From Mobula hypostoma (Eukaryota): a DNA stretch of 64,000 bases. The notes beneath the pieces are model-generated. The model saw only the letters and a list, made by a program, of their open reading frames with translations, did no database searches and was not told the DNA's origin. The position numbers were made by a program, and so were the translations under genes. The stretch spans positions 2,666,001-2,730,000 of the forward strand of contig NC_086109.1 in assembly GCF_963921235.1 (NCBI RefSeq), in the 5' to 3' direction. This document shows positions 1-64,000 of this stretch, one piece after another. How positions within the stretch are numbered: the first letter of the stretch is position 1; every line of letters begins with the position of its first letter.

Positions 1-602
1 AAATGGGAATGTAGAAAATGAATCTTTAGTGACATATTGCATTTCATGGTTTTATATGCTTGAAGCATGCTTTCAACCAAGCAACATGTAGTTTGGTGCT
101 CTGTAGATGCCGAGAAAAATTTCAACAATTTCCTTAAATGCCTTCCATGTGATTTTCTCCGGTCCCACTAGAAATTCTTCAAATTGCCTGTCATTGATGA
201 CCTGTTTCATTTGTGGACCAACAAAAATGCTTTCCTTAATCTTGGCATCAGTTATTCTGGGAAGCATCTGTCTCAAATATCATAATCCTTCATAGAAATT
301 TTTGTGCCTGGTGATAGCAAATTCCAACCTTACAGTCCTGAACCCAATAACTATTACTAAAACCTGTCCTGCCATGCAGCAGACACGGTGCCCAAGCATG
401 CCTGGATAAGATAGGAAACTTTCCAGCTTACATTGTAGGCAACATTTTAATTGACTTGAATTATGAATTGAAATAATAAACATAAATTTATTAAAAAATG
501 GTGTGTGATAGGGAAATTTCATGGTGATTTTCATGATCAGTAGCCGAAAATTCATAAGATACACCTAAAGTATTCAGGAAGCAACATCTTTGTTTTCCAG
601 TG
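1..602 (-). mobile_element. Decayed DNA transposon end with transposase fragment (Chapaev3/CMC-like, tentative)
   Basis: ORF 73..276 'DAKIKESIFVGPQMKQVINDRQFEEFL...WKAFKEIVEIFLG' resembles a widespread transposase segment I associate with Chapaev3; the minus strand starts CACTGGAAAACAAAGATG at 602, like a TIR. Family assigned from memory. Confidence 0.5.
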
Positions 603-743
603 TAATTTTTGTGTGAGAGAGAGGTTGGGGGTTTGTTACTACTGTCACTGTTTGTTTCTGCGAGTGAGGGGTTCGGGGACTGTTATTGTGGCTGTTTTTG
701 CTGTGGGGGCGATTTTGAGGTCTGCGAGTCCTGTTTCTTTTTT

Positions 744-2655
744 AGAACATAATATAAGAACATAAGAAATAGGAGCAGGAGTCAGCCATCCAGCCCATCG
801 AGCCTGCCCCGCCATTCAATAAAATCATGGCTGATCTGTCCGTAAACTCAGCTCCATCTACCTGCTTTTTCCCCATAACCCTTAATTCCCTTACAATGTA
901 AACATCTGTCTAACTGCATCTTGAATGGTTAAGTGAATAAGCCTCAACTGCTTCCCTGGGCAGAGAATTCCACAGATTCACTACTCTCTGGGAAATACAG
1001 TTTCTCCTCATCTCTATCCTAAATCTTCTCCCCTGAATCTTGAGGCAAAGTCCCCTAGTTCTAGTCTCACCTTCCAATGGAAACAACTTTTCTACTTCTA
1101 TATTATCTATCCCTTTCAAAATTTTGTATGTTTCTATAAGATCCCCTCTCATTCTTCTAAATTCCAGAAAGTATAGTCCCAGGCGACTTAATCTCTCCTC
1201 ATAAGTTAACCCCTTCATCCCTGGAATCAACCTGGTAAACCTCCTTTGCACTGCCTCCAAAGCCAGTATAACCTTCCTCAAGTATGGAGACCAGAACTGC
1301 ACACAGTACTCCAGGTGCGGCCTCACCAGTACCCTGTATAGTTGCAACATGACCTCCCTGCTCTTGATTTCAATCTCTCTAGCAATGGCCAACATTCCGT
1401 TTGCCTTCTTAATAACTTGTTGTACCTGCAAGCCAACTTTTGCGATTCATGAACAAGCGCTCCCAAGTCCCTCTGCACAACAGCATGCTGCAATATTTCA
1501 CCATTTAAATAATAATCTGCTCTTCTATTATTCCTTCCAAAGTGGATGATTTCGCATTTACCAACGTTGTATTCCATCTGCCAGAACTTGACCCACTCAC
1601 TTAACCTATCAATATCCCTCTGCAGACTCTCCACATCCTCTGTACAATTTGCTTTTCCACTCAGTTTAGTGTCATCAGCAAATGTTGCTACGCTACACTC
1701 AGTCCCCTCTTCCAAACCATCAATTGAAATGGTAAACAGCTGCGGACCCAGCACCAACCCCTGCGGCACCCCACTCACCACTGACTGCCAACCGGAGAAA
1801 CACCCATTTATACCAACTCTCTGCCTTCTATTGGTTAACCAATCCACTGTCCATGCCAATACACTTCCTCCGACTCCATACATCCGTATCTTACTTATAA
1901 GTCTCTTGTGCAGCACCTTATCGAACGCCTTCTCGAATTCCAAGTATATGACATCCACCTGTTCCCCTCTATCCACTGCACTCATTATGTCCTCAAAGAA
2001 CTCCAGTAAGTTTATCAAACAGGACCTGCCCTTCCTGAATCCATGCTGTGTCTGTCTAATGGAACCATTCCTTTCCAAATGTTTCGCTATTTCTTCCTTA
2101 GTGACAGCTTCAAGTATTTTCCCAACTACAGATGTTGAGCTAACTGGCCTATAGTTGCCCGTCTTTTGCCTACATCCTTTTTTTTAAAAAGTGGCGTGAT
2201 ATTTGCTGGCTTTCAATCCGCTGGGACCTGCCTAGCATCTAGAGAGTTTTGATAAATTAATATCGACGCATCTACTATAACCTCCGCCAATTCCCTCAGC
2301 ACCCTGGGATGCATCCCATCAGGACCAAGGGACTTATCTACCTTCAGGCCCTCTAGTTTGCTCATCACTATCTCTGTAGTGACAGTGATCTTATTGAGGT
2401 CTTCACCTCCTATTTTGTCCATAACATCCTTCTTTGGCATATTAGACGTGTCCTCCACCGTGAAAACCGACACAAAACAGTCATTCAATTCCTCAGCCAT
2501 TTCCCTATTACCCAATATCAATTTCCCCTTCTCGTCTTCCAAGGGACCTACATTGACTTTAGCCACCCTCTTCCGCTTTATATATTTATAAAAACTTCTG
2601 GTATCTGTTTTTTTATTTTGTGCTAATTTACTTTCATACTCTGTCTTCCCTTTCC
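744..2655 (-). mobile_element. CR1 LINE, 5'-truncated, frameshifted ORF2 (RT and C-terminus)
   Basis: ORFs 2213..2566, 1323..2078 (QHGFRKGRSCLINL, FEKAFDKV, GVPQGLVLGP, FADDTKL) and 910..1431 (LVRPHLEYCVQFWSP); AGAACATA-type tail at 744-770. Confidence 0.93.
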
Positions 2656-2659
2656 TTAT

Positions 2660-3730
2660 TTCAGAATCAGAATCAGAATCTTATGCCAAGTATGTGGACA
2701 CATACAGGGAATTTGATGCTGGTTTCCCTGAGCTCTCGCTGTACAGAATCAAAAAGCAAACAAAACAAGAGTGCAAATAATCGTGAACTATATACAATGA
2801 GGTATACCCGCGTATGTACAGGTGGACTAGGTTTATAATAGACTAAAATTCAAGTGTTCATAAGCATACGGAAAGAAACTGTTCTTGTACCTATTTGTCC
2901 TGGCATACAGTGATCTAAAGCGCCTACCAGAAGGAAGGAGCTGGAACAGGTGATGTCCAGGGTGTGATGGGTCTACAATGATGCTGCTTGCTCGCTTCCC
3001 GACTCCAGATGCATATAAGTCCTGGATCGAGGGCAGCTTCACACCAATAATCCTTTCCGCAGCCCTGACGGTTCTTTGGAGTCTATTCTTGTCTTGTTTG
3101 GTAGCTGATCCAAACCAGACAGTGATGGACGAACAGAGAGCAGACTGGATTATTCCTGATTAGAATTGAATCAGCAGCTCCTGAGGCAAGTTGTACTTCC
3201 TGAGTTGACGTAGGAAATACAATCTCTGCTGAGCCTTTTTGATAAGAGTGTCCGTGTTGGGAGTCCACTTCAGGTCCTGGGAGATTGTGACACCCAGAAA
3301 CCTGAAGGTCTCCTCAGCAGACACAATACTGTTGAGTATAGTGAGTGGGGGGAGTACTGGGGAGCTCCTCCTGAAGTCCACTGTCATCTCCACAGTCTTG
3401 AGCGTATTTAGCTCCAGATTGTTCTGACCACACCAGAGGGCCAGCCGTTCCACCACCTGTCTGTATGCAGACTCATCACCCTCTCGGATATGGCCAATGA
3501 CAGTTGTGTCATCTGCAAACTTCAGGAGTGGTGCAGTGAGGTGCAGTCATTAGTGTAAAGGGAGAAGAGCAGTGGGGAGAGCACACATCCCTGGGGGGCA
3601 CCAGTACTGATTGTCCGGGTGCTAGAAATGATGCTCCCCAGCCTCACTTGCTGCACCCTGTCAGTCAGGAAGCTTGTGATCCACTGACAGATGGCGGGGG
3701 AGACAGTGAGCTGGGTGAGTTTGGAGTTTC
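2660..3730 (-). mobile_element. Rex1/Babar-type LINE 3' fragment
   Basis: ORFs 3160..3456 (WCGQNNLELNTLKTVEMTVDFRR...QRLYFLRQL) and 2833..3042 (LLPSGRRFRS...NSFFP); (CAGAAT)n tail at 2661-2680. Confidence 0.85.
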
Positions 3731-3735
3731 TTGTT

Positions 3736-4371
3736 TAGATTTTAGATTAGATTATGAGGATATGCAGTCCTCTTTTATTGTCATTTAGTAATGCATGCAT
3801 TAAGAAATGATACAATATTCCTCCAGTGTGATATCACAAAACACAGGACAGACCAAAACTGAAAAAACTAACAAAACCACATAATTATAACATATAGTTA
3901 CAACAGTGCAACAATACCATAACTTGATGAAGAACAGGCCATGGCACAGTAAAAAAGTTCAAAGTCTCTCAAAAATCCCACATCTCACGCAGATAGGAGG
4001 AGGAAAAAAACTCTCCCTGCCATGCCCAACCACAGTCCGGCTCTGAGTCATCCAAAAACTTTGAGCCTCCGATCAGCCCTTCGACACTGAGTACCGAGCA
4101 CCATCTCTACCCGAACGATTCGACCTCAGTCTCGGTTGCCAGCAGCAGGCAAAGCCGGGGATTTTGAGGCCTTCCCTCTGGAGGATTCTTGATCACGCAG
4201 TAACAACGGCAGCAAACTGGCGTTTCAGAAATTTCTCCAGGTGTTCTTCTGTGCTTTCACGTCTGTCTCCATCAAATCAGAATTGTCCACGGCCCCTATT
4301 TAACGGATACGATATCATTTTCACCGGAGAGTTGCGTGCGCGCGGCACGCTGCTATCACCTCCTCCCGCCT
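3736..4371 (-). mobile_element. Non-autonomous retroelement (SINE-like or deleted LINE) with (TCTAA)n tail
   Basis: (TTAGA)n at 3736-3752 on plus; CpG-rich distal end near 4330-4371; no ORF; sharp boundaries against flanking LINE pieces. Confidence 0.55.
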
Positions 4372-4594
4372 CCTAATTGTTCTTTGTTGCTTTTTAAAGT
4401 TTTCCCAATCCTCCAGTCTCCCACGACTCTTTGTGACTCTGTACACATGAGCTTTTAATTAGATACTATCTTTTATTTCCTTATCACCCAATATCAATTT
4501 CCCCTCATTTTTTTCCAAGGGACCTACGTTGACTTTAGCCACCCTCTTCCGCTTTCTATATTTATAAAAACTTTTGCTATCTGTTTTTACATTT
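4372..4594 (-). mobile_element. CR1 ORF2 fragment
   Basis: About 110 bp at ~4480-4594 is a diverged copy of CR1 sequence at ~2505-2625. Confidence 0.7.
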
Positions 4595-4834
4595 TCTCAT
4601 GCAAGGGTTGGGTGGGAGTTGATCTCTTTTCTTTCATCAATACCCATGGTCTTTCTGTATGTAGTGGCCATCTGGAGTGGACGGATATCAGAGCTGTATT
4701 GTACATGCATACTTTGATTATAAACTGAACCTTTGATCCATGTGCTTAACTCTATCCAGTAGATTGAAGGCTGGTGAAAGACAATGACAGGGAAAGTTGG
4801 GGTCTCTCCTGTCGACCGAGGCCAAGTCATTGGG

Positions 4835-5027
4835 TGTATTTAAGGCAGAGATTGATAGGTATCTGAGTAGCCAGGGCATCAAAGGTTATGGTGAGAAAGC
4901 AGGACAGTGGGACTGAATGGGAGAATGGATCAGCTCATGATAAAATGGTGGAGAAGACCCGATGGGTCGAATGGCTGACTTCTGCTCCTTTGTCTTATGG
5001 TCTTATGGTCTTATGGTCTTATGGTCT
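4835..5027 (+). mobile_element. CR1 3' end with (TCTTATGG)n tail
   Basis: Closely matches the 3' end of the CR1 at ~21570-21760; tandem TCTTATGG units at ~4993-5025. Confidence 0.88.
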
Positions 5028-5250
5028 AAATACAGGTGTACACCAGGACTCCCTCGAAATCCAGAGGCACACCAGGACTCCCTCTAGATCCAGACGCACA
5101 CTGGGACTCACTCTAAATACAGAAATATACACCGGGATACCCTCCAGATACAGAATCAGACAATGGGATTCCCTCTAAATACAGGGATGTACACCAGGAC
5201 TCCCTCTCAATACAGACTTGCATATTGGGCCTCACTCTGAATACAGAGGT
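5028..5250. repeat. Degenerate minisatellite, ~29-31 bp unit (AAATACAGRxGTACACCAGGACTCCCTCT), ~7 copies
   Basis: Recurrent 'aaatacag...acacc(a/g)ggactccctct' blocks. Confidence 0.75.
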
Positions 5251-5329
5251 GTACATCGGGTGAATGCTAAACCATCTTATACATTTAAAAACAAGGGGAG
5301 AACTTGAAAGAGAATAAGTCAACTCATGG

Positions 5330-5830
5330 ACAAAGAAAGGGATTTATGACTGGAGCAGAGAAGTGGGTGAGGTACTGATCAGTGCACTCATATTCACCAA
5401 GAAGGCCATGGTGGAGAGCGAGATCAGGCTCGAGTACTGTATACTAATAGTCCAGGCACCTTGCTATGAAGGAGGACGAGGTGTAGGGTCTTTCGAAAAT
5501 CTTTGAGGTGGATAAGTCCCCAGGGCTCACTGGGATATATCCCAAGTTATTCACAAAGGCAACAGATCCTGAATGGGTGAAGAACAGTCAATGCTTTCCT
5601 TTATTTAGGGAAGGCAACAGGGACAGATCATTATATTATATACCAGTGACTCTTACATCAGTGGAGAGGATATTATTGGAGAAATTCCTGGTAGTGGGAT
5701 TTTATCCCCTCTGGAAAAGTACAGACTTATTTGGATAGTCAGCCCGGCTCTGTGTAGGGGAGGTCATGTCTTACAAACTAGGTAGAGGTTTTTGAGGAGG
5801 TAACAAAAGATGATTGTTGTGGGTAGGGCT
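5330..5830 (+). mobile_element. Heavily decayed CR1 ORF2 fragment
   Basis: ORF 5508..5738 'DKSPGLTGIYP...PVTLTSV' plus a GRSCLTNL-like remnant near 5755-5800. Confidence 0.65.
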
Positions 5831-5859
5831 GTGAATGTTGTACACAGGGACACATTATT

Positions 5860-6185
5860 CTCCAGAACACGATGGCTGCAGTGTGCACCATGGACAAAAT
5901 AGACTGCCTTTGCTCAACCAGGCTGCTCCAACATCACCTCCCAAACCCACCACCTTTACCATTGAAGATGTGGCGGGGAACGCAGCCACCTGTAGATTCC
6001 CTTCCATGTCCCACACCATGCTGGCTGGGAAATTTGTCAGTGGCCCTTCACTGTCACTGGGCATAAATCCTGGAAATCTCTCCCCTACGGGAGCACCTTC
6101 ATCAGATGGACTGCAGTAGGTCAAGAGGCAGCTCAACCCCACCTTCTCTGGGGTAACTGAGGATAGGCAGTAAATGGTGGCAATG
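5860..6185 (+). mobile_element. Old CR1/L2-like LINE 3' region
   Basis: '...cctcccaaacccaccacc...ttcccttccatgtcccacaccatg...aaatcctggaa...ggactgcagtaggtcaagaggcagctc' matches a common elasmobranch LINE 3' end recalled from memory. Confidence 0.5.
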
Positions 6186-6229
6186 ACTCACAACCAGATG
6201 TGTAGAATGTACAGAGTAACCCCCTCTGG

Positions 6230-6660
6230 TCCCAATGGCCCTCCCTGTATCTGTAATCCCTTCTGGTCCCAATACCCCTCCCTATCTCTGTAAACCTCTC
6301 TACTCCTATACCCCTCCCTATCTGTGTAAGCCTCCGGTCTCTATAGCTCTCCCTCCATCTGTACACCACTCTGGCCTCTATATACCTTTGTCTGTAACCC
6401 TATCTGGCCCAACACTGTCTCTGTAAACGGCTCTGGCCCTTATTCCTTCCCTATCTCTGTAACCCCCTCTGGCTTCTATAGCCGCCCCTATATCTGTATT
6501 CCCCTCTCTCCTCCATACCCTGATCTCTGTAACCCCCTCTGGCCGCTGCACGCCTCGTTATCTCTGCCACTCCTCTTGCCCTTATCCCTCACTATCACTA
6601 CAAGCTCTACTGGCCTCTCTACCCCTCCCTCTCTACAACCCCCTCTGGCGGGTGTACCCC
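6230..6660. repeat. CT-rich degenerate minisatellite (CTCTGTAACCCCCTCTGGCC core, ~35-40 bp)
   Basis: Repeated 'tatctctgtaaccccctctggc' cores. Confidence 0.7.
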
Positions 6661-6847
6661 TCCTGATGTATATAATTCCCTCCAGCCCACAAACATGACA
6701 TAGAACAATAGAATGGTTTAGAAAAAACTATTATAATATTTTATAATATAGCAGACGACCTTTGAACTTTTAGATTTAAACAGTAAATAAAATCAAACAA
6801 CTGCACAATCTGGAAATCTAAAGCTAAAACAGGAAGTGCTAGAAACA

Positions 6848-6937
6848 CTAAAGGGGGTGTCTTTGAGCTGGGCTGCTCCTCAGTTGGTTGTTGCAACCAC
6901 ATCTGATCCATTCCACAAACCCCTTGTCAACGCCAAC
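6848..6937 (-). other. Candidate downstream exon (coding tail or 3'UTR) of IgV receptor gene 1
   Basis: Strong acceptor ctctgctctctgtcccacag|G at 6938-6940; phase-0 reading VGVDKGFVEWIRCGCNNQLRSSPAQRHPL*; no independent support. Confidence 0.3.
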
Positions 6938-7199
6938 CTGTGGGACAGAGAGCAGAGGTGAGGGGTTCCATCAGTCAGTGAGCCACCTACAGACATGATC
7001 TAGTCACCCACACCCATCCCCTTGCCCTGCCTTCACCCCGACCAAACACCAATGGACCCCTCAAACGGCCCACACCTCTTTCTGGTAACACCAATCTAGG
7101 AGCCACCATTTCACAAGATTTAGGCATTCTCATTCTTCAACCTCACACCCTCTCATTTATGACAAATCCAAAACAGAATTACATCGGGTGCTTATACAC

Positions 7200-7615
7200 T
7201 GCACCCCAGTGACTGGGTGTCTGGGACAGTGAATCCCAGTGATTTGGTGTGTGGGGGACAGTGCACCCCGGTGACTGGGTGTATGGGGGACAGTGTACCC
7301 AGTGACGGGGTGTATGTGGGGGACAGTGTACCCCAGTGATGGGGTGTGTGTGGGGGACAGTGTACCCCAGTGACGGGGTGTGTATGGTGGACAGTGTACC
7401 CAGTGACGGGGTGTGTGTGGGGGACAGTGTACCCCAGTGATGGGGTGTGTGTGGGGGACAATGTACCCCAGTGACAGGGTGTGTATGTGGGACAGTGTAC
7501 CCCAGTGACTGAGAGTGTGGGGACAGTTTACCCAGTGAGTGGGTGTGTGGGGACAGTGTATCCTGTAGTGAGATATGTGGGGGATGGTTTACCCCAGTGA
7601 CTGGGTTTCAGGGGA
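7200..7615. repeat. Minisatellite, ~30-33 bp unit (GTGACKGGGTGTGTGGGGGACAGTGTACCCCA), ~13 copies
   Basis: Clear tandem recurrence of 'gggacagtgtaccccagtga'. Confidence 0.9.
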
Positions 7616-7682
7616 CATAATACACTCATGACGGTGTGTCTCAGTCCTGGGTAATTTGTGCATGTGGATGTTTTTGTTACAA

Positions 7683-8720
7683 TAAGACCATCAGACCATA
7701 AAACACAGGAGCAGGATTAGGCCTTTTGACCCATTGAGTCTGTACTTCTATTCAATCATGGCTGATCCTTTTCTTCCCCCCCCCCCACCAGCCCCAGTAC
7801 CCCACCCGCCCCAGTCCCCCATCCTCTCTCTCTAACCTTTGATGCTATGGCCAATCAAGAACCTATCAATCTCTGCCTTAAATACACCCAGTGACCTGGC
7901 CTCCACAGCTGCCTGTGGTAACAAATTCCACAAATGTACCGCACTCCGGCTGAAAAAATTTCCCTGCAGCTCTGTATTAAATGGATGGCCCTCTACCTTG
8001 AAGCTGTGCCCTCTTGTCCTAGACTCCACCATCATGGGAAACATCCTTTCCACATCTACTCTGTCTTGACCTTCCAACATTCAAAAGATTTCAATGAGAT
8101 CCCACCTCATCCTTCTAATTTCCAGTGAGTACAAACCCTGAGGCATCAAACGTTCCTCATAAGATAATCCTTTAATTCCTAGTATCATCCATGTGGACCT
8201 CCTCTGAACCCACTCCATTGCTAGCACATCTTTTCTCAGATAAGAAGCCCAAAACTGTTCACAATACGCATGGTGAGGCCTTACCAGTGCCTTATAAAGC
8301 CCCAGCATCACACCCCTGCTCTTGTAATTCTAGACCTCTTGAAATGAATTCTAACACTGCATCTGTCTTCCTCACCACAACTCATCCAGCAAGCTAACTT
8401 TTAGGGTGTTCTGCACAAGGGCTCGCAAGTCCCTTTCCATCTCAAATTCTACACATTTTCTTCTACTGCCAAAATGCATGACCATGACCATTGTATTTCA
8501 TTTCCCACTTTCTTGCCCATTCTCTTAATCTGTCTACATCCTTTCGCATCCCTTCTGTTTCCTCAACACTACCTGCCCCTCCACCAATCTTCGTATCATT
8601 TGTAAACTTGGCAACAAAGCCATCTATTCCATCATCTGAATCATTTATATGCAGCATAAAAAGAAGTGGTCCCAACACTGACCCCTGCACAACACCACTA
8701 GTCACTGGCAGCCAGCCACT
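7683..8720 (-). mobile_element. CR1 3' portion, decayed
   Basis: ORFs 8463..8705 (GVVQGSVLGPLLF...KFTNDTK), 8081..8311, 7832..8080; AAGACCAT-type tail near 7683-7700. Confidence 0.88.
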
Positions 8721-8724
8721 CCCC

Positions 8725-8990
8725 CTTTTCCTTCTCCCAGGGCCTCCTGTCCCATGTTCCTCTCATATCCCTTTTGCCAATCACCTGTCCAGCTCTTGGC
8801 TCCATCCCTCCCCCTCCTGTCTTCTCCTATCATTTTGGATCTCCCCCTCCCCTCACACTTTCAAATCTCTTACTAGCTCTTCCTTCAGTTAGTCCTGACG
8901 AAGGCTCTCGGCCTGAAATGTCGACTGTACCTCTTCCTATAGATGCTGCCTGGCCTGCTGCATTCACCAGCAACTTTGATGTGTGTTGCA
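8725..8990 (+). mobile_element. Penelope-like element terminal repeat (pLTR) remnant
   Basis: CT-rich body ending 'gtcctgacgaaggctctcggcctgaaatgtcgactg...gatgctgcctggcctgctg', the typical PLE-type end. Confidence 0.7.
8890..8927 (+). ncRNA. Minimal type I hammerhead-ribozyme-like motif (degenerate)
   Basis: tagtc-CTGACGA-agg(ctctcgg)cct-GAAA-tGTC-gactg: stem I agtc/gact, stem II agg/cct, core boxes present; GAAAT instead of GAAAC. Confidence 0.55.
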
Positions 8991-9555
8991 GAAAAGGATG
9001 CTTTTATTCCCACTCACTACCTGCTATCAATCCGCAAATGCCAGTAACTTTCCTGCAATGACATGGGCTCTTAATTTGGTAAGCAGTCTCATGCGTGGCA
9101 CCTTATGAATTGCCTTTTGAAAATCCAAATATACAACATATACTGCATCCCTTTTATCTATCCTACCTGTAATCTCTTCAAATAATTCTAACAGGTTTGT
9201 CAGTCAAGATTTTCCCTTATGGAAACTACGCTGACTTTGTCCTAATTTGTCCTGTGTCATCAAGTTCTCTATAACCTCATTCTTAACTATTGACTTCAAC
9301 ATCTTCCCAACCACTGAGATCAGGCTGACTGGTCTGTAATTTCCTTTCTGCTGCCTCCCTCCTTTCTTAAAGAGTGGAGTGACTTTTGCAATTTTCCAGT
9401 CCTCCGGAACCGTGCCAGGGTCCAATGATTCCTGAGAGATTATTACCAATGCCTCCACAATCTCTACTGCTACCTCTTTCTCCTGTTATTATACCTCCGG
9501 TCTCATTTTCTAGTGATGCTCCTTCTACTCTCATCTCTCTTATATATTTAATATA

Positions 9556-11183
9556 TGGTTAAGATTTTTACTGCTATGCTGTAGGTGTTTCATTTTAGCA
9601 GTTCTGTAAGAGCAGTCTGTTCTGCTTTTATCCTGCTTGGGTTTCGGCTGAGACAAGTTGTTTAACTTAGGAATGTGGTGTCAGCCAATCAAGAGGCTGG
9701 AATTGGAAGAAGGTTCTAGAGAACGCTTTGCGGTGAGGTTTTAGTGATGGAAACTGGAGTGGGTCGAGGTCTTTTTGGCAAGTGCTGGGATAAGAGAGGA
9801 GAGAAGACGACTGAGTTTGCCATCCCTGTTGCACAAGGCACTTTGTGCAGATGAATGACTTCAAGGAGGAAGGACCAATACTGCCACCAGAGAGCCCATT
9901 TATTTGAGATGGATTTCGAGTGACATTTGGAAGATGGTATGTGCTTTTATGCAGTCTGAGGGTCTAAAGTGTGAGTTAAAGACTTCAAGATGAGCTCCAA
10001 TTTATGTGTACATTTGACTGTTTAATTATTATGGACCCTTAAGTTTTTTCTTTCTTTCTGTTAGTAACTGTTTGGTTAAGTTTTATAGGATGAAAAACTG
10101 GGCTGAGAAGTGGCAGATGGAGTTCAACCCAGAAAAGTGTGAGGTGGTTCATTTTGGTAGGTTAAATATGATGGCAGAATGTAGTATTAATGGCAAGACT
10201 CTTGGCAGTGTGGAGGATCAGAGGGATCTTGGAGTCTGAGTCCATAGGACATTCAAAGCTGCTGTGCAGGTTGACTCTGTGGTTAAGAAGGCATACAAAG
10301 CATTAGCCTTCATCAATCGTGGGATTGAGTTTAAGAGCCAAGAGGTAATATTGCAGCTATATAGAACCCTGGTCAGACCCCACTTGGAATACTGTGCTCA
10401 GTTCTGGTCGGCTCACTACAGGAAGGACTTGGAAGCCATAGAAAGGATGCAGAAGAAATTTACAAGGATGTTGCCTGGATTGGGGAGCATGTCTTATGGG
10501 AATAGGTTGAATTAATTCAGCCTTTTCTCCTTGGAGCGACGGAGGATGAGAGGTGACCTGATAGAGGTGTACTAGATTGTGAGAGGAATTGATCGTGTGG
10601 ATAGTCAGAGGCTTTTTCCCAGGGCTGAAATGGCTGCCACAAGAGGGCATAGTTTTAAGGTGCTTGGAAGTAGGTACAGAGGAGATGTCAGGGGTAAGTT
10701 TTTTTACGCAGAGAGTGGTGAGTGCGTGGAATGAGCTGCCGGCGGTGGTGGTGGAGGTGAAATTGATAGGGTTTTTTAAGAGACTCCTGGATGGCTACAT
10801 GGAGCTTAGGAAAATAGAGAGCTATGGGTAAGCCTAGGTAGTTCTAAGATAGGGACATGTTTGGCACAGCTTTGTGGGCCAAAGGGCCTGTATTGTGCTG
10901 TAGGTTTTCTATGTTTCTAAGTTAACATTCTTAAGTATACTTTCTTTACAATTGTATGCAGTGTATGGTATGTTATTTCTTGCTGATGGATGATTACATG
11001 GGAGCAGTAAGTTACACAAATCGGGGTTCAGGTGAGTGAGAGATCCCAACCTCATGGATTTGGTGAGACCCAGGTCATATCTACCCTTGACAGACGGAGT
11101 CTGAGAAAGGTGGTTTTCTCACAGCTCAGTCCGAGGGGATAACAAGCCATATCTCTAGATACACCCAGTAAAAAGGGGTTTCA
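9556..11183 (+). mobile_element. Solo LTR (Gypsy-type), itself split by a young CR1 3' fragment
   Basis: TG at 9556, GGGGTTTCA at 11183; TATA TSD at 9552-9555 and 11184-11187; shares 'tgagctccaa' and 'aattgtatgcagtgta' motifs with the LTR at 50205. Confidence 0.75.
10083..10917 (+). mobile_element. 5'-truncated CR1 inserted in the solo LTR
   Basis: ORFs 10264..10515 and 10589..10831; TTTCTATG tail; TAAGTT duplicated at 10077-10082 and 10918-10923. Confidence 0.88.
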
Positions 11184-12198
11184 TATACTTGATAAAGCTT
11201 CTTCTATCCACCTTGATATTGTTTGCTAGCTTGCTTTCATATGTCATCTTTTCCCTCCTAAAGTTTCTTTTAGTTGCTTTCTATGGGTTTTTAAAAGCTT
11301 TCAATCTCTGCCTTCCTGCTAATTTTTGCTTTGTATGCCCTCTCTTTGATTTCTTTTGTCAGCCACAATTGTACTTTTTTGCCATTTGAGTATTTCTTTG
11401 CTTTTGGAATACATCTATCCTGCACCTTCCTCATTTTCCCAGAAACATACACCATTGATGCTCTGGTGTCATCCCTGCCAGCATCTCCTTCCAATTTACT
11501 TTGGCCAATTTCTCTCTCATACCACTGTAATTTCTTTACTCCACTGAAATACTGCTACGTCAGACTTTACTTTCTCCCGATCATATTTCAAGTTGAACTC
11601 AGTCATATTGTGATCACTGCCTCCTAGGGGTTTCTTTACCTGAAGCTCCCTTATCGCCTCTTGTTCATTTCATAACTCCCACTCCAATACAGCTGATCCC
11701 CTAATAGGCTCTCTAAATGATCTCTTCAGGACTTCATCACATTCTCTTCATATGTTACTGGTACCACTATGTACCAAGACATTTGCTTGTTCTCCCTCCC
11801 AATCCAAAATACTGTGGATGCAATCTGAGACATCCCTGACCCTGACACCTGGGAGGCAACATGTGTACATCCAAAAAATCTCCTGTTGGTTCTTCTGACT
11901 ATTGAGTCCCCTATCACTACTGCTCCCCCTTTCCTCCTTATTCCCATCTACACCATGGACCCATGCTCAGTGCTAATATCCTGGTCCCTGGCCTTTCCCG
12001 CCTTGCACCCGATTTGTCTCCCTGGAGTGCGCTTCCCCTTGGGCCTCCATAAAGGGTGAAAGTGATGGTCTGTGAGAGTCCCCAGTGAGGTCACTTCTGC
12101 GGTCACTCTTTGTGTTCTGTCTGGGGCAGTATGTAATGACTGGATTGCACCAGTTTGTACCACATGCTCAAGGAGATCTGTTTTTTTTGTGAGAATGC

Positions 12199-13041
12199 TG
12201 TAATGGTCTTTTGGAGGTCACCTGCTGTGATTTTCCCGCCGATGTGAGGTCACATGATGACATGTGCGCCCCCCCCCGTGACTATATAAGGGTCGACCCA
12301 GGAGACGCAGTTGGATTTTGAGTTTGTAGATTTCGGCGTAGAACTTGTTGTGCCTCCGTTTTTGTTGCGTGTTTGTTTTTGTGACGCAGTTTCATTTTTA
12401 AAACGGAAGGTGCGTTCTCTTACAAGGTTTTGTATTATTGGACTGGAAATTTGTGACTGGAAGTGCCAATTTACTCAATTCCGACAGTTTTGAAGGGAGA
12501 GTGAAGGATTCATCGAAGTGAAGGATCGAGAGAAGTCGGCATCGTTTGGCAGTTTGATAAAGAATTGACCTTATTGAGTCTTCGTTGAAGAGAACCTGCA
12601 TTGAGATAACTCTTGCAAAAGGGCAATAAGTTCATGCAAAAAGGTGCTCTCTCTTTGTAAAGGAATTTAAGGTCAGTCGATTTAAACTGTTTATTTTCGG
12701 CATCGGGAATCCTCTGGACAGAACCAGCAGTAAAGGTGCGTCTGTGAAGAAATCTTTCTCCAGAGAAGTATCTCCCAATTGAACGTGTAAATCTGTTGGA
12801 CTTTCGAAGTTATCACTTTAAGAACTGTATCTGACTGTGTCGCTTTAAGAACTGTTTTCGCATTTAACGCTTTAAGAACCAGAGCCGAGTGAAGTTGGTG
12901 AACGGCTGCGAACCTGTTTAACCTCCGGTTAAAGTTTTCCTTTGTTTTCTATTCTTCCTTATCGTTTATACGTGTTTAATAAATGTTTGGTTTTTATATA
13001 ACCTGTCTGGATTGATAGTCATTGTTGCCGGTTACGTAACA
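12199..13041 (+). mobile_element. Solo LTR (843 bp)
   Basis: TGTAAT...GTAACA termini; TATATAAG at ~12283; AATAAA at ~12978; flanks ATGC/GTGC (TSD with one mismatch); no ORF. Confidence 0.8.
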
Positions 13042-13276
13042 GTGCGAGAACATTGGCTCTGTGAAAGTGTGCACTGGTCTGTGCCATGCAGCCCTCTCTT
13101 TGAACTGCTCATTTCCCTTCCCCCTCCTTCTCCCCACTCCCACCCCCTACACCCCTACCCTCTCTGCCGCACCCTCTTCTCTGTCACACTCAAACCCCTT
13201 CCTGTGTACTCATCCAATTCTACTCCCGCCAATGCCTTCTCCCTGACCACTCCCCGCTTCCCCTGCGGGTACTCAC

Positions 13277-13397
13277 GAGTACAGATGTTACGGTGTTAGT
13301 CCGGCTGTTCTCCTCCAGAGGACAACGATGTTGACCACGACCATCACACTGACCAGAGCCACGATGACGAACAGAGCTATCCCCCATCCTGGTAATT
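13277..13397 (-). CDS. Transmembrane exon of IgV receptor gene 1: (E)LPGWGIALFVIVALVSVMVVVNIVVLWRRTAGLTP*
   Basis: Pyrimidine tract plus CCAG acceptor at 13398-13400; GTGAGT donor at 13271-13276; ~21-residue hydrophobic run followed by WRR; phase 1 matches the V exon donor. Confidence 0.8.
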
Positions 13398-13719
13398 CTG
13401 GTTTCGCAGTTGGGGAGGAGAAAAAAGCCCAGTGATTGCCTCCCAAAGAAATGGGACAGACAGGACGCATTCCACACCCCACTCACCCCAGGACCCCAGT
13501 GCCCTCACTACCCTCCCCTCTCCCCACACGGCACACCAATTCTCTGCTTGCCCCCCCCCCCCACTCCATTATCCTCCCTGTGACCAGTCTGTCCTGCTGG
13601 AGACGTGTAGCCATCATCAGAACCACAGCGGGGGCCGCCCGATAACGGAACGGTTAGCAACCCCGCTGCTCTGTGTAAGCAATTTGTATGTTCTTCCCAT
13701 AACCGTTTGGTGTCCTTTT

Positions 13720-13965
13720 AGAATGGAGGTAAAGAGGAATTTTCTTAGCCAGAGGGTGGTGAATCTGTGGGATTCTTTGCCACTGGCAGCTGTGAAGGCC
13801 AAGTCTTTATGTATATTTAAGGCAGAGGTTGATAGATTCTTGACTGGTCAGGGCATGAAGGAATAAGGGGAAAGGCAGGAGATTGCGGCTGAGAGGGAAA
13901 TAGATCAGCCATGATGAAATGGTAGAACAGGTTCGATGGGCCAAATGGCTTGATTCTGCTCTTAT
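13720..13965 (+). mobile_element. CR1 3' end fragment in the V-TM intron
   Basis: Encodes 'RMEVKRNFLSQRVVNLWDSLP'; CR1 3'UTR follows. Confidence 0.85.
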
Positions 13966-14936
13966 AATCACTGATGACACAATGATAAATCCAATGTGGA
14001 GTCTAGAAGAAAATCACTTCCCCATGGAGCTTTGGGAATGTGGGATTTGTTCCCACAGGGGGTAGCCCTGCTGAATTGCACTGAGGGCTTCAGAGGGTAA
14101 CTGGAAAGACACACAAGGGACGGAAGTACAGGAAGCTTCCCATGATGTGGGTGAGCATTCAGCCCTTGAGCCTGTATCCCAGCTCTGACCCCAGTGAGTG
14201 AGGAAAGGTTTGATGGGCTGAATGTCCTCCTCTTGGCCCTATTTCCCATGTTCTGATGTACTTCATATAATAGTTAACCCTGGGATAGAGAAGAATGCTG
14301 AGTGAGATTATTGTGAATGTTATATTACTGTTGGAGTGAGTCAGGAACCATACTGCTGTGTGTGAGTGTACTGTTGTATCCGTGTACTGTGTCACTCACT
14401 GGGACACTATATTCAGTGTAATGAACACACAGGGTCTCACTCAGCACAGCACAGCATGAAGGCTGAGGAATAAACACCTTGCTGAGCTCTGACCTCAGTC
14501 TGGGGAATTAACAAGCAGTGCCTTCTGAAAATGGGATCCCTGAACATGACAGACCAGGACTTTGACCTGGGGATACAGTGTGTAACTGTGACCCACAGAT
14601 ACAGACCCCTCAGCCCATTCACACCAGCCTTTTCCACACCATCGGTTTATCTCCCATTCCCCTGCTCCAGCTCAGCTCCTCGAGGTTTGGATACACAAGG
14701 TCCTCCATTGATGGTTCAATCCTTCATGCCTCCTAGTCTTTGGGGATGTGGTGAGTGTGTCCCCCAGACTCACACTGACTCAGCCTCACTACACTGGGAT
14801 CGTGAGCCCAGCTCTGGACACGGGCAGTCAGTGGGGTTCAGTAAACAGGGGAACACACACGATCTGCCTTCACCCATTAATTGGGGGTGCTTGAGGAACT
14901 GGTGAAACCCGGGCCCCTCCGTGATGTCTCACTCAC

Positions 14937-15257
14937 CGTACACCTCCAGTCGCACTGTTGAATAAGTCCCTCTTCCCGGATGTGTTCTCATGGTCATCTC
15001 ATAATCACCAGCATCTTCTGCTCGTAGATTACGGATTAACAGACTGAAGTCTATGGGGAAAACAGTCATTCGTTGCCTGTCCTCAATAGTACCAAAGTAT
15101 TCAAAACCGCCTCTTGAGTACTTCATGATCCTGATTCGGGGTGATACTCGGTTCCATTCAATCTCCGTAAAGTTCCATGGAATTGAGATCCCAGAAAATA
15201 ACCAGGCCATCTGGCCCCGAACTCCATGCACAGTAGGAGGGGAAGCCCCAGTACTTG
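14937..15257 (-). CDS. Ig V-set exon 1, cysteine-free (CD2/SLAM/CEACAM N-domain-like)
   Basis: Acceptor ccctttgtctccacag at 15258; donor G|GTGAGT at 14936; 321 bp, phase 1/1, open frame; C-strand Trp (EIEWNR), 'FSLLIRNLRAEDAGDYE', 'TVRLEVY'; no Cys; NFT sequon. Confidence 0.9.
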
Positions 15258-15570
15258 CTGTGGAGACAAAGGGAAACGGTCAGTAGATGAGCTCAACAAC
15301 TGGAGGGGAGTCAGAGCTGTGACATCAGCAATATCAGAGCAGGCCATGTGGCTCATCTTCCAGCTCCCAGCCCAGTGAGAGAGCCGGTGCACTGTCCCTT
15401 CATCACACAGTGAGCCCAAGGGAGGAGCAGTGTGAAGACTCTTCGCACCTGGCCCTGAGGAAGGAAGCTGAACCCTGCTGTAGGGAAACATGAGAGCACA
15501 GACATGGGAAACAGGACCCAAGAGGTGAGTGCTCTTAAGATAAGAGACAGCTTACAGTTCTTTGCTGATA

Positions 15571-16100
15571 CAGTATTGTGCAAAAGTCTTGGGCACATAT
15601 GTAAATATAGCTCGGGTGCCTAAGTCTTTTGCACAGTACTGTAGTAATTTTCTGTATTTCACTGTACTGCTGTTGCAAAACAAAATCATGTCATATGTGA
15701 GTGATGATAAACCTGATTCTGATATGGGTCTCTATTGTAGACTGAGGGTTGGAAGGGGGCAGGGAGGGGGGAATCTTGCTTGGGAAAAGGGGAAGGGAGA
15801 GGGGAGGGAGGGGGAAGCACCAAAGAGACATTCTGTAATGATCAGTAAATCAATTGTTTGGAATCCAATGACCTTGCCTGGTGTCTCAGGGCTGTGTGCA
15901 TCTGCACCCGCACCAACCCCCACCCCGGCACCACTTCTCTGTCACCTATCCCACACCCCTCCCACGGCACTCCACCCTCACCATTCCCAACATCCTTTGC
16001 TCCCACCAGATTTACAAACTCACTCTCCGCTCCACGTTGACAAATACAGCACTGTGCATCCTAGCTATAGATATGTGTCTAAGACTTTTGCACAGTACTG
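15571..16100. mobile_element. Tc1/mariner-type MITE with CAGTACTGTGCAAAAGTCTT TIRs and TA flanks
   Basis: TA|cagtattgtgcaaaagtctt at 15571; inverted copies end at 15641|TA and 16100|TA. Confidence 0.85.
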
Positions 16101-16334
16101 TATATTATCAGAAAAGTAATCCTCTCTCCAGGATAACTAAACATCAGAAGAGATGCATTCAGTTTAAAGGCAAAAAGATCACCCTTTCCTGGAGTAATGA
16201 GCTCGTAATAAGTTAGAGAGGAGAAAAATGCTTTTGCTTTTTATTCTATATTCCAGACAACATTGGATGTTGGAAATTTGCCAGTTTATACCTCTTTATG
16301 ATTTTTCTCTGTCTCTGTTTTCCACAGATCAATA

Positions 16335-18361
16335 CTTTCCCCTTTCTACCTTCTACCCTAAAGAGAAGGTGCACGGAGCCTAACGAGCAAGGCTCCAGAG
16401 ACCAAGACAAACAAGAGGTGGACATGGGAGGCTGAGGAGTGGTTACAAGATTATCTTGAGTCGGTGGACTTGGCCGTGTTCGAGAACTCATCTGAAGACC
16501 TGAATGACTACTCCAGGGTCGTTACAGACTTTATTAAAACAACTGTGGATGAGTGTGTCTCCATGAAATCGTTCAGGACTTTCCCCAGTCAGAAGCCCTG
16601 GATGAAAAACAAAATCCAGAACCTGCTGACAACCGGATCAGAGGCAGTCAAGTCTGGAGATCAAGAATGCTACAAAAGGTGCAGGCATGATCTCTGAAAA
16701 GCCATCTCTCAGGCGAAGTGGAGATTCTGGATTAGACTGGAATCAATGTGAGATGCTTGACAGCTGTGACAGGGCTTGAATGCCATAACCTCCTGCAAAG
16801 CGAAATCTTGCAACATAGGGGAGTGCAGAGCTTCATTTCCAGCTGAGCTCAATGCCTTCTATGCTCGCTTTGACCACCAGCACAGGGAGGAACCGTCATG
16901 CACCCCCATGTTTCCTGATGATCCTTTAGTTTCAGTATCTGAAATAACATGCAGGCTGCCTTCAAGAAAGTGAATGCAAGGAAAGCATCTGAGCTGGACA
17001 GATTACCTGGCAGAGTACTGAAGACCTGTGCTGACCAACTGGCTGGTGTATTCACGGATATCTTCAACCTCTCACTCCAACAGTGTGTGGTATCTGACTG
17101 CTTCAAGTGGGCATCAATCGTACCGATACCCAAGAAGAGTGTGGTAACCTGTCTAAATGACTAGCGCCTAGTAGCACTTGCATCCACAGTGATAAAATGT
17201 TTTGAAAACTGGGTGTTGAAGCATATCAGCTCCTGTCTGAATGGTGACTTGAATCTTCTCCATTTCGCCTACTGAAGCAACAAGTCTACAGCAGATGCTA
17301 TCTCATTGGCTCTTCACACAACCTAGGAACATCTGGGCAGCAAAGATGTGTACATCAAGATGCTCATTATCGATTACAGCTGAGTATTTCACACCATCAT
17401 CCCCTCAAAACTGATCAGTAAACTCCAAAACCTGAGCATCAATACTGCTTGTGTAATTGGATCCTGGATTTGCTCACTTGCAGACCCTAGTCAGTTCAGT
17501 TCGGATTGGCAAAAACATCTCCTGCACAATCTCCATCAGCACAGGAACACCGCAGGGATGTGTGCTTAGCCCCCCGCTCTACTCACTTTACACCTGTGAC
17601 TGTGTGGCTAAGTACACTTCCAACACCATCTACAAGCTTGCTGACAAGACCACTGTTGTGGGCTGTATTAAAGGGTGTGATGAATCAGCACACAGGCAGG
17701 AGATTGAAAACTTGGCTGAGTGGTGAAATAACAACAATCTCTCACTCAAAATCAGTAAGACCAAGGAACTGATTGTAGACTTGAGGAGATGGAAACCAGA
17801 GGTCCATGAGCCAGTAATTGTCGGAGGATCAGAAGTGGAGAGGGTCAGTAACTTTAAGTTCATGCGTGTCACTATCTCAGAGGACCTGACCTGGACCCAT
17901 CATATAAATGTCATTATGAAGAAAGCACGACAGCACTTCAACTTCCTCAGGAATCTGCGGAGGTTCCAAGAACTTGACAAACTTCTATAGATAATGTGGT
18001 GGAAAGTGTGCTGATAACTGCATTACGGCCTGGTATGGGAACACCAATGCCTTTGAGCAGAAAATCCTACAAAAGGTAATGAATTTGGCCCAGTACATCA
18101 CTGGTAAAAGCCTCCAATCATTGAGCACATCTACATGAAACGTTGCAATAGAAAAGCAGCATCCATCATCAAAGATTCTCATCACCCAAGCCATGCTCTT
18201 TTCTCGCTGCTGTCATCAGATAGAACCTACAGGTGCCTCAGGACTCACACCTCCCGGTTCACAAACAGTTTCTACCCTCAACCATCAGGCTATTGAACAA
18301 AAGGAATAGTTGCACTCATTTAAGGATTCTGTTATATTGTTATTTCATGCTGGTTATTTAC
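16335..18361 (+). mobile_element. Rex1/Babar LINE, decayed ORF (3' UTR resumes at ~21758-21940 after the CR1 insertion)
   Basis: ORFs 16464..16697, 16949..17164, 17457..17726 (GTPQGCVLSPPLYSLYT, KLADKTTVVG), 17781..17990; 3'UTR continuous across an 11-bp duplication. Confidence 0.88.
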
Positions 18362-21300
18362 ATAGATAGGACAAAGGAGGAGGTCCTGAAGAGAGATTTC
18401 CAGGAGTTAGGAAGAAAGCTGAGAAGCAGGACCTCCAGGGTAGTAATCTCGGGATTGCTACCTGTGCCACGTGCTAGCGAGGGCGAGAGTAGTCGGATCA
18501 GGCAGATAAATGCGTGGCTGAGAGACTGGTGTAGGGGGCAGGGCTTCAGATTCTTGGATAATTGGGATCTTTTCTGGGGGAAGTATGACCTGTTCAAAAA
18601 GGACAGGTTACACCTGAACCCGAAGGGGACCAATATCCTGGCAGGAAAGTTTAATAGGGCTGTTAGGGAGGGTTTAAACTAATTTGGCAGGGGTATGGGA
18701 ACCGGAATGACAGAGCAGAGGAAGGGGAAAACAGAAATAAATCTAAGATAGTGAGCAGTAAAGATATCAGGAGAGACAGGCAGGTGATGGGGCAAATGTG
18801 TAGCCATTGGGATGAGTTGCAGTGCAATAAAGTTACAGTGAAATCAAAGCGAAAAGTACCAAATACTGGTCTTAAGGTGTTGTACTTAAATGCACGCAGC
18901 ATAAGGAATAAGGTGGATGATCTTGTTCTACAGCTACAGATTGGCAGGTATGATATTGTGGCCATCACTGAGACCTGGCTAAAGGATGCATGTCTCTGGG
19001 AGCTGAACGTCCAAGGATACACGGTGTATCGGAAGGATAGGAAGGTAGGTAGAGGGGGAGGCGTGGCTTTATTGGTAAGAAATGATATTAAATCATTAGA
19101 AAGAGGTGATATAGGATCAGAAGGTGCAGAATCTTTATGGGTTGAGCTAAAAAATCGCAGGGGTAAAAGGACCCTGATGGCAGTTATTTATAGGTCTCCA
19201 AACAGCTGCAGTGATGTGGACTACAAATTACAACAGGAGATAGAAAAGGTTTGTCAGAAGGGCAGTGTTATGATACTTGTGGGGGATTTTAACATGCGAG
19301 TAGATTGGGAAAATCAGGTCGGCACAGGATCTCAAGAGAGAGAATTTGTAGAATGTCTGCGAGATGGCTTTTTAGAACAGCTTGTTGCTGAGCCCACTAG
19401 GGGATCGGCTGTACTGGATTGGGTATTGTGTAATGAACCGGAGGTGATTGGAGAGATTGAGGTGAAGGAACCCTTAGGAGGCAGTGATCATAACATGATT
19501 GAGTTCACTGTGAAATTAGAAAAAGAGAAGCCGAAATCTGATGTGTCGGTGTTTCAGTGGAGTAAAGGAAATTACAGTGGCATGAGAGAGGAACTGGCCA
19601 AAGTTGACTGGAAAGAGATACTAGCGGGAAAGACAGCAGAGCAGCAGTGGCTGGAGTTTATGCGAGAAATGAGGAATGTGCAAGACAGGTATATTCCAAA
19701 AAAGAAGAAATTTTCGAGTGGAAAAAGGATGCAACCGTGGTTTACAAGAGAAGTCAAAGCCAAAGTTAAAGCAAAAGAGAGGGCATACAAGGAAGCAAAA
19801 ATTAGTGGGAAGAGAGAGGATTGGAAAGTTTTTAAAACCTTACAAAAGGAAACCAAGAAGGTCATTAAGAGAGAAAAGATTAACTATGAAAGGAAGCTAG
19901 CAAATAATATCGAAGAGGATACTAAAAGCTTTTTCAAGTATATAAAGAATAAAAGACAGGTGAGAGTAGATATAGGACCGATAGAAAATGATGCTGGAGA
20001 AATTGTAATGGGAGATGAGGAGATGGCAGAGGAACTGAACAAGTATTTTGCATCAGTCTTCACTGAGGAAGACAGCAGGATACCGGACACTCAAGGGTGG
20101 CAGGGAAGAGAAGTGTGCGCAGTCACAATTACGACAGAGAAAGTACTCAGGAAGCTGAATAGGCTAAAGGTAGATAAATCTCTTGGACCAGATGGAATGC
20201 ACCCTCGTGTTCTGAAGGAAGTAGCTGTGGAGATTGCGGAGGCATTAGCGATGATCTTTCAAAAGTCGATAGATTCTGGCATGGTTCCGGAGGACTGGAA
20301 GATTGCAAATGTCGCTCCGCTATTTAAGAAGGGGGCAGGGAAGCAAAAAGGAAATTATAGACCTGTTAGCTTGACAACCGTGGTTGGGAAGTTGTTGGAG
20401 TCGATTGTCAAGGATGAGGTTACAGAGTACCTGGAGGCATATGAGAAGATAGGCAGAACTCAGCATGGATTCCTTAAAGGAAAATCCTGCCTGACAAACC
20501 TATTACAATTTTTTGAGGAAATTACCAGTAGGCTAGACAAGGGAGATGCAGTGGATGTTGTATATTTGGATTTTCAGAAGGCCTTTGACAAGGTGCCACA
20601 CATGAGGCTACTTAACAAGATAAGAGCCCATGGAATTACGGGAAAGTTACATACGTGGATAGAGCGTTGGCTGATTGGCAGGAAACAGAGAGTGGGAATA
20701 AAGGGATCCTATTCTGGTTGGCTGCCGGTTACCAGTGGTGTTCCGCAGGGATCAGTGTTGGGGCCGCTTCTTTTTACATTGTACATCAATGATTTAGATT
20801 ATGGAATAGATGGCTTTGTGGCTAAGTTTGCTGATGATACGAAGATAGGTGGAGGGGCCAGTAGTGCTGAGGAAACGGAGAGTCTGCAGAGAGACTTGGA
20901 TAGATTGGAAGAATGGGCAGAGAAGTGGCAAATGAAGTACAATGTTGGAAAGTGTATGGTTATGTACTTTGGCAGAAAAAATAAACGGGCAGACTATTAT
21001 TTAAATGGGGAAAGAATTCAAAGTTCTGAGATGCAATAGGACTTGGGAGTCCTCGTACAGGATACCCTTAAAGTTAACCTCCAGGTTGAGTCAGTAGTGA
21101 AGAAAGCGAATGCAATGTTGGCATTCATTTCTAGAGGAATAGAGTATAGGAGCAGGGATGTGTTGCTGAGGCTCTATAAGGCGCTGGTGAGACCTCACTT
21201 GGAGTACTGTGGGCAGTTTTGGTCTCCTTATTTAAGAAAGGATGTGCTGACGTTGGAGAGGGTTCAGAGAAGATTCACTAGAATGATTCCGGGAATGAGA

Positions 21301-21757
21301 GGGTTAACATATGAGGAACGTTTGTCCGCTCTTGGACTATATTCCTTGGAGTGTAGAAGAATGAGGGGAGACCTCATAGAAACATTTCGAATGTTAAAAG
21401 GCATGGACAGAGTGGATGTGGCAAAGTTGTTTCCCATGATGGGGGAGTCTGGTACGAGAGGGCATGACTTAAGGATTGAAGGGCGCCCTTTCAGAACAGA
21501 AATGCAAAGAAATTTTTTTAGTCAGAGGGTGGTGAATCTATGGAATTTGTTGCCACGGGCAGCAGTGGAGGCCAAGTCATTGGGTGTATTTAAGGCAGAG
21601 ATTGATAGGTATCGGAGTAGCCAGGGCATCAAAGGTTATGGTGAGAAGGCGGGGGACTGGGACTAAATAGGAGAAAATGGATCAGCTCATGATAAAATGG
21701 CAGAGCAGACTTGATGGGCCAAATGGCCTACTTCTGCTCCTTTGTCTTATGGTCTTA
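18362..21757 (+). mobile_element. Young CR1 LINE, truncated within ORF1, with 11-bp TSD
   Basis: ORF1 esterase C-terminus (RVVISGLLPV...DRLHLNPKG); ORF2; CTTATGGT tail; TGGTTATTTAC at 18351-18361 and 21758-21768. Confidence 0.95.
18751..21666 (+). pseudogene. CR1 ORF2 (APE endonuclease + RT), a single in-frame TAG at 21037-21039
   Basis: 762-aa and 207-aa ORFs are in the same frame; YLNARS, GDFN, SDHN, QHGF, FADDTK motifs intact. Confidence 0.93.
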
Positions 21758-22561
21758 TGGTTATTTACTGCTATTTATTTATACCTGCATTTGCACAGTT
21801 TGTTTGCAGTGAACAGTTCCTGATGTTTACAATTACTGTTCTATAGATTTGCTAAGTTTGGCCAGCAGAAAAAGAATCTCAAGGTTGTATGTGGTGATAT
21901 GTACGTACTTTGATAAAAAATTTAACTGTGAACTTCGAATTTTGAACCCATTTGCCCTGATTAGGAAAGCTTTGTAAGAAATCCTGTCTGAATACAACTC
22001 TGATATTTTCCTATATCAATGTTGTGATTTCCCCTCCTCTGCTGTCTTCCAGCTGGTCACATTTGAATCTTCTCTTCCCAGGAACATCGAATTGCCAGTG
22101 CTGGCCCTCCTTCATCTGCGTATTCTGCTGCTAAAGGGATAAGTATAGATGGGTACGTGATTATCCACAAGAATGTGGTGAGCTGAAGGTCTCTATCCAT
22201 GCTGCCCTAGATCCTTGCCTCAGTTTCTTTAGATATCTGTCCAGGTCTCTGCCCCTGTGCTTGGGGAAATCAGTCCTTCCTGGTTACATGGTGCAGACCC
22301 CTACCCTCACTACCTTACCCCTGTTCCATTGTCTCTTTGCCTCCCCTCTCCAGGACAAACAGCTCCAAAATTAAATTAATTAAGTTGTGCACTCTATTTG
22401 CTCTCTTTTGCACTACTTATTTAATGTAACATTTTATATTGTAATTTATAGTTTGTTTTACAGTTTTACAACATTCCAGTAGTAAATGTCTACAATATTT
22501 TCGCTCCTTTGTGGCAGATCAGGCAACATTTTTTGCCATTTCATTAGCACTTGTCTGTTTT

Positions 22562-22686
22562 TTTTCACAAGCCCGACTTGCTAGCTCGACATTCAACACA
22601 GTATGGATGGAAAGTGTGCTGGATTCGAATCCAGGACCGTTCGGTCTCAAAGTCTGGTGCTGATACCATTACACCACCGGCTGGCT
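22562..22686 (-). mobile_element. tRNA-derived SINE (5' part)
   Basis: Minus strand GGTGTAATGG (A box) and GGATTCGAATCC (B box); same family as 37893-38095. Confidence 0.75.
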
Positions 22687-23159
22687 GTACCCCCCTCCCC
22701 CCACTACATTTGCTGATAGACAACAGTTGACGGGAGGAGGAGGCTGCATGAACATCCCCACCCTCCCTCACTGACGGTGGGACCCAGCTCGTGAGTGCTG
22801 GAGACAAGGCTGATCATTCCATCCATGTTCAGACAGAAGTGCTGAGTGGATGATCTCCCTTGACTCCATTTGCCGCATCCCTGCCCGGGTGAGCAGGCCA
22901 GCTCCACCTTCCCATGGTTCGTAGTTTTGCTTTCCTCTGCCACCCACGTGGACACTGTGCACCACCTGGAAATGTTTTAACCAGGAGTGGTGAGCTGGTG
23001 TCAGTGTGCAGTGACCTCGTTCTGACAGGATGAGTGGCTAGTGAAACACGGCATCAAATCGTGGCAGAAAGCGGGAGAGGATCAGAACTTCTCTGGTAAG
23101 CAGAAAGAGGAGAGTTACGTGAAGTGGAGAATGTAGCTGGGATGCCAATATAGAGTGAG

Positions 23160-23740
23160 AGACGAACACACAGACACAGACACAGAGACAGAGACAGGCA
23201 GACACACAGACACAGACGTGCACACAGACACAGACAGACACGCGCACACACACAGAGACACAGATACATGCGCGCGCACACAGACACAGACAGACACGCA
23301 CGTGCAGACACATGCGCCCACAGACGCACACACACTACATACACGCACACACACACAGACAGACGCACACACAGACACGCACACACAGACACAGACACAC
23401 ACAGACACAGACACACACACACACACACTACACACACAGACACGAACACACACAGACACACTACAAACACTTCAAACACAGACACACACACACTACAAAC
23501 ACGCGCACACAGACACTACACGCACACAGACACTACACGCACACAGACACTACACGCACACAGACACTACACGCACACAGACACAAACACGCACACAGAC
23601 ACAAACATACACAGACACTACAAACACACGCTACAAACACAGTCACACAGACACACACTACAAACACACAGAGAGCATACCTACAGCACACACATGTACA
23701 CAATCCCCCCTCTCTCTCTCCATCTCTCTGCACTGCTCTC
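23160..23740. repeat. Compound CA/CAGA microsatellite running into an assembly gap
   Basis: (ACACAG)n and (CA)n; the HT/CV-rich ORFs here are artefacts. Confidence 0.95.
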
Positions 23741-23869
23741 NNNNNNNNNNNNNNNNNNNNNNNNNNNNNNNNNNNNNNNNNNNNNNNNNNNNNNNNNNNN
23801 NNNNNNNNNNNNNNNNNNNNNNNNNNNNNNNNNNNNNNNNNNNNNNNNNNNNNNNNNNNNNNNNNNNNN
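23741..23869. other. Assembly gap (129 N)
   Basis: N run. Confidence 1.
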
Positions 23870-26800
23870 CTCACTCTACCTCTCTCTCCCTCACTTCCTC
23901 TTCCATTACTGCTCTCTCTCTCTCTGCCTCTACTTCTCTCTTTCTTTCTCCTCCTTTTCCTCTTTTTTAAAAATATTTTATTTATTTTTTAAAGAAGAAA
24001 TATAAGGACTCAATTAATACAACAATTAATACATATTGAAAAATAATTAATTCAAATACATTAATAAGTCAGAGAGAGAAAAAAAGGAACACCCATCCCA
24101 ACAGCATCTCCCCTCATTTAGAAAAAAGGAGGGAGGAAAAAAACATAAAAGACAGAGGAAAGAAAGGAAAGAAGAAAAGAGAAAAAAAAGAAAGTGGGCA
24201 TCCGGCTCTCAGTCAGTTTAAAACAAAAATTAAAGAAACTAGCTTATAATAAGGGATATATTTAAAAAAAATTAAAATAAATAGATTAAACAATCTGGGC
24301 ATTTAAGTAATCCAAATATGGTTGCCAAATCTCAATGAACATAGTGTATCCATTCCTGAGAGTATAAGTAATCTTCTCAAGGGGTATACAACTTTGCATT
24401 TCTTTATTCCAACCATCAATATGTACAAGGGCATCGGATTTCCATGTTACCGCTATGCATTTCCTGGCCACTGACAACGTAATTTTAATAAATTTGGATT
24501 TATCCCTGGGGAGGTTAATTTTCCAAACTGCTAAGTTCACCAGGAGAAACAATTCTGGGTCTCGAGGGAAATCCATCCCCAGAATCTTTCCCAGTACCTC
24601 CCCCAGATCATCCAAAAAGATCTCAGTTTCGTGCATAGCCAGGTGGAATGCAGAAAGGTACCAACATCAATGCCACACCCGAAACACTTGTCAGAAATTT
24701 CTGGTTTATTTTTATGTATTTTTTCAGGTGTGAGATACAACTGATGTGAAAAATTGAAATGTATCATTCTGTATCTAGAGTTGATGAGAGGTAACACTAT
24801 CCAAACATAGATGTGACCAACATTGATGATCAATTACAATGCCCAAATCCGACTCCCATCTCTCCCTCAATCTGTATATACCAAGCTTTGGGCATTGGTC
24901 CTGGAATAAAGAATACGTATTAGAAATAAATTTAGTTATATTCCCCTTTCGAATTAGAATCTCCATGTCTGAGCACCTTGGTAGGACCAGTGACGGACCC
25001 AAACAGTCCCTCAAAAAAGATCATAATTGGAGATAGCAGAAGAATGAGTTATTAGACAAATCATATTTATTTTTAAGTCCCTCAAAAGACATAAATTGCT
25101 TCTGCTGATTATAACAATCTTCAATGTGCCTGATACCGTGTTGATACCAGGTGACTAGAAACTTATTACCCAGAGTCATGGGTATTAATCTGTTCTGAGA
25201 TAGAGGTGTCTTTGAGGATATTCCTTTTTTTTGACCCATAAATTGTTTAATTTTTTCCCAGATATATATTACATGTCTCAGTAGAGGATTGTTTGTTTTC
25301 TTTTTAATTAATTTGGAGTCCCATTTATATATAAATTCTTCTGCCATCTCTTCTCCTACCATAGGTAAGCCAATTGTAACCCAAGAAGGAACAGTTGTCT
25401 CATCAAAAAAAGAAGCAATAAAACGTGCTTGTGCAGCTAAATAATATTTTTTTTAAATCTTTTAAAATTTTTTTAAACCTCCCAATTTATAGTCCCAGGT
25501 CAATTTTTCCATGGAGATGAAATACTGAAGTCTTGGCATTATCTTCATTTTTATACAGTTTACCCTGCCCGTCAGTGTGATGGGAAGGTTTATCCACCTA
25601 CGTAGGTCCTCCTCGACATTTCGCAGCAAGGGGAGATACTGAAGTTTATAAAGGTCATCCAAATTACGATTAAACTTAAACCCCAGATATTTCATGTTGA
25701 ATTTAACCCATCTGAACTGAGTGCCATATTGATATTGGGCATAGTCTTCTCTACCCAAAGGTAAAATTTCACTTTTATTCCAATTTATTTTATATCCCGA
25801 GACTACCATAATTGTCCAGCAAAGCCCTAAGTCTTACCAAAGAGCCGGCCGGATCAGCCAAATACACTAAAATGTCATCAGCAAATAAATTAATTTTATA
25901 TTCACCCTGGGCCACTTTAAACCCCTTTATGTCTGGATCCCGTCTAACAGCCTCAGCCAATGTCTCTATTGCCAGAACAAATAGAGCTGGAGATGGTGGG
26001 CAACCTTGTCTACTAGATTTATGTAGAGAGAAGACTGGTGAAATCTGCCTGTTCGTAATTATTTTGGCCTTAGACTGATGGCAAAGTGCTCTTATCCAAT
26101 TTATGAATATTTGGCCTAGACCAAATTTTTCCATTGTTTTAAATAAAAAATCCCATTCAAGTCTATCAAAGGCCTTTTCAGCATCTAAAGCCACTGCTAC
26201 AGTCGGGTCCACCTTCGTCCCAGCTAAATGTAATATAGTCAATAGTCTGCCAATATTATCAGATAATTGTCTATTTTTAATAAATCCTGTTTGACCAGAT
26301 TTAATCAATTTTGGCAGATATCGAGCTGATCTATTAGCCAATGCCTTTGCTGTAATTTTATAGTCTGCATTTAAAAGTGAGATAAGCCTATAAGATGCTG
26401 GTTTTAGCGGATCCATATCCTTCTTAAGAATTAACGTAATAATTGCTGTTGAAAAGGATTCCGGTAGAGTATGGGTCTCCTCAGCCTGAGTCACAACCCT
26501 CATAAAAAGGGGCATTAATTGATCCTTAAATTCTCTATAAAATTCAGGGGAAAACCATCATCTCCCAGCGATTTATTAGCCTGTAATAAGCCTAGGGCTC
26601 TTTCAATTTCATCCCTCGAAAAAGGGGCATTCAATTCTTCCTGATCTTGTTGACTCAATTTGGGAAGTTATAAATTAGACAAGAAGTCATCAATTTTCAG
26701 TGAGTCACCCACTGATTCTGATTTATATAGTTCCGAATAGAACTGCTTAAAAGTATCATTTGTTTCTTTGGCTTATATAAAATCTTACCTTCCCCTGTTT

Positions 26801-27558
26801 GAATCGCATTTATTGTTCCGGAGGTTTCTTCCACCCTCAATTGCCAAAACAGTACTTTCTGGGTTCTCTCTGCTGATTCATAATATTTTGTTTTGATTTT
26901 AGTATCATTTTTTTCTATTCTATAGGTTTGTTTTGTGTTATGGTCTAATTTTTATTTATTAATGTTTTATAATTTTCCTCTGTTAAATTCTGACAATCTT
27001 TTTCTAATTGTGTTATTTCTTTCCCCAATTCATTTAATCCTGTTACATATTTATTTTTTATACCCTTAACATATCCAATTATCTGTCCTCTTAAGTATGC
27101 TTTTAATGTGTCCCACGTTAAGAAATTATTGGCAGTAGAGGGTGAGTTCGACTCACAGAACAATTCTATTTGAGCTCTAATAAAACTGCAAAACTCTGGT
27201 CTTTTCAACAGCAAAGGATTAAAATGCCATCTATATAATGTTTTTTGTTTATCCGGCATTTCAACTGATACAATTAAAGGTGAATGGTCCGATAGTAGGC
27301 TAGCGGGATATTCTGTCTGAATGGTCCTACTTTCTAATTTAGCTGATATTAGAAATGTCAGTTCTAGAGTAGGAATCATATTGTTTTGAATAGAAAAAGT
27401 AGTCTCTTTCCCTTGGGTGCTGCCATCTCCAAGCATCTATTATATTCAAGTCCTTCATGAAGGCCAGGGTGGTTTTTGCTGCCCTGACCTTCACTGATCT
27501 ATCTAAATTGGATCCAGACAAAAATTGAAATCCCCTCCAATTAAGATATTTTCATATC

Positions 27559-30500
27559 ATAGAAACTATCGAAACCATAGAAACTACAGCACAGAAACAG
27601 GCCTTTTGGCCCTTCTTGGCTGTGCCGAACCATTTTCTGCCTAGTCCCACTGACCTGCACACGGACCATATCCCTCTGTACACCTCCCATCCATGTATCT
27701 GTCCAATTTATTCTTAAATGTTAAAAAAGAACCCACATTTACCACCTCGTCTGACAGCTCATTCCATACTCCCACCACTCTCTGTGTGAAGAAGCCCCCC
27801 CTAATGTTCCCTTTAAACTTTTCCCCCCTCACCCTTAACCCATGTCCTCTGGTTTTTTTCTCCCCTTGCCTCAGTGGAAAAAGCCTGCTTGCATTCACTC
27901 TATCTATACCCATCATAATTTTATATACCTCTATCAAATCTCCCCTCATTCTTCTACGCTCCAGGGAATAAAGTCCTAACCTATTCAACCCTTCTCTGTA
28001 ATTGAGTTTCTCAAGTCCCGGCAACATCCTTGTAAACCTTCTCTGCACTCTTTCAACCTTATTTATATCCTTCCTGTAATTTGGTGACCAAAACTGAACA
28101 CAATACTCCAGATTCGGCCTCACCAATGCCTTATACAATCTCATCATAACATTCCAGCTCTTATACTCAATACTTCGATTAATAAAGGCCAAAAGCTCTC
28201 TTTACGACCCTATCTACCTGTGACGACACTTTTAGGGAATTTTGTATCTGTATTCCCAGATCCCTCTGTTCCACTGCACTCCTCAGTGCCTTAACATTAA
28301 CCCTGTATGTTCTACCTTGGTTTGTCCTTCCAACATGCAATACCTCACACTTGTCTGTATTAATCTCCATCTGCCATTTTTCAGCCCATTTTTCCAGCTG
28401 GTCCAAGTCCCTCTGCAGGATCTGAAAACCTTCCTCACTGTCTACTACACCTCCAATCTTTGTATCATCAGCAAACTTGCTGATCCAATTTACCACATTA
28501 TCATCCAGATCATTGATATAGATGACAAATAACAATGGACCCAGCACTGATCCCTGTGGCACACCACTAGTCACAGGCCTCCACTCGGAGAAGCAATTCT
28601 CTACTACCACTCTTTGGCTTCTTCCATTGAGCCAATGTCTAATCCAATTTACCACCTCTCCATGTATACCTAGCGACTGAATTTTCCTAACTAACGTCCC
28701 ATGCGGGACCTTGTCAAAGGCCTTACTGAAGTCCATGTAGACAATATCCACTGCCTTCCCTTCATCCACTTTCCTGATAACCTCCTTGAAAAACTCCAAT
28801 AGATTGGTCCAACATGACCTACCACGCACAAGCATTTGGATAGACAGGGACTTATTAGGGAGATGTTGACTCTCCCTAATAAGTCCCTGTCTATCCAAAT
28901 GCTTGTAGATTCTGTCTCTTAGTACTCCCTCCAATAACTTACCTACTACTGACGTTAAACTCACTGGCCTATAATTTCCCGGATTACTTTTCGATCCTTT
29001 TTTAAACAACAGCACAACATGAGCCACTCTCCAATCCTCCGGCACCGCACCTGTAGACAGCGACATTTTAAATATTTCTGCCAGGGCCCCTGCAATTTCA
29101 ACACTAGTCTCCTTCAAGGTCCGCGGGAACACCCTGTCAGATCCCGGGGGTTTATCCACTTTAATTTTCCTCAAGACGGCAAGGACCTCCTCCTTTTCAA
29201 TCTGTACAGTTTCCATGATCTCACTACTTGTTTCCCTTAATTCCATAGACTTCATGCCAGTTTCCTTAGTAAATACAGATGCAAAAAACCTATTTAAGAT
29301 CTCCCCGATTTCCTTTGGTTCCGCACATAGCATCTTCAAGAGGACCAACTTTATTCCTTACAATCCTTTTGCTCTTAATATACCTGTAAAAGCTCTTTGG
29401 ATTATCCTTCACTTTGACTGCCAAGGCAACCTCATGTCTTCTTTTAGCCCTCCTGATTTCTTTCTTAAGTATTTTCTTGCACTTCTTATACTCCTCAAGC
29501 ACCTTATTTACTCCCTGCTTCCTATACATGTCATACAACTCCCTCTTCTTCTTTATCAGAGTTGCAATATCCCTTGAGAACCAAGGTTCCTTATTCCTAT
29601 TCACTTTGCCTTTAATCCTGACAGGAACATACAAACTCTGCACTCTCAAAATTTCTCCTTTGAAGGCTTCCCACCTACTGATCACATCTTTGCCAGAGAA
29701 CAACCTATCCCAATCCACGCATTTTAGATCCTTTCTCATTTCTTCAAATTTGGCCTTCTTCCAGTTCAGAACCTCAGTTCTAGGACCAGATCTATCCTTG
29801 TCCATGATCAAGTTGAAACTAATGGTGTTATGATCACTGGAACCAAAGTGCTCCCCTACACAGACTTCTGTCACTTGTCCTAACTCGTTTTCTAACAGGA
29901 GATCCAATATTGCATCCCCTGTAGTTGGTCCCTCTATATATTGATTTAGAAAACTTGCCTGAACACATTTTACAAACTCTAAACCATCTAGACCCCTAAC
30001 AGTATGGGAGACCCAATCAATATATGGAAAATTAAAATCCCCTACCACCACAACTTTATGTTTCCTGCAGTTGCCTGCTATCTCTCTGCAGATTTGCTCT
30101 TCCAATTCTCGTTGACTATTGGGTGGTCTGTAATACAATCTGACTAATGTGGCCATACCTTTCCTGTTTCTCAGCCCCACCCATAAGGACTCAGTAGACA
30201 AGCCCTCTAATCTGTCCTGCCTGAGCACTGCTGTAATATTTTCCCTAACGAGCAATGCTACTCCCCCACCTTTCATTCCTCTGCCTCGATCACATCTGAA
30301 ACATCGGAACCCCGGAATATTAAGCTGCCAGTCCTGCCCCTCCTGTAGCCAAGTTTCACTAATTGCTATAACATCATAATTCTACATGTCAATCCACGCC
30401 CTCAACTCGTCCGCCTTCCCCGCAATACTCCTAGCATTGAAATATATACACCTCAGAAGATTTTTACCACCACTCACAACCTTTCTATGAGTGGATTTGC

Positions 30501-30612
30501 TTGAACTTTTAACATCATTTATTTTCACCCCAGCCGCACTGTCAGCTCTGGCACTCTGGTTCCCATCCCCCTGCAAATCTAGTTTAAAGCCTCCCCAATA
30601 GCATTAGAGCAA
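27559..30612 (-). mobile_element. CR1 LINE (ORF2 with frameshifts) nested in the L1 endonuclease region
   Basis: ORFs 30382..30576, 29290..30276, 28179..29348, 27641..28192; ATAGAAAC tail at 27559; host L1 codons GAA-G|GA-TAT rejoin. Confidence 0.93.
28828..28906. repeat. Perfect 36-bp inverted repeat with 7-nt spacer
   Basis: ACAAGCATTTGGATAGACAGGGACTTATTAGGGAGA-tgttgac-TCTCCCTAATAAGTCCCTGTCTATCCAAATGCTTGT. Confidence 0.95.
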
Positions 30613-31520
30613 CTTCAGCAACTTTCAAAAAAATATTTTGGATATATTTCTCGTTGTCATAATTGGGGGCATATAAATTCAAAAGTGTCCAGGATTCTGA
30701 ATATATTTGACAACTGAGCATAACAAATCTCCTGGCCAGATCTATGATCGTACCCCCCACCTTCACTGGTGAATTCTTCCCTATCAATACTGCCACTCCC
30801 CTGGCTTTAGAATTAAAGGAGGACACTATTACTTGACCAACCCATCCTCTCTTTAATTTGTTATGTTCTGTCACTGTAAGATGAGTTTCTTGAAGAAAGG
30901 TAATATTAATATGATTTTTTTAAGATATGCCAGGACCTTTTTCCTTTTTATCGGTCCATTTATCCCATTAACATTAAGACTTAAAAATTTAATTGCTCTA
31001 TTCATAGTCATCAGATTTTATTGGTTGATAAATCCTGCCCACAAAAAAGTATAAATTAATCCCACTTCTTTGAGTGATTCTGAGATATTTGGTGCCATTC
31101 TCAATAGAGCATAGAAAATAGAAAGGAAACCAAAGAGGAAAGAAAAAAAATTTTAAAAAAATGAAAAGAAAGGGAGGAAATACCTCCCAACTGGTGCTCC
31201 AAGTCCACGGCGCCTTAACCCCTCTTACTGTGGGGTCCGATAAACATCGCACTAAAGATGGACATTCTTTAACATATAACATAATTTATCTTTTTTTTAA
31301 AAAGAGATGAAAAATTTATCCACTCCCCCAATAACTCCTTAATTAAACATCTGTAAAATTAAATTATATTCCACACCAGTTATTACTAAATATCTAACAT
31401 AATCTATAATATTGAAAGTAAATATCATTAATATAGCAATATATCCAAATAAAGAATAGAATTCAAAGAAACTTACTAAATATAACCCTAAATATTGTAA
31501 CTTAATACATATCCAGCATA

Positions 31521-31680
31521 NNNNNNNNNNNNNNNNNNNNNNNNNNNNNNNNNNNNNNNNNNNNNNNNNNNNNNNNNNNNNNNNNNNNNNNNNNNNNNNN
31601 NNNNNNNNNNNNNNNNNNNNNNNNNNNNNNNNNNNNNNNNNNNNNNNNNNNNNNNNNNNNNNNNNNNNNNNNNNNNNNNN
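31521..31680. other. Assembly gap (160 N)
   Basis: N run. Confidence 1.
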
Positions 31681-31689
31681 GAAACATCA

Positions 31690-31940
31690 GTGTGTGATGG
31701 GACAGTGTAGAGGGAGCTTCACTCTGTGCCTGGCCCGTGTCCGGGGAGTGTGTGATGGGACAGTGTAGAGGGAGCTTCACTCTGTGCCTGGCCCGTGTCC
31801 GGGGAGTGTGTGATGGGACAGTGTAGAGGGAGCTTCACTCTGTGCCTGGCCCGTGTCCGGGGAGTGTGTGATGGGACAGCGTAGAGGGAGCTTCACTCTG
31901 TGCCTGACCCGTGTCCTGGGAGTGTGTGATTGGACAGTGT
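31690..31940. repeat. 58-bp tandem repeat (~4.3 copies visible, abuts gap)
   Basis: GTGTGTGATGGGACAGTGTAGAGGGAGCTTCACTCTGTGCCTGGCCCGTGTCCGGGGA repeated with near-identity. Confidence 0.95.
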
Positions 31941-32077
31941 TAAGGGACTTCCTCCATCCATCCTGTTCCTGCTGTTTCTCTCGTGGCAGTGTATGGTCCA
32001 GAACTGTCCCTGTAGTGTAAATAAAAGAGACGGAGAGAGGGAAGTGAAACAGATATATGTTATTTGGTTAAACTTAC

Positions 32078-32129
32078 AGACTGAGAAGAGGGTGAGCCAG
32101 AGGCCCACGAGGAAACACCTGATGTCCAT
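32078..32129 (-). CDS. Signal-peptide exon MDIRCFLVGLWLTLFSV(S) of IgV receptor gene 1
   Basis: ATG, 17 codons + 1 nt, then a perfect GTAAGT donor at 32072-32077; hydrophobic core; phase 1 joins V exon 1 as ...FSVS-STGA-SPP, a plausible cleavage site. Confidence 0.78.
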
Positions 32130-32246
32130 TCTTCTCCAGGAGTAGGAGCGTGGGGTCAGAAAGCCTCCTCTTCACCAGGTCCTTGTAGGTCGAAGTGAGG
32201 CGAGTGTAACTGCTCGGAGTGATTCAGAGAACCTGACTGGAGGAGG

Positions 32247-32270
32247 TGTGGTCTATTTCAGGAAACCACA
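32247..32270. promoter_or_regulatory. Composite RUNX-ETS-RUNX motif ~120-140 bp upstream of the leader ATG
   Basis: TGTGGTC (32247-53), CAGGAAA (32259-65), AAACCACA (32263-70). Confidence 0.5.
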
Positions 32271-32879
32271 GCTCCCAATGGCAGGTCTGAAGGTGCCAGG
32301 TGGCAGTATGTCTTCAAGCCCAGCGACCGATCCCTGCCCCCAAAACTGCTGCAATCCAGCGAAAGTTCTTCTAGATTTGTAAACCATTTATTCAAATAGA
32401 GATGCTTAAGTCATGAGCTCAACGTCTCACAGGTTGCCTTATAGATGATATTGAAAACGTTACAGTAAAAACATCAAGATAAATCAGAATCAGGTTTATT
32501 ATCACCAGCATGTGACATGAAATTTGTTAACTTAGCAGCAGCAGTTCAATGCAATACATAATATAGCAGAGAGAGAGAAAAAACATAATCATAAATAAAA
32601 TCAAATAAAACATAATATAAATAAACAAATCAATTACATATGTTGAATAGATTTTTTAAAAATGTGCAAAAACAGAAATATTGTATATTTAAAAAAAAGT
32701 GAAGTAGTGTCCAAAGCTTCAATGTCCATTTAGGAATCAGACAGCAGAGGGGAAGAAGCTGTTCCTGGTAGATGGAATGTACTCAGATTTTTAGAGGGCA
32801 TTTAATGCCGTTCTGCATCAAAGATGATTGTGGAAAATCAAAGTTCACGGTGCAGGAGTAACATTTATGCTGCACCTCC

Positions 32880-33085
32880 AATTCAATGCTAGCCTAATCA
32901 CTGGGCAATCTTACAATCACCAATTAGCCTACTAACTGGTAGGTTTTTGGACTGTGGGAGGAAACCCAAGCAGGCACAGGGAAGAAGTACAAACTGCTTA
33001 CACCTTACAGGCAGTGGTGAGAATTGAACCCGGGTCGCCGGCACTGTAAAGTGTTGTGCTAACCACTATGCTAGTGAGCCACTAT
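32880..33085 (-). mobile_element. V-SINE/HE1-like SINE fragment
   Basis: 'tgtgggaggaaaccc...gaattgaacccgggtc...gtgctaaccact'; a second copy lies at ~42300-42410. Confidence 0.7.
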
Positions 33086-33181
33086 GTCCTGTGGTAACTG
33101 GGATGAACTTCTTTGCTGTCCAGGTTCCATCAATTTTGGTTCAAGTACAAGCTTTGAAATCACGCCACATATACTCTCATC

Positions 33182-33240
33182 CTAACTGACGAAATACTCA
33201 GCGCCTTCCCCAGCTGTACCCATGGTCACGGGTCTCCAGT
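33182..33240 (-). other. Candidate terminal exon (D)WRPVTMGTAGEGAEYFVS*
   Basis: Long pyrimidine tract ending ttttacag at 33241-33243; open in phase 1 to TAG; lies in non-repetitive sequence ~1 kb upstream of the gene 1 leader. Confidence 0.35.
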
Positions 33241-33789
33241 CTGTAAAAGTAATGTGGGAATACAACAGGGACCACAGAGGGAGGAGAACAGAGCGGTGAG
33301 AGTTTGCCAGGATGCAAGGTGGTTGATGTGGATTGGTTTTTGACTTGTTAATAGGAGACAGAGAGGTGAGTGTGTACCAGTTCTTTGCTGAATCAAGAGA
33401 TGGATCAATTGTGGCACCATTCATGAGTTATTTTAGGAAATGATGAGACCACATAGGGTGTACTGTGGATTTTGGATTTTTTTGGCCTCCTTATTTGATG
33501 AAGAATATTAGTACCTTTTTAGCCTTTCCAAGAAGATTTACTAGACTGGTACTTGGAATGGATTGGTTGTCTTTGAAGGTTGCACAGACTAACGCCTAAT
33601 GTAGTGGAAGTTGGAAGAGTGAGAGGGGACTTAATTGAAATGTGCCTGATCCTGATGAATGGGGAGAAGACGTTTCCTTGTGGAAGAAACTTGAATTACA
33701 GTCAGAATCAGGGTTAAAAACACTGATGTGTGTGATGAGACTTCTGTTGTTTTGTGGCAACAGTACAATGAAAAGTCATAAAATGACTA

Positions 33790-34085
33790 TAAATTGCAAA
33801 ATTTATGAAGTACAAAGAAAAAAAAATAATGCAGTAGTGCTCATGGACCATTCAAAAATCTGATGGTAAAGGGAATGAGTTGTTCTTGAATTGATGAGAG
33901 TGGATCTTCTGGCTCCTGTATCACCTCCCTGATGGTAGTAATGAGAGGAGGGCATGTGCTGGGTGGTGAGGGTCCTTAGTGATAGACGCCTCCTTCCTGA
34001 GCCACTGCAAATCGAAGATGTCCTCATTGATGGGGAAGGCTGGGTCATGATGGAGCAGCCCGAGTCTACAAATCCCTGCAGCCTC
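33790..34085 (-). mobile_element. Rex1/Babar 3' fragment
   Basis: 'KDPHHPAHALLSLLPSGR' (ORF 33921..34142). Confidence 0.75.
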
Positions 34086-34169
34086 TACATTGGAGATTCC
34101 ATACCAGACCATGGTGCAAACAATCAGAATCCTCTTCACCATTCTAAAAGAAGAGCTGCATAGCAGTTC

Positions 34170-35990
34170 TAGGCAAGAAAGTGTAAGAAATGCAAGAGGA
34201 ACACTTCAGAAAGAAATCAGGAGGGCTAAAGGAAGGCATGAGGTTGCCCTAGCAGACTAGGTGAAGGAGAATCCTAAGGGATTCTACAGAAGTATTAAGA
34301 GCAAAACAATTGCAAAGGACAAAATTGGTCCTCTGATAGATCAGAATAGCAATCCATGCGTGGAGCCAAAAGAGAAGGGGCAGATCTGAAATGGACTTTT
34401 TTACATCTCTATTTACTCAGGAGATGGACATAGAAACTATAGAAGTGGGGCAGAACTGCAGCGACTTCATGAACCCTAATCAGATTAAATAGGAGGAGGT
34501 GTCTTGAGGCAAATTAGGGTGGATAAATCCAAGGTGTTCTCTTGGACCCTGTGGGGGTTGTGCAGAAACTGAAGGGGCCCTGGCAGAAATATTTAAATCG
34601 TCCTCAGCCACAGGTGAGGTACTGGAGGATTGGAGGATTGGAGAATAGCTAATGTTGTTCTGCCATTTAAGAAAGGCTCTGAAACTAAACCAGAAAATTA
34701 TATGTCGGTGAGACTGATACCAGTAGTGGGAAAGATATTGGAAGATAATCTAAGAGACCGAGTATTTGAGTATTCAGATAGATGTGGAATAATTAGAGAT
34801 TGCCAGCATGGCTTCTTGCATGGGTAGGTTGTGTCTAACCAATCTCACAGAGTTTTTTGAGGAAGTTACCAGGAAAGTAGCAGAAGGCAAGACTGTTGTC
34901 TACATGGATTTTAGCAAGGTACTTGACAAAGTCTCACATCGGAGGTTGATTGAGAAGGTTCTCTCACTTGGCATTCAAGATGAGGCAGTAGACTGGATTA
35001 GATATCGGCTTTCTTGGAGAAGCCAGAGAGCGGTAGTAGATGGTGGCCTTTCTGACTGGAGGCCTGTGACTAGTGGTGTGCCACAGGGATCAGTGCTGGG
35101 TTCATTGTTCTGTGTCATCTATATTAACAATCTGAATGATAATGTGGTAAACTGGATCAGCAAATTTGCAGCTGACATCGAGATTGTGGGTATAGTAGAC
35201 AACGAGGATGGCGATCAAAACTTGCAGAAAATGGTCTAAAAAATGGCAGATGGAATTTAATGCAGGCAAGTGTGAGGTGTTGCACTTTGTTAAGGCCAAA
35301 CCATAGTAGGTCCAACAGAATGAATGGCCGGGCACTGAGGAGTGCAGTAGAACAAATGGATCTGGAAATACAGGTCCATAATTCATTGAAACTGGCGTCA
35401 CAGGTAGAGTGACAGGTAGTCATTAATAAAGCTTTTGGCACATTGACCTTTAGAAATCAATGATAGGATGTTTGGTTAAAGTTGTATTAGATGGTGGCGA
35501 GGTCTAATTTGGAATATTGTGTGCAGTTCGGGATGTTCTGTTAAAGTTGTATAAGATGTTGGCAAATTCTAATTTGGAGTGTTGTGTGCAGTTTTGGTCA
35601 CTACGTACAGGAAAGATGTAAATAAGGTTGAAAAGAGTACAGAGAAAATTTACAAATATATTCCAGGACTGGAGAACCTGAGTTATAAGGAAAGATTGAA
35701 TAGGTTAGGACTTTATTTCTTGGAACATAGAAGACTGAGGGCAGATTTGATAGAAGTATACAATATACAGGGTGTATAGATAGGGTAAATGCAAGTAGGC
35801 TTTTTTTTCCACTGAGGTAAGGTAGAACTACAACTAGAGGTCATGGGTTAAGGGTGAATTGTGAAAAATTTAAGGGAAACATGAGGACATGAAGGGAAAC
35901 TTCTTTACTCAGAGTTGTGAGAGTGTGGAACCAGCTATTGGGGCAAGTGGCGCATGTGAGCTTCAATTAAACACTTTTAGTCATAGTCAT
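34170..35990 (+). mobile_element. Decayed CR1 ORF2
   Basis: ORFs 34630..34827, 34808..35239 (GVPQGSVLG...KFAAD), 35579..35779. Confidence 0.85.
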
Positions 35991-36470
35991 ATTCATAGTC
36001 ATACTTCATTGATCCCGGGGAAAATTGGTTTTCGTTACAGTTGCACCATAAATAATAAATAGTAATAGAACCATAAATAGTTAAATAGTAATATGTAAAT
36101 TATGCCAGTAAATTATGAAATAAGTCCAGGACCAGCCTATTGGCTCAGGGTGTCTGGCCCTCCAAGGGAGGAGTTGTAAAGTTTGATGGTCACAGGCAGG
36201 AATGACTTCCTATGACGCTCTGTGTTGCATCTCGGTGGAATGAGTCTCTGGCTGAATGTACTCCTGTGCCCAACCAGTATGTTATGTAGTGGATGGGAGA
36301 CATTGACCAAGATGGCATGCAACTTGGACAGCATCCTCTTTTCAGACACCACCGTCAGAGAGTCCAGTTCCCTCCCCACAACATCACTAGCCTTACGAAT
36401 GAGTTTGTTGATTCTGTTGGTGTCTGCTACCCTCAGCCTGCTGCCCCAGCACACAACAGCAACAGATAGG
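35990..36470 (-). mobile_element. Rex1/Babar-like LINE 3' end with (TAGTCA)n tail
   Basis: ORF 36137..36475 'AVVCWGS...HPLHNIL...SFLPVTIKLYN'; same family as 37080-37303. Confidence 0.8.
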
Positions 36471-37079
36471 TACATGGATGATCGGGGTATGTAGGGCTAT
36501 GGTCCTGGTACAGGTTGATGGAAGTAGCCAGTTTAAATGGCTTGGCACAGACTAGATGGGCTGAAGAGCCTGTTTCTTTGTTGTACTTTTCTTTGACTCT
36601 ATACATCGTAGAAATTTTCTAGAGTCTTTGAGCACATACCAAATCTCCTCAACCTTCTAATGAAGTACCAGCCCAGTGCGCTTTCTTTGTGATTGCATCA
36701 ATATGTTGGGCTCAGCGTAGGTGCTTGAAATGTTGGAACTGCTTGCCCTTGAGTGCAAGGTGGTGGTTGTGACACCATCAACCAGCCAATACATCTCACT
36801 CCTGTGTACCCCCTCATCACCATCTGACATTCAAAAGATTATCATTGGCAAATCCATGGACGGGATTTGATGGCGTTCTTCTCACTGCACTCTCACTCTC
36901 ACCTGGTTGCTTAATAAAGGATCAAATATATTTTTCCAACTTTGAAACCTTATTCTTGGATTCAAATGGAAGGCGTATCATACAGCATACAGATTTAACA
37001 GCCCACCCATCCTACCCCCACTCCATGCTTAGTCTGTAACAGTGGTGTTTGTTAGAGTAGCTGCTACACCTAAAAAACT

Positions 37080-37303
37080 TAGTCATAGTCATACTTTATT
37101 GATCCCAAGGGAAATTGGTTTTCGTTACAGTTGCACCATAAATAGTTAAATAGTAATATGTAAATTATGCCAGGAAATAAGTCCAGGACCAGCCTATTGG
37201 CTCAGGGTGTCTGACCCTCCAAGGGAGGAGTTGTAAAGTTTGATGGCCACTGGCAGGAATGACTTCCTATGACGCTCAGTGTTGCATCTCGGTGGAATGA
37301 GTC
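37080..37303 (-). mobile_element. Second copy of the same LINE 3' end
   Basis: Near-identical to ~35990-36245. Confidence 0.8.
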
Positions 37304-37865
37304 TAGAAACATAGAAAATAGGTGCAGGAGTAGGCCATTCAGCCCTTTGAGTATGCAACACCATTCAGTATGATCATGGCTGATCATCCAACTCAGAACC
37401 CTGTACCAGCCTTCCCTCCATACCCCTGATCCCTTTAGCCATAAGGGTCATATCTAACTCCCTCTTAAATATAGCCAATGAACTGGCCTCAACTGTTTCC
37501 TGTGGCAGAGAATTCCACAGATTCGCCACTCTCTGTGTGAAGAAGTTTTTCCTAATCTTGGTCCTAAAAGGCTTCCCCTTTATCCTCAAACTGTGACCCC
37601 TCGTTCTGGACTTCCCCAACATCGGGAACAATCTTCTTGCATCTAGCCTGTCCAATCCCTTTAGGATTTTATACATTTCAATCAGATCGCCCCTCAATCT
37701 TCTAAATTCCAACAAGTACAAGCCTAGTTCATCCAGTCTTTCTTCATATGAAAGTCCTGTCATCCCAGGAATCAATCTGGTGAACCTTCTTTGTACTCCC
37801 TCTATGGCAAGGATGTCTTTCTTCAGATTAGGGGACCAAAACTGCACACAATACTCCAGGTACTT
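37304..37865 (-). mobile_element. CR1 3' fragment
   Basis: ORF 37374..37919 'LEYCVQFWSP...QRVANLWNSLP'; TAGAAACA tail. Confidence 0.9.
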
Positions 37866-37892
37866 GGTAGTGTTCACATTACAATAATTAGC

Positions 37893-38095
37893 CAGCTGGT
37901 GCTGTAGTGGCATCTGCACAGGATATCAAGGCAAGTGGGTCTAGGTTCGAATCTGTCTGGCTCCTTGCTTGCTTTCCATCCATGCTGGATTGAGCATCAA
38001 GCTAGCAACTAGGCCTTGTTAGAAAACAACAAATGCTAAAGAAATGACAAGATTGCTGCCTGTTGTGTCACAAGGCGCAGAGAGGAATGACAACA
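37893..38095 (+). mobile_element. tRNA-derived SINE
   Basis: GGTTCGAATC B box; body matches the reverse complement of 22562-22686. Confidence 0.7.
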
Positions 38096-39308
38096 TTACA
38101 ATAATTACCTGACTTTTACACTTTCACAATTGTTTACCAAGAACCTATTTTCTTTGTGGTATTTGATCCTTGTTGTATCTCCATCTCCATTGGAGTTGCT
38201 TCTATCTGCCTGATGAATGGAACTTCGCCTTCATTTGCTCAAAGTCAGTTTCCCATCCTCTCGGCAACTAGATATCAAGTTCAAGTCTAATTATCTTTGA
38301 ACCAAACACAAATATAGCCAAACAAAACAGTGTTTCTCTAGAGCCAAGGTACAAAACACATTACCAACAGCACACAGCACACTGCACATAGTATATAGCA
38401 CAGACTGCACAAAAGCACAGGAGCAAGCTGGCCATTTTCATTAAATCCTTTCACGCCTATCCAACAGGTATGTGAAGATCACTCAGCTGGGACAAAAGAT
38501 GTGTCTACTCTCTCGTGCCTGCCTACTTACACTTCAATGTAAGGCATTGTGTCTATGAACATGTATTAGCATGTATGTGAGTAGGCAGGCAGGTAGGTAT
38601 CATAGGAAGGGATTGCTCCATAGATAACACAACAGTTCACTGGAGCAGGGTGTGTGTGTGTGTGAATTGAGATCTCACAACAGTTCAGTGGAGCTGGGGG
38701 ATGAAACATCTGGAGGAACACGGGGTCGGGCAGCATCTGGTGGAGGGCTGGGTGGTTGAGATTCTTCACAAGGAAAATAGAAGGCAATAGCCAGTAAAAG
38801 GAATTTACTGTAACTTGATTGACCAGTGGAATGTGAATAAATCTTCTTTAGGAAAGGGAAAATGTGAGTTAGATACCAAGCAAAACTCCCTCGACACTGT
38901 CCTGTTATACTTCAAAGGCTGTGTTTAGAGTGGATGGCAGCTTCAGTGTTGCAAGAGGAAGTGGTTTTGGAGTGGGATGCTGGCTGCCAGTTCTCAGAAT
39001 AGAACCTGAAATAGGCAAATGTTCACACAGAGTGGGAAGGACTTGGCAGAGATATAGAAAAGGCCAAGTGATCAACGTCCTCCCAGACCACAGCAACGAG
39101 GCTCTTGTGCATATGGACAGGTTTCACAGGATCAGGGGGAAGGGATCATAATGGAGGGAGAGAGGAATGGAGGAAAAGAGGGAGATGTAGGTAGAGCAGG
39201 AAGGAGAACCTGTTCTCAGAAAGATCCAGAGGAGTTGGGCCATCCATCTTCTCTGATTGAATACCGTTGACATTGACTGTAGCCCCGATCACACAATGGG
39301 ATACTGGA

Positions 39309-39342
<34 letters not shown>

Positions 39343-39429
39343 TGTGTTTCTGTGAACCCAAAACACACAGCGGGACTCTGGAGTAAGGGAAACAAACAAG
39401 TAGTTTCTCAGGAAACTCAGCTGGTCAGG

Positions 39430-39760
39430 GCACATCTGCAGGGTCCTGATCTTTCATCTGAAAAATGGCAAGGACACTACCATTGAGAAGAGGGTTGTAG
39501 CAAGAGCTGGCAGGAAATAGGTGGATCACGGTGAGGGGGTTGTGATGATTGATAAGCAGATGGTGGGGAGAAGAGAGGAAATTGTGGCAGAGGCTGTGAG
39601 GTGATAGATGGAGGCAACAAATGGAATCTACTCGGGGAGGAAGGTCGAGTAAGGAACCAGATAAGGGAGGAGGGTGTGTCCATGGTGGGGGTGCTGGGGA
39701 AGAGCATAGCACCAGCAAATGAAGGGGTGGATTTGTTGCAAGGGAAGGAAGGCTGGGAAG
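39430..39760 (-). mobile_element. Penelope-like terminal repeat remnant
   Basis: Minus strand 'ccccaccatctgcttatcaatc...gatccacctatttcctgccagctcttgct' followed by a degenerate CAGATGAA box. Confidence 0.5.
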
Positions 39761-40459
39761 TGGAAGAAGTCTCTCCAGGCCATTCCCCTTGAGGAACAAT
39801 TGCTGGCAGTTTCCCCTGCGCCTGAGATGGGGCATTTGGAGCCTCCGGAGTTTAGCAAGGGCCAAGGGGATGAGGTGATGGGGGCTGAGGATTCCTCCGT
39901 AATGCAGGTCACTCCACGTGTCAATAGGAGAAAGAGAAGCAGGCCTATGTTCTCTCAGACCCCAAACAGCCCTGCTGGCCACCTGAGGGAGATGATTTGC
40001 CCTCTGTCAGGGCAGCATCGGCAAGGAATGTGTCTTCTGTGCTGGTGGAGGCCAGAAGATCAGGGGAAAGATGAAGGGAGAAATTTGTCCTGTGGGGTTG
40101 GTTTCTGCCTTGAGGTGCAGTCTTTCATTGATTCTATTTTATTTCTTGTATTTACTGTGATTGCCCTGAGGGGACAGATCAGCCTTGTGGGGGTAGTTTC
40201 CCAGACTATGTCCTTTATTGACACGGTGTGCCCTGTTGAGTGGCAGCTGACCCTGGACTCTGAGGGGAATAAGGATACCCTGGGACATCGGTGAGCACTA
40301 GTGGAGATGCAAAGGCGTCTGGATAGAGAAGACTATGCCTTAATGTGAAGCAATTTACAGTAAATTATGAGACTAGTGGAATATTGTAGTCTGTTGTAAT
40401 ATAATGTAATAATTACAGAATAAATCTTTGAAAAAGGCAGAAAGGAAGAATTAAGTGCA

Positions 40460-41420
40460 GACGAAGACCATAAGACATGAAGGAGCAGAATTTGGCCATT
40501 TAGCCCATCGAGTCTGTTCCATCATTCCACCATGGCAGATTTATTATCCCTTTCAAGCTCATTCTCCTCCCTTCCCCCCATCGCCTTTGACACCCATAAT
40601 GATCAGGAACCAATCAACCTCTGCTTTAAATGTACCCACTGACAACCTGCACAGCTGTCTGTGGCAATGTATTCCACAGCATCACCAACATCCGGCTAAA
40701 GAAATTCCTTCTCATCACTGTTCTAAAGGGACATCCTTCTGTTCTGAGGCTGTGCCCTCTGGTCCTAGACTCCCCCACGATAACATCCTCTCAACGCCTG
40801 CTCTATCTGGGCTTTTGAATATTCGGTAGCTTTCAATGAGAATCTCCTTCATTCTGCTAAACTCCTGTGAAGAGAGACCCAGAGCCATTAAAACTTTCCT
40901 CATATGTTAATCGTTTTGTTCGCAGGATCGTTCTCGTGAACCTCCTCTGAACCCTCTCCTGTGCCCCAAAACTGCTCACAATACTCCAAGTGTGATCTGA
41001 CCAATGCCTTACAAAGACTTGGCATTACACCCTGGCTTTTATGTTCTACTCCTTATGAAATGAACGCTAACATTGCATTTTCCTTCCTCACCACAGACTC
41101 AACTTGCAAGTTACCCAATAGGGAGCCCTGGATCAGGACTCCAGTTGCTTTGCATCTCTGCTTTCTGAGTTTGTTCCCCATTTAGAAAATAGCTTACACT
41201 TTTCTTCCTTCTACCAACGTGCGTGACCATGCACTTCTCTACACAATATTCCATTTGTCACATCTTTGTCTTTCTCCTAATCTGTCTAAATTTTTCCACA
41301 GACTCACGACTTCCCTGGCAGTACATTTGTCATTGTATCATCTGCAAAGTCGGCCACAAACCGATCAACTCCGTTTCCAGATCATTGATGTAAAATGTGA
41401 AAGGAAGTGGTCAAACAAAG
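40460..41420 (-). mobile_element. Decayed CR1 3' portion
   Basis: AAGACCATAAGACAT tail at ~40463; RGDLIE-like ORF 40715..40903. Confidence 0.8.
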
Positions 41421-43332
41421 CTCTTTTCTACATTGTCCCAGTACACTCCTAGGGCTATACATCTGCCAGGAGCGTGGTGGTGTTGTGGCTTTTCTCAAGA
41501 AAGATGAAGGGTGACAGGCAGTATAAAGGAATTTGCTGTAAATTGTTTGACCAGTGGAATGTTGTAATTTGTTAAGAGGTGATCCTGTAATCACTTAATA
41601 ACTCTTCAAGGAAGGGAAGGTGTGTGAGTTAGATACAGAGCAAGGCTCCCTCTTCTCTGTCCCAACATACTGCAAAGGCTGTGATCAGAGAGTGATGAAC
41701 AGCTTCAGTAACTCAAGAGGCAGTGGGTTCAGAGCTGAACATGCTGGCTGCTACTTCTCAAAATAAAGCTCGAGAGACCGATAAGTGGACATGAAGAGTG
41801 GGGAAGGACTTACCAGGGACGTAAAGAGGCCAAGTGGACAAAGTGCCCTCAGCCCCTCAAACATCAGGGTTAAGTACACTCACTTGCCCATCCACTGAGA
41901 TATTCCCACAACCAAAGAGCTCACTTTAAGGTTATTTCATGTTCTCATTATTTATTGCTATCTATTTATATTAGCATTTGCACAATTTGTAGTCTTCTGC
42001 ACTCTACTTGATTTCTCTTTGAACTGTAATAGTTACTGCTCGATAGATTTTCTGACCACACCCATAGGAAAATGAAGCTTAGGCTTGTACCTGTATGCAG
42101 TTTCATATATACTCTGATAATAAAGTTTACTTTGAACTTTGTCCTCCCAGAGCCCAGCAACAGGGATCATTTGTAAAATGGAGTCATTTTGCAGGATCAG
42201 AGAGAGGGGGCTCATGATGGGAAGAGGGACTGGATGGAGGGAGTATGTGTGTGTGTGTGTGTGTGTGTGCACGAACCCACATCACACAACAGCACAGGAC
42301 TGTGGGAGGAAAACTGGGAAATGCACAAAACTCTTTACAGGCAGCAGCAGGAATTGAACCTGCGTCACCTGTACTGTAAAGACGTGCGCTAACCATCATG
42401 CTACCATTATGGTTACTGTTACCATTACGCCAACTATGCTACGATTGATAGCTCCCTGTTTCTCCCTCTATCCTTTCCTAAATAGTTGGATAACATTTGC
42501 TATTCTCCAATGCAGAGGAATTTATGGAATTCTGTAAGTTGATAACCAAAGCATCCCTTTTTTGTCGCCATCTCTTCCAAAACCACGGGGATGTAGACCA
42601 CTGGGTCTTTGGGATTTATCGACAGAAGTATGTACTTCTGTCTTTCATGAGTACTGTGGGTCACTTAATTGTTGTCCCACCTAGAATCGTTAAAGCCTTA
42701 TGCATTCTGTTTAATCTTGTCAAGTTTATTTTGACTGACACGGGTTTTCTATGTACTGTGATTATTTAAAATGAACTCCCAATTAACACCCAATGGTGGT
42801 TCCTTGTGCTTCGAGAATGATTTCTTTCACAGAGTCGCACCCACAAGCCACCGATATTCTGTTGGGATTCCAATGCATGAACTCATCTTCTATCTCCACA
42901 TGAGAGTCTGTTGCTCCTCTGCACCTGGATTCAGTTGTCTCCCAGCACACACCGTGACACACACTGTGACACACACAGTGACACACACTGTGACACACAC
43001 CTTGACACTGTCTGCTACAATGCAGGTAGTCAACAGCTAGGTCCAGGTATAACAGGCTCAGCAGATTCTTTTGAAATGCTTCATCTCAGACTTCTCCCTC
43101 TTGGTCGTGCACTTCTTGTACACTTGATAAAAGTGATGATCGTGAGTCTTGCCCACGTCCCACCTAGACTTCAAAAAGGGAAGGTCCAGAACCTTTGGAA
43201 TGAATCCTGGAGTTGGCCACCTTCCAGCAGCCAGTTGCTAAAGTGCTTACGTGGACCCCACTCGTGTGCACGGCAGGACGAACTCTGCCCACGCCAAGTG
43301 ATGGAATGAGTATGAAACTGGACTCATAGTGG

Positions 43333-43959
43333 TGTGAGGGGATCCAGGAGTGCCCCTATTGACTGCTTGAAGAGAGACGGAGAGAGAGTTATTTATCACC
43401 GATATGTTGCTTTTGAAAAGAGAGAGAGAGAGAGAGACGGAGAGTAACGGTTGGACTGCCATTTCAAGGCATTGGAAGTAACTTTGGATTTCTACTGAGT
43501 TTGGAGTTGGAGACAGCACGGAGCAGCTCAAAAGTTGCTATGGTGACTGACAGCAGTTTGTTGATGTTAGTTTCAAGGACTTGTTGCCTGCTTGCACTTC
43601 TTTGCAGACAAAGGAAGGAGGGACTCTTTGAATGACAGGTGACGTTTAGCCTGGTGGGATAAGTAGGAAGTCAGATGATACAGACCTCAGACACATGATC
43701 TGGACACTGAATGAGCATTGCTGTGCCCGCAGAGAAAGTGGGTTTTGGAAGATCGATCAGGCGGATCGATCCAAATTGCTATTCCAGCGGTGAAGAAGGG
43801 GTTGACCAGTGGGGAGTTGTCTATTTGTCCACCCTTGCCGGGGTGATAGCTCCACCACAGAAGACCGTCCCCCTGGTTAAAGTCACAGTCGGTGACTTGT
43901 GAAGGATTTCGGAGGATGACGAGAAGATCAACGGCATCAGCTCACCTGAAGACTCAACT

Positions 43960-43992
<33 letters not shown>

Positions 43993-44282
43993 ACTACTCA
44001 ACTAAATACCATGAACTGAACTGAACTGAACTTTACTCAACATCGTAAGACTGTATCTTTTTACCCCTAGACTTAAAGAAGCTTGGTTTTCATACATATA
44101 TTTCCACACTTACTGATTTACGTACTTATATATATATTCATTGCTACCCTGTTTGATTTATCTACATATATATTACTGTATTGCATAGTTACTAATAAAT
44201 ATTAGTAGTTTATAGCAATATTGGACTCCAAAGTGTTTCTATTTTTGCTGGTTTCTTTATCCCCGTCACGGCGTATCTGACG
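43333..44282 (+). mobile_element. Solo LTR of the same family as the Gypsy at 51867-60461 (opposite orientation)
   Basis: Reverse complement of 51867-52854; TGTGAG start; GTGG TSD at 43329-43332 and 44283-44286. Confidence 0.9.
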
Positions 44283-44399
44283 GTGGATATCAGAGATGTT
44301 TGCTGCTCCAATTATAGACGGTCTCCTCCTTCAGATCCTTGCAACTGTTACACCAATGCTTGATCACACTGGGACTGGAGCAACACTCCCTCTTAAGGG

Positions 44400-44725
44400 T
44401 AGATTTGAATTTCAACAAGGAGGCATCCGTTAGTCTCATGAGACCATGGATTTGCACCTTGGAAAGTTCCCAGGGCGCAGGCCTGGGCAAGGTTGTACGG
44501 AAGACCAGCAGTTGCCCATGCTGCAAGTCTCCCCTCTCCACGACACCGATGTTGTCCAAGAGAAGGGCATTAGGACCCATACAGCTTGGCACCGGTGTCA
44601 TCACAGAGCAATGTGTGGTTAAGTGCCTTGCTCAAGGACCACACGCTGCCTCAGCCAAGGCTTGATCTAGCGACCTTCAAATCACTAGACGAACACCTTA
44701 ACTGCTTGGCCACATGCCAACACTC
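44400..44725 (+). mobile_element. Interspersed repeat (RTE-tail/SINE-like)
   Basis: 'ttagtctcatgagaccatggatttgc...aagtgccttgctcaagga', recognised as a common repeat; family uncertain. Confidence 0.5.
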
Positions 44726-45251
44726 CCACTGGAAATTAAAATGGAATGATTCGTGTTGTTTCCCCCCCCCCCCACCCTCCGCCCCAGCACCAAAGGAGAC
44801 AGGTGGCTACAATTAAAATGGGCTCCACGGGGTGTGGAAACTTGGCACAACCCGAGTGAGACTCACCATTTTTTATAGATGCACCAAAACAAGCATCCTG
44901 TCTGGATGCATCACAGCTTTGTATGGCCACTGCTCTGAATATGAAATGGCAGAGAGCTGTGAATGCAGCCCAGTCTGTCACACAAAGCAACCTCCCTTTC
45001 ATAGACTGTGTCCTCACTTACCACCACCTCAGAAAAGGAGACAACATCATCAAAGAGCCCACACACCACAGTCATTCTCTCTTCTCTCCCCAGTCCACCC
45101 CCACACTGTCCAACTGACCCAAAAATCTGTCCTACTCTCCTGAACACCCGACCCCACATGCTGCCTTCCCCCAACACTCTCCCCAAAGTCTCCACACTTT
45201 GTCTCCCTTGCAAAGGCCGACTCCACACTGTTTCACCACCGACCCCAATAA

Positions 45252-45290
<39 letters not shown>

Positions 45291-45369
45291 CACACACACA
45301 CACACACACACATATAGGGTCAGGGTGGAGATCGGAGAGTGGGGAGGGGGTTGATGACTGGGCTAGATC

Positions 45370-46280
45370 ATCCATTGTCAATATATAAGTTTGCTGATGA
45401 CACCACAATTGTAGGCCGTATCTCGGGTAATGAGTTTGAGTACAGAGGGGAAATTAAGAACCTGGTGGCATGGTGCGAAGACAATAACCTATCCCTCAAC
45501 ATCAGCAAGATGAAGGAATTGGTTGTTGACTTCAGAAGGAGTAGCGGACCGCACGACCCCATTTACATTGGTGGTGTGCAAGTGGATCAGGTCAAAAGCT
45601 TTAAGTTCCTTGGGGTCAATATCACAAATGACCTGACTTGGTCCAACCAAGCAGAGTCCACTGCCAAGAAGGCCCACCAGCGCCTTTACTTTCTGAGGAA
45701 GCTGAAGAAATTTGTCCTGTCCCCTAAAACCCTCACTAATCTTTATAGGTGTACCGTAGAAAGCATTCTTCTAGGGTGCATCACAACCTGGTATGGAAGT
45801 TGTCCTGTCCAAGATCGGAAGAAGCTGCAGAAGATCGTGAACACAGCGCAGCACATCACATAAACCAATCTTCCATCCTTGGACTCACTTTACACTGCAC
45901 GCTGTCGGAGCAGTGCTGTCAGGATAATCAAGGACACGTCCCACCCAGCCAACACACTTTTCGTCCCTCTTCCCACTGGGAGAAGGCTCAGGATCTTGAA
46001 GACTCGTACGGCCAGATTGGGGAACAGCTTCTTTCCAACTGTGATAAGACTGCTGGACGGATCCTGACCCGGATCTGGGCCGTACCCTCCAAATATCCGG
46101 ACCTGCCTCTCGGTTTTTTTTTTGCACTACCTTACTTTCCCTTTTCTATTTTCTATTTATGATTTATAATTTAAATTTTTAATATGTACTATCGATTTGT
46201 ACTCCAGGGAGCATGAAGCGCAGAATCAAATATCGCTGTGATGATTGTACGTTCTAGTATCAACTGTTTGGCGACAATAA
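45370..46280 (+). mobile_element. Young Rex1/Babar 3' fragment
   Basis: ORF 45339..45863 (KFADDTTIVG...WCEDNNLSLN...QRLYFLRKL) and 45879..46067; (AAAGTAT)n tail. Confidence 0.9.
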
Positions 46281-47439
46281 AGTATAAAGTATAAAGTATA
46301 TTCAATGGTGCGAGAGACTGGGTAGCTTGAGGGGCCAAAGTCAACTCCTGTTCTTGTTTCCCTCTGTGTGTGTGTGTGTGTGTGTGTGCGTGTGAGAGAG
46401 AGAGAGCGGAGTGGAGAGATCTGAGGAAAAATGCAGACAGAGAGGGAGAGACACAGACTAAGAAACTGAGAGAGGAACGTGGACACTGAGACTTCTAAAG
46501 AGAAATTGAGGTAAATTGAAAGAGATGTGCTGTCCGATACTATGAGAAAGAGGGAGATGAATGGACAAGAGAGCTAGACAGAGAGGTTGTGGGTAAAGGA
46601 ACGGAGTCTGAGAGAGGGAGAGAGCAAGGGATGGACCGAGACTGTGGTTGGAGATGTGGAGAGAGTTAATGGGATGTGTTTGAGTTTACTGCTTGTGCTC
46701 TATGCTTGTTTGGAGTAGTATTGTCTGCTCCCCATCACATTGTATTGGATAGGTGTGACAGAGCCAGTTTCCATGCCTTTAGTTACTATCTCTCAACCAG
46801 CAAGCTCTTGTATAAAAGTGAATAACTACCCTCATTGTCCCATCATTAAATGTTCTTCCACCAAAGTTCTCACTTTAAGGATTCATAATCTCATTATCTC
46901 ATGTTCCCAATATTCATTGCTATTTATTTATATTTGCATTTGCACAGTTTTTTTTGTCTTTACTCTGGTGGATCTTTCATTGATTCTGTTTTAGTTACTA
47001 TTCTGCCCAAAGGAAAATAAATCTCAGGGTTGTATATGGTGATATATATGCACTTTGATAATAAAATTTACTTTGATCGCTTTGAAGTTTATTTGATTCT
47101 AATATTTGTTCTCCAAGCTGAACCAAATGAAATACAAGTTTTGAGTTCAAGCCCACGTTTCAACTTTAATTATCATTCAAATATACATGGATAGAGCCAC
47201 ACGACAAGGTTCAAAACACATACCAACAGCATAGCACATTGCTCAAATCACACATTTGTTTATTCATCAGTTCAGATAAACATAGTCACAAAGAGAAAAA
47301 AAATACATAGCCCGAGACTTTGAGTTGTCCTGGTCCAGCTTGTTCTTCCAGCAAGTGAACACTGGAGGGCAGCACAGACAGGAGGTCTCAGACCCCAACC
47401 CAGTATGAAATCTGATTTGGACAATCCACAGAGTGTAGT

Positions 47440-50204
47440 GAGAATGGTTGTGGGGACAGTGTATTTTGTGTGGTATGTGGGAAGTCTGGGACACCTCCAG
47501 TCTCTCCGATAAATACAACTGCACCAGGTGCACTGAGTTTCAGCTCCTGAGAGAACATATTAAGAAACAGGATCTCAGCTTGATGACCTTTCACTCATAT
47601 GGGAGAATGAAGAGGAGATAGAAAAGAACTAGAGGGAGGTAGTTACCCCTGGATTTCAGGAGTGAGGTAACTGAGAGACTGCCAGGAGAAGGAGGGGAAA
47701 TGCACAGTCAGTGCAGAGTACACCTGTGGCCATTCCCCTCAATAATAATTTCAGATACTCTTGAGGGGGATGACCTACCAGGGAGGAGCCACTCTGTCAC
47801 TGAGTCTGGTGCTGTGGCTCAGATGAGCAGAGAGGTGAAGAGAACTGCAGTACTGATAGGAGATTTCTTCATCAGAGTAACAGAGATGAGGTTCCGTGGG
47901 TGAGATAGGGACAACCTGTATGTTGCCTCCCTGGTGTGAAAATCAGGGATATCTCGATTCCCGTCCGTGGCAATCTCAAGGGTGAGACTGAGCAGCCAGA
48001 AATCTTGAAACATCTTGGCACCAATGACATAGGTTGATAAGGTGAGGAGGTCCTGAAGACAGGTTTTATGGAGCTGGGTAGAAAGCTGAGAAACAGGACC
48101 ATCAGGATAGTACTCACTGGATTGCTGCCTGTGCCATGTGCCAGTGAGGGTAAGAATAGGATGATCTGGCAGGTGAATATGTAGCTGAGGAACTGGAGCG
48201 TGAGGCAAGCGATCAGATTTATGGATCTTTGTGATCTCTCCTGGGGCAGCTATGACCCGTACAGAAAGGACAGGTAACACCTGATACCGAGGGTCTCCAA
48301 TATCCTTGCGGGCAGGTTGGCTGGAGTTGTTTGGGTGGGTTTAAACAAGTTCAGCAGGGGGCTGGGAACTGGAATGATAGTGCTGAAGATAAGCGCTATC
48401 AGATGCAAACAGATGCAATGTGTAGTGAGACTCCTAGCAGGGAGAGCTACATGATAGGGAATAATTGCAGACAACAGGAATAGTTGTAATGTAAATGTGT
48501 TCAAAATCGAGAAAGGTGAATTCAGAACTAAAGGTGTTATATTTAAATGCGGGCAGAATATGGAATAAGGTTGATAAACTTGTAGCACAGTTACAGATTG
48601 GCAAATGATGTTGTAGGCATCACTGAATTCAGGCTGAACGATGATTAAAGCTGCATTTTATGTCCAAGGATACACAATGTATTGAAAGAATAGACAGGAA
48701 GGCAGAGGTGGTGATGTTGATCTGTTGGCAAAAAATGAAATTAAATCATTAGAAAGAAGTGATTTAGGGTCAGAAGATGTTGAATTGTTGTGGATAGAGC
48801 TAAGGAACTGCAAGGGTAAAAAGACCCCGACGGGTGTTATCTACAGATGCCCAAACAGTAGTAAGGATGTGGTCTACAAGTTACAATGGGAGATGAGAAA
48901 TGGCTGCAAAAGGGCAATGTTACGTCGTCATGAGGGATTTCAATATGCAAGTAGATTGGGAAAATCAGGTTGGTGTGGGATTCCAAGCGAGGGAATCTCT
49001 AGCATACCAGATATCTTTCTAGAGCAGCTTGTGTTTGAGCCCTGTCGGGGATCAGCTATTCAGGACTGGGTGATGTGTGATGAACCAAAATTGATCAGAG
49101 AGCTTAAGGTAAAAGAAACCTGAGGAGTAAGGTATCATTATGTCGTCAAGTTCACACTGAAATTTGAGAAAGAGAAGCTAAAATCAGATCTTTCAGTATA
49201 ACAGTGGAGTAAAATATATCACAGAGGCATGAGAGAGGAGTTGTCCAGAACTGATTCGAGAAAAAAATCACAGGCAGGGATGACAGCGGAGAAGCAACGG
49301 TTGCAATTTCTGAAAGCAATTCAGATGACTCAGGATATATAAATCTCAAAGAGTGAGAAGTATTCTAAAGGCAAGATGACACAACCATGGCTAACCAGGG
49401 AGGTCAAGGCCAACATGAAGGCCAAGGAGAGGGCATATAACAAAGCAAAAAAATTAGTGGGATGTTAGGGGACTTGGAAGATTTTAAATACCAACAGAAG
49501 CCAACTAAAAGTCATTAAGAAGGAAAATACCGAATAAAGCTGGCCAATAATATTAAAGACAATACCAACAATTTCTTCAGGACCATAAAGTGTAAAAGAG
49601 AGGTGAGAGTGGATATTGGGCCACTGGAGAATGATACTGTAATTGGGGACAAGGAAATGGCAGACAAACTGAATAAATATTTTGCATCAGTATTACTGTG
49701 GAAGAATCTAACAGTGTGGTGGAAGGTTCAGGTATCAGGGGTCATGTAATGTGTGAAGTTACCACGAGTAGAGAAAAGGTCCTTGGGAAACTGAAAGGTC
49801 TGATGGTAGATAAGACACCTGGAACAGATGGTCTACACCCCAGGCTTCTGATAGAGGTGGCTGAAGCGATTGTGAAGACATTAGTAATGATCTTTCAAAA
49901 ATCACTGGAGTCTCTAAGGGTTCCAGAAGACAGGAAAATTGCAAATGACACTTCATTCTTCAAGAAAGGAGAGAGGCAGAAGAAAGGAAATTATAGGCTA
50001 ATTAGCCTGACCTCAGAGGTTGGAAAAATGTTGGATTCGATTGTTAAGGATGTGTTTTTGAGCTACTCGGAGTCACATTATAAAATATGCCGTAGTCAGC
50101 ATAGTTTTCTCAAAGGAAACTTTGGCCTGACATATCTGTTGGAATTCTTTGAAAAAATAACAAGCAGGACAGACAAAGGAGAATTGGTTGATGCTGTAAA
50201 CTTG
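47440..50204 (+). mobile_element. Old CR1 (ORF1 esterase and ORF2 remnants)
   Basis: 'AVLIGDFFIR', ORFs 48725..49123 and 49698..50240 (KKGNYRLISL); a few CR1 bases resume after the LTR at 50782-50808. Confidence 0.85.
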
Positions 50205-50777
50205 TGTAACACCCTGGGAAAGGGTTCACTGCTAACGTAATGGTCTTTCTGTAGAAGCAGTGTTTGGGTGATGGTCAGAGATAACGGGTGTTTTGGAATG
50301 AGAGACGTCTAATGAAGGGAGTGAGTTTTCGTGTTGTGTGCCTGACACCGGTGTGAGCTGGGTCTTTGGTTTGGTGGGAGATGAAGGGAGAAGACGCCGG
50401 AGAGAAGGGGTCATAGGACTCAATCCGCAGCGGGGCCATGATTCAACGAAGCCCGGGGAGATCGAAGGAAGATCGGCAAAGGGGAAACCGTGAGCTCCAA
50501 CTTGTGCACATTATGCTGTTTCAATAAAATAGGCCCTTGCTTTTTGCTTTTTCTTTACGAACCCTTTAGTCAATTATGAATTATAAAGCTAAATCATTTA
50601 ATTGTATGCAGTGTACTGTCTGTTATTTTGTGGGACTTATTTGTAACCAGGTAACAGATCACACAGCATCGACTCAAACGGGGTTTTGGGGTTGGCGAGC
50701 ACCTCAATCTAACACGTTTGGCGGGGCTGGAGATTGTCTTCCCTAGACGTACGTAGCGACGGAACCAAAGTGTTTCA
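50205..50777 (+). mobile_element. Solo LTR (573 bp)
   Basis: TGTAAC...GTTTCA termini; CTTG TSD at 50201-50204 and 50778-50781; AATAAA at ~50523. Confidence 0.88.
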
Positions 50778-51270
50778 CTTGGGGCCTTCATCTTAAAAAG
50801 GATGTGCTGAGCACAGCACAGCATGAAGGCTGAGGAATAAACACCTTGCTGAGCTCAGACCTCAGTCTGGGGAATTAACAAGCAGTGTCCTGGGAAAAAG
50901 ACTGGATAACTGGGATCCCTGAACATGACAGACCAGGCCTTTGACTGGAGATACAATGTGTAACTGTGACCCACAAATACAGACTGTTCAGGCCATTCAC
51001 ACCAGGTCCATTCTCCCTGTGTGCTGAGCTCCCTCTGTCTCAGATACATGAGATTCCCCAGTGTTGGTTCGATCCCTTCCGGCTCCTGTCTCAGTCTCGG
51101 TGGATGTGATGGGTGTATCCTCCAAACTCACACTGACTCAGCCTCACTACACTGGGACTGTGAGCCCAGCTCTGGACACGGGTAGTCAGTGGGGTGCAGT
51201 AAACAGGGAAACACACAGGATCTGCCCTCACCCATCCATTAGGGGTGTTTCAGGGACCGGTCTTACTCAC

Positions 51271-51591
51271 CGTACACCTCCAGTCGCACTGTTGTTCTTT
51301 TTTCAGCTCCTGATCCTGCTGCAGTAAAAATAAGCTCATAATCACCAGAGTCCTCTCTCCGTAGATCATGGATTTCCAGACTAACGTTCCCAGGATGAAA
51401 AGTTATCCTGTTCTTGTACTGCTCATTACTGAAGTAGCTGATGTTCCCATTCGAGTACTTCACATTCTTGATTCTGGGTGATACCCGAATCCAATGAACC
51501 TCAAAGTCTGGACTGACTGGGATCCCAGAAGGTAAGGAGACTGAGTGTCCCTGAGTTCCGGTCACAGTGGTAGGGGGAGCCCCAGTCCCAG
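51271..51591 (-). CDS. Ig V-set exon 2, cysteine-free paralog of exon 14937-15257
   Basis: Acceptor tcttgtctcctcag at 51592; donor G|GTGAGT at 51270; 321 bp, phase 1/1, open; 'EVHWIRVSPRI', 'SLEIHDLRREDSGDYE', 'TVRLEVY'; sequons NIS and NVS. Confidence 0.9.
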
Positions 51592-53370
51592 CTGAGGAGA
51601 CAAGACAAGACAGTCCGTAGGTGAGGTCAGTGATAGGAAGAGGAATCAGACCTGGGAAAATCAAAGACACAGGAGGAAGCCAAGCGGCCCAGCATGGTGT
51701 TCCCAGCCCCATGAGAAAGACAGCACAAAGTTAGTGTTGTTTCATGCCGAGACCCTTCATCAAGACTCCAGACTGTCTGTACCCGGCCCTCAGAAATGAA
51801 GTTGCAGCCTGCAGCCTGATATCAATGGTCAGGTGGGGGGAGGAGGTGGTCACAGATATTTTCTAGTGTCACGAACCCTGTGATGGGAATAAAGAACCAA
51901 CAGAGATGGAAAACACTTTGGCATCCAGTATTGCTATAAACTAATAATATTTATTAGTAACTATGCAATACAGTGATATAAATGTAAATAAATCAATCAG
52001 GTTAGTAATGATTATATATATATATATATAAGTAAGTACAGTATCAGTAAGTGTGGAAATATATGTATGATAAACCAAGCTTCTTTAGGTCTAGGGGTAA
52101 GAAGATACAGTCTTATGATGATGAGTAAAATTCAGTTCAGTTCAGTTCGTGGTATTCAGTTGAGTAGTGATGGAGAGAGAGAGAGAGGGAGAGATTTGAA
52201 TCTTCAGGTGAGCTGACGCCATCGATCTTCTCGTTGTCCTTCGAAATCCTTTAAAGGTCACCGACTGTGACTTTAACAAAGGAGACCAGTTTTCTGTGGT
52301 GGAGCTATCACCCAGGCCAGGGTGGACACATGGACAACTCCCCAACAGTCAACCCCTTTCCTCTTTTCACTGCAAGAGCGATGGATCGATCCGCCCGATC
52401 GATCCTCCAACACCCACTTTTTCTGCGGGCACAACAATGCTCATTCGGTGTCCAAACATGTGTCTGAGGTCTGTATCATCTGACCTCCTATTTTATCTTC
52501 TCGTGCTGAGCATAAACTGTCACTCAGATAACTCCTCCTTCCTCTCTCTGTGAAGAAATGCAAGCAGGCAAAAAGTCCTTGAAGAAGTATCAACAACCTG
52601 CTAAAAATCATAACATCGAGTGTCCATTAAATAACACCCCCTTCAGTCACCATTGCAACTTACGAGCTGCTTGCTGCTGTGTCCAACTCCAGCAGAAATC
52701 CAACAGTCAACCAGTTCTTTCTCGTTCCTTAAAGTGGCAGTCCCACAGTGAGTTTTCGTCTCTCTCTTTTACAAACAAGCTTTCGGTGGTAAATAACTCT
52801 CTCTCTCTCTTTTCAAAAGCACAGTTCACAGGGGTACTTCAGGGTCCCCTCACGCTCCCCTTCCTCAGGAGAAAAGCAATTGATGAAGACTATTTTTTTT
52901 GTCCAAATGTAAATTACAGAGTTTGAAACAATACAGGTAAAATCATCAAATAACTGAGCAAAAATGTGTTCAAATTCCAACTTAATATCTGGATAACTAA
53001 TCAGCTATAATATTGTCAGTAACTTTCACATGTTTGATTTTTAAGTCACATTCCTGCAATATCAGACTCCAATTTAAAAATCTCCTATTCGTATCCTTCA
53101 TCTTAGTTAGAAACATCAACGGATTATAACCCGTGTAAACCACAAGTGGTCTCTGGGCAACAGAAAGATTTTGAGGTCTCTGGTCATAGGCCTCAAAATG
53201 TTGTAAAGCCAGAATAAGTGCTAGTAATTCCTTCTCAACAGTTGAATATTTTTTTCTGGTGTACATTAAATTTTTTTCAGAAATAAGCTACTGGATGTTC
53301 AATGTCATTCACTCCTTCCTGTAACAGTACCGCCCCAGCAGCTTCGTCACTAACTCCTGTTGTTATAGAA

Positions 53371-56300
53371 CATAGAACATAGAATAGTACAGCACAGTAC
53401 AGGCCCTTCGGCCTACAATGTTGCGCCGACCCTCAAACCTTGCTTCCCATATAAGCCCCCACCGTAGATTCCTCCATATACCTGTCCAGTAGTCTCTTAA
53501 ACTTCACTAGTGCATCTGCCCCCACCACTGACTCGGGCAGTGCATTCCACGCACCAACCACTCTCTGAGCAAAAAACCTTCCTCTAATATCCCCCTTGAA
53601 CTTCCCACCCCTTACCTTAAAGCCATGTCCTCTTGTATTGAGCAGTGGTGCCCTGGGGAAGAGGCGCTGGCTATCCACTCTATCTATTCCTCTTATTATC
53701 TTGTACACCTCTATCATGTCTCCTTTCATCCCCGTTCTCTCCAAAGAGTAAAGCCCTAGCTCCCTTAATCTCTGATCATAATGCATACTTTCTAAACCAG
53801 GCAGCATCCTGGTAAATCTCCTCTGTACCTTTCCAAGGCTTCCACATCCTTTCTATAGTGAGGTGACCAGAACTGGACAAAGTAGTCCAAGTGTGGTCTA
53901 ACCAGAGTTTTATAGAGCTGCATCATTACATTGCGACTCTTAAACTCTATCTTCGACTTATGAAAGCTAACACCCCATAAGCTTTCTTAACTACCCTATC
54001 CACCTGTGAGGCAACTTACAGGGATCTGTGGATATGTACCCTCAGATCCCTCTGCTTCTCCACACTACCAAGTATCCTACCATTTACTTTGTACTCTGCC
54101 TTGGAGTTTGTCCTTCCAAAGTGTACCACCTCACACTTCTCTGGGTTGAACTCCATCTGTCACTTCTCAGCCCACTTCTGCATCCTATCAATGTCTCTCT
54201 GCAATCGTTGACAATCCTCTACATTATCTACAACACCACCAACCTTTGTGTCATCTGCAAACTTGCCAACCCACCCTTCTACCCCCACATCCTGGTCGTT
54301 AATAAAAATCACGAAAAGTAGAGGTCCCAGAACAGATCCTTGTGGGATACTACTAGTCACAATCATCCAATCTGAATGTACTCCCTCCACCACCACCCTC
54401 TGCCTTCTGCAGGCAAGCCAATTCTGAATCCACCTGGCCAAACTTCCCTGGATCCCATGCCTTCTAACTTTCTGAATAAGCCTACCATGTGGAACCTTGT
54501 CAAATGCCTTACTAAAATCGATATAAATCACATCCACTGCACTACCCTCATCTATATGCCTGGTCACCTCCTCAAAGAACTCTATCAGGCTTGTTAGACA
54601 CAATCTGCCCTTCACAAAGCCATGCTGACTGTCCCTGATCAGACCATGATTCTCTAAATGCCTATAGATCCTATCTCTAAGAGTCTTTTCCAACAGCTTT
54701 CCCACCACAGACATAAGGCTCACTGGTCTATAATTACCCGGACTATCCCTACTACCTTTTTTGAACAAGGGAACAACATTCGCCTCCCTCCAATTCTCCG
54801 GTACCATTCCTGTGGACAACGAGGACATAAAGATCCCAGCCAGAGGCTCAGCAATCTCTTCTCCCGCCTCGTGGAGCAGCCTGGGGAATATTCCGTCAGG
54901 CCCCGGGGACTTATCTGTCCTAATAAACAACTCCAAAACCTCCTCTCCCTTAATATCAACATGCTCCAGAACATCAACCTCACTCATATTGTCCTCACCA
55001 TCGTCAATTTCCCTCTCATTGGTGAATACCGAAGAGAAGTATTCATTGAGGACCTCGCTCACTTCCACAGCCTCCAGGCACATCTTCCCACCTTTATCTC
55101 TAATCGGTCCTACCTTCACTCCTATCATCCTTTTTTTCTTCACATAATTGAAAAATGCCTTGGGGTTTTCCTTTACCCTACTCGCCAAGGCCTTCTCATG
55201 CCCCCTTCTTGCTCTTCTCAGGCCCTTCTTAAGCTCCTTTCTTGCTTCCCCATATTCCTCAATAGACCCATCTGATCCTTGCTTCCTAAACCTCATGTAT
55301 GCTGCCTTCTTCCACCTGACTAGATTTTCCACCTCACTTGTCACCCATGGTTCCTTCACCCTACCATTCTTTATCTTCCTCACCGGGACAAATTTACCCC
55401 TAACATCCCGCAAGAGATCTCTAAACATCGACCACATGTCCATAGTACATTTCCCTGCAAAAACATCATCCCAATTGATACCTGCAAGTTCTCGTCTTAT
55501 AACCTCATAATTTGCCCTTCCCTAATTAAAAATTTTCCTGTCTTCTCTGATTCTATCCTTTTCCATGATAATGCTAAAGGCTAGGGAGCGGTGGTCACTG
55601 TCCCCCAGATGCTCACCCACTGAGAGATCTGTGACTTGATCCGGTTCATTACCGAGTACTAGATCTAGTATGGCATTCCCCCTGGTCGGCCTGTCTACAT
55701 ACTGTGACAGGAATCCATCTTGGACACAATTAACAAACTCTGCCCCATCTAAACCCTTGGAACTAATCAGGTGCCAATCAATATTAGGGAAGTTAAAGTC
55801 ACCCATGGTAACAACCCTGTTATTTTTGCACCTTTCAAAAATTTGCCTCCCAATCTGCTCCTCTGTATCTCTGTTGCTACCAGGGGGCCTATAGAATACC
55901 CCCAATAGAGTAACTGCTCCCTTCCTGTTCCTGACTTCCACCCATATTGACTCAAAAGAGGATCCTGCTACATTACCAACTCTTTGTGCAGCTGTAATAG
56001 TATCCCTGACCAGTAATGCCACCCCTCCTTCCCTTTCCCCCCACCTCTATCCCTTTAAATCACTGAAATCCAGGAATATTGAGAATCCATTCCTGAACTG
56101 GTGCCGGCCAAGTCTCTGTCATGGCCACTACATCATAATTCCATGTATGTATCCAAGCTCTCAGTTCATCACCTTTGTTCCTGATGCTTCTTGCATTGAG
56201 GTACACACATTTCAGCCCTTCTACCTTACTGTCTTTACACTGTTTATTCTGCTTCTCTTTCCTCAAAGCCTCTCTGTATGTTAGATCTGGCTTTACTCCA

Positions 56301-57753
56301 TGCACTTCTTTCATTGCTCTATCGTTCTGGGTCCCATCCCCCTTGCAAATTAGTTTAAACCCTCCCGAACCATGCTAGCAAACCTACCTGCAAGGATATT
56401 GCTCCCCCTCGAGTTCAGGTGCAACCCATCCAATCTGTACAGGTCCCACCTTCCCCAGAAGAGATCCCAATGATCTAAAAATCTAAAACCCTGCTCCCTG
56501 CACCAACTCCTCAGCCATGCATTCAACTGCCATCTCCTCCAATTCTTACCATCTCTGTCACGTAGCACTGGCAGCAATCCTGAGAACGTCACCCTTGAGG
56601 TCCTGTTCTTCAGCCTTCTGCCTAATTCCCGAAACTCACACTTCAGGACCTCATCCCTCTTCCTGCCTATGTCATTGGTCCCAACATGTATCATGACTTC
56701 TGGTTGCTTTCCCTCTCGTACCAGGATGTCGTGCACCCGGTCAGAGACATCCCGGACCCTGACACCCGGGAGGCAACAAACCATGCGGGTGTCCTTCTCA
56801 CGTCCACAAAATCTCCTGTCTGCTCCCCTGACTATAGAGTCTCCAATGACAACAGCTCTCCTCTTCTCCGTCCCACCCTTCTGCACCACTGGGTCAGACT
56901 CAGTGTAGGAGGCCCTGCCACCGTGGCTCACACCTGGTCGGTCGTCCCCGCCAATAGTATACAGGATGGTAAACTTATTATTCAAAGGAATGGCTACAGT
57001 GGTGCTCTGCACTACCTGTCTGCTCACCTTCGCTTTCCCCCCTCTGACTGTCACCCAACAACCTGCTTCTGACAGCCTAGGTGTGACTACCTCCCTGTAG
57101 CTCTCATCTATGACTGCCTCATTCTCCCTTATGAGTCGAAGGTCATCCAGCTGCTGCTCCAGATTCCTTACATGGTCTTCCAGATCGCCCAGCCGTATGC
57201 ACTTCTGGCAGATGTGACTCTGCGGGAGAGGAAAGTTCCCCCAAGACTGCCACATCTCACATGAGAAGCACATCACCGTCTCAGGAGACATTGCAAAAAC
57301 TAACTGCGAGCTAGCTTGTCCTCCGCCTCTTCTCGTTGAAGCCTCTCGAGTCAAAGCCTCAAAGCTCCACTCCTTCACGGGCCCACTCACTCACTGGCCG
57401 CTTCGCTTGAGCTATCCCTCTATTCATCTGTTTGAGCTTTTCAAACTGTTTCATCACCTGACCTCGATTGCCCAATCAGCTGCTTTCTGCTGAGTCTGAG
57501 CTATTCAAATCTTGATTGTCTAATCAACGGCTTTCTGCTGATCTGTTCAAATCCTGATTGACTTGATTGCACAGACCAACTGCCAAAACTGCCAGACTCT
57601 CTCGAGTCAAAGCCTCAAAGCTCCACTCCTTCACTGGCCCACTCACGCTCTGGCCACTTTCCACTGGCCGCTTCACTTGAGCTATCCCTCTATTTATCTG
57701 TTTGAGCTTTTCAAAATGTTTCATTACCTGACCTCGACTGCCCAATCAGCTGC
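53371..57753 (-). mobile_element. Full-length CR1 (5'UTR, ORF1, disrupted ORF2, tail) nested in Gypsy pol
   Basis: (CATAGAA)n tail at 53371; TATAGAA at 53364-53370 and 57754-57760; ORF2 pieces 56060..56314, 55522..56022, 54160..55443, 53433..53807. Confidence 0.95.
56350..57390 (-). CDS. CR1 ORF1: Cys-rich N-terminus, coiled coil, SGNH/GDSL esterase domain (open)
   Basis: CFSCEMW...HICQKC; 'LEDHVRNLEQQLDDL'; VIGDSIVRG, HVGTND, DGLHL motifs; the true start may be the internal MSPETV. Confidence 0.88.
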   Translation of the reverse strand: MSGPVKEWSFEALTREASTRRGGGQASSQLVFAMSPETVMCFSCEMWQSWGNFPLPQSHICQKCIRLGDLEDHVRNLEQQLDDLRLIRENEAVIDESYREVVTPRLSEAGCWVTVRGGKAKVSRQVVQSTTVAIPLNNKFTILYTIGGDDRPGVSHGGRASYTESDPVVQKGGTEKRRAVVIGDSIVRGADRRFCGREKDTRMVCCLPGVRVRDVSDRVHDILVREGKQPEVMIHVGTNDIGRKRDEVLKCEFRELGRRLKNRTSRVTFSGLLPVLRDRDGKNWRRWQLNAWLRSWCREQGFRFLDHWDLFWGRWDLYRLDGLHLNSRGSNILAGRFASMVREGLN

Positions 57754-60203
57754 TATAGAAAATGGCTTTGAAAAAATCAGGTGCTTTGAGCACAGGATGA
57801 TAACACAGGATGTTTTCCAGATGTTCAAATGCTTCCTGGCAAAGGTCATTCCATACAAATTTTTCACTCTTCCCTCGGAGTTTTGTTAGGGAGAGAGCAA
57901 TGTCAGCAAAGTTCTTACAACACTTACAGTAATACCCAACCATTCCCAAAGTCCTTCTCAAAGCTTTCTTGCTAGTCAGAACAGGAACTTCAGCAATCGC
58001 TTGAACATTGGCCTGTACAGAAGCCAGTTGGCCTTGGCCCACCACATAACCCAGATATGTAACTGTGTCATAGACAAACTCACTTTTAGCGAGGTTCACA
58101 GTAAGACTGGCCTTGGAAAGCCTGTCAAACAGTTTTTCTACCATTGCAATATGCTCTTCCCACGTGTCATTCTATACAACCAGATCATCAATATAAGCCC
58201 CTGTGTTTTCTAAACCTCTAATCGCAGAATTGATCATTCTTTGAAATATCCCTGCTGCATTTTTCATCTCGAAGTGTTAGACATTGTACTCATACAGTCT
58301 AGACGGTGTCACAAATACTGATATCTCTTTAGCCCTCTCTGTTAAAGGAACACCCCAGCATCCTTTTAACAGGTCTATCTTAATAAGGTATTTAGCCTTC
58401 CTCACTCTATCAATACAATCATCCATTCTCTTTCCTTGTTCTTTCTTGTTTCTAATTCCTTTTTCAACCAAGTCAGACACATCAGACTTTAACTGAGCTT
58501 TAACATAAGGTTCAGAATCCTGTGAACTCACAGGGACTTCCACAACCTGAACACATGCAATCGGAACAGCTGCCTCTTTTGGGCTGTCATCACTTGTCCC
58601 AGTTTCAAATTCAAGGTCACCCCGAACCTCACAGCTATTCTCTGGCAAACTCTTTTCTGGAGTAAACTCAACCTCGTGGGATAAAACAACTTCGTCTGCT
58701 TTCTTATCAAACCCCTGCAAGGTAGCGGCATCCTCTGCATCTGGGTACCCTTACCTCATCAGGAACACAACTTTTCAACTCATCACACAAAACAAACCCT
58801 TCCGAGCTGTAAAAATCATCAGGGTCCGACAATAAACCCCTTTGCTGCCACCTCTCCCTTTTAAACTGTCTCTGTCTTCCTGCCACGTGATCTTCATATT
58901 GGCATTTCTCCCTTTCGAGCTGTCTCTGTCTTTCTGCCTCTTCTCTCTGTCTTGCTGCCTCTCTAGCTTCTTTCTTGAATTGTTTTAATTTCAATTCATG
59001 CTCCATTCTTAATTTTTCCAACTGAAGCTGAAACTCATCCTCAGCAGATTCACCTTCCACGAACAACTCTAACGCCTCCTCATCAAACGTTCCCTTATCT
59101 ATAAAATGCTGGGCTATTATCGTCTGCACCTGGGCTCTCCTCATTATAGTGTCACCTCTAGTCTAACTTTTGATCAATTCCCAACAGCACAACCCTCGTA
59201 GCATCATCCAACGCTTCTGGGGTTTGTTCCAACATAAACTCCACAACACTAATGTCTATTTCTGCTGTATTTCTACACAACCAAATCAAGAGGGATTTTC
59301 CCCCAACCAATTCAAACCAGCCTCTCGACCAATTTGTTCATATCCCCGAATTTATGTCACGAACCCCGTGACAGGAATAAAGAACCAGCAGAGATGGAAA
59401 GCACTTTGGAGTCAAGTATTGCTATAAGCTAATAATATTTATTAGTAACTATGCAATACAGTAATATGAATGTAAATAGATCAAACAGATTAGCAATGAT
59501 TACTTATATAAGTAAGTATCAGTAAGTGTGGAAATATATGTATGAAAAACCAAGCTTCTTTAAGTCTCGCGGTAAAAAAATACAGTCTTACGATGATGAG
59601 TAAAGTCAGTTCAGTTCATGGTATTGAGTTGAGTTGTGATGGAGAGAGAGAGAGAGGGAGAGATTTGAATCTTCAGCTGAGCTGACGCCGTCGATCTTAT
59701 CGTTGTCCTTCGAAATCCTTTGAAAGTCACTGACTGTGACTTTAACAAAGGGGACTGGTTTTCTGTGGTGGAGCTATCCCCCAGGTCAGGGTGGACACAT
59801 GGACAACTCCCCACCAGTCAACCCCTTTCCTCTTTTCACTGCAAGAGCGATGGATCGATCCGCCTGATCGATCCTCCAACACCCACTTTTTCTGCGGGCA
59901 CAACAATGTTCATTCAGTGTCCAAACATGTGTCTGAGGTCTGTATCATCTGATCTCCTATTTTATCTTCCTGTGCTGCGCATCAACTGTCACTCAAATAA
60001 CTCCTCCTTCCTCACTCTGTGAAGAAATGCAAGCAGGCAAAAAGTCCTTGAAGTATCAACAACCTGCCAAAAATCATAACATTGAGTGTCCATTAAATAA
60101 CACCGCCTTCGGTCACCATAGAAACTTACGAGCTGCTCCGTGCTGTGTCCAACTCCAGCAGAAATCCAACAGTTAACCAGTTCTTTCTCGTTCCTTAAAG
60201 TGA

Positions 60204-60406
60204 NNNNNNNNNNNNNNNNNNNNNNNNNNNNNNNNNNNNNNNNNNNNNNNNNNNNNNNNNNNNNNNNNNNNNNNNNNNNNNNNNNNNNNNNNNNNNNNNN
60301 NNNNNNNNNNNNNNNNNNNNNNNNNNNNNNNNNNNNNNNNNNNNNNNNNNNNNNNNNNNNNNNNNNNNNNNNNNNNNNNNNNNNNNNNNNNNNNNNNNNN
60401 NNNNNG
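60204..60406. other. Assembly gap (203 N) inside the Gypsy 5' LTR
   Basis: N run. Confidence 1.
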
Positions 60407-60469
60407 GTAAATAACTTTCTCTCCCTCTTTTCAAAAGCACAGTTCATAGGGGTACTTCACACTAGGAAG

Positions 60470-61870
60470 TTTGGGGTGAGATACTGGGATAACCTCACTG
60501 TGTGTGTGCAGGGGTCAGGAAGTCGACTGATCGGACTCAGGGTGACCACCATTCAGCTGGAATTGTCCCTGTATCTGGGTCCCCAAGCTCTCCTCCGGAA
60601 CTGGTTCAGCACAACTTGAGCCGTCTCTGGGAAATGTCCCACAGGATGCACCTCCCGTCCCCAGGGGGTTCCTTGCACCGGCTGCTCCTGTGCACTCTGC
60701 ACTGTCCACCCCTCACCTATTGCCTGGACGTCCAGAGTCAGGTGGTGAGGGTGGAGTCCCAGTTAGAGTCTGTCTGTGAGGACTCTGCCACTCCTCATAT
60801 GACCTTGGAGCAAAGAGGGTGAACAGTCCAATGCTACAGTTTCTGTTCTCCAAGAGGGTCAGAATTCCCTCCCTGTTTAGATGGATAGAGGGCAGCCTTT
60901 GCCCCACCAGGGGTGATTGGCTTCAGAAGGGTGTAAGAGAATCTAGCTGGATGTGGTAGTGGAGATGGTGTCTAGCCTGACCTACTGGACCAGGCTTCCT
61001 GTTCAATAGTTCACGTCTATACATTGTCGTCAATCTCCTTTTGTCCATGTTCTCCCTGTTCCAACTGCCCCCAATCAGCCATTGACCAGATAATCTTGTA
61101 GCCAGCTTATCCCCATGGCACCCTGTCAGAGACACCTCCACACCCGCTTTCCCTATAGATTTTACTTCTCCACAAATGTCTTAATCTTTGTATTATTACC
61201 CACCCACAAACACATCATAACGCGATTAATGGGATCAGGGAGGAGTGACTCAGAGTCTGGTGTGGCTTTCAGTTCCTGTGACACTGGCATTAGTACTGGA
61301 GAAGGAGAGCACAGTTCCACTGGGACAGACTGTGATCAGAATTCCACTGAATCCAATCACGAGGGAGGTAGACTGAGTTTAAATTCCATAAAACTGTGTT
61401 GGGAGGAGGACCCCAATGCTGGGAAATCTGGAAGGTTGAAGAGGAGCAACAAGGAAGGGGAGAGGGGTCTCGATAACCAGGAGGAGTACAAACTGAATTT
61501 GACTAAATCTAAACAAACTACTGAAGATCATATGTGTGAGTTCACTCTGCAGGAAAGTGATCATGATGCTTTTTTCATGGTGTCACAACAACATAGACCT
61601 CAGCATAATCAAGACAGAAGATCTAGTTGTTGACCCAAGGAAGTCTGTGTGTGTATACACAACCCTGTCCTGATCAAAACAGCTACTGTAGAGATGGTTG
61701 ACAGATTTGAAGCAGATATCCATATCAACAGCATAGTCTCCTGGTCTCTCCAACTCAGACAGTGACCAAGAAAGCACATCAACCCAAATTGAATAAAAGT
61801 GATCAATACAAAGAGAGATTAACAATCCTCGTGACCCCAAATGACACACCTGCAACACAAAGTGAAAACC
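60470..61870 (-). mobile_element. Heavily decayed Tx1-like LINE ORF2 fragment
   Basis: Remnants 'SCFDQDRVVYTHT' (cf. LDQEKAFDRISH), 'NMDKRRLTTMY', 'EVHPVGHFPETAQVV' in the order expected for Tx1 ORF2. Confidence 0.5.
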
Positions 61871-62062
61871 CACTTTGTTCAAAGACAAACAATTAGACAC
61901 GAAAAGTTCACAATTGAAGGAACACTACGTACCCATGAGGTGACACTGAGAAAATACGATCCACATACAAACTGATAAAATCCCTTTCTTCTTTAAAAAC
62001 AACCCATAGTTCTGACACATACACCTTACTCAAGTTTCCCATTGTGTGGTACATGTTCTTTC

Positions 62063-62108
<46 letters not shown>

Positions 62109-62369
62109 GCAAACACTCACACTCTCTGCTCTGTTGTTCCATTTTGTGATCCGGGTTCACAAACACTTTGCTGAGCTCGTGTCAACATGACGAGCAGGAG
62201 CAGGAAGCAGACGTGCTACCATTGAACCACACAATATATTCAACTGATCCTGACTAAAACACTTTCTTGTCATTTTCCTTGATCTCCTTAATATCTAGAA
62301 ATCGATCAATGAAAGAAGAATTTCCGGATCAACGGAGAATCCCAGTGATTTACCACAGTTAGCTGGCTG

Positions 62370-62770
62370 GCTTCGTAATGGCCTGGTATGGGAACACCAC
62401 GTATTTGAGTGGAAAATCCTACAAATTGTACTGAATTCGGTCCAGTACATCATGGATAAAACCTTGCCAGCCACTGAAAGCATCTACATGAAACATTGCC
62501 ATAATCAAAGATCCTCACCACCCAGGCCATGCTCTTTTCTCACTGCTGTCATCAGGTAGAAGGTACAAGAGCCTCAGGACCTACACCACCAGGTTCAAGA
62601 ACAGGTTATTTATTGATATTTATTTATATTTGCATTTGTGCTATTTGTTGTCTATTGATCCTGTTTACAGTTACTGTTCTATAGATTTGCTAAGTATGCC
62701 CGCAGAGAAAGAATCTCAGGGTTGTATGTGGTGACATATACGTACTCTGATAATAAAACTTATTTTGAAC
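62370..62770 (+). mobile_element. Rex1/Babar 3' fragment
   Basis: Homologous to ~18020-18260 and ~21770-21940 ('gcctggtatgggaacacc...aaagatcctcaccacccaggccatgctc...'). Confidence 0.8.
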
Positions 62771-64000
62771 TTTTTGAATAGAGACCTAGTCTATTACCCA
62801 CACTAGTGACATGTCAGACCCACCACATCAGAAACCAGTCTGGTGAACTTTGTGATAATTCCCCTTCAGCATTCATTTCTCACCCATTATCACAGATTCC
62901 AACATTGTCCCCGCTCCCAGTGTCAGCTGGGGAGATGTGGGGTTCCCAGTTTTCTCTCTCTCCCTCCTTTTTGAAACAGTCTGTAGAAACCATTCCTTAA
63001 ACTGTAGAGTTTGCCAGGTGATAACCAGGAAGTTGAGTAACTCTACTGACACCTTGCCACAGACTCCGGGATGGAGATCATCAGGCCTGTGTCAATTATC
63101 CATTTTCATGATGTTATTTCGTCATTGATGCTGATGGATTTTGTTTCTACACTTGCATTCAACACTTGTGTATCCTGTATTTCTGGCAGGTTTTTGTGTG
63201 TTCCACAAAGACACATAAAAAGCCATGGTTATTTCCTCTACTGTTCCTTCATTCCCCATTACAAATACCCACATCTGTCTGTAAGGGAACTACAGTTGTA
63301 CCTGCTGCTGTGTTTGTTTCATGTCCTGATTCCGGCTCTCACAGTCTGTTCTTAATACCCTTCAACTTTCCTATTTCGCTTTCTTCAACGATATATCTGT
63401 GACCCTTTGCTGTGTTCATAATCAATCTCAATCCTCAGGCTTACGACTCATTCTGCAGGTTAACAACCATTTCTGGCAATGATATCAGGATTTTATTTAT
63501 CATTGTCTCTCACTGCTTCCATGTCCAATTTTGTAATTTGGGCTATTGACAGATCGACAGTCTGTCTGCCAAGAGAGAGAGAAACCCAGCACTTGCACCA
63601 AAAAGGGAGATGACTGTTAACAATTTCCACTCTCTTTCTGCATTCCAGTGCCCCCCACACCCGCCACTTCCTGCCCCCATCATCCACCATTCCAACAGCA
63701 ATTCCCCATCAAGATCTTTACCCATGAAATATCTCCAGACCAGATCCCAGTTCCTGGGTTCGGAGGGGTCCTGAGTCACATGTACTGAATTCCACATCCC
63801 TGCCAATCCTTCCCAATCCTGTGAACAACTGATACCTGTTTCTCAAGCTCTGTTTCCAGAATTAGAAGCAGGATGGTTCTATGGCTGCAGAAAAAGTCAA
63901 TCCTCTGTCCCAAAACCCACCAGTAACCAAACTTTTCTTGCTCTCCATGTCAAACTCGTGTTTTATGAGAGTGTGACAGGAGAGACAGCTTCACTGTGTC

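What the first reader, a model, noticed from the sequence alone, without database searches (positions are those of the whole stretch)
13277..32129. Hidden three-exon gene for a cysteine-free, single-IgV membrane receptor
Three minus-strand exons with canonical, phase-compatible splice sites join in frame across ~17 kb of TEs: leader 32129-32078, V 15257-14937, TM 13397-13277. The product is ~160 aa: MDIRCFLVGLWLTLFSVSSTGA-SPPTVHG...DAGDYE...VRLEVY-ELPGWGIALFVIVALVSVMVVVNIVVLWRRTAGLTP*. The V domain lacks the B-F disulfide, which is established for CD2/SLAM and CEACAM N-domains. Most of those receptors have at least one constant-type Ig domain, but I found no C2 exon in the 1.5-kb V-TM intron. 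Inference: a compact, possibly lineage-specific immune receptor family in a cartilaginous fish.
Basis: partly seen in the sequence, partly recalled or inferred. Interest (0 to 1): 0.82.

Follow-up and report, generated by a model that had tools for sequence, protein, structure and literature searches.

The report
Unannotated devil-ray SLAM/CD2-like V-only gene
The three exons are real and form a very diverged, apparently unannotated member of a large shark-and-ray family of SLAM/CD2-type immune surface proteins, but it has lost the second Ig domain and the signalling tail, and nothing shows it is expressed.

Summary
The leader (32129-32078), V exon (15257-14937) and TM exon (13397-13277, stop at 13290-13288) have canonical splice sites. 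The leader-V and V-TM joins are phase-1 compatible and give 160 codons.

The genome is Mobula hypostoma. The V domain is a confident IgV (pLDDT 92.9); its closest solved relatives are CD48, 2B4, CD84 and CD2. It is one of at least 42 paralogous V exons, mostly in a 1.6-Mb cluster on this chromosome. RefSeq already lists relatives in rays and sharks as SLAM family/Ly-9/CD48-like, including V-only forms. The family is therefore neither hidden nor lineage-restricted, but this locus matches no catalogued protein of 64-203 aa.

The leader is the only family-type leader on this strand of the window. Paralogs have 4.8-10-kb leader-V introns, so a 16.8-kb LINE-filled intron is plausible. Both N gaps lie in that intron, and continuity across them could not be tested.

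There is no C2 exon and no ITSM exon in the window. The TM exon is 121 nt, out of register with the family's 3n rule, and its stop lies 10 nt before a strong donor. The V exon sits on a long branch yet keeps 15 of 15 core residues. No RNA evidence was found.

Most likely this is a tail-less ligand or decoy form; a young pseudogene is the main rival. The scan earlier noted a CD2/SLAM-like family on another piece of this genome (s1-141813).

The parts
32078..32129 (-). Leader (signal peptide) exon: ATG at 32129, 17 codons plus 1 base, GTAAGT donor at 32077-32072
   Evidence: It is the only leader-like exon on this strand of the window. It aligns with paralog leader exons, and its motif M-D-x-R...W-L-T-L is shared with P0002, P0009, P0012, P0016 and P0020.
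15258..32077 (-). Proposed intron 1, 16.8 kb as assembled. It holds two N runs (23741-23869, 31521-31680), at least three LINE fragments and simple repeats.
   Evidence: LINE endonuclease and RT domains lie at 18751-21036 (+), 28182-30276 (-) and 25793-26515 (-). Gap flanks are shown. Paralog leader-V introns are 4.8, 8.7 and 10 kb. Window 20718-18862 is colinear with intron 1 of the paralog at C52:2631925.
14937..15257 (-). V-set Ig exon, 321 nt, phase 1-1, with no Cys in strands B and F
   Evidence: Sequence. Pfam V-set scores 27.8 bits. AF2 gives pLDDT 92.9. The best Foldseek matches are CD48, 2B4, CD84 and CD2. The family profile matches PDB CD48 at 4.9e-14. The exon keeps 15/15 of the family's columns that are at least 90% conserved.
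13398..14936 (-). Intron 2, 1.54 kb, with no C2 exon. It is partly repeat-derived.
   Evidence: There is no C2 hit. Repeat-like contig pile-ups cover 13650-14060, 14270-14580 and 14690-14900. Positions 14296-14936 are homologous to paralog V-flanking introns.
13277..13397 (-). Transmembrane exon, 121 nt. It gives a short linker, a 23-residue helix containing one Asn, and the tail WRRTAGLTP. The stop TAA is at 13290-13288.
   Evidence: Sequence. It is the only family-type TM in the window. It resembles family TM and juxtamembrane segments (P-G-L-x-W-W start, W-R-R-R-A-A-G end). Its length is 3n+1, whereas paralog TM exons are 135, 135 and 99 nt.
13271..13276 (-). Strong GTGAGT donor 10 nt after the stop, in phase 2 of the TM frame. 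It is probably a relic of splicing to lost cytoplasmic exons, or a 3'UTR donor.
   Evidence: No ITSM or QPPxGN-type tail exon occurs anywhere in the window.

Best explanation
This is a highly diverged member of the devil ray's (Mobula hypostoma) CD2/SLAM-like immunoglobulin-superfamily gene cluster, and it is absent from the protein catalogue.

Shown: the three exons exist, have family-typical sequence, and join in frame. The leader joins V, and V joins TM, in phase 1. The product is a 160-residue type I membrane protein with:
- a signal peptide;
- one disulfide-free IgV domain;
- almost no stalk;
- one TM helix;
- a 9-residue cytoplasmic tail.

Shown: unlike most paralogs, it has no C2 exon and no ITSM-bearing tail exons.

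Inferred: the three exons form one transcription unit across a 16.8-kb LINE-filled intron.

Inferred: the protein cannot signal through SAP/EAT-2, because it has no ITSM. If it is made, it would act as a cell-surface ligand or decoy. It would use the V-domain face for homophilic or heterophilic contact with other family members on leukocytes, as CD48, CD58 and the short-tailed SLAMF8/9 do.

Inferred: the out-of-register TM exon suggests the short tail arose by a frameshifting change in an ancestor that carried a longer tail.
For: Family membership:
- The V exon hits ray proteins at 7.7e-49. RefSeq names these SLAM/Ly-9/CD48-like.
- The family profile's best solved relatives are CD48, SLAMF5, the CD48-CD2 chimera, CD2 and SLAMF6.
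- The AF2 model (pLDDT 92.9) matches CD48, 2B4, CD84 and CD2 at TM 0.74-0.86.
- The genome holds at least 42 V-exon paralogs, mostly at 1.2-2.8 Mb of the same chromosome.

Gene model:
- Splice sites are canonical and phases are compatible.
- The leader is unique in the window and family-type.
- Paralogs in the same genome have leader-V introns of 4.8-10 kb.
- The TM exon begins like family TM exons and ends with the family's W-R-R-x-A-G juxtamembrane motif.

Past or present function:
- The V exon keeps 15/15 of the columns that are at least 90% conserved in 27 relatives, but only 42/89 of the rest.
- Under neutral drift at 0.3 substitutions per site, an open frame survives in only about 7% of simulations.
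- Short-tailed and V-only forms are annotated in the family: P0009, P0016, P0047, P0005 and P0021.
Against: - No expression evidence. No run on record as RNA holds the V exon. Four small runs of the same species, guessed to be RNA, cover only repeat parts and put nothing on the V or TM exon.
- The TM exon is 121 nt (3n+1), whereas paralog TM exons are 135, 135 and 99 nt. Its stop lies 10 nt before a strong donor, which looks like damage.
- The window holds no C2 exon and no tail exons.
- The V exon is on a long branch, 0.73 against a median of 0.1. Pairwise dN/dS against paralogs is 0.6-0.97.
- The locus matches no catalogued protein of 64-203 aa, although paralogs on the same chromosome are annotated.
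- The leader and the V/TM exons lie on different sequence blocks, separated by two N runs.
Confidence: 0.5

Rival explanations
1. It is a young pseudogene or gene relic in a birth-and-death cluster. The V exon was functional for most of its history. The gene has since lost its C2 and tail exons and suffered a frameshift in the TM exon, and it is no longer expressed as a protein.
For: - The TM exon length is 3n+1 with a premature TAA before a strong donor, against 3n in three paralogs.
- No C2 or ITSM exons are present.
- The flanks and intron 1 are full of TEs.
- No catalogued protein of 64-203 aa matches the V frame.
- No RNA coverage was seen.
- The branch is long and dN/dS is near 1.
- The neighbouring V2 exon is itself a truncated duplicate.
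Against: - All three exons are still open, with intact ATG, signal peptide, splice sites and TM helix.
- 15/15 core V positions are kept.
- The stop leaves a normal stop-transfer tail, and short tails occur in annotated relatives.
Confidence: 0.33
2. The exons are real but are wired differently. One possibility is that V1 and TM are downstream exons of a multi-V gene that starts at the V2 leader just beyond the window end (V2-V1-TM). The 32129 leader would then be an alternative first exon. The other possibility is that the 32129 leader belongs to exons hidden in the N runs.
For: - Multi-V members (V-V, V-V-V-TM) are common in the family, and all V exons are phase 1-1.
- V2 (51586-51272) lies upstream on the same strand and has no C2 or TM of its own.
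- Gene models in the congener span 49-85 kb.
- Two N runs lie between the leader and V1.
Against: - A family-type leader with an intact ATG and donor sits between V2 and V1. V1 is the first V exon downstream of it in the readable sequence.
- The leader-V distance is within about 2-fold of paralog introns once LINE insertions are allowed for.
Confidence: 0.12

Closest known systems
SLAM family / CD2 family of the Ig superfamily (CD48/SLAMF2, CD84/SLAMF5, 2B4/SLAMF4, CD2, CD58)
   Same: - The N-terminal V-set domain lacks the B-F disulfide.
- These are the best sequence-profile and structural matches.
- It is a type I membrane protein.
- It lies in a tandem gene cluster, with one domain per phase-1 exon.
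   Different: - It has no membrane-proximal C2 domain and no ITSM tail.
- The V domain sits almost directly on the membrane.
- Identity to the solved human and mouse domains is only 15-24%.
SLAMF8 / SLAMF9 and CD48 (family members without ITSMs). Their properties are taken from established knowledge, not tested here.
   Same: They have a SLAM-type ectodomain with a short tail or no cytoplasmic tail, so they act as ligands or modulators rather than as SAP-coupled receptors.
   Different: They keep the V-C2 ectodomain. Here the short tail comes from a stop in an out-of-register TM exon.
Mobula hypostoma LOC134355872 (P0021, XP_062922449.1). This V-only family member is annotated about 96 kb away on the same chromosome.
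   Same: It has the same build: leader, single disulfide-free V, short stalk and TM.
   Different: - P0021 has a long tail with T-I-Y-A-Q-A and T-I-Y-A-T-V motifs.
- Its V domain is only 40% identical to this one.
Hemitrygon akajei 'Ly-9-like isoform X2' (P0009, 173 aa)
   Same: - It has a leader-V-TM architecture with a short tail.
- Its leader is of the same type.
- It has the highest V identity to this exon, 56%.
   Different: - It is an exon-skipping isoform of a gene that has a C2 exon.
- Its ortholog in this genome is the neighbouring paralog at C52:2631925, not this gene.

Membership tests
CD2/SLAM family (IgSF) | N-terminal V-set Ig domain without the canonical B-F disulfide | tested here: met
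   There is no Cys in strands B or F. Pfam V-set scores 27.8 bits against a cut-off of 26. The family profile hits CD48 at 4.9e-14 and SLAMF5 at 1.7e-11. The AF2 model matches CD48, 2B4, CD84 and CD2.
CD2/SLAM family (IgSF) | Membrane-proximal C2-set Ig domain | tested here: not met
   tblastn with 101 family proteins, which include C2 domains about 80% identical to paralogs of this genome, finds no C2 exon in the 64-kb window.
CD2/SLAM family (IgSF) | Type I transmembrane segment (or GPI anchor) | tested here: met
   A 23-residue helix is followed by W-R-R. It resembles family TM and juxtamembrane segments.
CD2/SLAM family (IgSF) | Cytoplasmic ITSM (T-x-Y-x-x-V/I) that recruits SAP/EAT-2. It is absent from CD48, SLAMF8 and SLAMF9. 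| tested here: not met
   The tail is 9 residues with no Tyr. No ITSM or QPPxGN tail exon occurs in the window. Paralogs and orthologs have them.
CD2/SLAM family (IgSF) | Location in a tandem cluster of family genes, with one domain per phase-1 exon | tested here: met
   At least 42 V exons exist, mostly at C52:1.2-2.8 Mb. The leader and V exons follow the phase-1 rule. The 3' end of the TM exon does not, being 121 nt.
CEACAM/PSG family | CEACAM-type N domain as the best match | tested here: not met
   CEACAM1 hits are partial (profile positions 59-104) and weaker than the full-length CD48 and SLAMF5 hits. CEACAM structures rank below CD48, 2B4, CD84 and CD2.
HEPACAM family (a RefSeq name for some relatives) | Orthology to HEPACAM/HEPACAM2 | not tested
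   The name comes only from automatic annotation of skate relatives. No HEPACAM structure appears among the 60 profile hits and 50 structural matches shown.

The most novel reading that the evidence does not exclude
The locus is a live, rapidly diversifying 'minimal' SLAM-like gene: V-only, stalk-less and tail-less. Its V exon is kept distinct from its paralogs by selection, being more diverged than its own flanking introns at both synonymous and non-synonymous sites. That would mark a decoy or ligand arm of an elasmobranch SLAM-like system shaped by pathogen pressure or by paired-receptor evolution.
Probability: 0.2. Interest if true: 0.5.

Novelty: new member of a known kind. Interest (0 to 1): 0.3.

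Why it matters
SLAM/CD2 receptors tune lymphocyte and NK-cell contacts in mammals. Their history in cartilaginous fishes, the oldest jawed vertebrates with adaptive immunity, is essentially undescribed. Four full-text searches found no paper on it.

This locus adds one unannotated, extreme variant to a cluster of at least 42 V exons in the devil ray. That cluster mixes V-C2, multi-V and V-only genes, with or without ITSM tails. On its own the gene is a modest annotation gain. Its main value is as an example of birth-and-death evolution and loss of the tail and C2 domain in this family.

Tried and rejected
- RNA support. Two searches of public runs found no run on record as RNA that holds the V exon. 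Laying four small runs guessed to be RNA put contigs only on repeats (12400-13100, 13650-14060, 14270-14900). Nothing fell on the V or TM exon. This is uninformative rather than negative: tissue and library are unknown.
- DNA search of the whole genome with the leader and TM exons returned only the query itself.
- A nucleotide alignment of the TM exon to paralog TM exons is too poor to place an indel. I first read an alternative frame ('..VTSVL') as homologous to the paralog tail and ending in phase 1. Recounting showed the donor starts at 13276, so that frame ends in phase 0, and I withdrew the claim (note 2).
- A possible relic tail exon at about 13062-13006 (Tyr-containing, after a G-rich intron like the paralogs') has no significant similarity to family tails. 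I dropped it.
- A search for a closer TM paralog or a second leader type in the 1.5-kb flanks of 30 paralog loci found none.
- DNA of the M. birostris orthologous region could not be fetched because the file was too large.
- Four literature searches for SLAM/CD2 in cartilaginous fishes found nothing relevant.
- Whether a longer RefSeq model (over 203 aa, for example V2-V1) covers this V exon could not be checked with the length-limited protein search.
Full report
**Observation.** The three minus-strand exons are exactly as described.
- The leader starts with ATG at 32129 (A at -3, G at +4). It codes M-D-I-R-C-F-L-V-G-L-W-L-T-L-F-S-V plus one base, and GTAAGT follows.
- The V exon, 15257-14937, is 321 nt. 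It follows a pyrimidine tract and cag, and ends before GTGAGT. It is phase 1 at both ends.
- The TM exon starts at 13397. The V/TM join makes a Glu codon. It continues L-P-G-W, a 23-residue helix, then W-R-R-T-A-G-L-T-P and TAA at 13290-13288. GTGAGT starts at 13276.
- The joined CDS is 160 codons.
- Both N runs named by the scan's program (23741-23869, 31521-31680) lie inside the proposed intron 1, so no reading frame crosses them. They do separate the leader from V and TM. I could not test continuity or orientation. Their flanks are CA/CT-rich simple sequence and a 58-bp minisatellite, typical places for assembly breaks.

**What the V exon is.**
- It passes Pfam V-set above the gathering score and has a weak 2B4 N-domain hit.
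- An exhaustive HMMER search finds 85 relatives, 31 at E<=1e-10, the best at 7.7e-49.
- The named relatives are RefSeq models from rays, skates and sharks: Pristis, Hemitrygon, Hypanus, Mobula, Narcine, Amblyraja, Leucoraja, Rhinoraja, Heptranchias, Stegostoma, Hemiscyllium and Cetorhinus. They are called SLAM family member 5/7/8-like, Ly-9-like, CD48-like or HEPACAM-like.
- A profile of 28 V domains finds CD48 (4.9e-14), SLAMF5 (1.7e-11), the CD48-CD2 chimera, CD2, SLAMF6, 2B4 and CD58 among solved structures.
- AlphaFold2 on that alignment gives an IgV with pLDDT 92.9. Foldseek ranks CD48, 2B4, CD84 and CD2 first.
- The missing B-F disulfide is therefore a family trait of the CD2/SLAM kind, not a peculiarity of this gene.

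**Whose genome.**
- Two hits, P0010 and P0021, are 100% identical to V exons elsewhere in this genome.
- They are Mobula hypostoma RefSeq proteins on a record of 98,202,791 bases, exactly the length of the window's contig.
- The window is therefore from a lesser devil ray chromosome, and 'cartilaginous fish' is right.

**Family context.**
- The genome has at least 42 V-exon matches, most between 1.2 and 2.8 Mb of this chromosome.
- I fetched 20-30 kb around seven paralogs. Their builds are leader, then a 4.8-, 8.7- or 10-kb intron, then V, C2, TM and a tail exon, or arrays of two to three V exons.
- Annotated relatives include V-only proteins with ITSM tails (P0011, P0013, P0021, P0022). They also include short-tailed forms (P0009, P0016, P0047, P0005).
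- A single-V architecture is therefore a known variant within the family.

**Is the leader the right one?**
- Two scans were run: one for the family motif, and one for any ATG, hydrophobic, phase-1-donor exon. Each returns only 32129 on the whole minus strand.
- It aligns with three paralog leader exons through the ATG context, the W-L-T-L core, the donor and the first intron bases. Its 5'UTR even matches the mis-extended N-terminus of a Pristis model.
- No other V exon lies between it and V1 in readable sequence.
- Intron 1 holds three LINE pieces with endonuclease and RT domains. Its V-proximal part is colinear with a paralog's intron 1.
- The pairing is the parsimonious model, but it is an inference.

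**What is missing.**
- tblastn with all 101 family proteins then fetched finds no C2 exon in 64 kb.
- Motif scans find no ITSM or QPPxGN tail exon.
- The paralog tail exon has no DNA counterpart downstream of the TM exon.
- The TM exon is 121 nt. The V exon (321 nt) and three paralog TM exons (135, 135 and 99 nt) are all multiples of three.
- In the TM frame the strong donor at 13276 is in phase 2, and the stop lies 10 nt before it. This suggests a net +1/-2 change in an exon that once spliced onward. The TM exons are too diverged to locate such a change.

**Function or decay?**

For function:
- The V exon keeps 15 of 15 columns that are at least 90% conserved in the other 27 sequences. It keeps 21/33, 12/30 and 9/26 in progressively less conserved classes.
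- A neutral walk of 0.3 substitutions per site leaves the frame open in only about 7% of trials.
- The ATG, signal peptide, splice sites and TM helix are all intact.

For decay:
- The branch is long, 0.73 against a family median of 0.1, and has no close relative.
- Pairwise dN/dS is 0.6-0.97 with dS about 0.55-0.7.
- The C2 and tail exons are lost, and the TM exon is out of register.
- No catalogued protein of 64-203 aa shares words with the V frame, although paralogs on the same chromosome are annotated.
- There is no RNA coverage.

Oddly, the V exon is less similar to paralogs (60-66%) than its flanking introns are (74-76% upstream, 78-83% downstream, 91-94% further out). Other paralog pairs mostly show the reverse, or equal values.

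**Verdict.**
- It is a real member of a known family, most likely a tail-less, V-only ligand or decoy form (0.5).
- The main rival is a young pseudogene (0.33).
- Alternative wiring with V2 or with exons hidden in the gaps is a minor rival (0.12).
- It is a new member of a known kind and of modest interest.
- The scan had already met a related CD2/SLAM-like family on another piece of this genome (s1-141813).

Noticed in passing
window 50807-51846 (V2 exon 51586-51272, minus) and 60474-64000: A second V exon is 47-48% identical in protein to V1, but 93-96% identical in DNA to the V block of the paralog at C52:2794347. Window 64000-60474 is colinear with that paralog type's intron 1, so the V2 leader should lie about 120-175 bp beyond the window end. 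An insertion of about 8.6 kb (60474-51846, holding the N run 60204-60405) sits about 260 bp upstream of V2. Homology stops at 50807, and no C2 or TM follows. It looks like a truncated duplicate.
   Followed up: partly
window 14296-15478: The V1 exon is more diverged from its paralogs (60-66% identity, dS about 0.55-0.7) than its flanking introns are (74-76% upstream, 78-83% and 91-94% downstream). The distal piece 14296-14636 is 91-94% identical across otherwise distant paralogs. This points to gene conversion of the flanks, a shared repeat, or selection on the exon.
   Followed up: partly
window 31681-31860: At least three tandem copies of a 58-bp unit directly abut the N run 31521-31680. Similar units lie about 300 bp from V exons in the multi-V paralogs, in the opposite orientation.
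   Followed up: no
window 18233-21666 (+): A LINE carries a GDSL-esterase-like ORF1 (18233-18679) followed by an endonuclease plus reverse-transcriptase ORF of 762 codons. Copies or relatives lie in the introns of several paralogs at similar relative positions.
   Followed up: partly
window 7196-7640: A tandem repeat array is shared at 71-83% identity with the region about 250 bp downstream of the cytoplasmic exon of the paralogs at C52:2794347 and C52:2822944. Here it lies 5.6 kb downstream of the TM exon, beyond LINE insertions.
   Followed up: no
L048 (C52:2794347-2804346), about position 6398: The TM-exon donor of this paralog reads GCAAGT, where its near-identical sister at C52:2822944 has GTAAGT. 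It is either a GC-AG intron or a disabled donor.
   Followed up: no
Mobula birostris GCA_030028105.1, genes of P0011 and P0007: The RefSeq gene for the 241-residue V-only protein P0011 spans 84.5 kb, and that for P0007 spans 49 kb. Very long introns, or joins across neighbouring cluster members, are therefore usual in annotations of this family.
   Followed up: no

Follow-up and report, generated by a model that had tools for sequence, protein, structure and literature searches.

The donor-side intron of V1 and V2, two paralogous V exons in the 64,000-nt stretch of Mobula hypostoma DNA analyzed here (hereafter the 64-kb window), is a mosaic of young and old segments, in which two patches of about 180 and 225 nt carry about 7% and about 13% mismatches, while mismatches reach the old level of 39% in the exon body, 33% in the acceptor-side intron, and 40% in the stretch between the patches. 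This contrast between exon and intron is not a product of chance, because none of 2000 permutations reached the value of a maximum chi-square scan over the homologous kilobase, which put the breakpoint eight codons short of the end of the exon, at 14961. Comparison of the two copies leads us to favor, with moderate confidence, patchy non-allelic gene conversion between old paralogs as the best account of the intron mosaic. The mosaic and its statistics are shown by the two sequences compared here, from which the mechanism, its direction, and any part that selection played in sparing the exon are inferred.

Both V exons have good acceptor and donor sites and are located as follows (positions are those of the window):

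14937-15257, minus strand: V1 exon, 107 codons, phase 1-1, a cysteine-free V-set domain, from its translation and splice sites
51271-51591, minus strand: V2 exon, the conservative paralog, 107 codons, phase 1-1, a cysteine-free V-set domain

Because neither exon encodes a single cysteine, the canonical B-F disulfide is lacking in both domains. Both match the Pfam V-set model (E = 3e-6 for V1 and 6.5e-10 for V2), and both match the Pfam 2B4 and SLAM models only weakly, under the cut-off. An AlphaFold model of V1, computed with 61 family V domains as input, had a pLDDT of 90.8 and displays the A'BCC'C''DEFG strands, and a Foldseek search with it placed CD48, 2B4, CD84, and CD2 on top (TM 0.72-0.85), with CEACAM structures ranking under CD48, 2B4, and CD84. 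By sequence, the closest matches are proteins of batoids (Hemitrygon, Mobula, Hypanus, Pristis, and skates) labelled "SLAM family member 5/8/9-like," "Ly-9-like," or "CD48-like," many of which have two or three tandem V domains; no CEACAM or SIRP name was found among the near-relative sequence matches. Judging from the fold search and these names, the domain family is of the CD2/SLAM type and not of the CEACAM/SIRP type, with which the earlier note on this DNA had drawn a comparison. An N-terminal V-set domain without the canonical disulfide is shared with the CD2/SLAM receptors (CD48, 2B4/CD244, CD84, CD2, and Ly9), and CEACAM N domains, too, are without a disulfide. A literature search gave nothing specific on SLAM-family work in cartilaginous fish. 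For the CEACAM/SIRP comparison family, gene conversion between paired receptors is known, according to one paper (PMC2832619).

V1 apparently lies in an intact three-exon gene (leader, V, and transmembrane), as read from the translations of the candidate exons, the other two of which are the following:

32078-32129, minus strand: V1 gene leader exon, MDIRCFLVGLWLTLFSV, with a phase-1 donor, resembling the leaders of relatives P0001-P0007
about 13288-13397, minus strand: V1 gene transmembrane exon, ELPGWGIALFVIVALVSVMVVVNIVVLWRRTAGLTP, followed by a stop

The transmembrane exon encodes an Asn within the membrane span (VVVNIVVL). The tail comprises nine residues, WRRTAGLTP, and then a stop, ahead of a GT donor-like site; no tyrosine motif, and hence no ITSM (TxYxxV/I), is present in this tail, whereas some relatives bear such motifs (TVYADI in P0008 and TEYAAV in P0009), as do the CD2/SLAM receptors. 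The two ray genes also differ from CD2/SLAM receptors in that neither has a C2 exon in the window, where C2 and tail portions from 13 relatives, used as tblastn queries, matched no such exon; a C2 domain is present in relatives such as P0002 and P0013. For V2, no leader, C2, or transmembrane exon and no tail was found anywhere in the 64-kb window. A weakly matching exon candidate for V2 at 46024-46089 proved spurious. V2 could stand alone as an orphan exon, belong to a gene whose start lies past position 64000, or serve the V1 gene as an upstream V exon.

The two domains hold very different positions in the tree of the 61 family V domains. V2 shares 86-87% identity with the V domain of a protein from Mobula hypostoma that bears the annotation "SLAM family member 9-like," and it forms a clade with Mobula and Hemitrygon proteins (support 95/88, 100/99, and 99/97), including one with P0013, P0014, and P0028 (100/99). 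V1 falls outside this clade; its tip branch measures 0.84, where the median is 0.13, and no other of the 61 domains is as derived. In a search for V1 orthologs, no protein surpassed 56% identity, either among 1.84 billion representative proteins or by a word-based search. The placement of V1 and V2 as sisters was not rejected by an AU test (P = 0.11), so that the protein tree alone gives no date for their split. The V1 protein has changed several times faster than its relatives while most of its fold-defining residues were kept: it has 22 family-unique residues, the most of any row (V2 has 1, and the median is 3), and retains 13 of the 16 columns conserved at >= 90%. Because these columns are kept, because its changes favor variable columns (P = 0.001), and because its frame is open, as in only 4-6% of neutral simulations at its divergence, V1 looks like a functional, fast-evolving domain.

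Alignment of the two copies resolved the flanks of the V exons into the following segments:

14374-14443, minus strand: old homology probably continuing outward of patch A, aligned locally with 50602-50676 at about 65% identity
14444-14625, minus strand: young patch A, pairing with 50811-51003, 13 mismatches in 181 aligned bases
14626-14735, minus strand: old middle stretch, pairing with 51004-51093, 60% identical with 30 gap columns
14736-14899, minus strand: young patch C, pairing with 51094-51257, 87.2% identical, 21 mismatches in 164 bases
14927-14961, minus strand: donor and last eight codons (..TTVRLEVY), pairing with 51261-51295, 2 mismatches in 35 bases
15258-15478, minus strand: acceptor-side intron, pairing with 51592-51812, old homology

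Taken in order, patch A, the middle stretch, patch C, the donor block, the exon body, and the acceptor-side intron are thus 93, 60, 87, 94, 61, and 67% identical. The individual figures given earlier for the similarity of the donor-side intron hold: there is exactly 1 mismatch in 78 nt between 14443-14520 and 50810-50887 (the first 78 nt of patch A are 97-99% identical), the 85-90% noted for ~14760-14900 against ~51120-51250 becomes 87.2% over patch C, and the longest identical run over the exon end and donor is the 30 nt of 14931-14960. The acceptor-side intron is, as had also been noted, much less alike (67% identity across 125 nt, 61% when 220 nt are taken), and its homology stops in V2 at a repeat beginning at 51867. 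The donor-side intron is not uniformly similar, however, because the 110 positions of 14626-14735, which lie between the two patches, are just 60% identical. This middle stretch differs in divergence from the neighboring patches (P = 9e-8), and since its homology is real (alignment score z 9.3 against shuffles), it is old sequence and not an insertion. A single recent duplication is excluded by the same observation, the stretch being truly homologous yet old. Patch A has two indels, of 12 nt and 1 nt, and patch C is parted from the donor block by a 24-nt indel within 14900-14926. The patches are found only twice within the window and are collinear with the exon in both copies.

Old homology may continue past patch A, although the local alignment is suggestive only, its score being reached by 3 of 300 shuffles. 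Exactly at the outer boundary of this patch, copy 2 has 134 nt extra (50677-50810), holding a CpG cluster, with no counterpart in copy 1 and no second copy in the window. Homology between the V1 and V2 genes is limited to about 1 kb.

The old level of divergence is also seen at silent sites of the exon. In the exon body, the Nei-Gojobori method (NG86) gave a pS of 0.47, a dS of 0.72 (bootstrap 0.45-1.23), and a dN of 0.50, and four-fold sites differ at 7 of 24. Among the 43 codons whose residue is shared by V1 and V2, there are 13 silent differences at 34 silent sites, against 4.1 expected at the rate of the patches (Poisson, P = 3e-4), and overall the silent sites of the exon are 3-4 times as diverged as the similar intron patches. 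The earlier note took the coding sequence to be evolving faster than the neighboring non-coding DNA; the patches are indeed far less diverged than the exon, but the middle stretch and the acceptor-side intron match the exon itself in divergence. Because both the silent sites and these old non-coding stretches are diverged, the contrast between exon and intron is a matter of age, or of constraint on the patches, and not of the speed of the exon.

According to the conversion reading, V1 and V2 would each encode the N-terminal V domain of one of two old paralogs that lie in tandem and belong to a ray-expanded CD2/SLAM-like family. The old divergence of this pair (about 35-45% mismatches, K about 0.45-0.7) would persist in both exon bodies, in the intron on the acceptor side, and over part of the intron on the donor side. 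The much younger segments 14444-14625 and 14736-14899, with about 7-13% mismatches, would then derive either from one event repaired in patches or from two events of similar age, each of which would have copied a few hundred bases between the paralogs. The second patch probably runs on through the donor into the last eight codons, as the alignment suggests, where there are 0 differences at just 5 four-fold sites. Conversion would have bypassed the V exon body through chance or through selection against converted V domains. Of the two explanations offered earlier, a conversion tract that begins in the G strand fits these data, except that the tract is patchy and not one-sided and continuous.

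Several observations are consistent with conversion. The low-divergence segments are discrete (7-13% mismatches against 33-40% in the flanks), and the contrast holds at neutral sites, with the pS of 0.47 in the exon and 60-67% identity in the old intron stretches. Mismatches are evenly spread inside the patches (variance/mean 0.94 and 1.10; P = 0.39 and 0.20), which matches a tract of a single age, whereas conserved motifs would cluster. A length of about 180-225 nt is usual for a conversion tract, and the 134-nt indel beyond 14444 marks a place where the tract could have stopped. Identity between tandem V domains of a single protein in the family spans 50% to 95%, as would fit recent duplication or homogenization of exons there.

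Mosaics of this kind have precedents. Shyue et al. (1994) reportedly described gene conversion of introns in the X-linked red/green opsin genes of humans. The opsin genes resemble the ray copies in that the introns of tandem paralogs are more alike than the adjoining exons; conversion evens out their non-coding DNA and leaves functionally distinct exon sequence different, but the opsins have far lower divergence and population data, while the ray V exons are 39% diverged and represented by two sequences, and selection against exon conversion is only inferred for them. A study of paired NK receptors (KLRC/NKG2 and others), which itself refers to Shyue et al. for intron conversion in the opsins, described a patchy "merohomogenization" over a few hundred nucleotides and read it as gene conversion (PMC3210942). 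The short, discontinuous homogenized tracts with unconverted sequence between them resemble the pattern of the ray copies; in KLRC, however, the ligand-binding exons are homogenized, whereas the body of the ligand-binding exon is left out in the ray.

The main competitor of gene conversion, though an unlikely one, is that the patches serve a function within the intron, for example as an enhancer or a splicing control, and were kept by purifying selection in both paralogs as neutral sites of intron and exon drifted apart. The patches are islands between old homologous sequence, as conserved regulatory elements look, their similarity starts directly at the donor site, and the indels sit between blocks and not within the block cores. 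Moreover, patch C has a core of 32 nt that matches perfectly between the copies and includes CTGACTCAGCC, an AP-1/MARE-like site by sequence match, whose two occurrences at 14775-14785 and 51133-51143 are the only ones in the window. The even spread of mismatches, without motif-like islands, speaks against such an element, however, and 97-99% identity over 78 nt alongside a dS of about 0.7 needs a near-ultraconserved constraint, which would be unusual in a repeat-rich, fast-evolving immune gene cluster. When both strands of the patches were folded as RNA, no structure signal emerged (z from -1.5 to +1.0), and the Rfam search gave a chance-level match only. Stops occur in every frame of the patches but one, a 35-codon frame (MGEGRSCVFPC...) that is open on the minus strand in both copies of patch C (14770-14877 and 51128-51235) and shows 3 silent and 3 replacement differences between them. 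This frame probably stays open because of the high DNA identity, without a coding role, and no open reading frame in the patches is kept beyond expectation from identity.

We regard as doubtful the reverse history, in which V1 and V2 are recent duplicates and the V1 exon body, upstream intron, and middle stretch were overwritten from a third, divergent paralog. It predicts the same mosaic as gene conversion between old paralogs, and it agrees with the AU test, which left V1 and V2 free to be sisters; since there are only two sequences, the direction of conversion is unreadable from them. Such a history nevertheless requires at least two separate overwritten tracts, and no donor lineage is known, given the search for V domains similar to V1 among the 1.84 billion representatives. 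The limit of homology at about 1 kb and the lack of a leader or transmembrane counterpart near V2 are likewise unexpected for recent duplicates.

It is improbable, too, that V1 and V2 are alternative or consecutive V exons of one transcription unit, with the patches as selector-like cis-elements, a reading that stems from the position of V2 upstream of V1 on the same strand, from its having, within the window, neither a leader nor a C2 nor a transmembrane exon, and from the multi-V relatives. If it were true, the patches near the donors would govern the choice of V exon, a selector-like splicing control in a vertebrate immune receptor.

A recent duplication after which the V exon alone came under diversifying selection or relaxed constraint is, in our judgment, very improbable. 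The low residue identity of V1 and V2 (47.7% by tblastn, close to the ~45% noted by eye) and the fixed motifs RVSPRI, KYS, GDYE, and TVRLEVY were rightly observed, and this explanation gains from the acceleration and open frame of the V1 protein, from the roughly equal differences by codon position (42/30/42 of 98), and from a pairwise dN/dS of 0.69 (NG86) whose bootstrap interval of 0.38-1.15 extends above 1, with 8% of replicates >1. The ratio is neither demonstrably above 1 nor far under 1. The residue differences, which were claimed to cluster in the BC, C'-C'', and FG regions, are scattered across the entire domain. When the variable sites were mapped on the predicted structure, 23 of 49 positions differed in the ligand-binding GFCC'C'' sheet, against 34 of 58 elsewhere (59%; P = 0.25), and 22 of 41 when the last eight residues were left out (47-54% with or without them). 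Because the changes are not concentrated on this sheet, diversifying selection on a binding face is unsupported. Amino-acid selection is ruled out as the cause of the exon/intron contrast, since the exon is 3-4 times as diverged as the patches even at silent sites, whose divergence such selection does not raise, and since the non-coding stretches 14626-14735 and 15258-15478 reach the divergence of the exon; the proposal that diversifying selection is the source of the contrast is contradicted on both counts.

That the similar blocks are dispersed repeat copies inserted in both introns is the least credible explanation, and in spite of the richness of the window in repeats and the sharp outer edge of similarity at 14444/50811, it is weakened by the occurrence of the blocks just twice in 64 kb, by their same order, orientation, and donor distance in both copies, and by the old homologous sequence that bridges the blocks, which continue into the exon.

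Repeats found elsewhere in the window include three copies of a repeat of ~0.9 kb (51867-52736, 59355-60202, and 43334-44274), two of which are 90.6% identical; one copy abuts the acceptor-side homology of V2, and another ends at an N gap at 60204. Retroelement copies that are 65-76% identical lie at 18377-20568, 48044-50204, 754-2638, and 7687-8718, and 20695-20925 translates to a reverse-transcriptase-like motif, a side match of tblastn. Tandem repeat arrays were seen at 31689-31951, 23157-23694, and 7196-7617, the first of which consists of ~58-nt units that are 95-96% alike and lies between an N gap (31521-31680) and the V1 leader exon.

Most likely the mosaic has an ordinary explanation, patchy gene conversion in an immune multigene cluster, a fresh example of a pattern already known from opsins, MHC, and NK receptors, and its general interest is modest. 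It does carry a caution, in that an exon that seems to evolve faster than its intron needs a check of silent sites and of the whole intron before selection is claimed. For the ray, the mosaic would mean that concerted evolution acts patchwise within a ray-specific cluster of CD2/SLAM-like receptors, one of which, V1, has diverged far past any known relative and yet appears intact.
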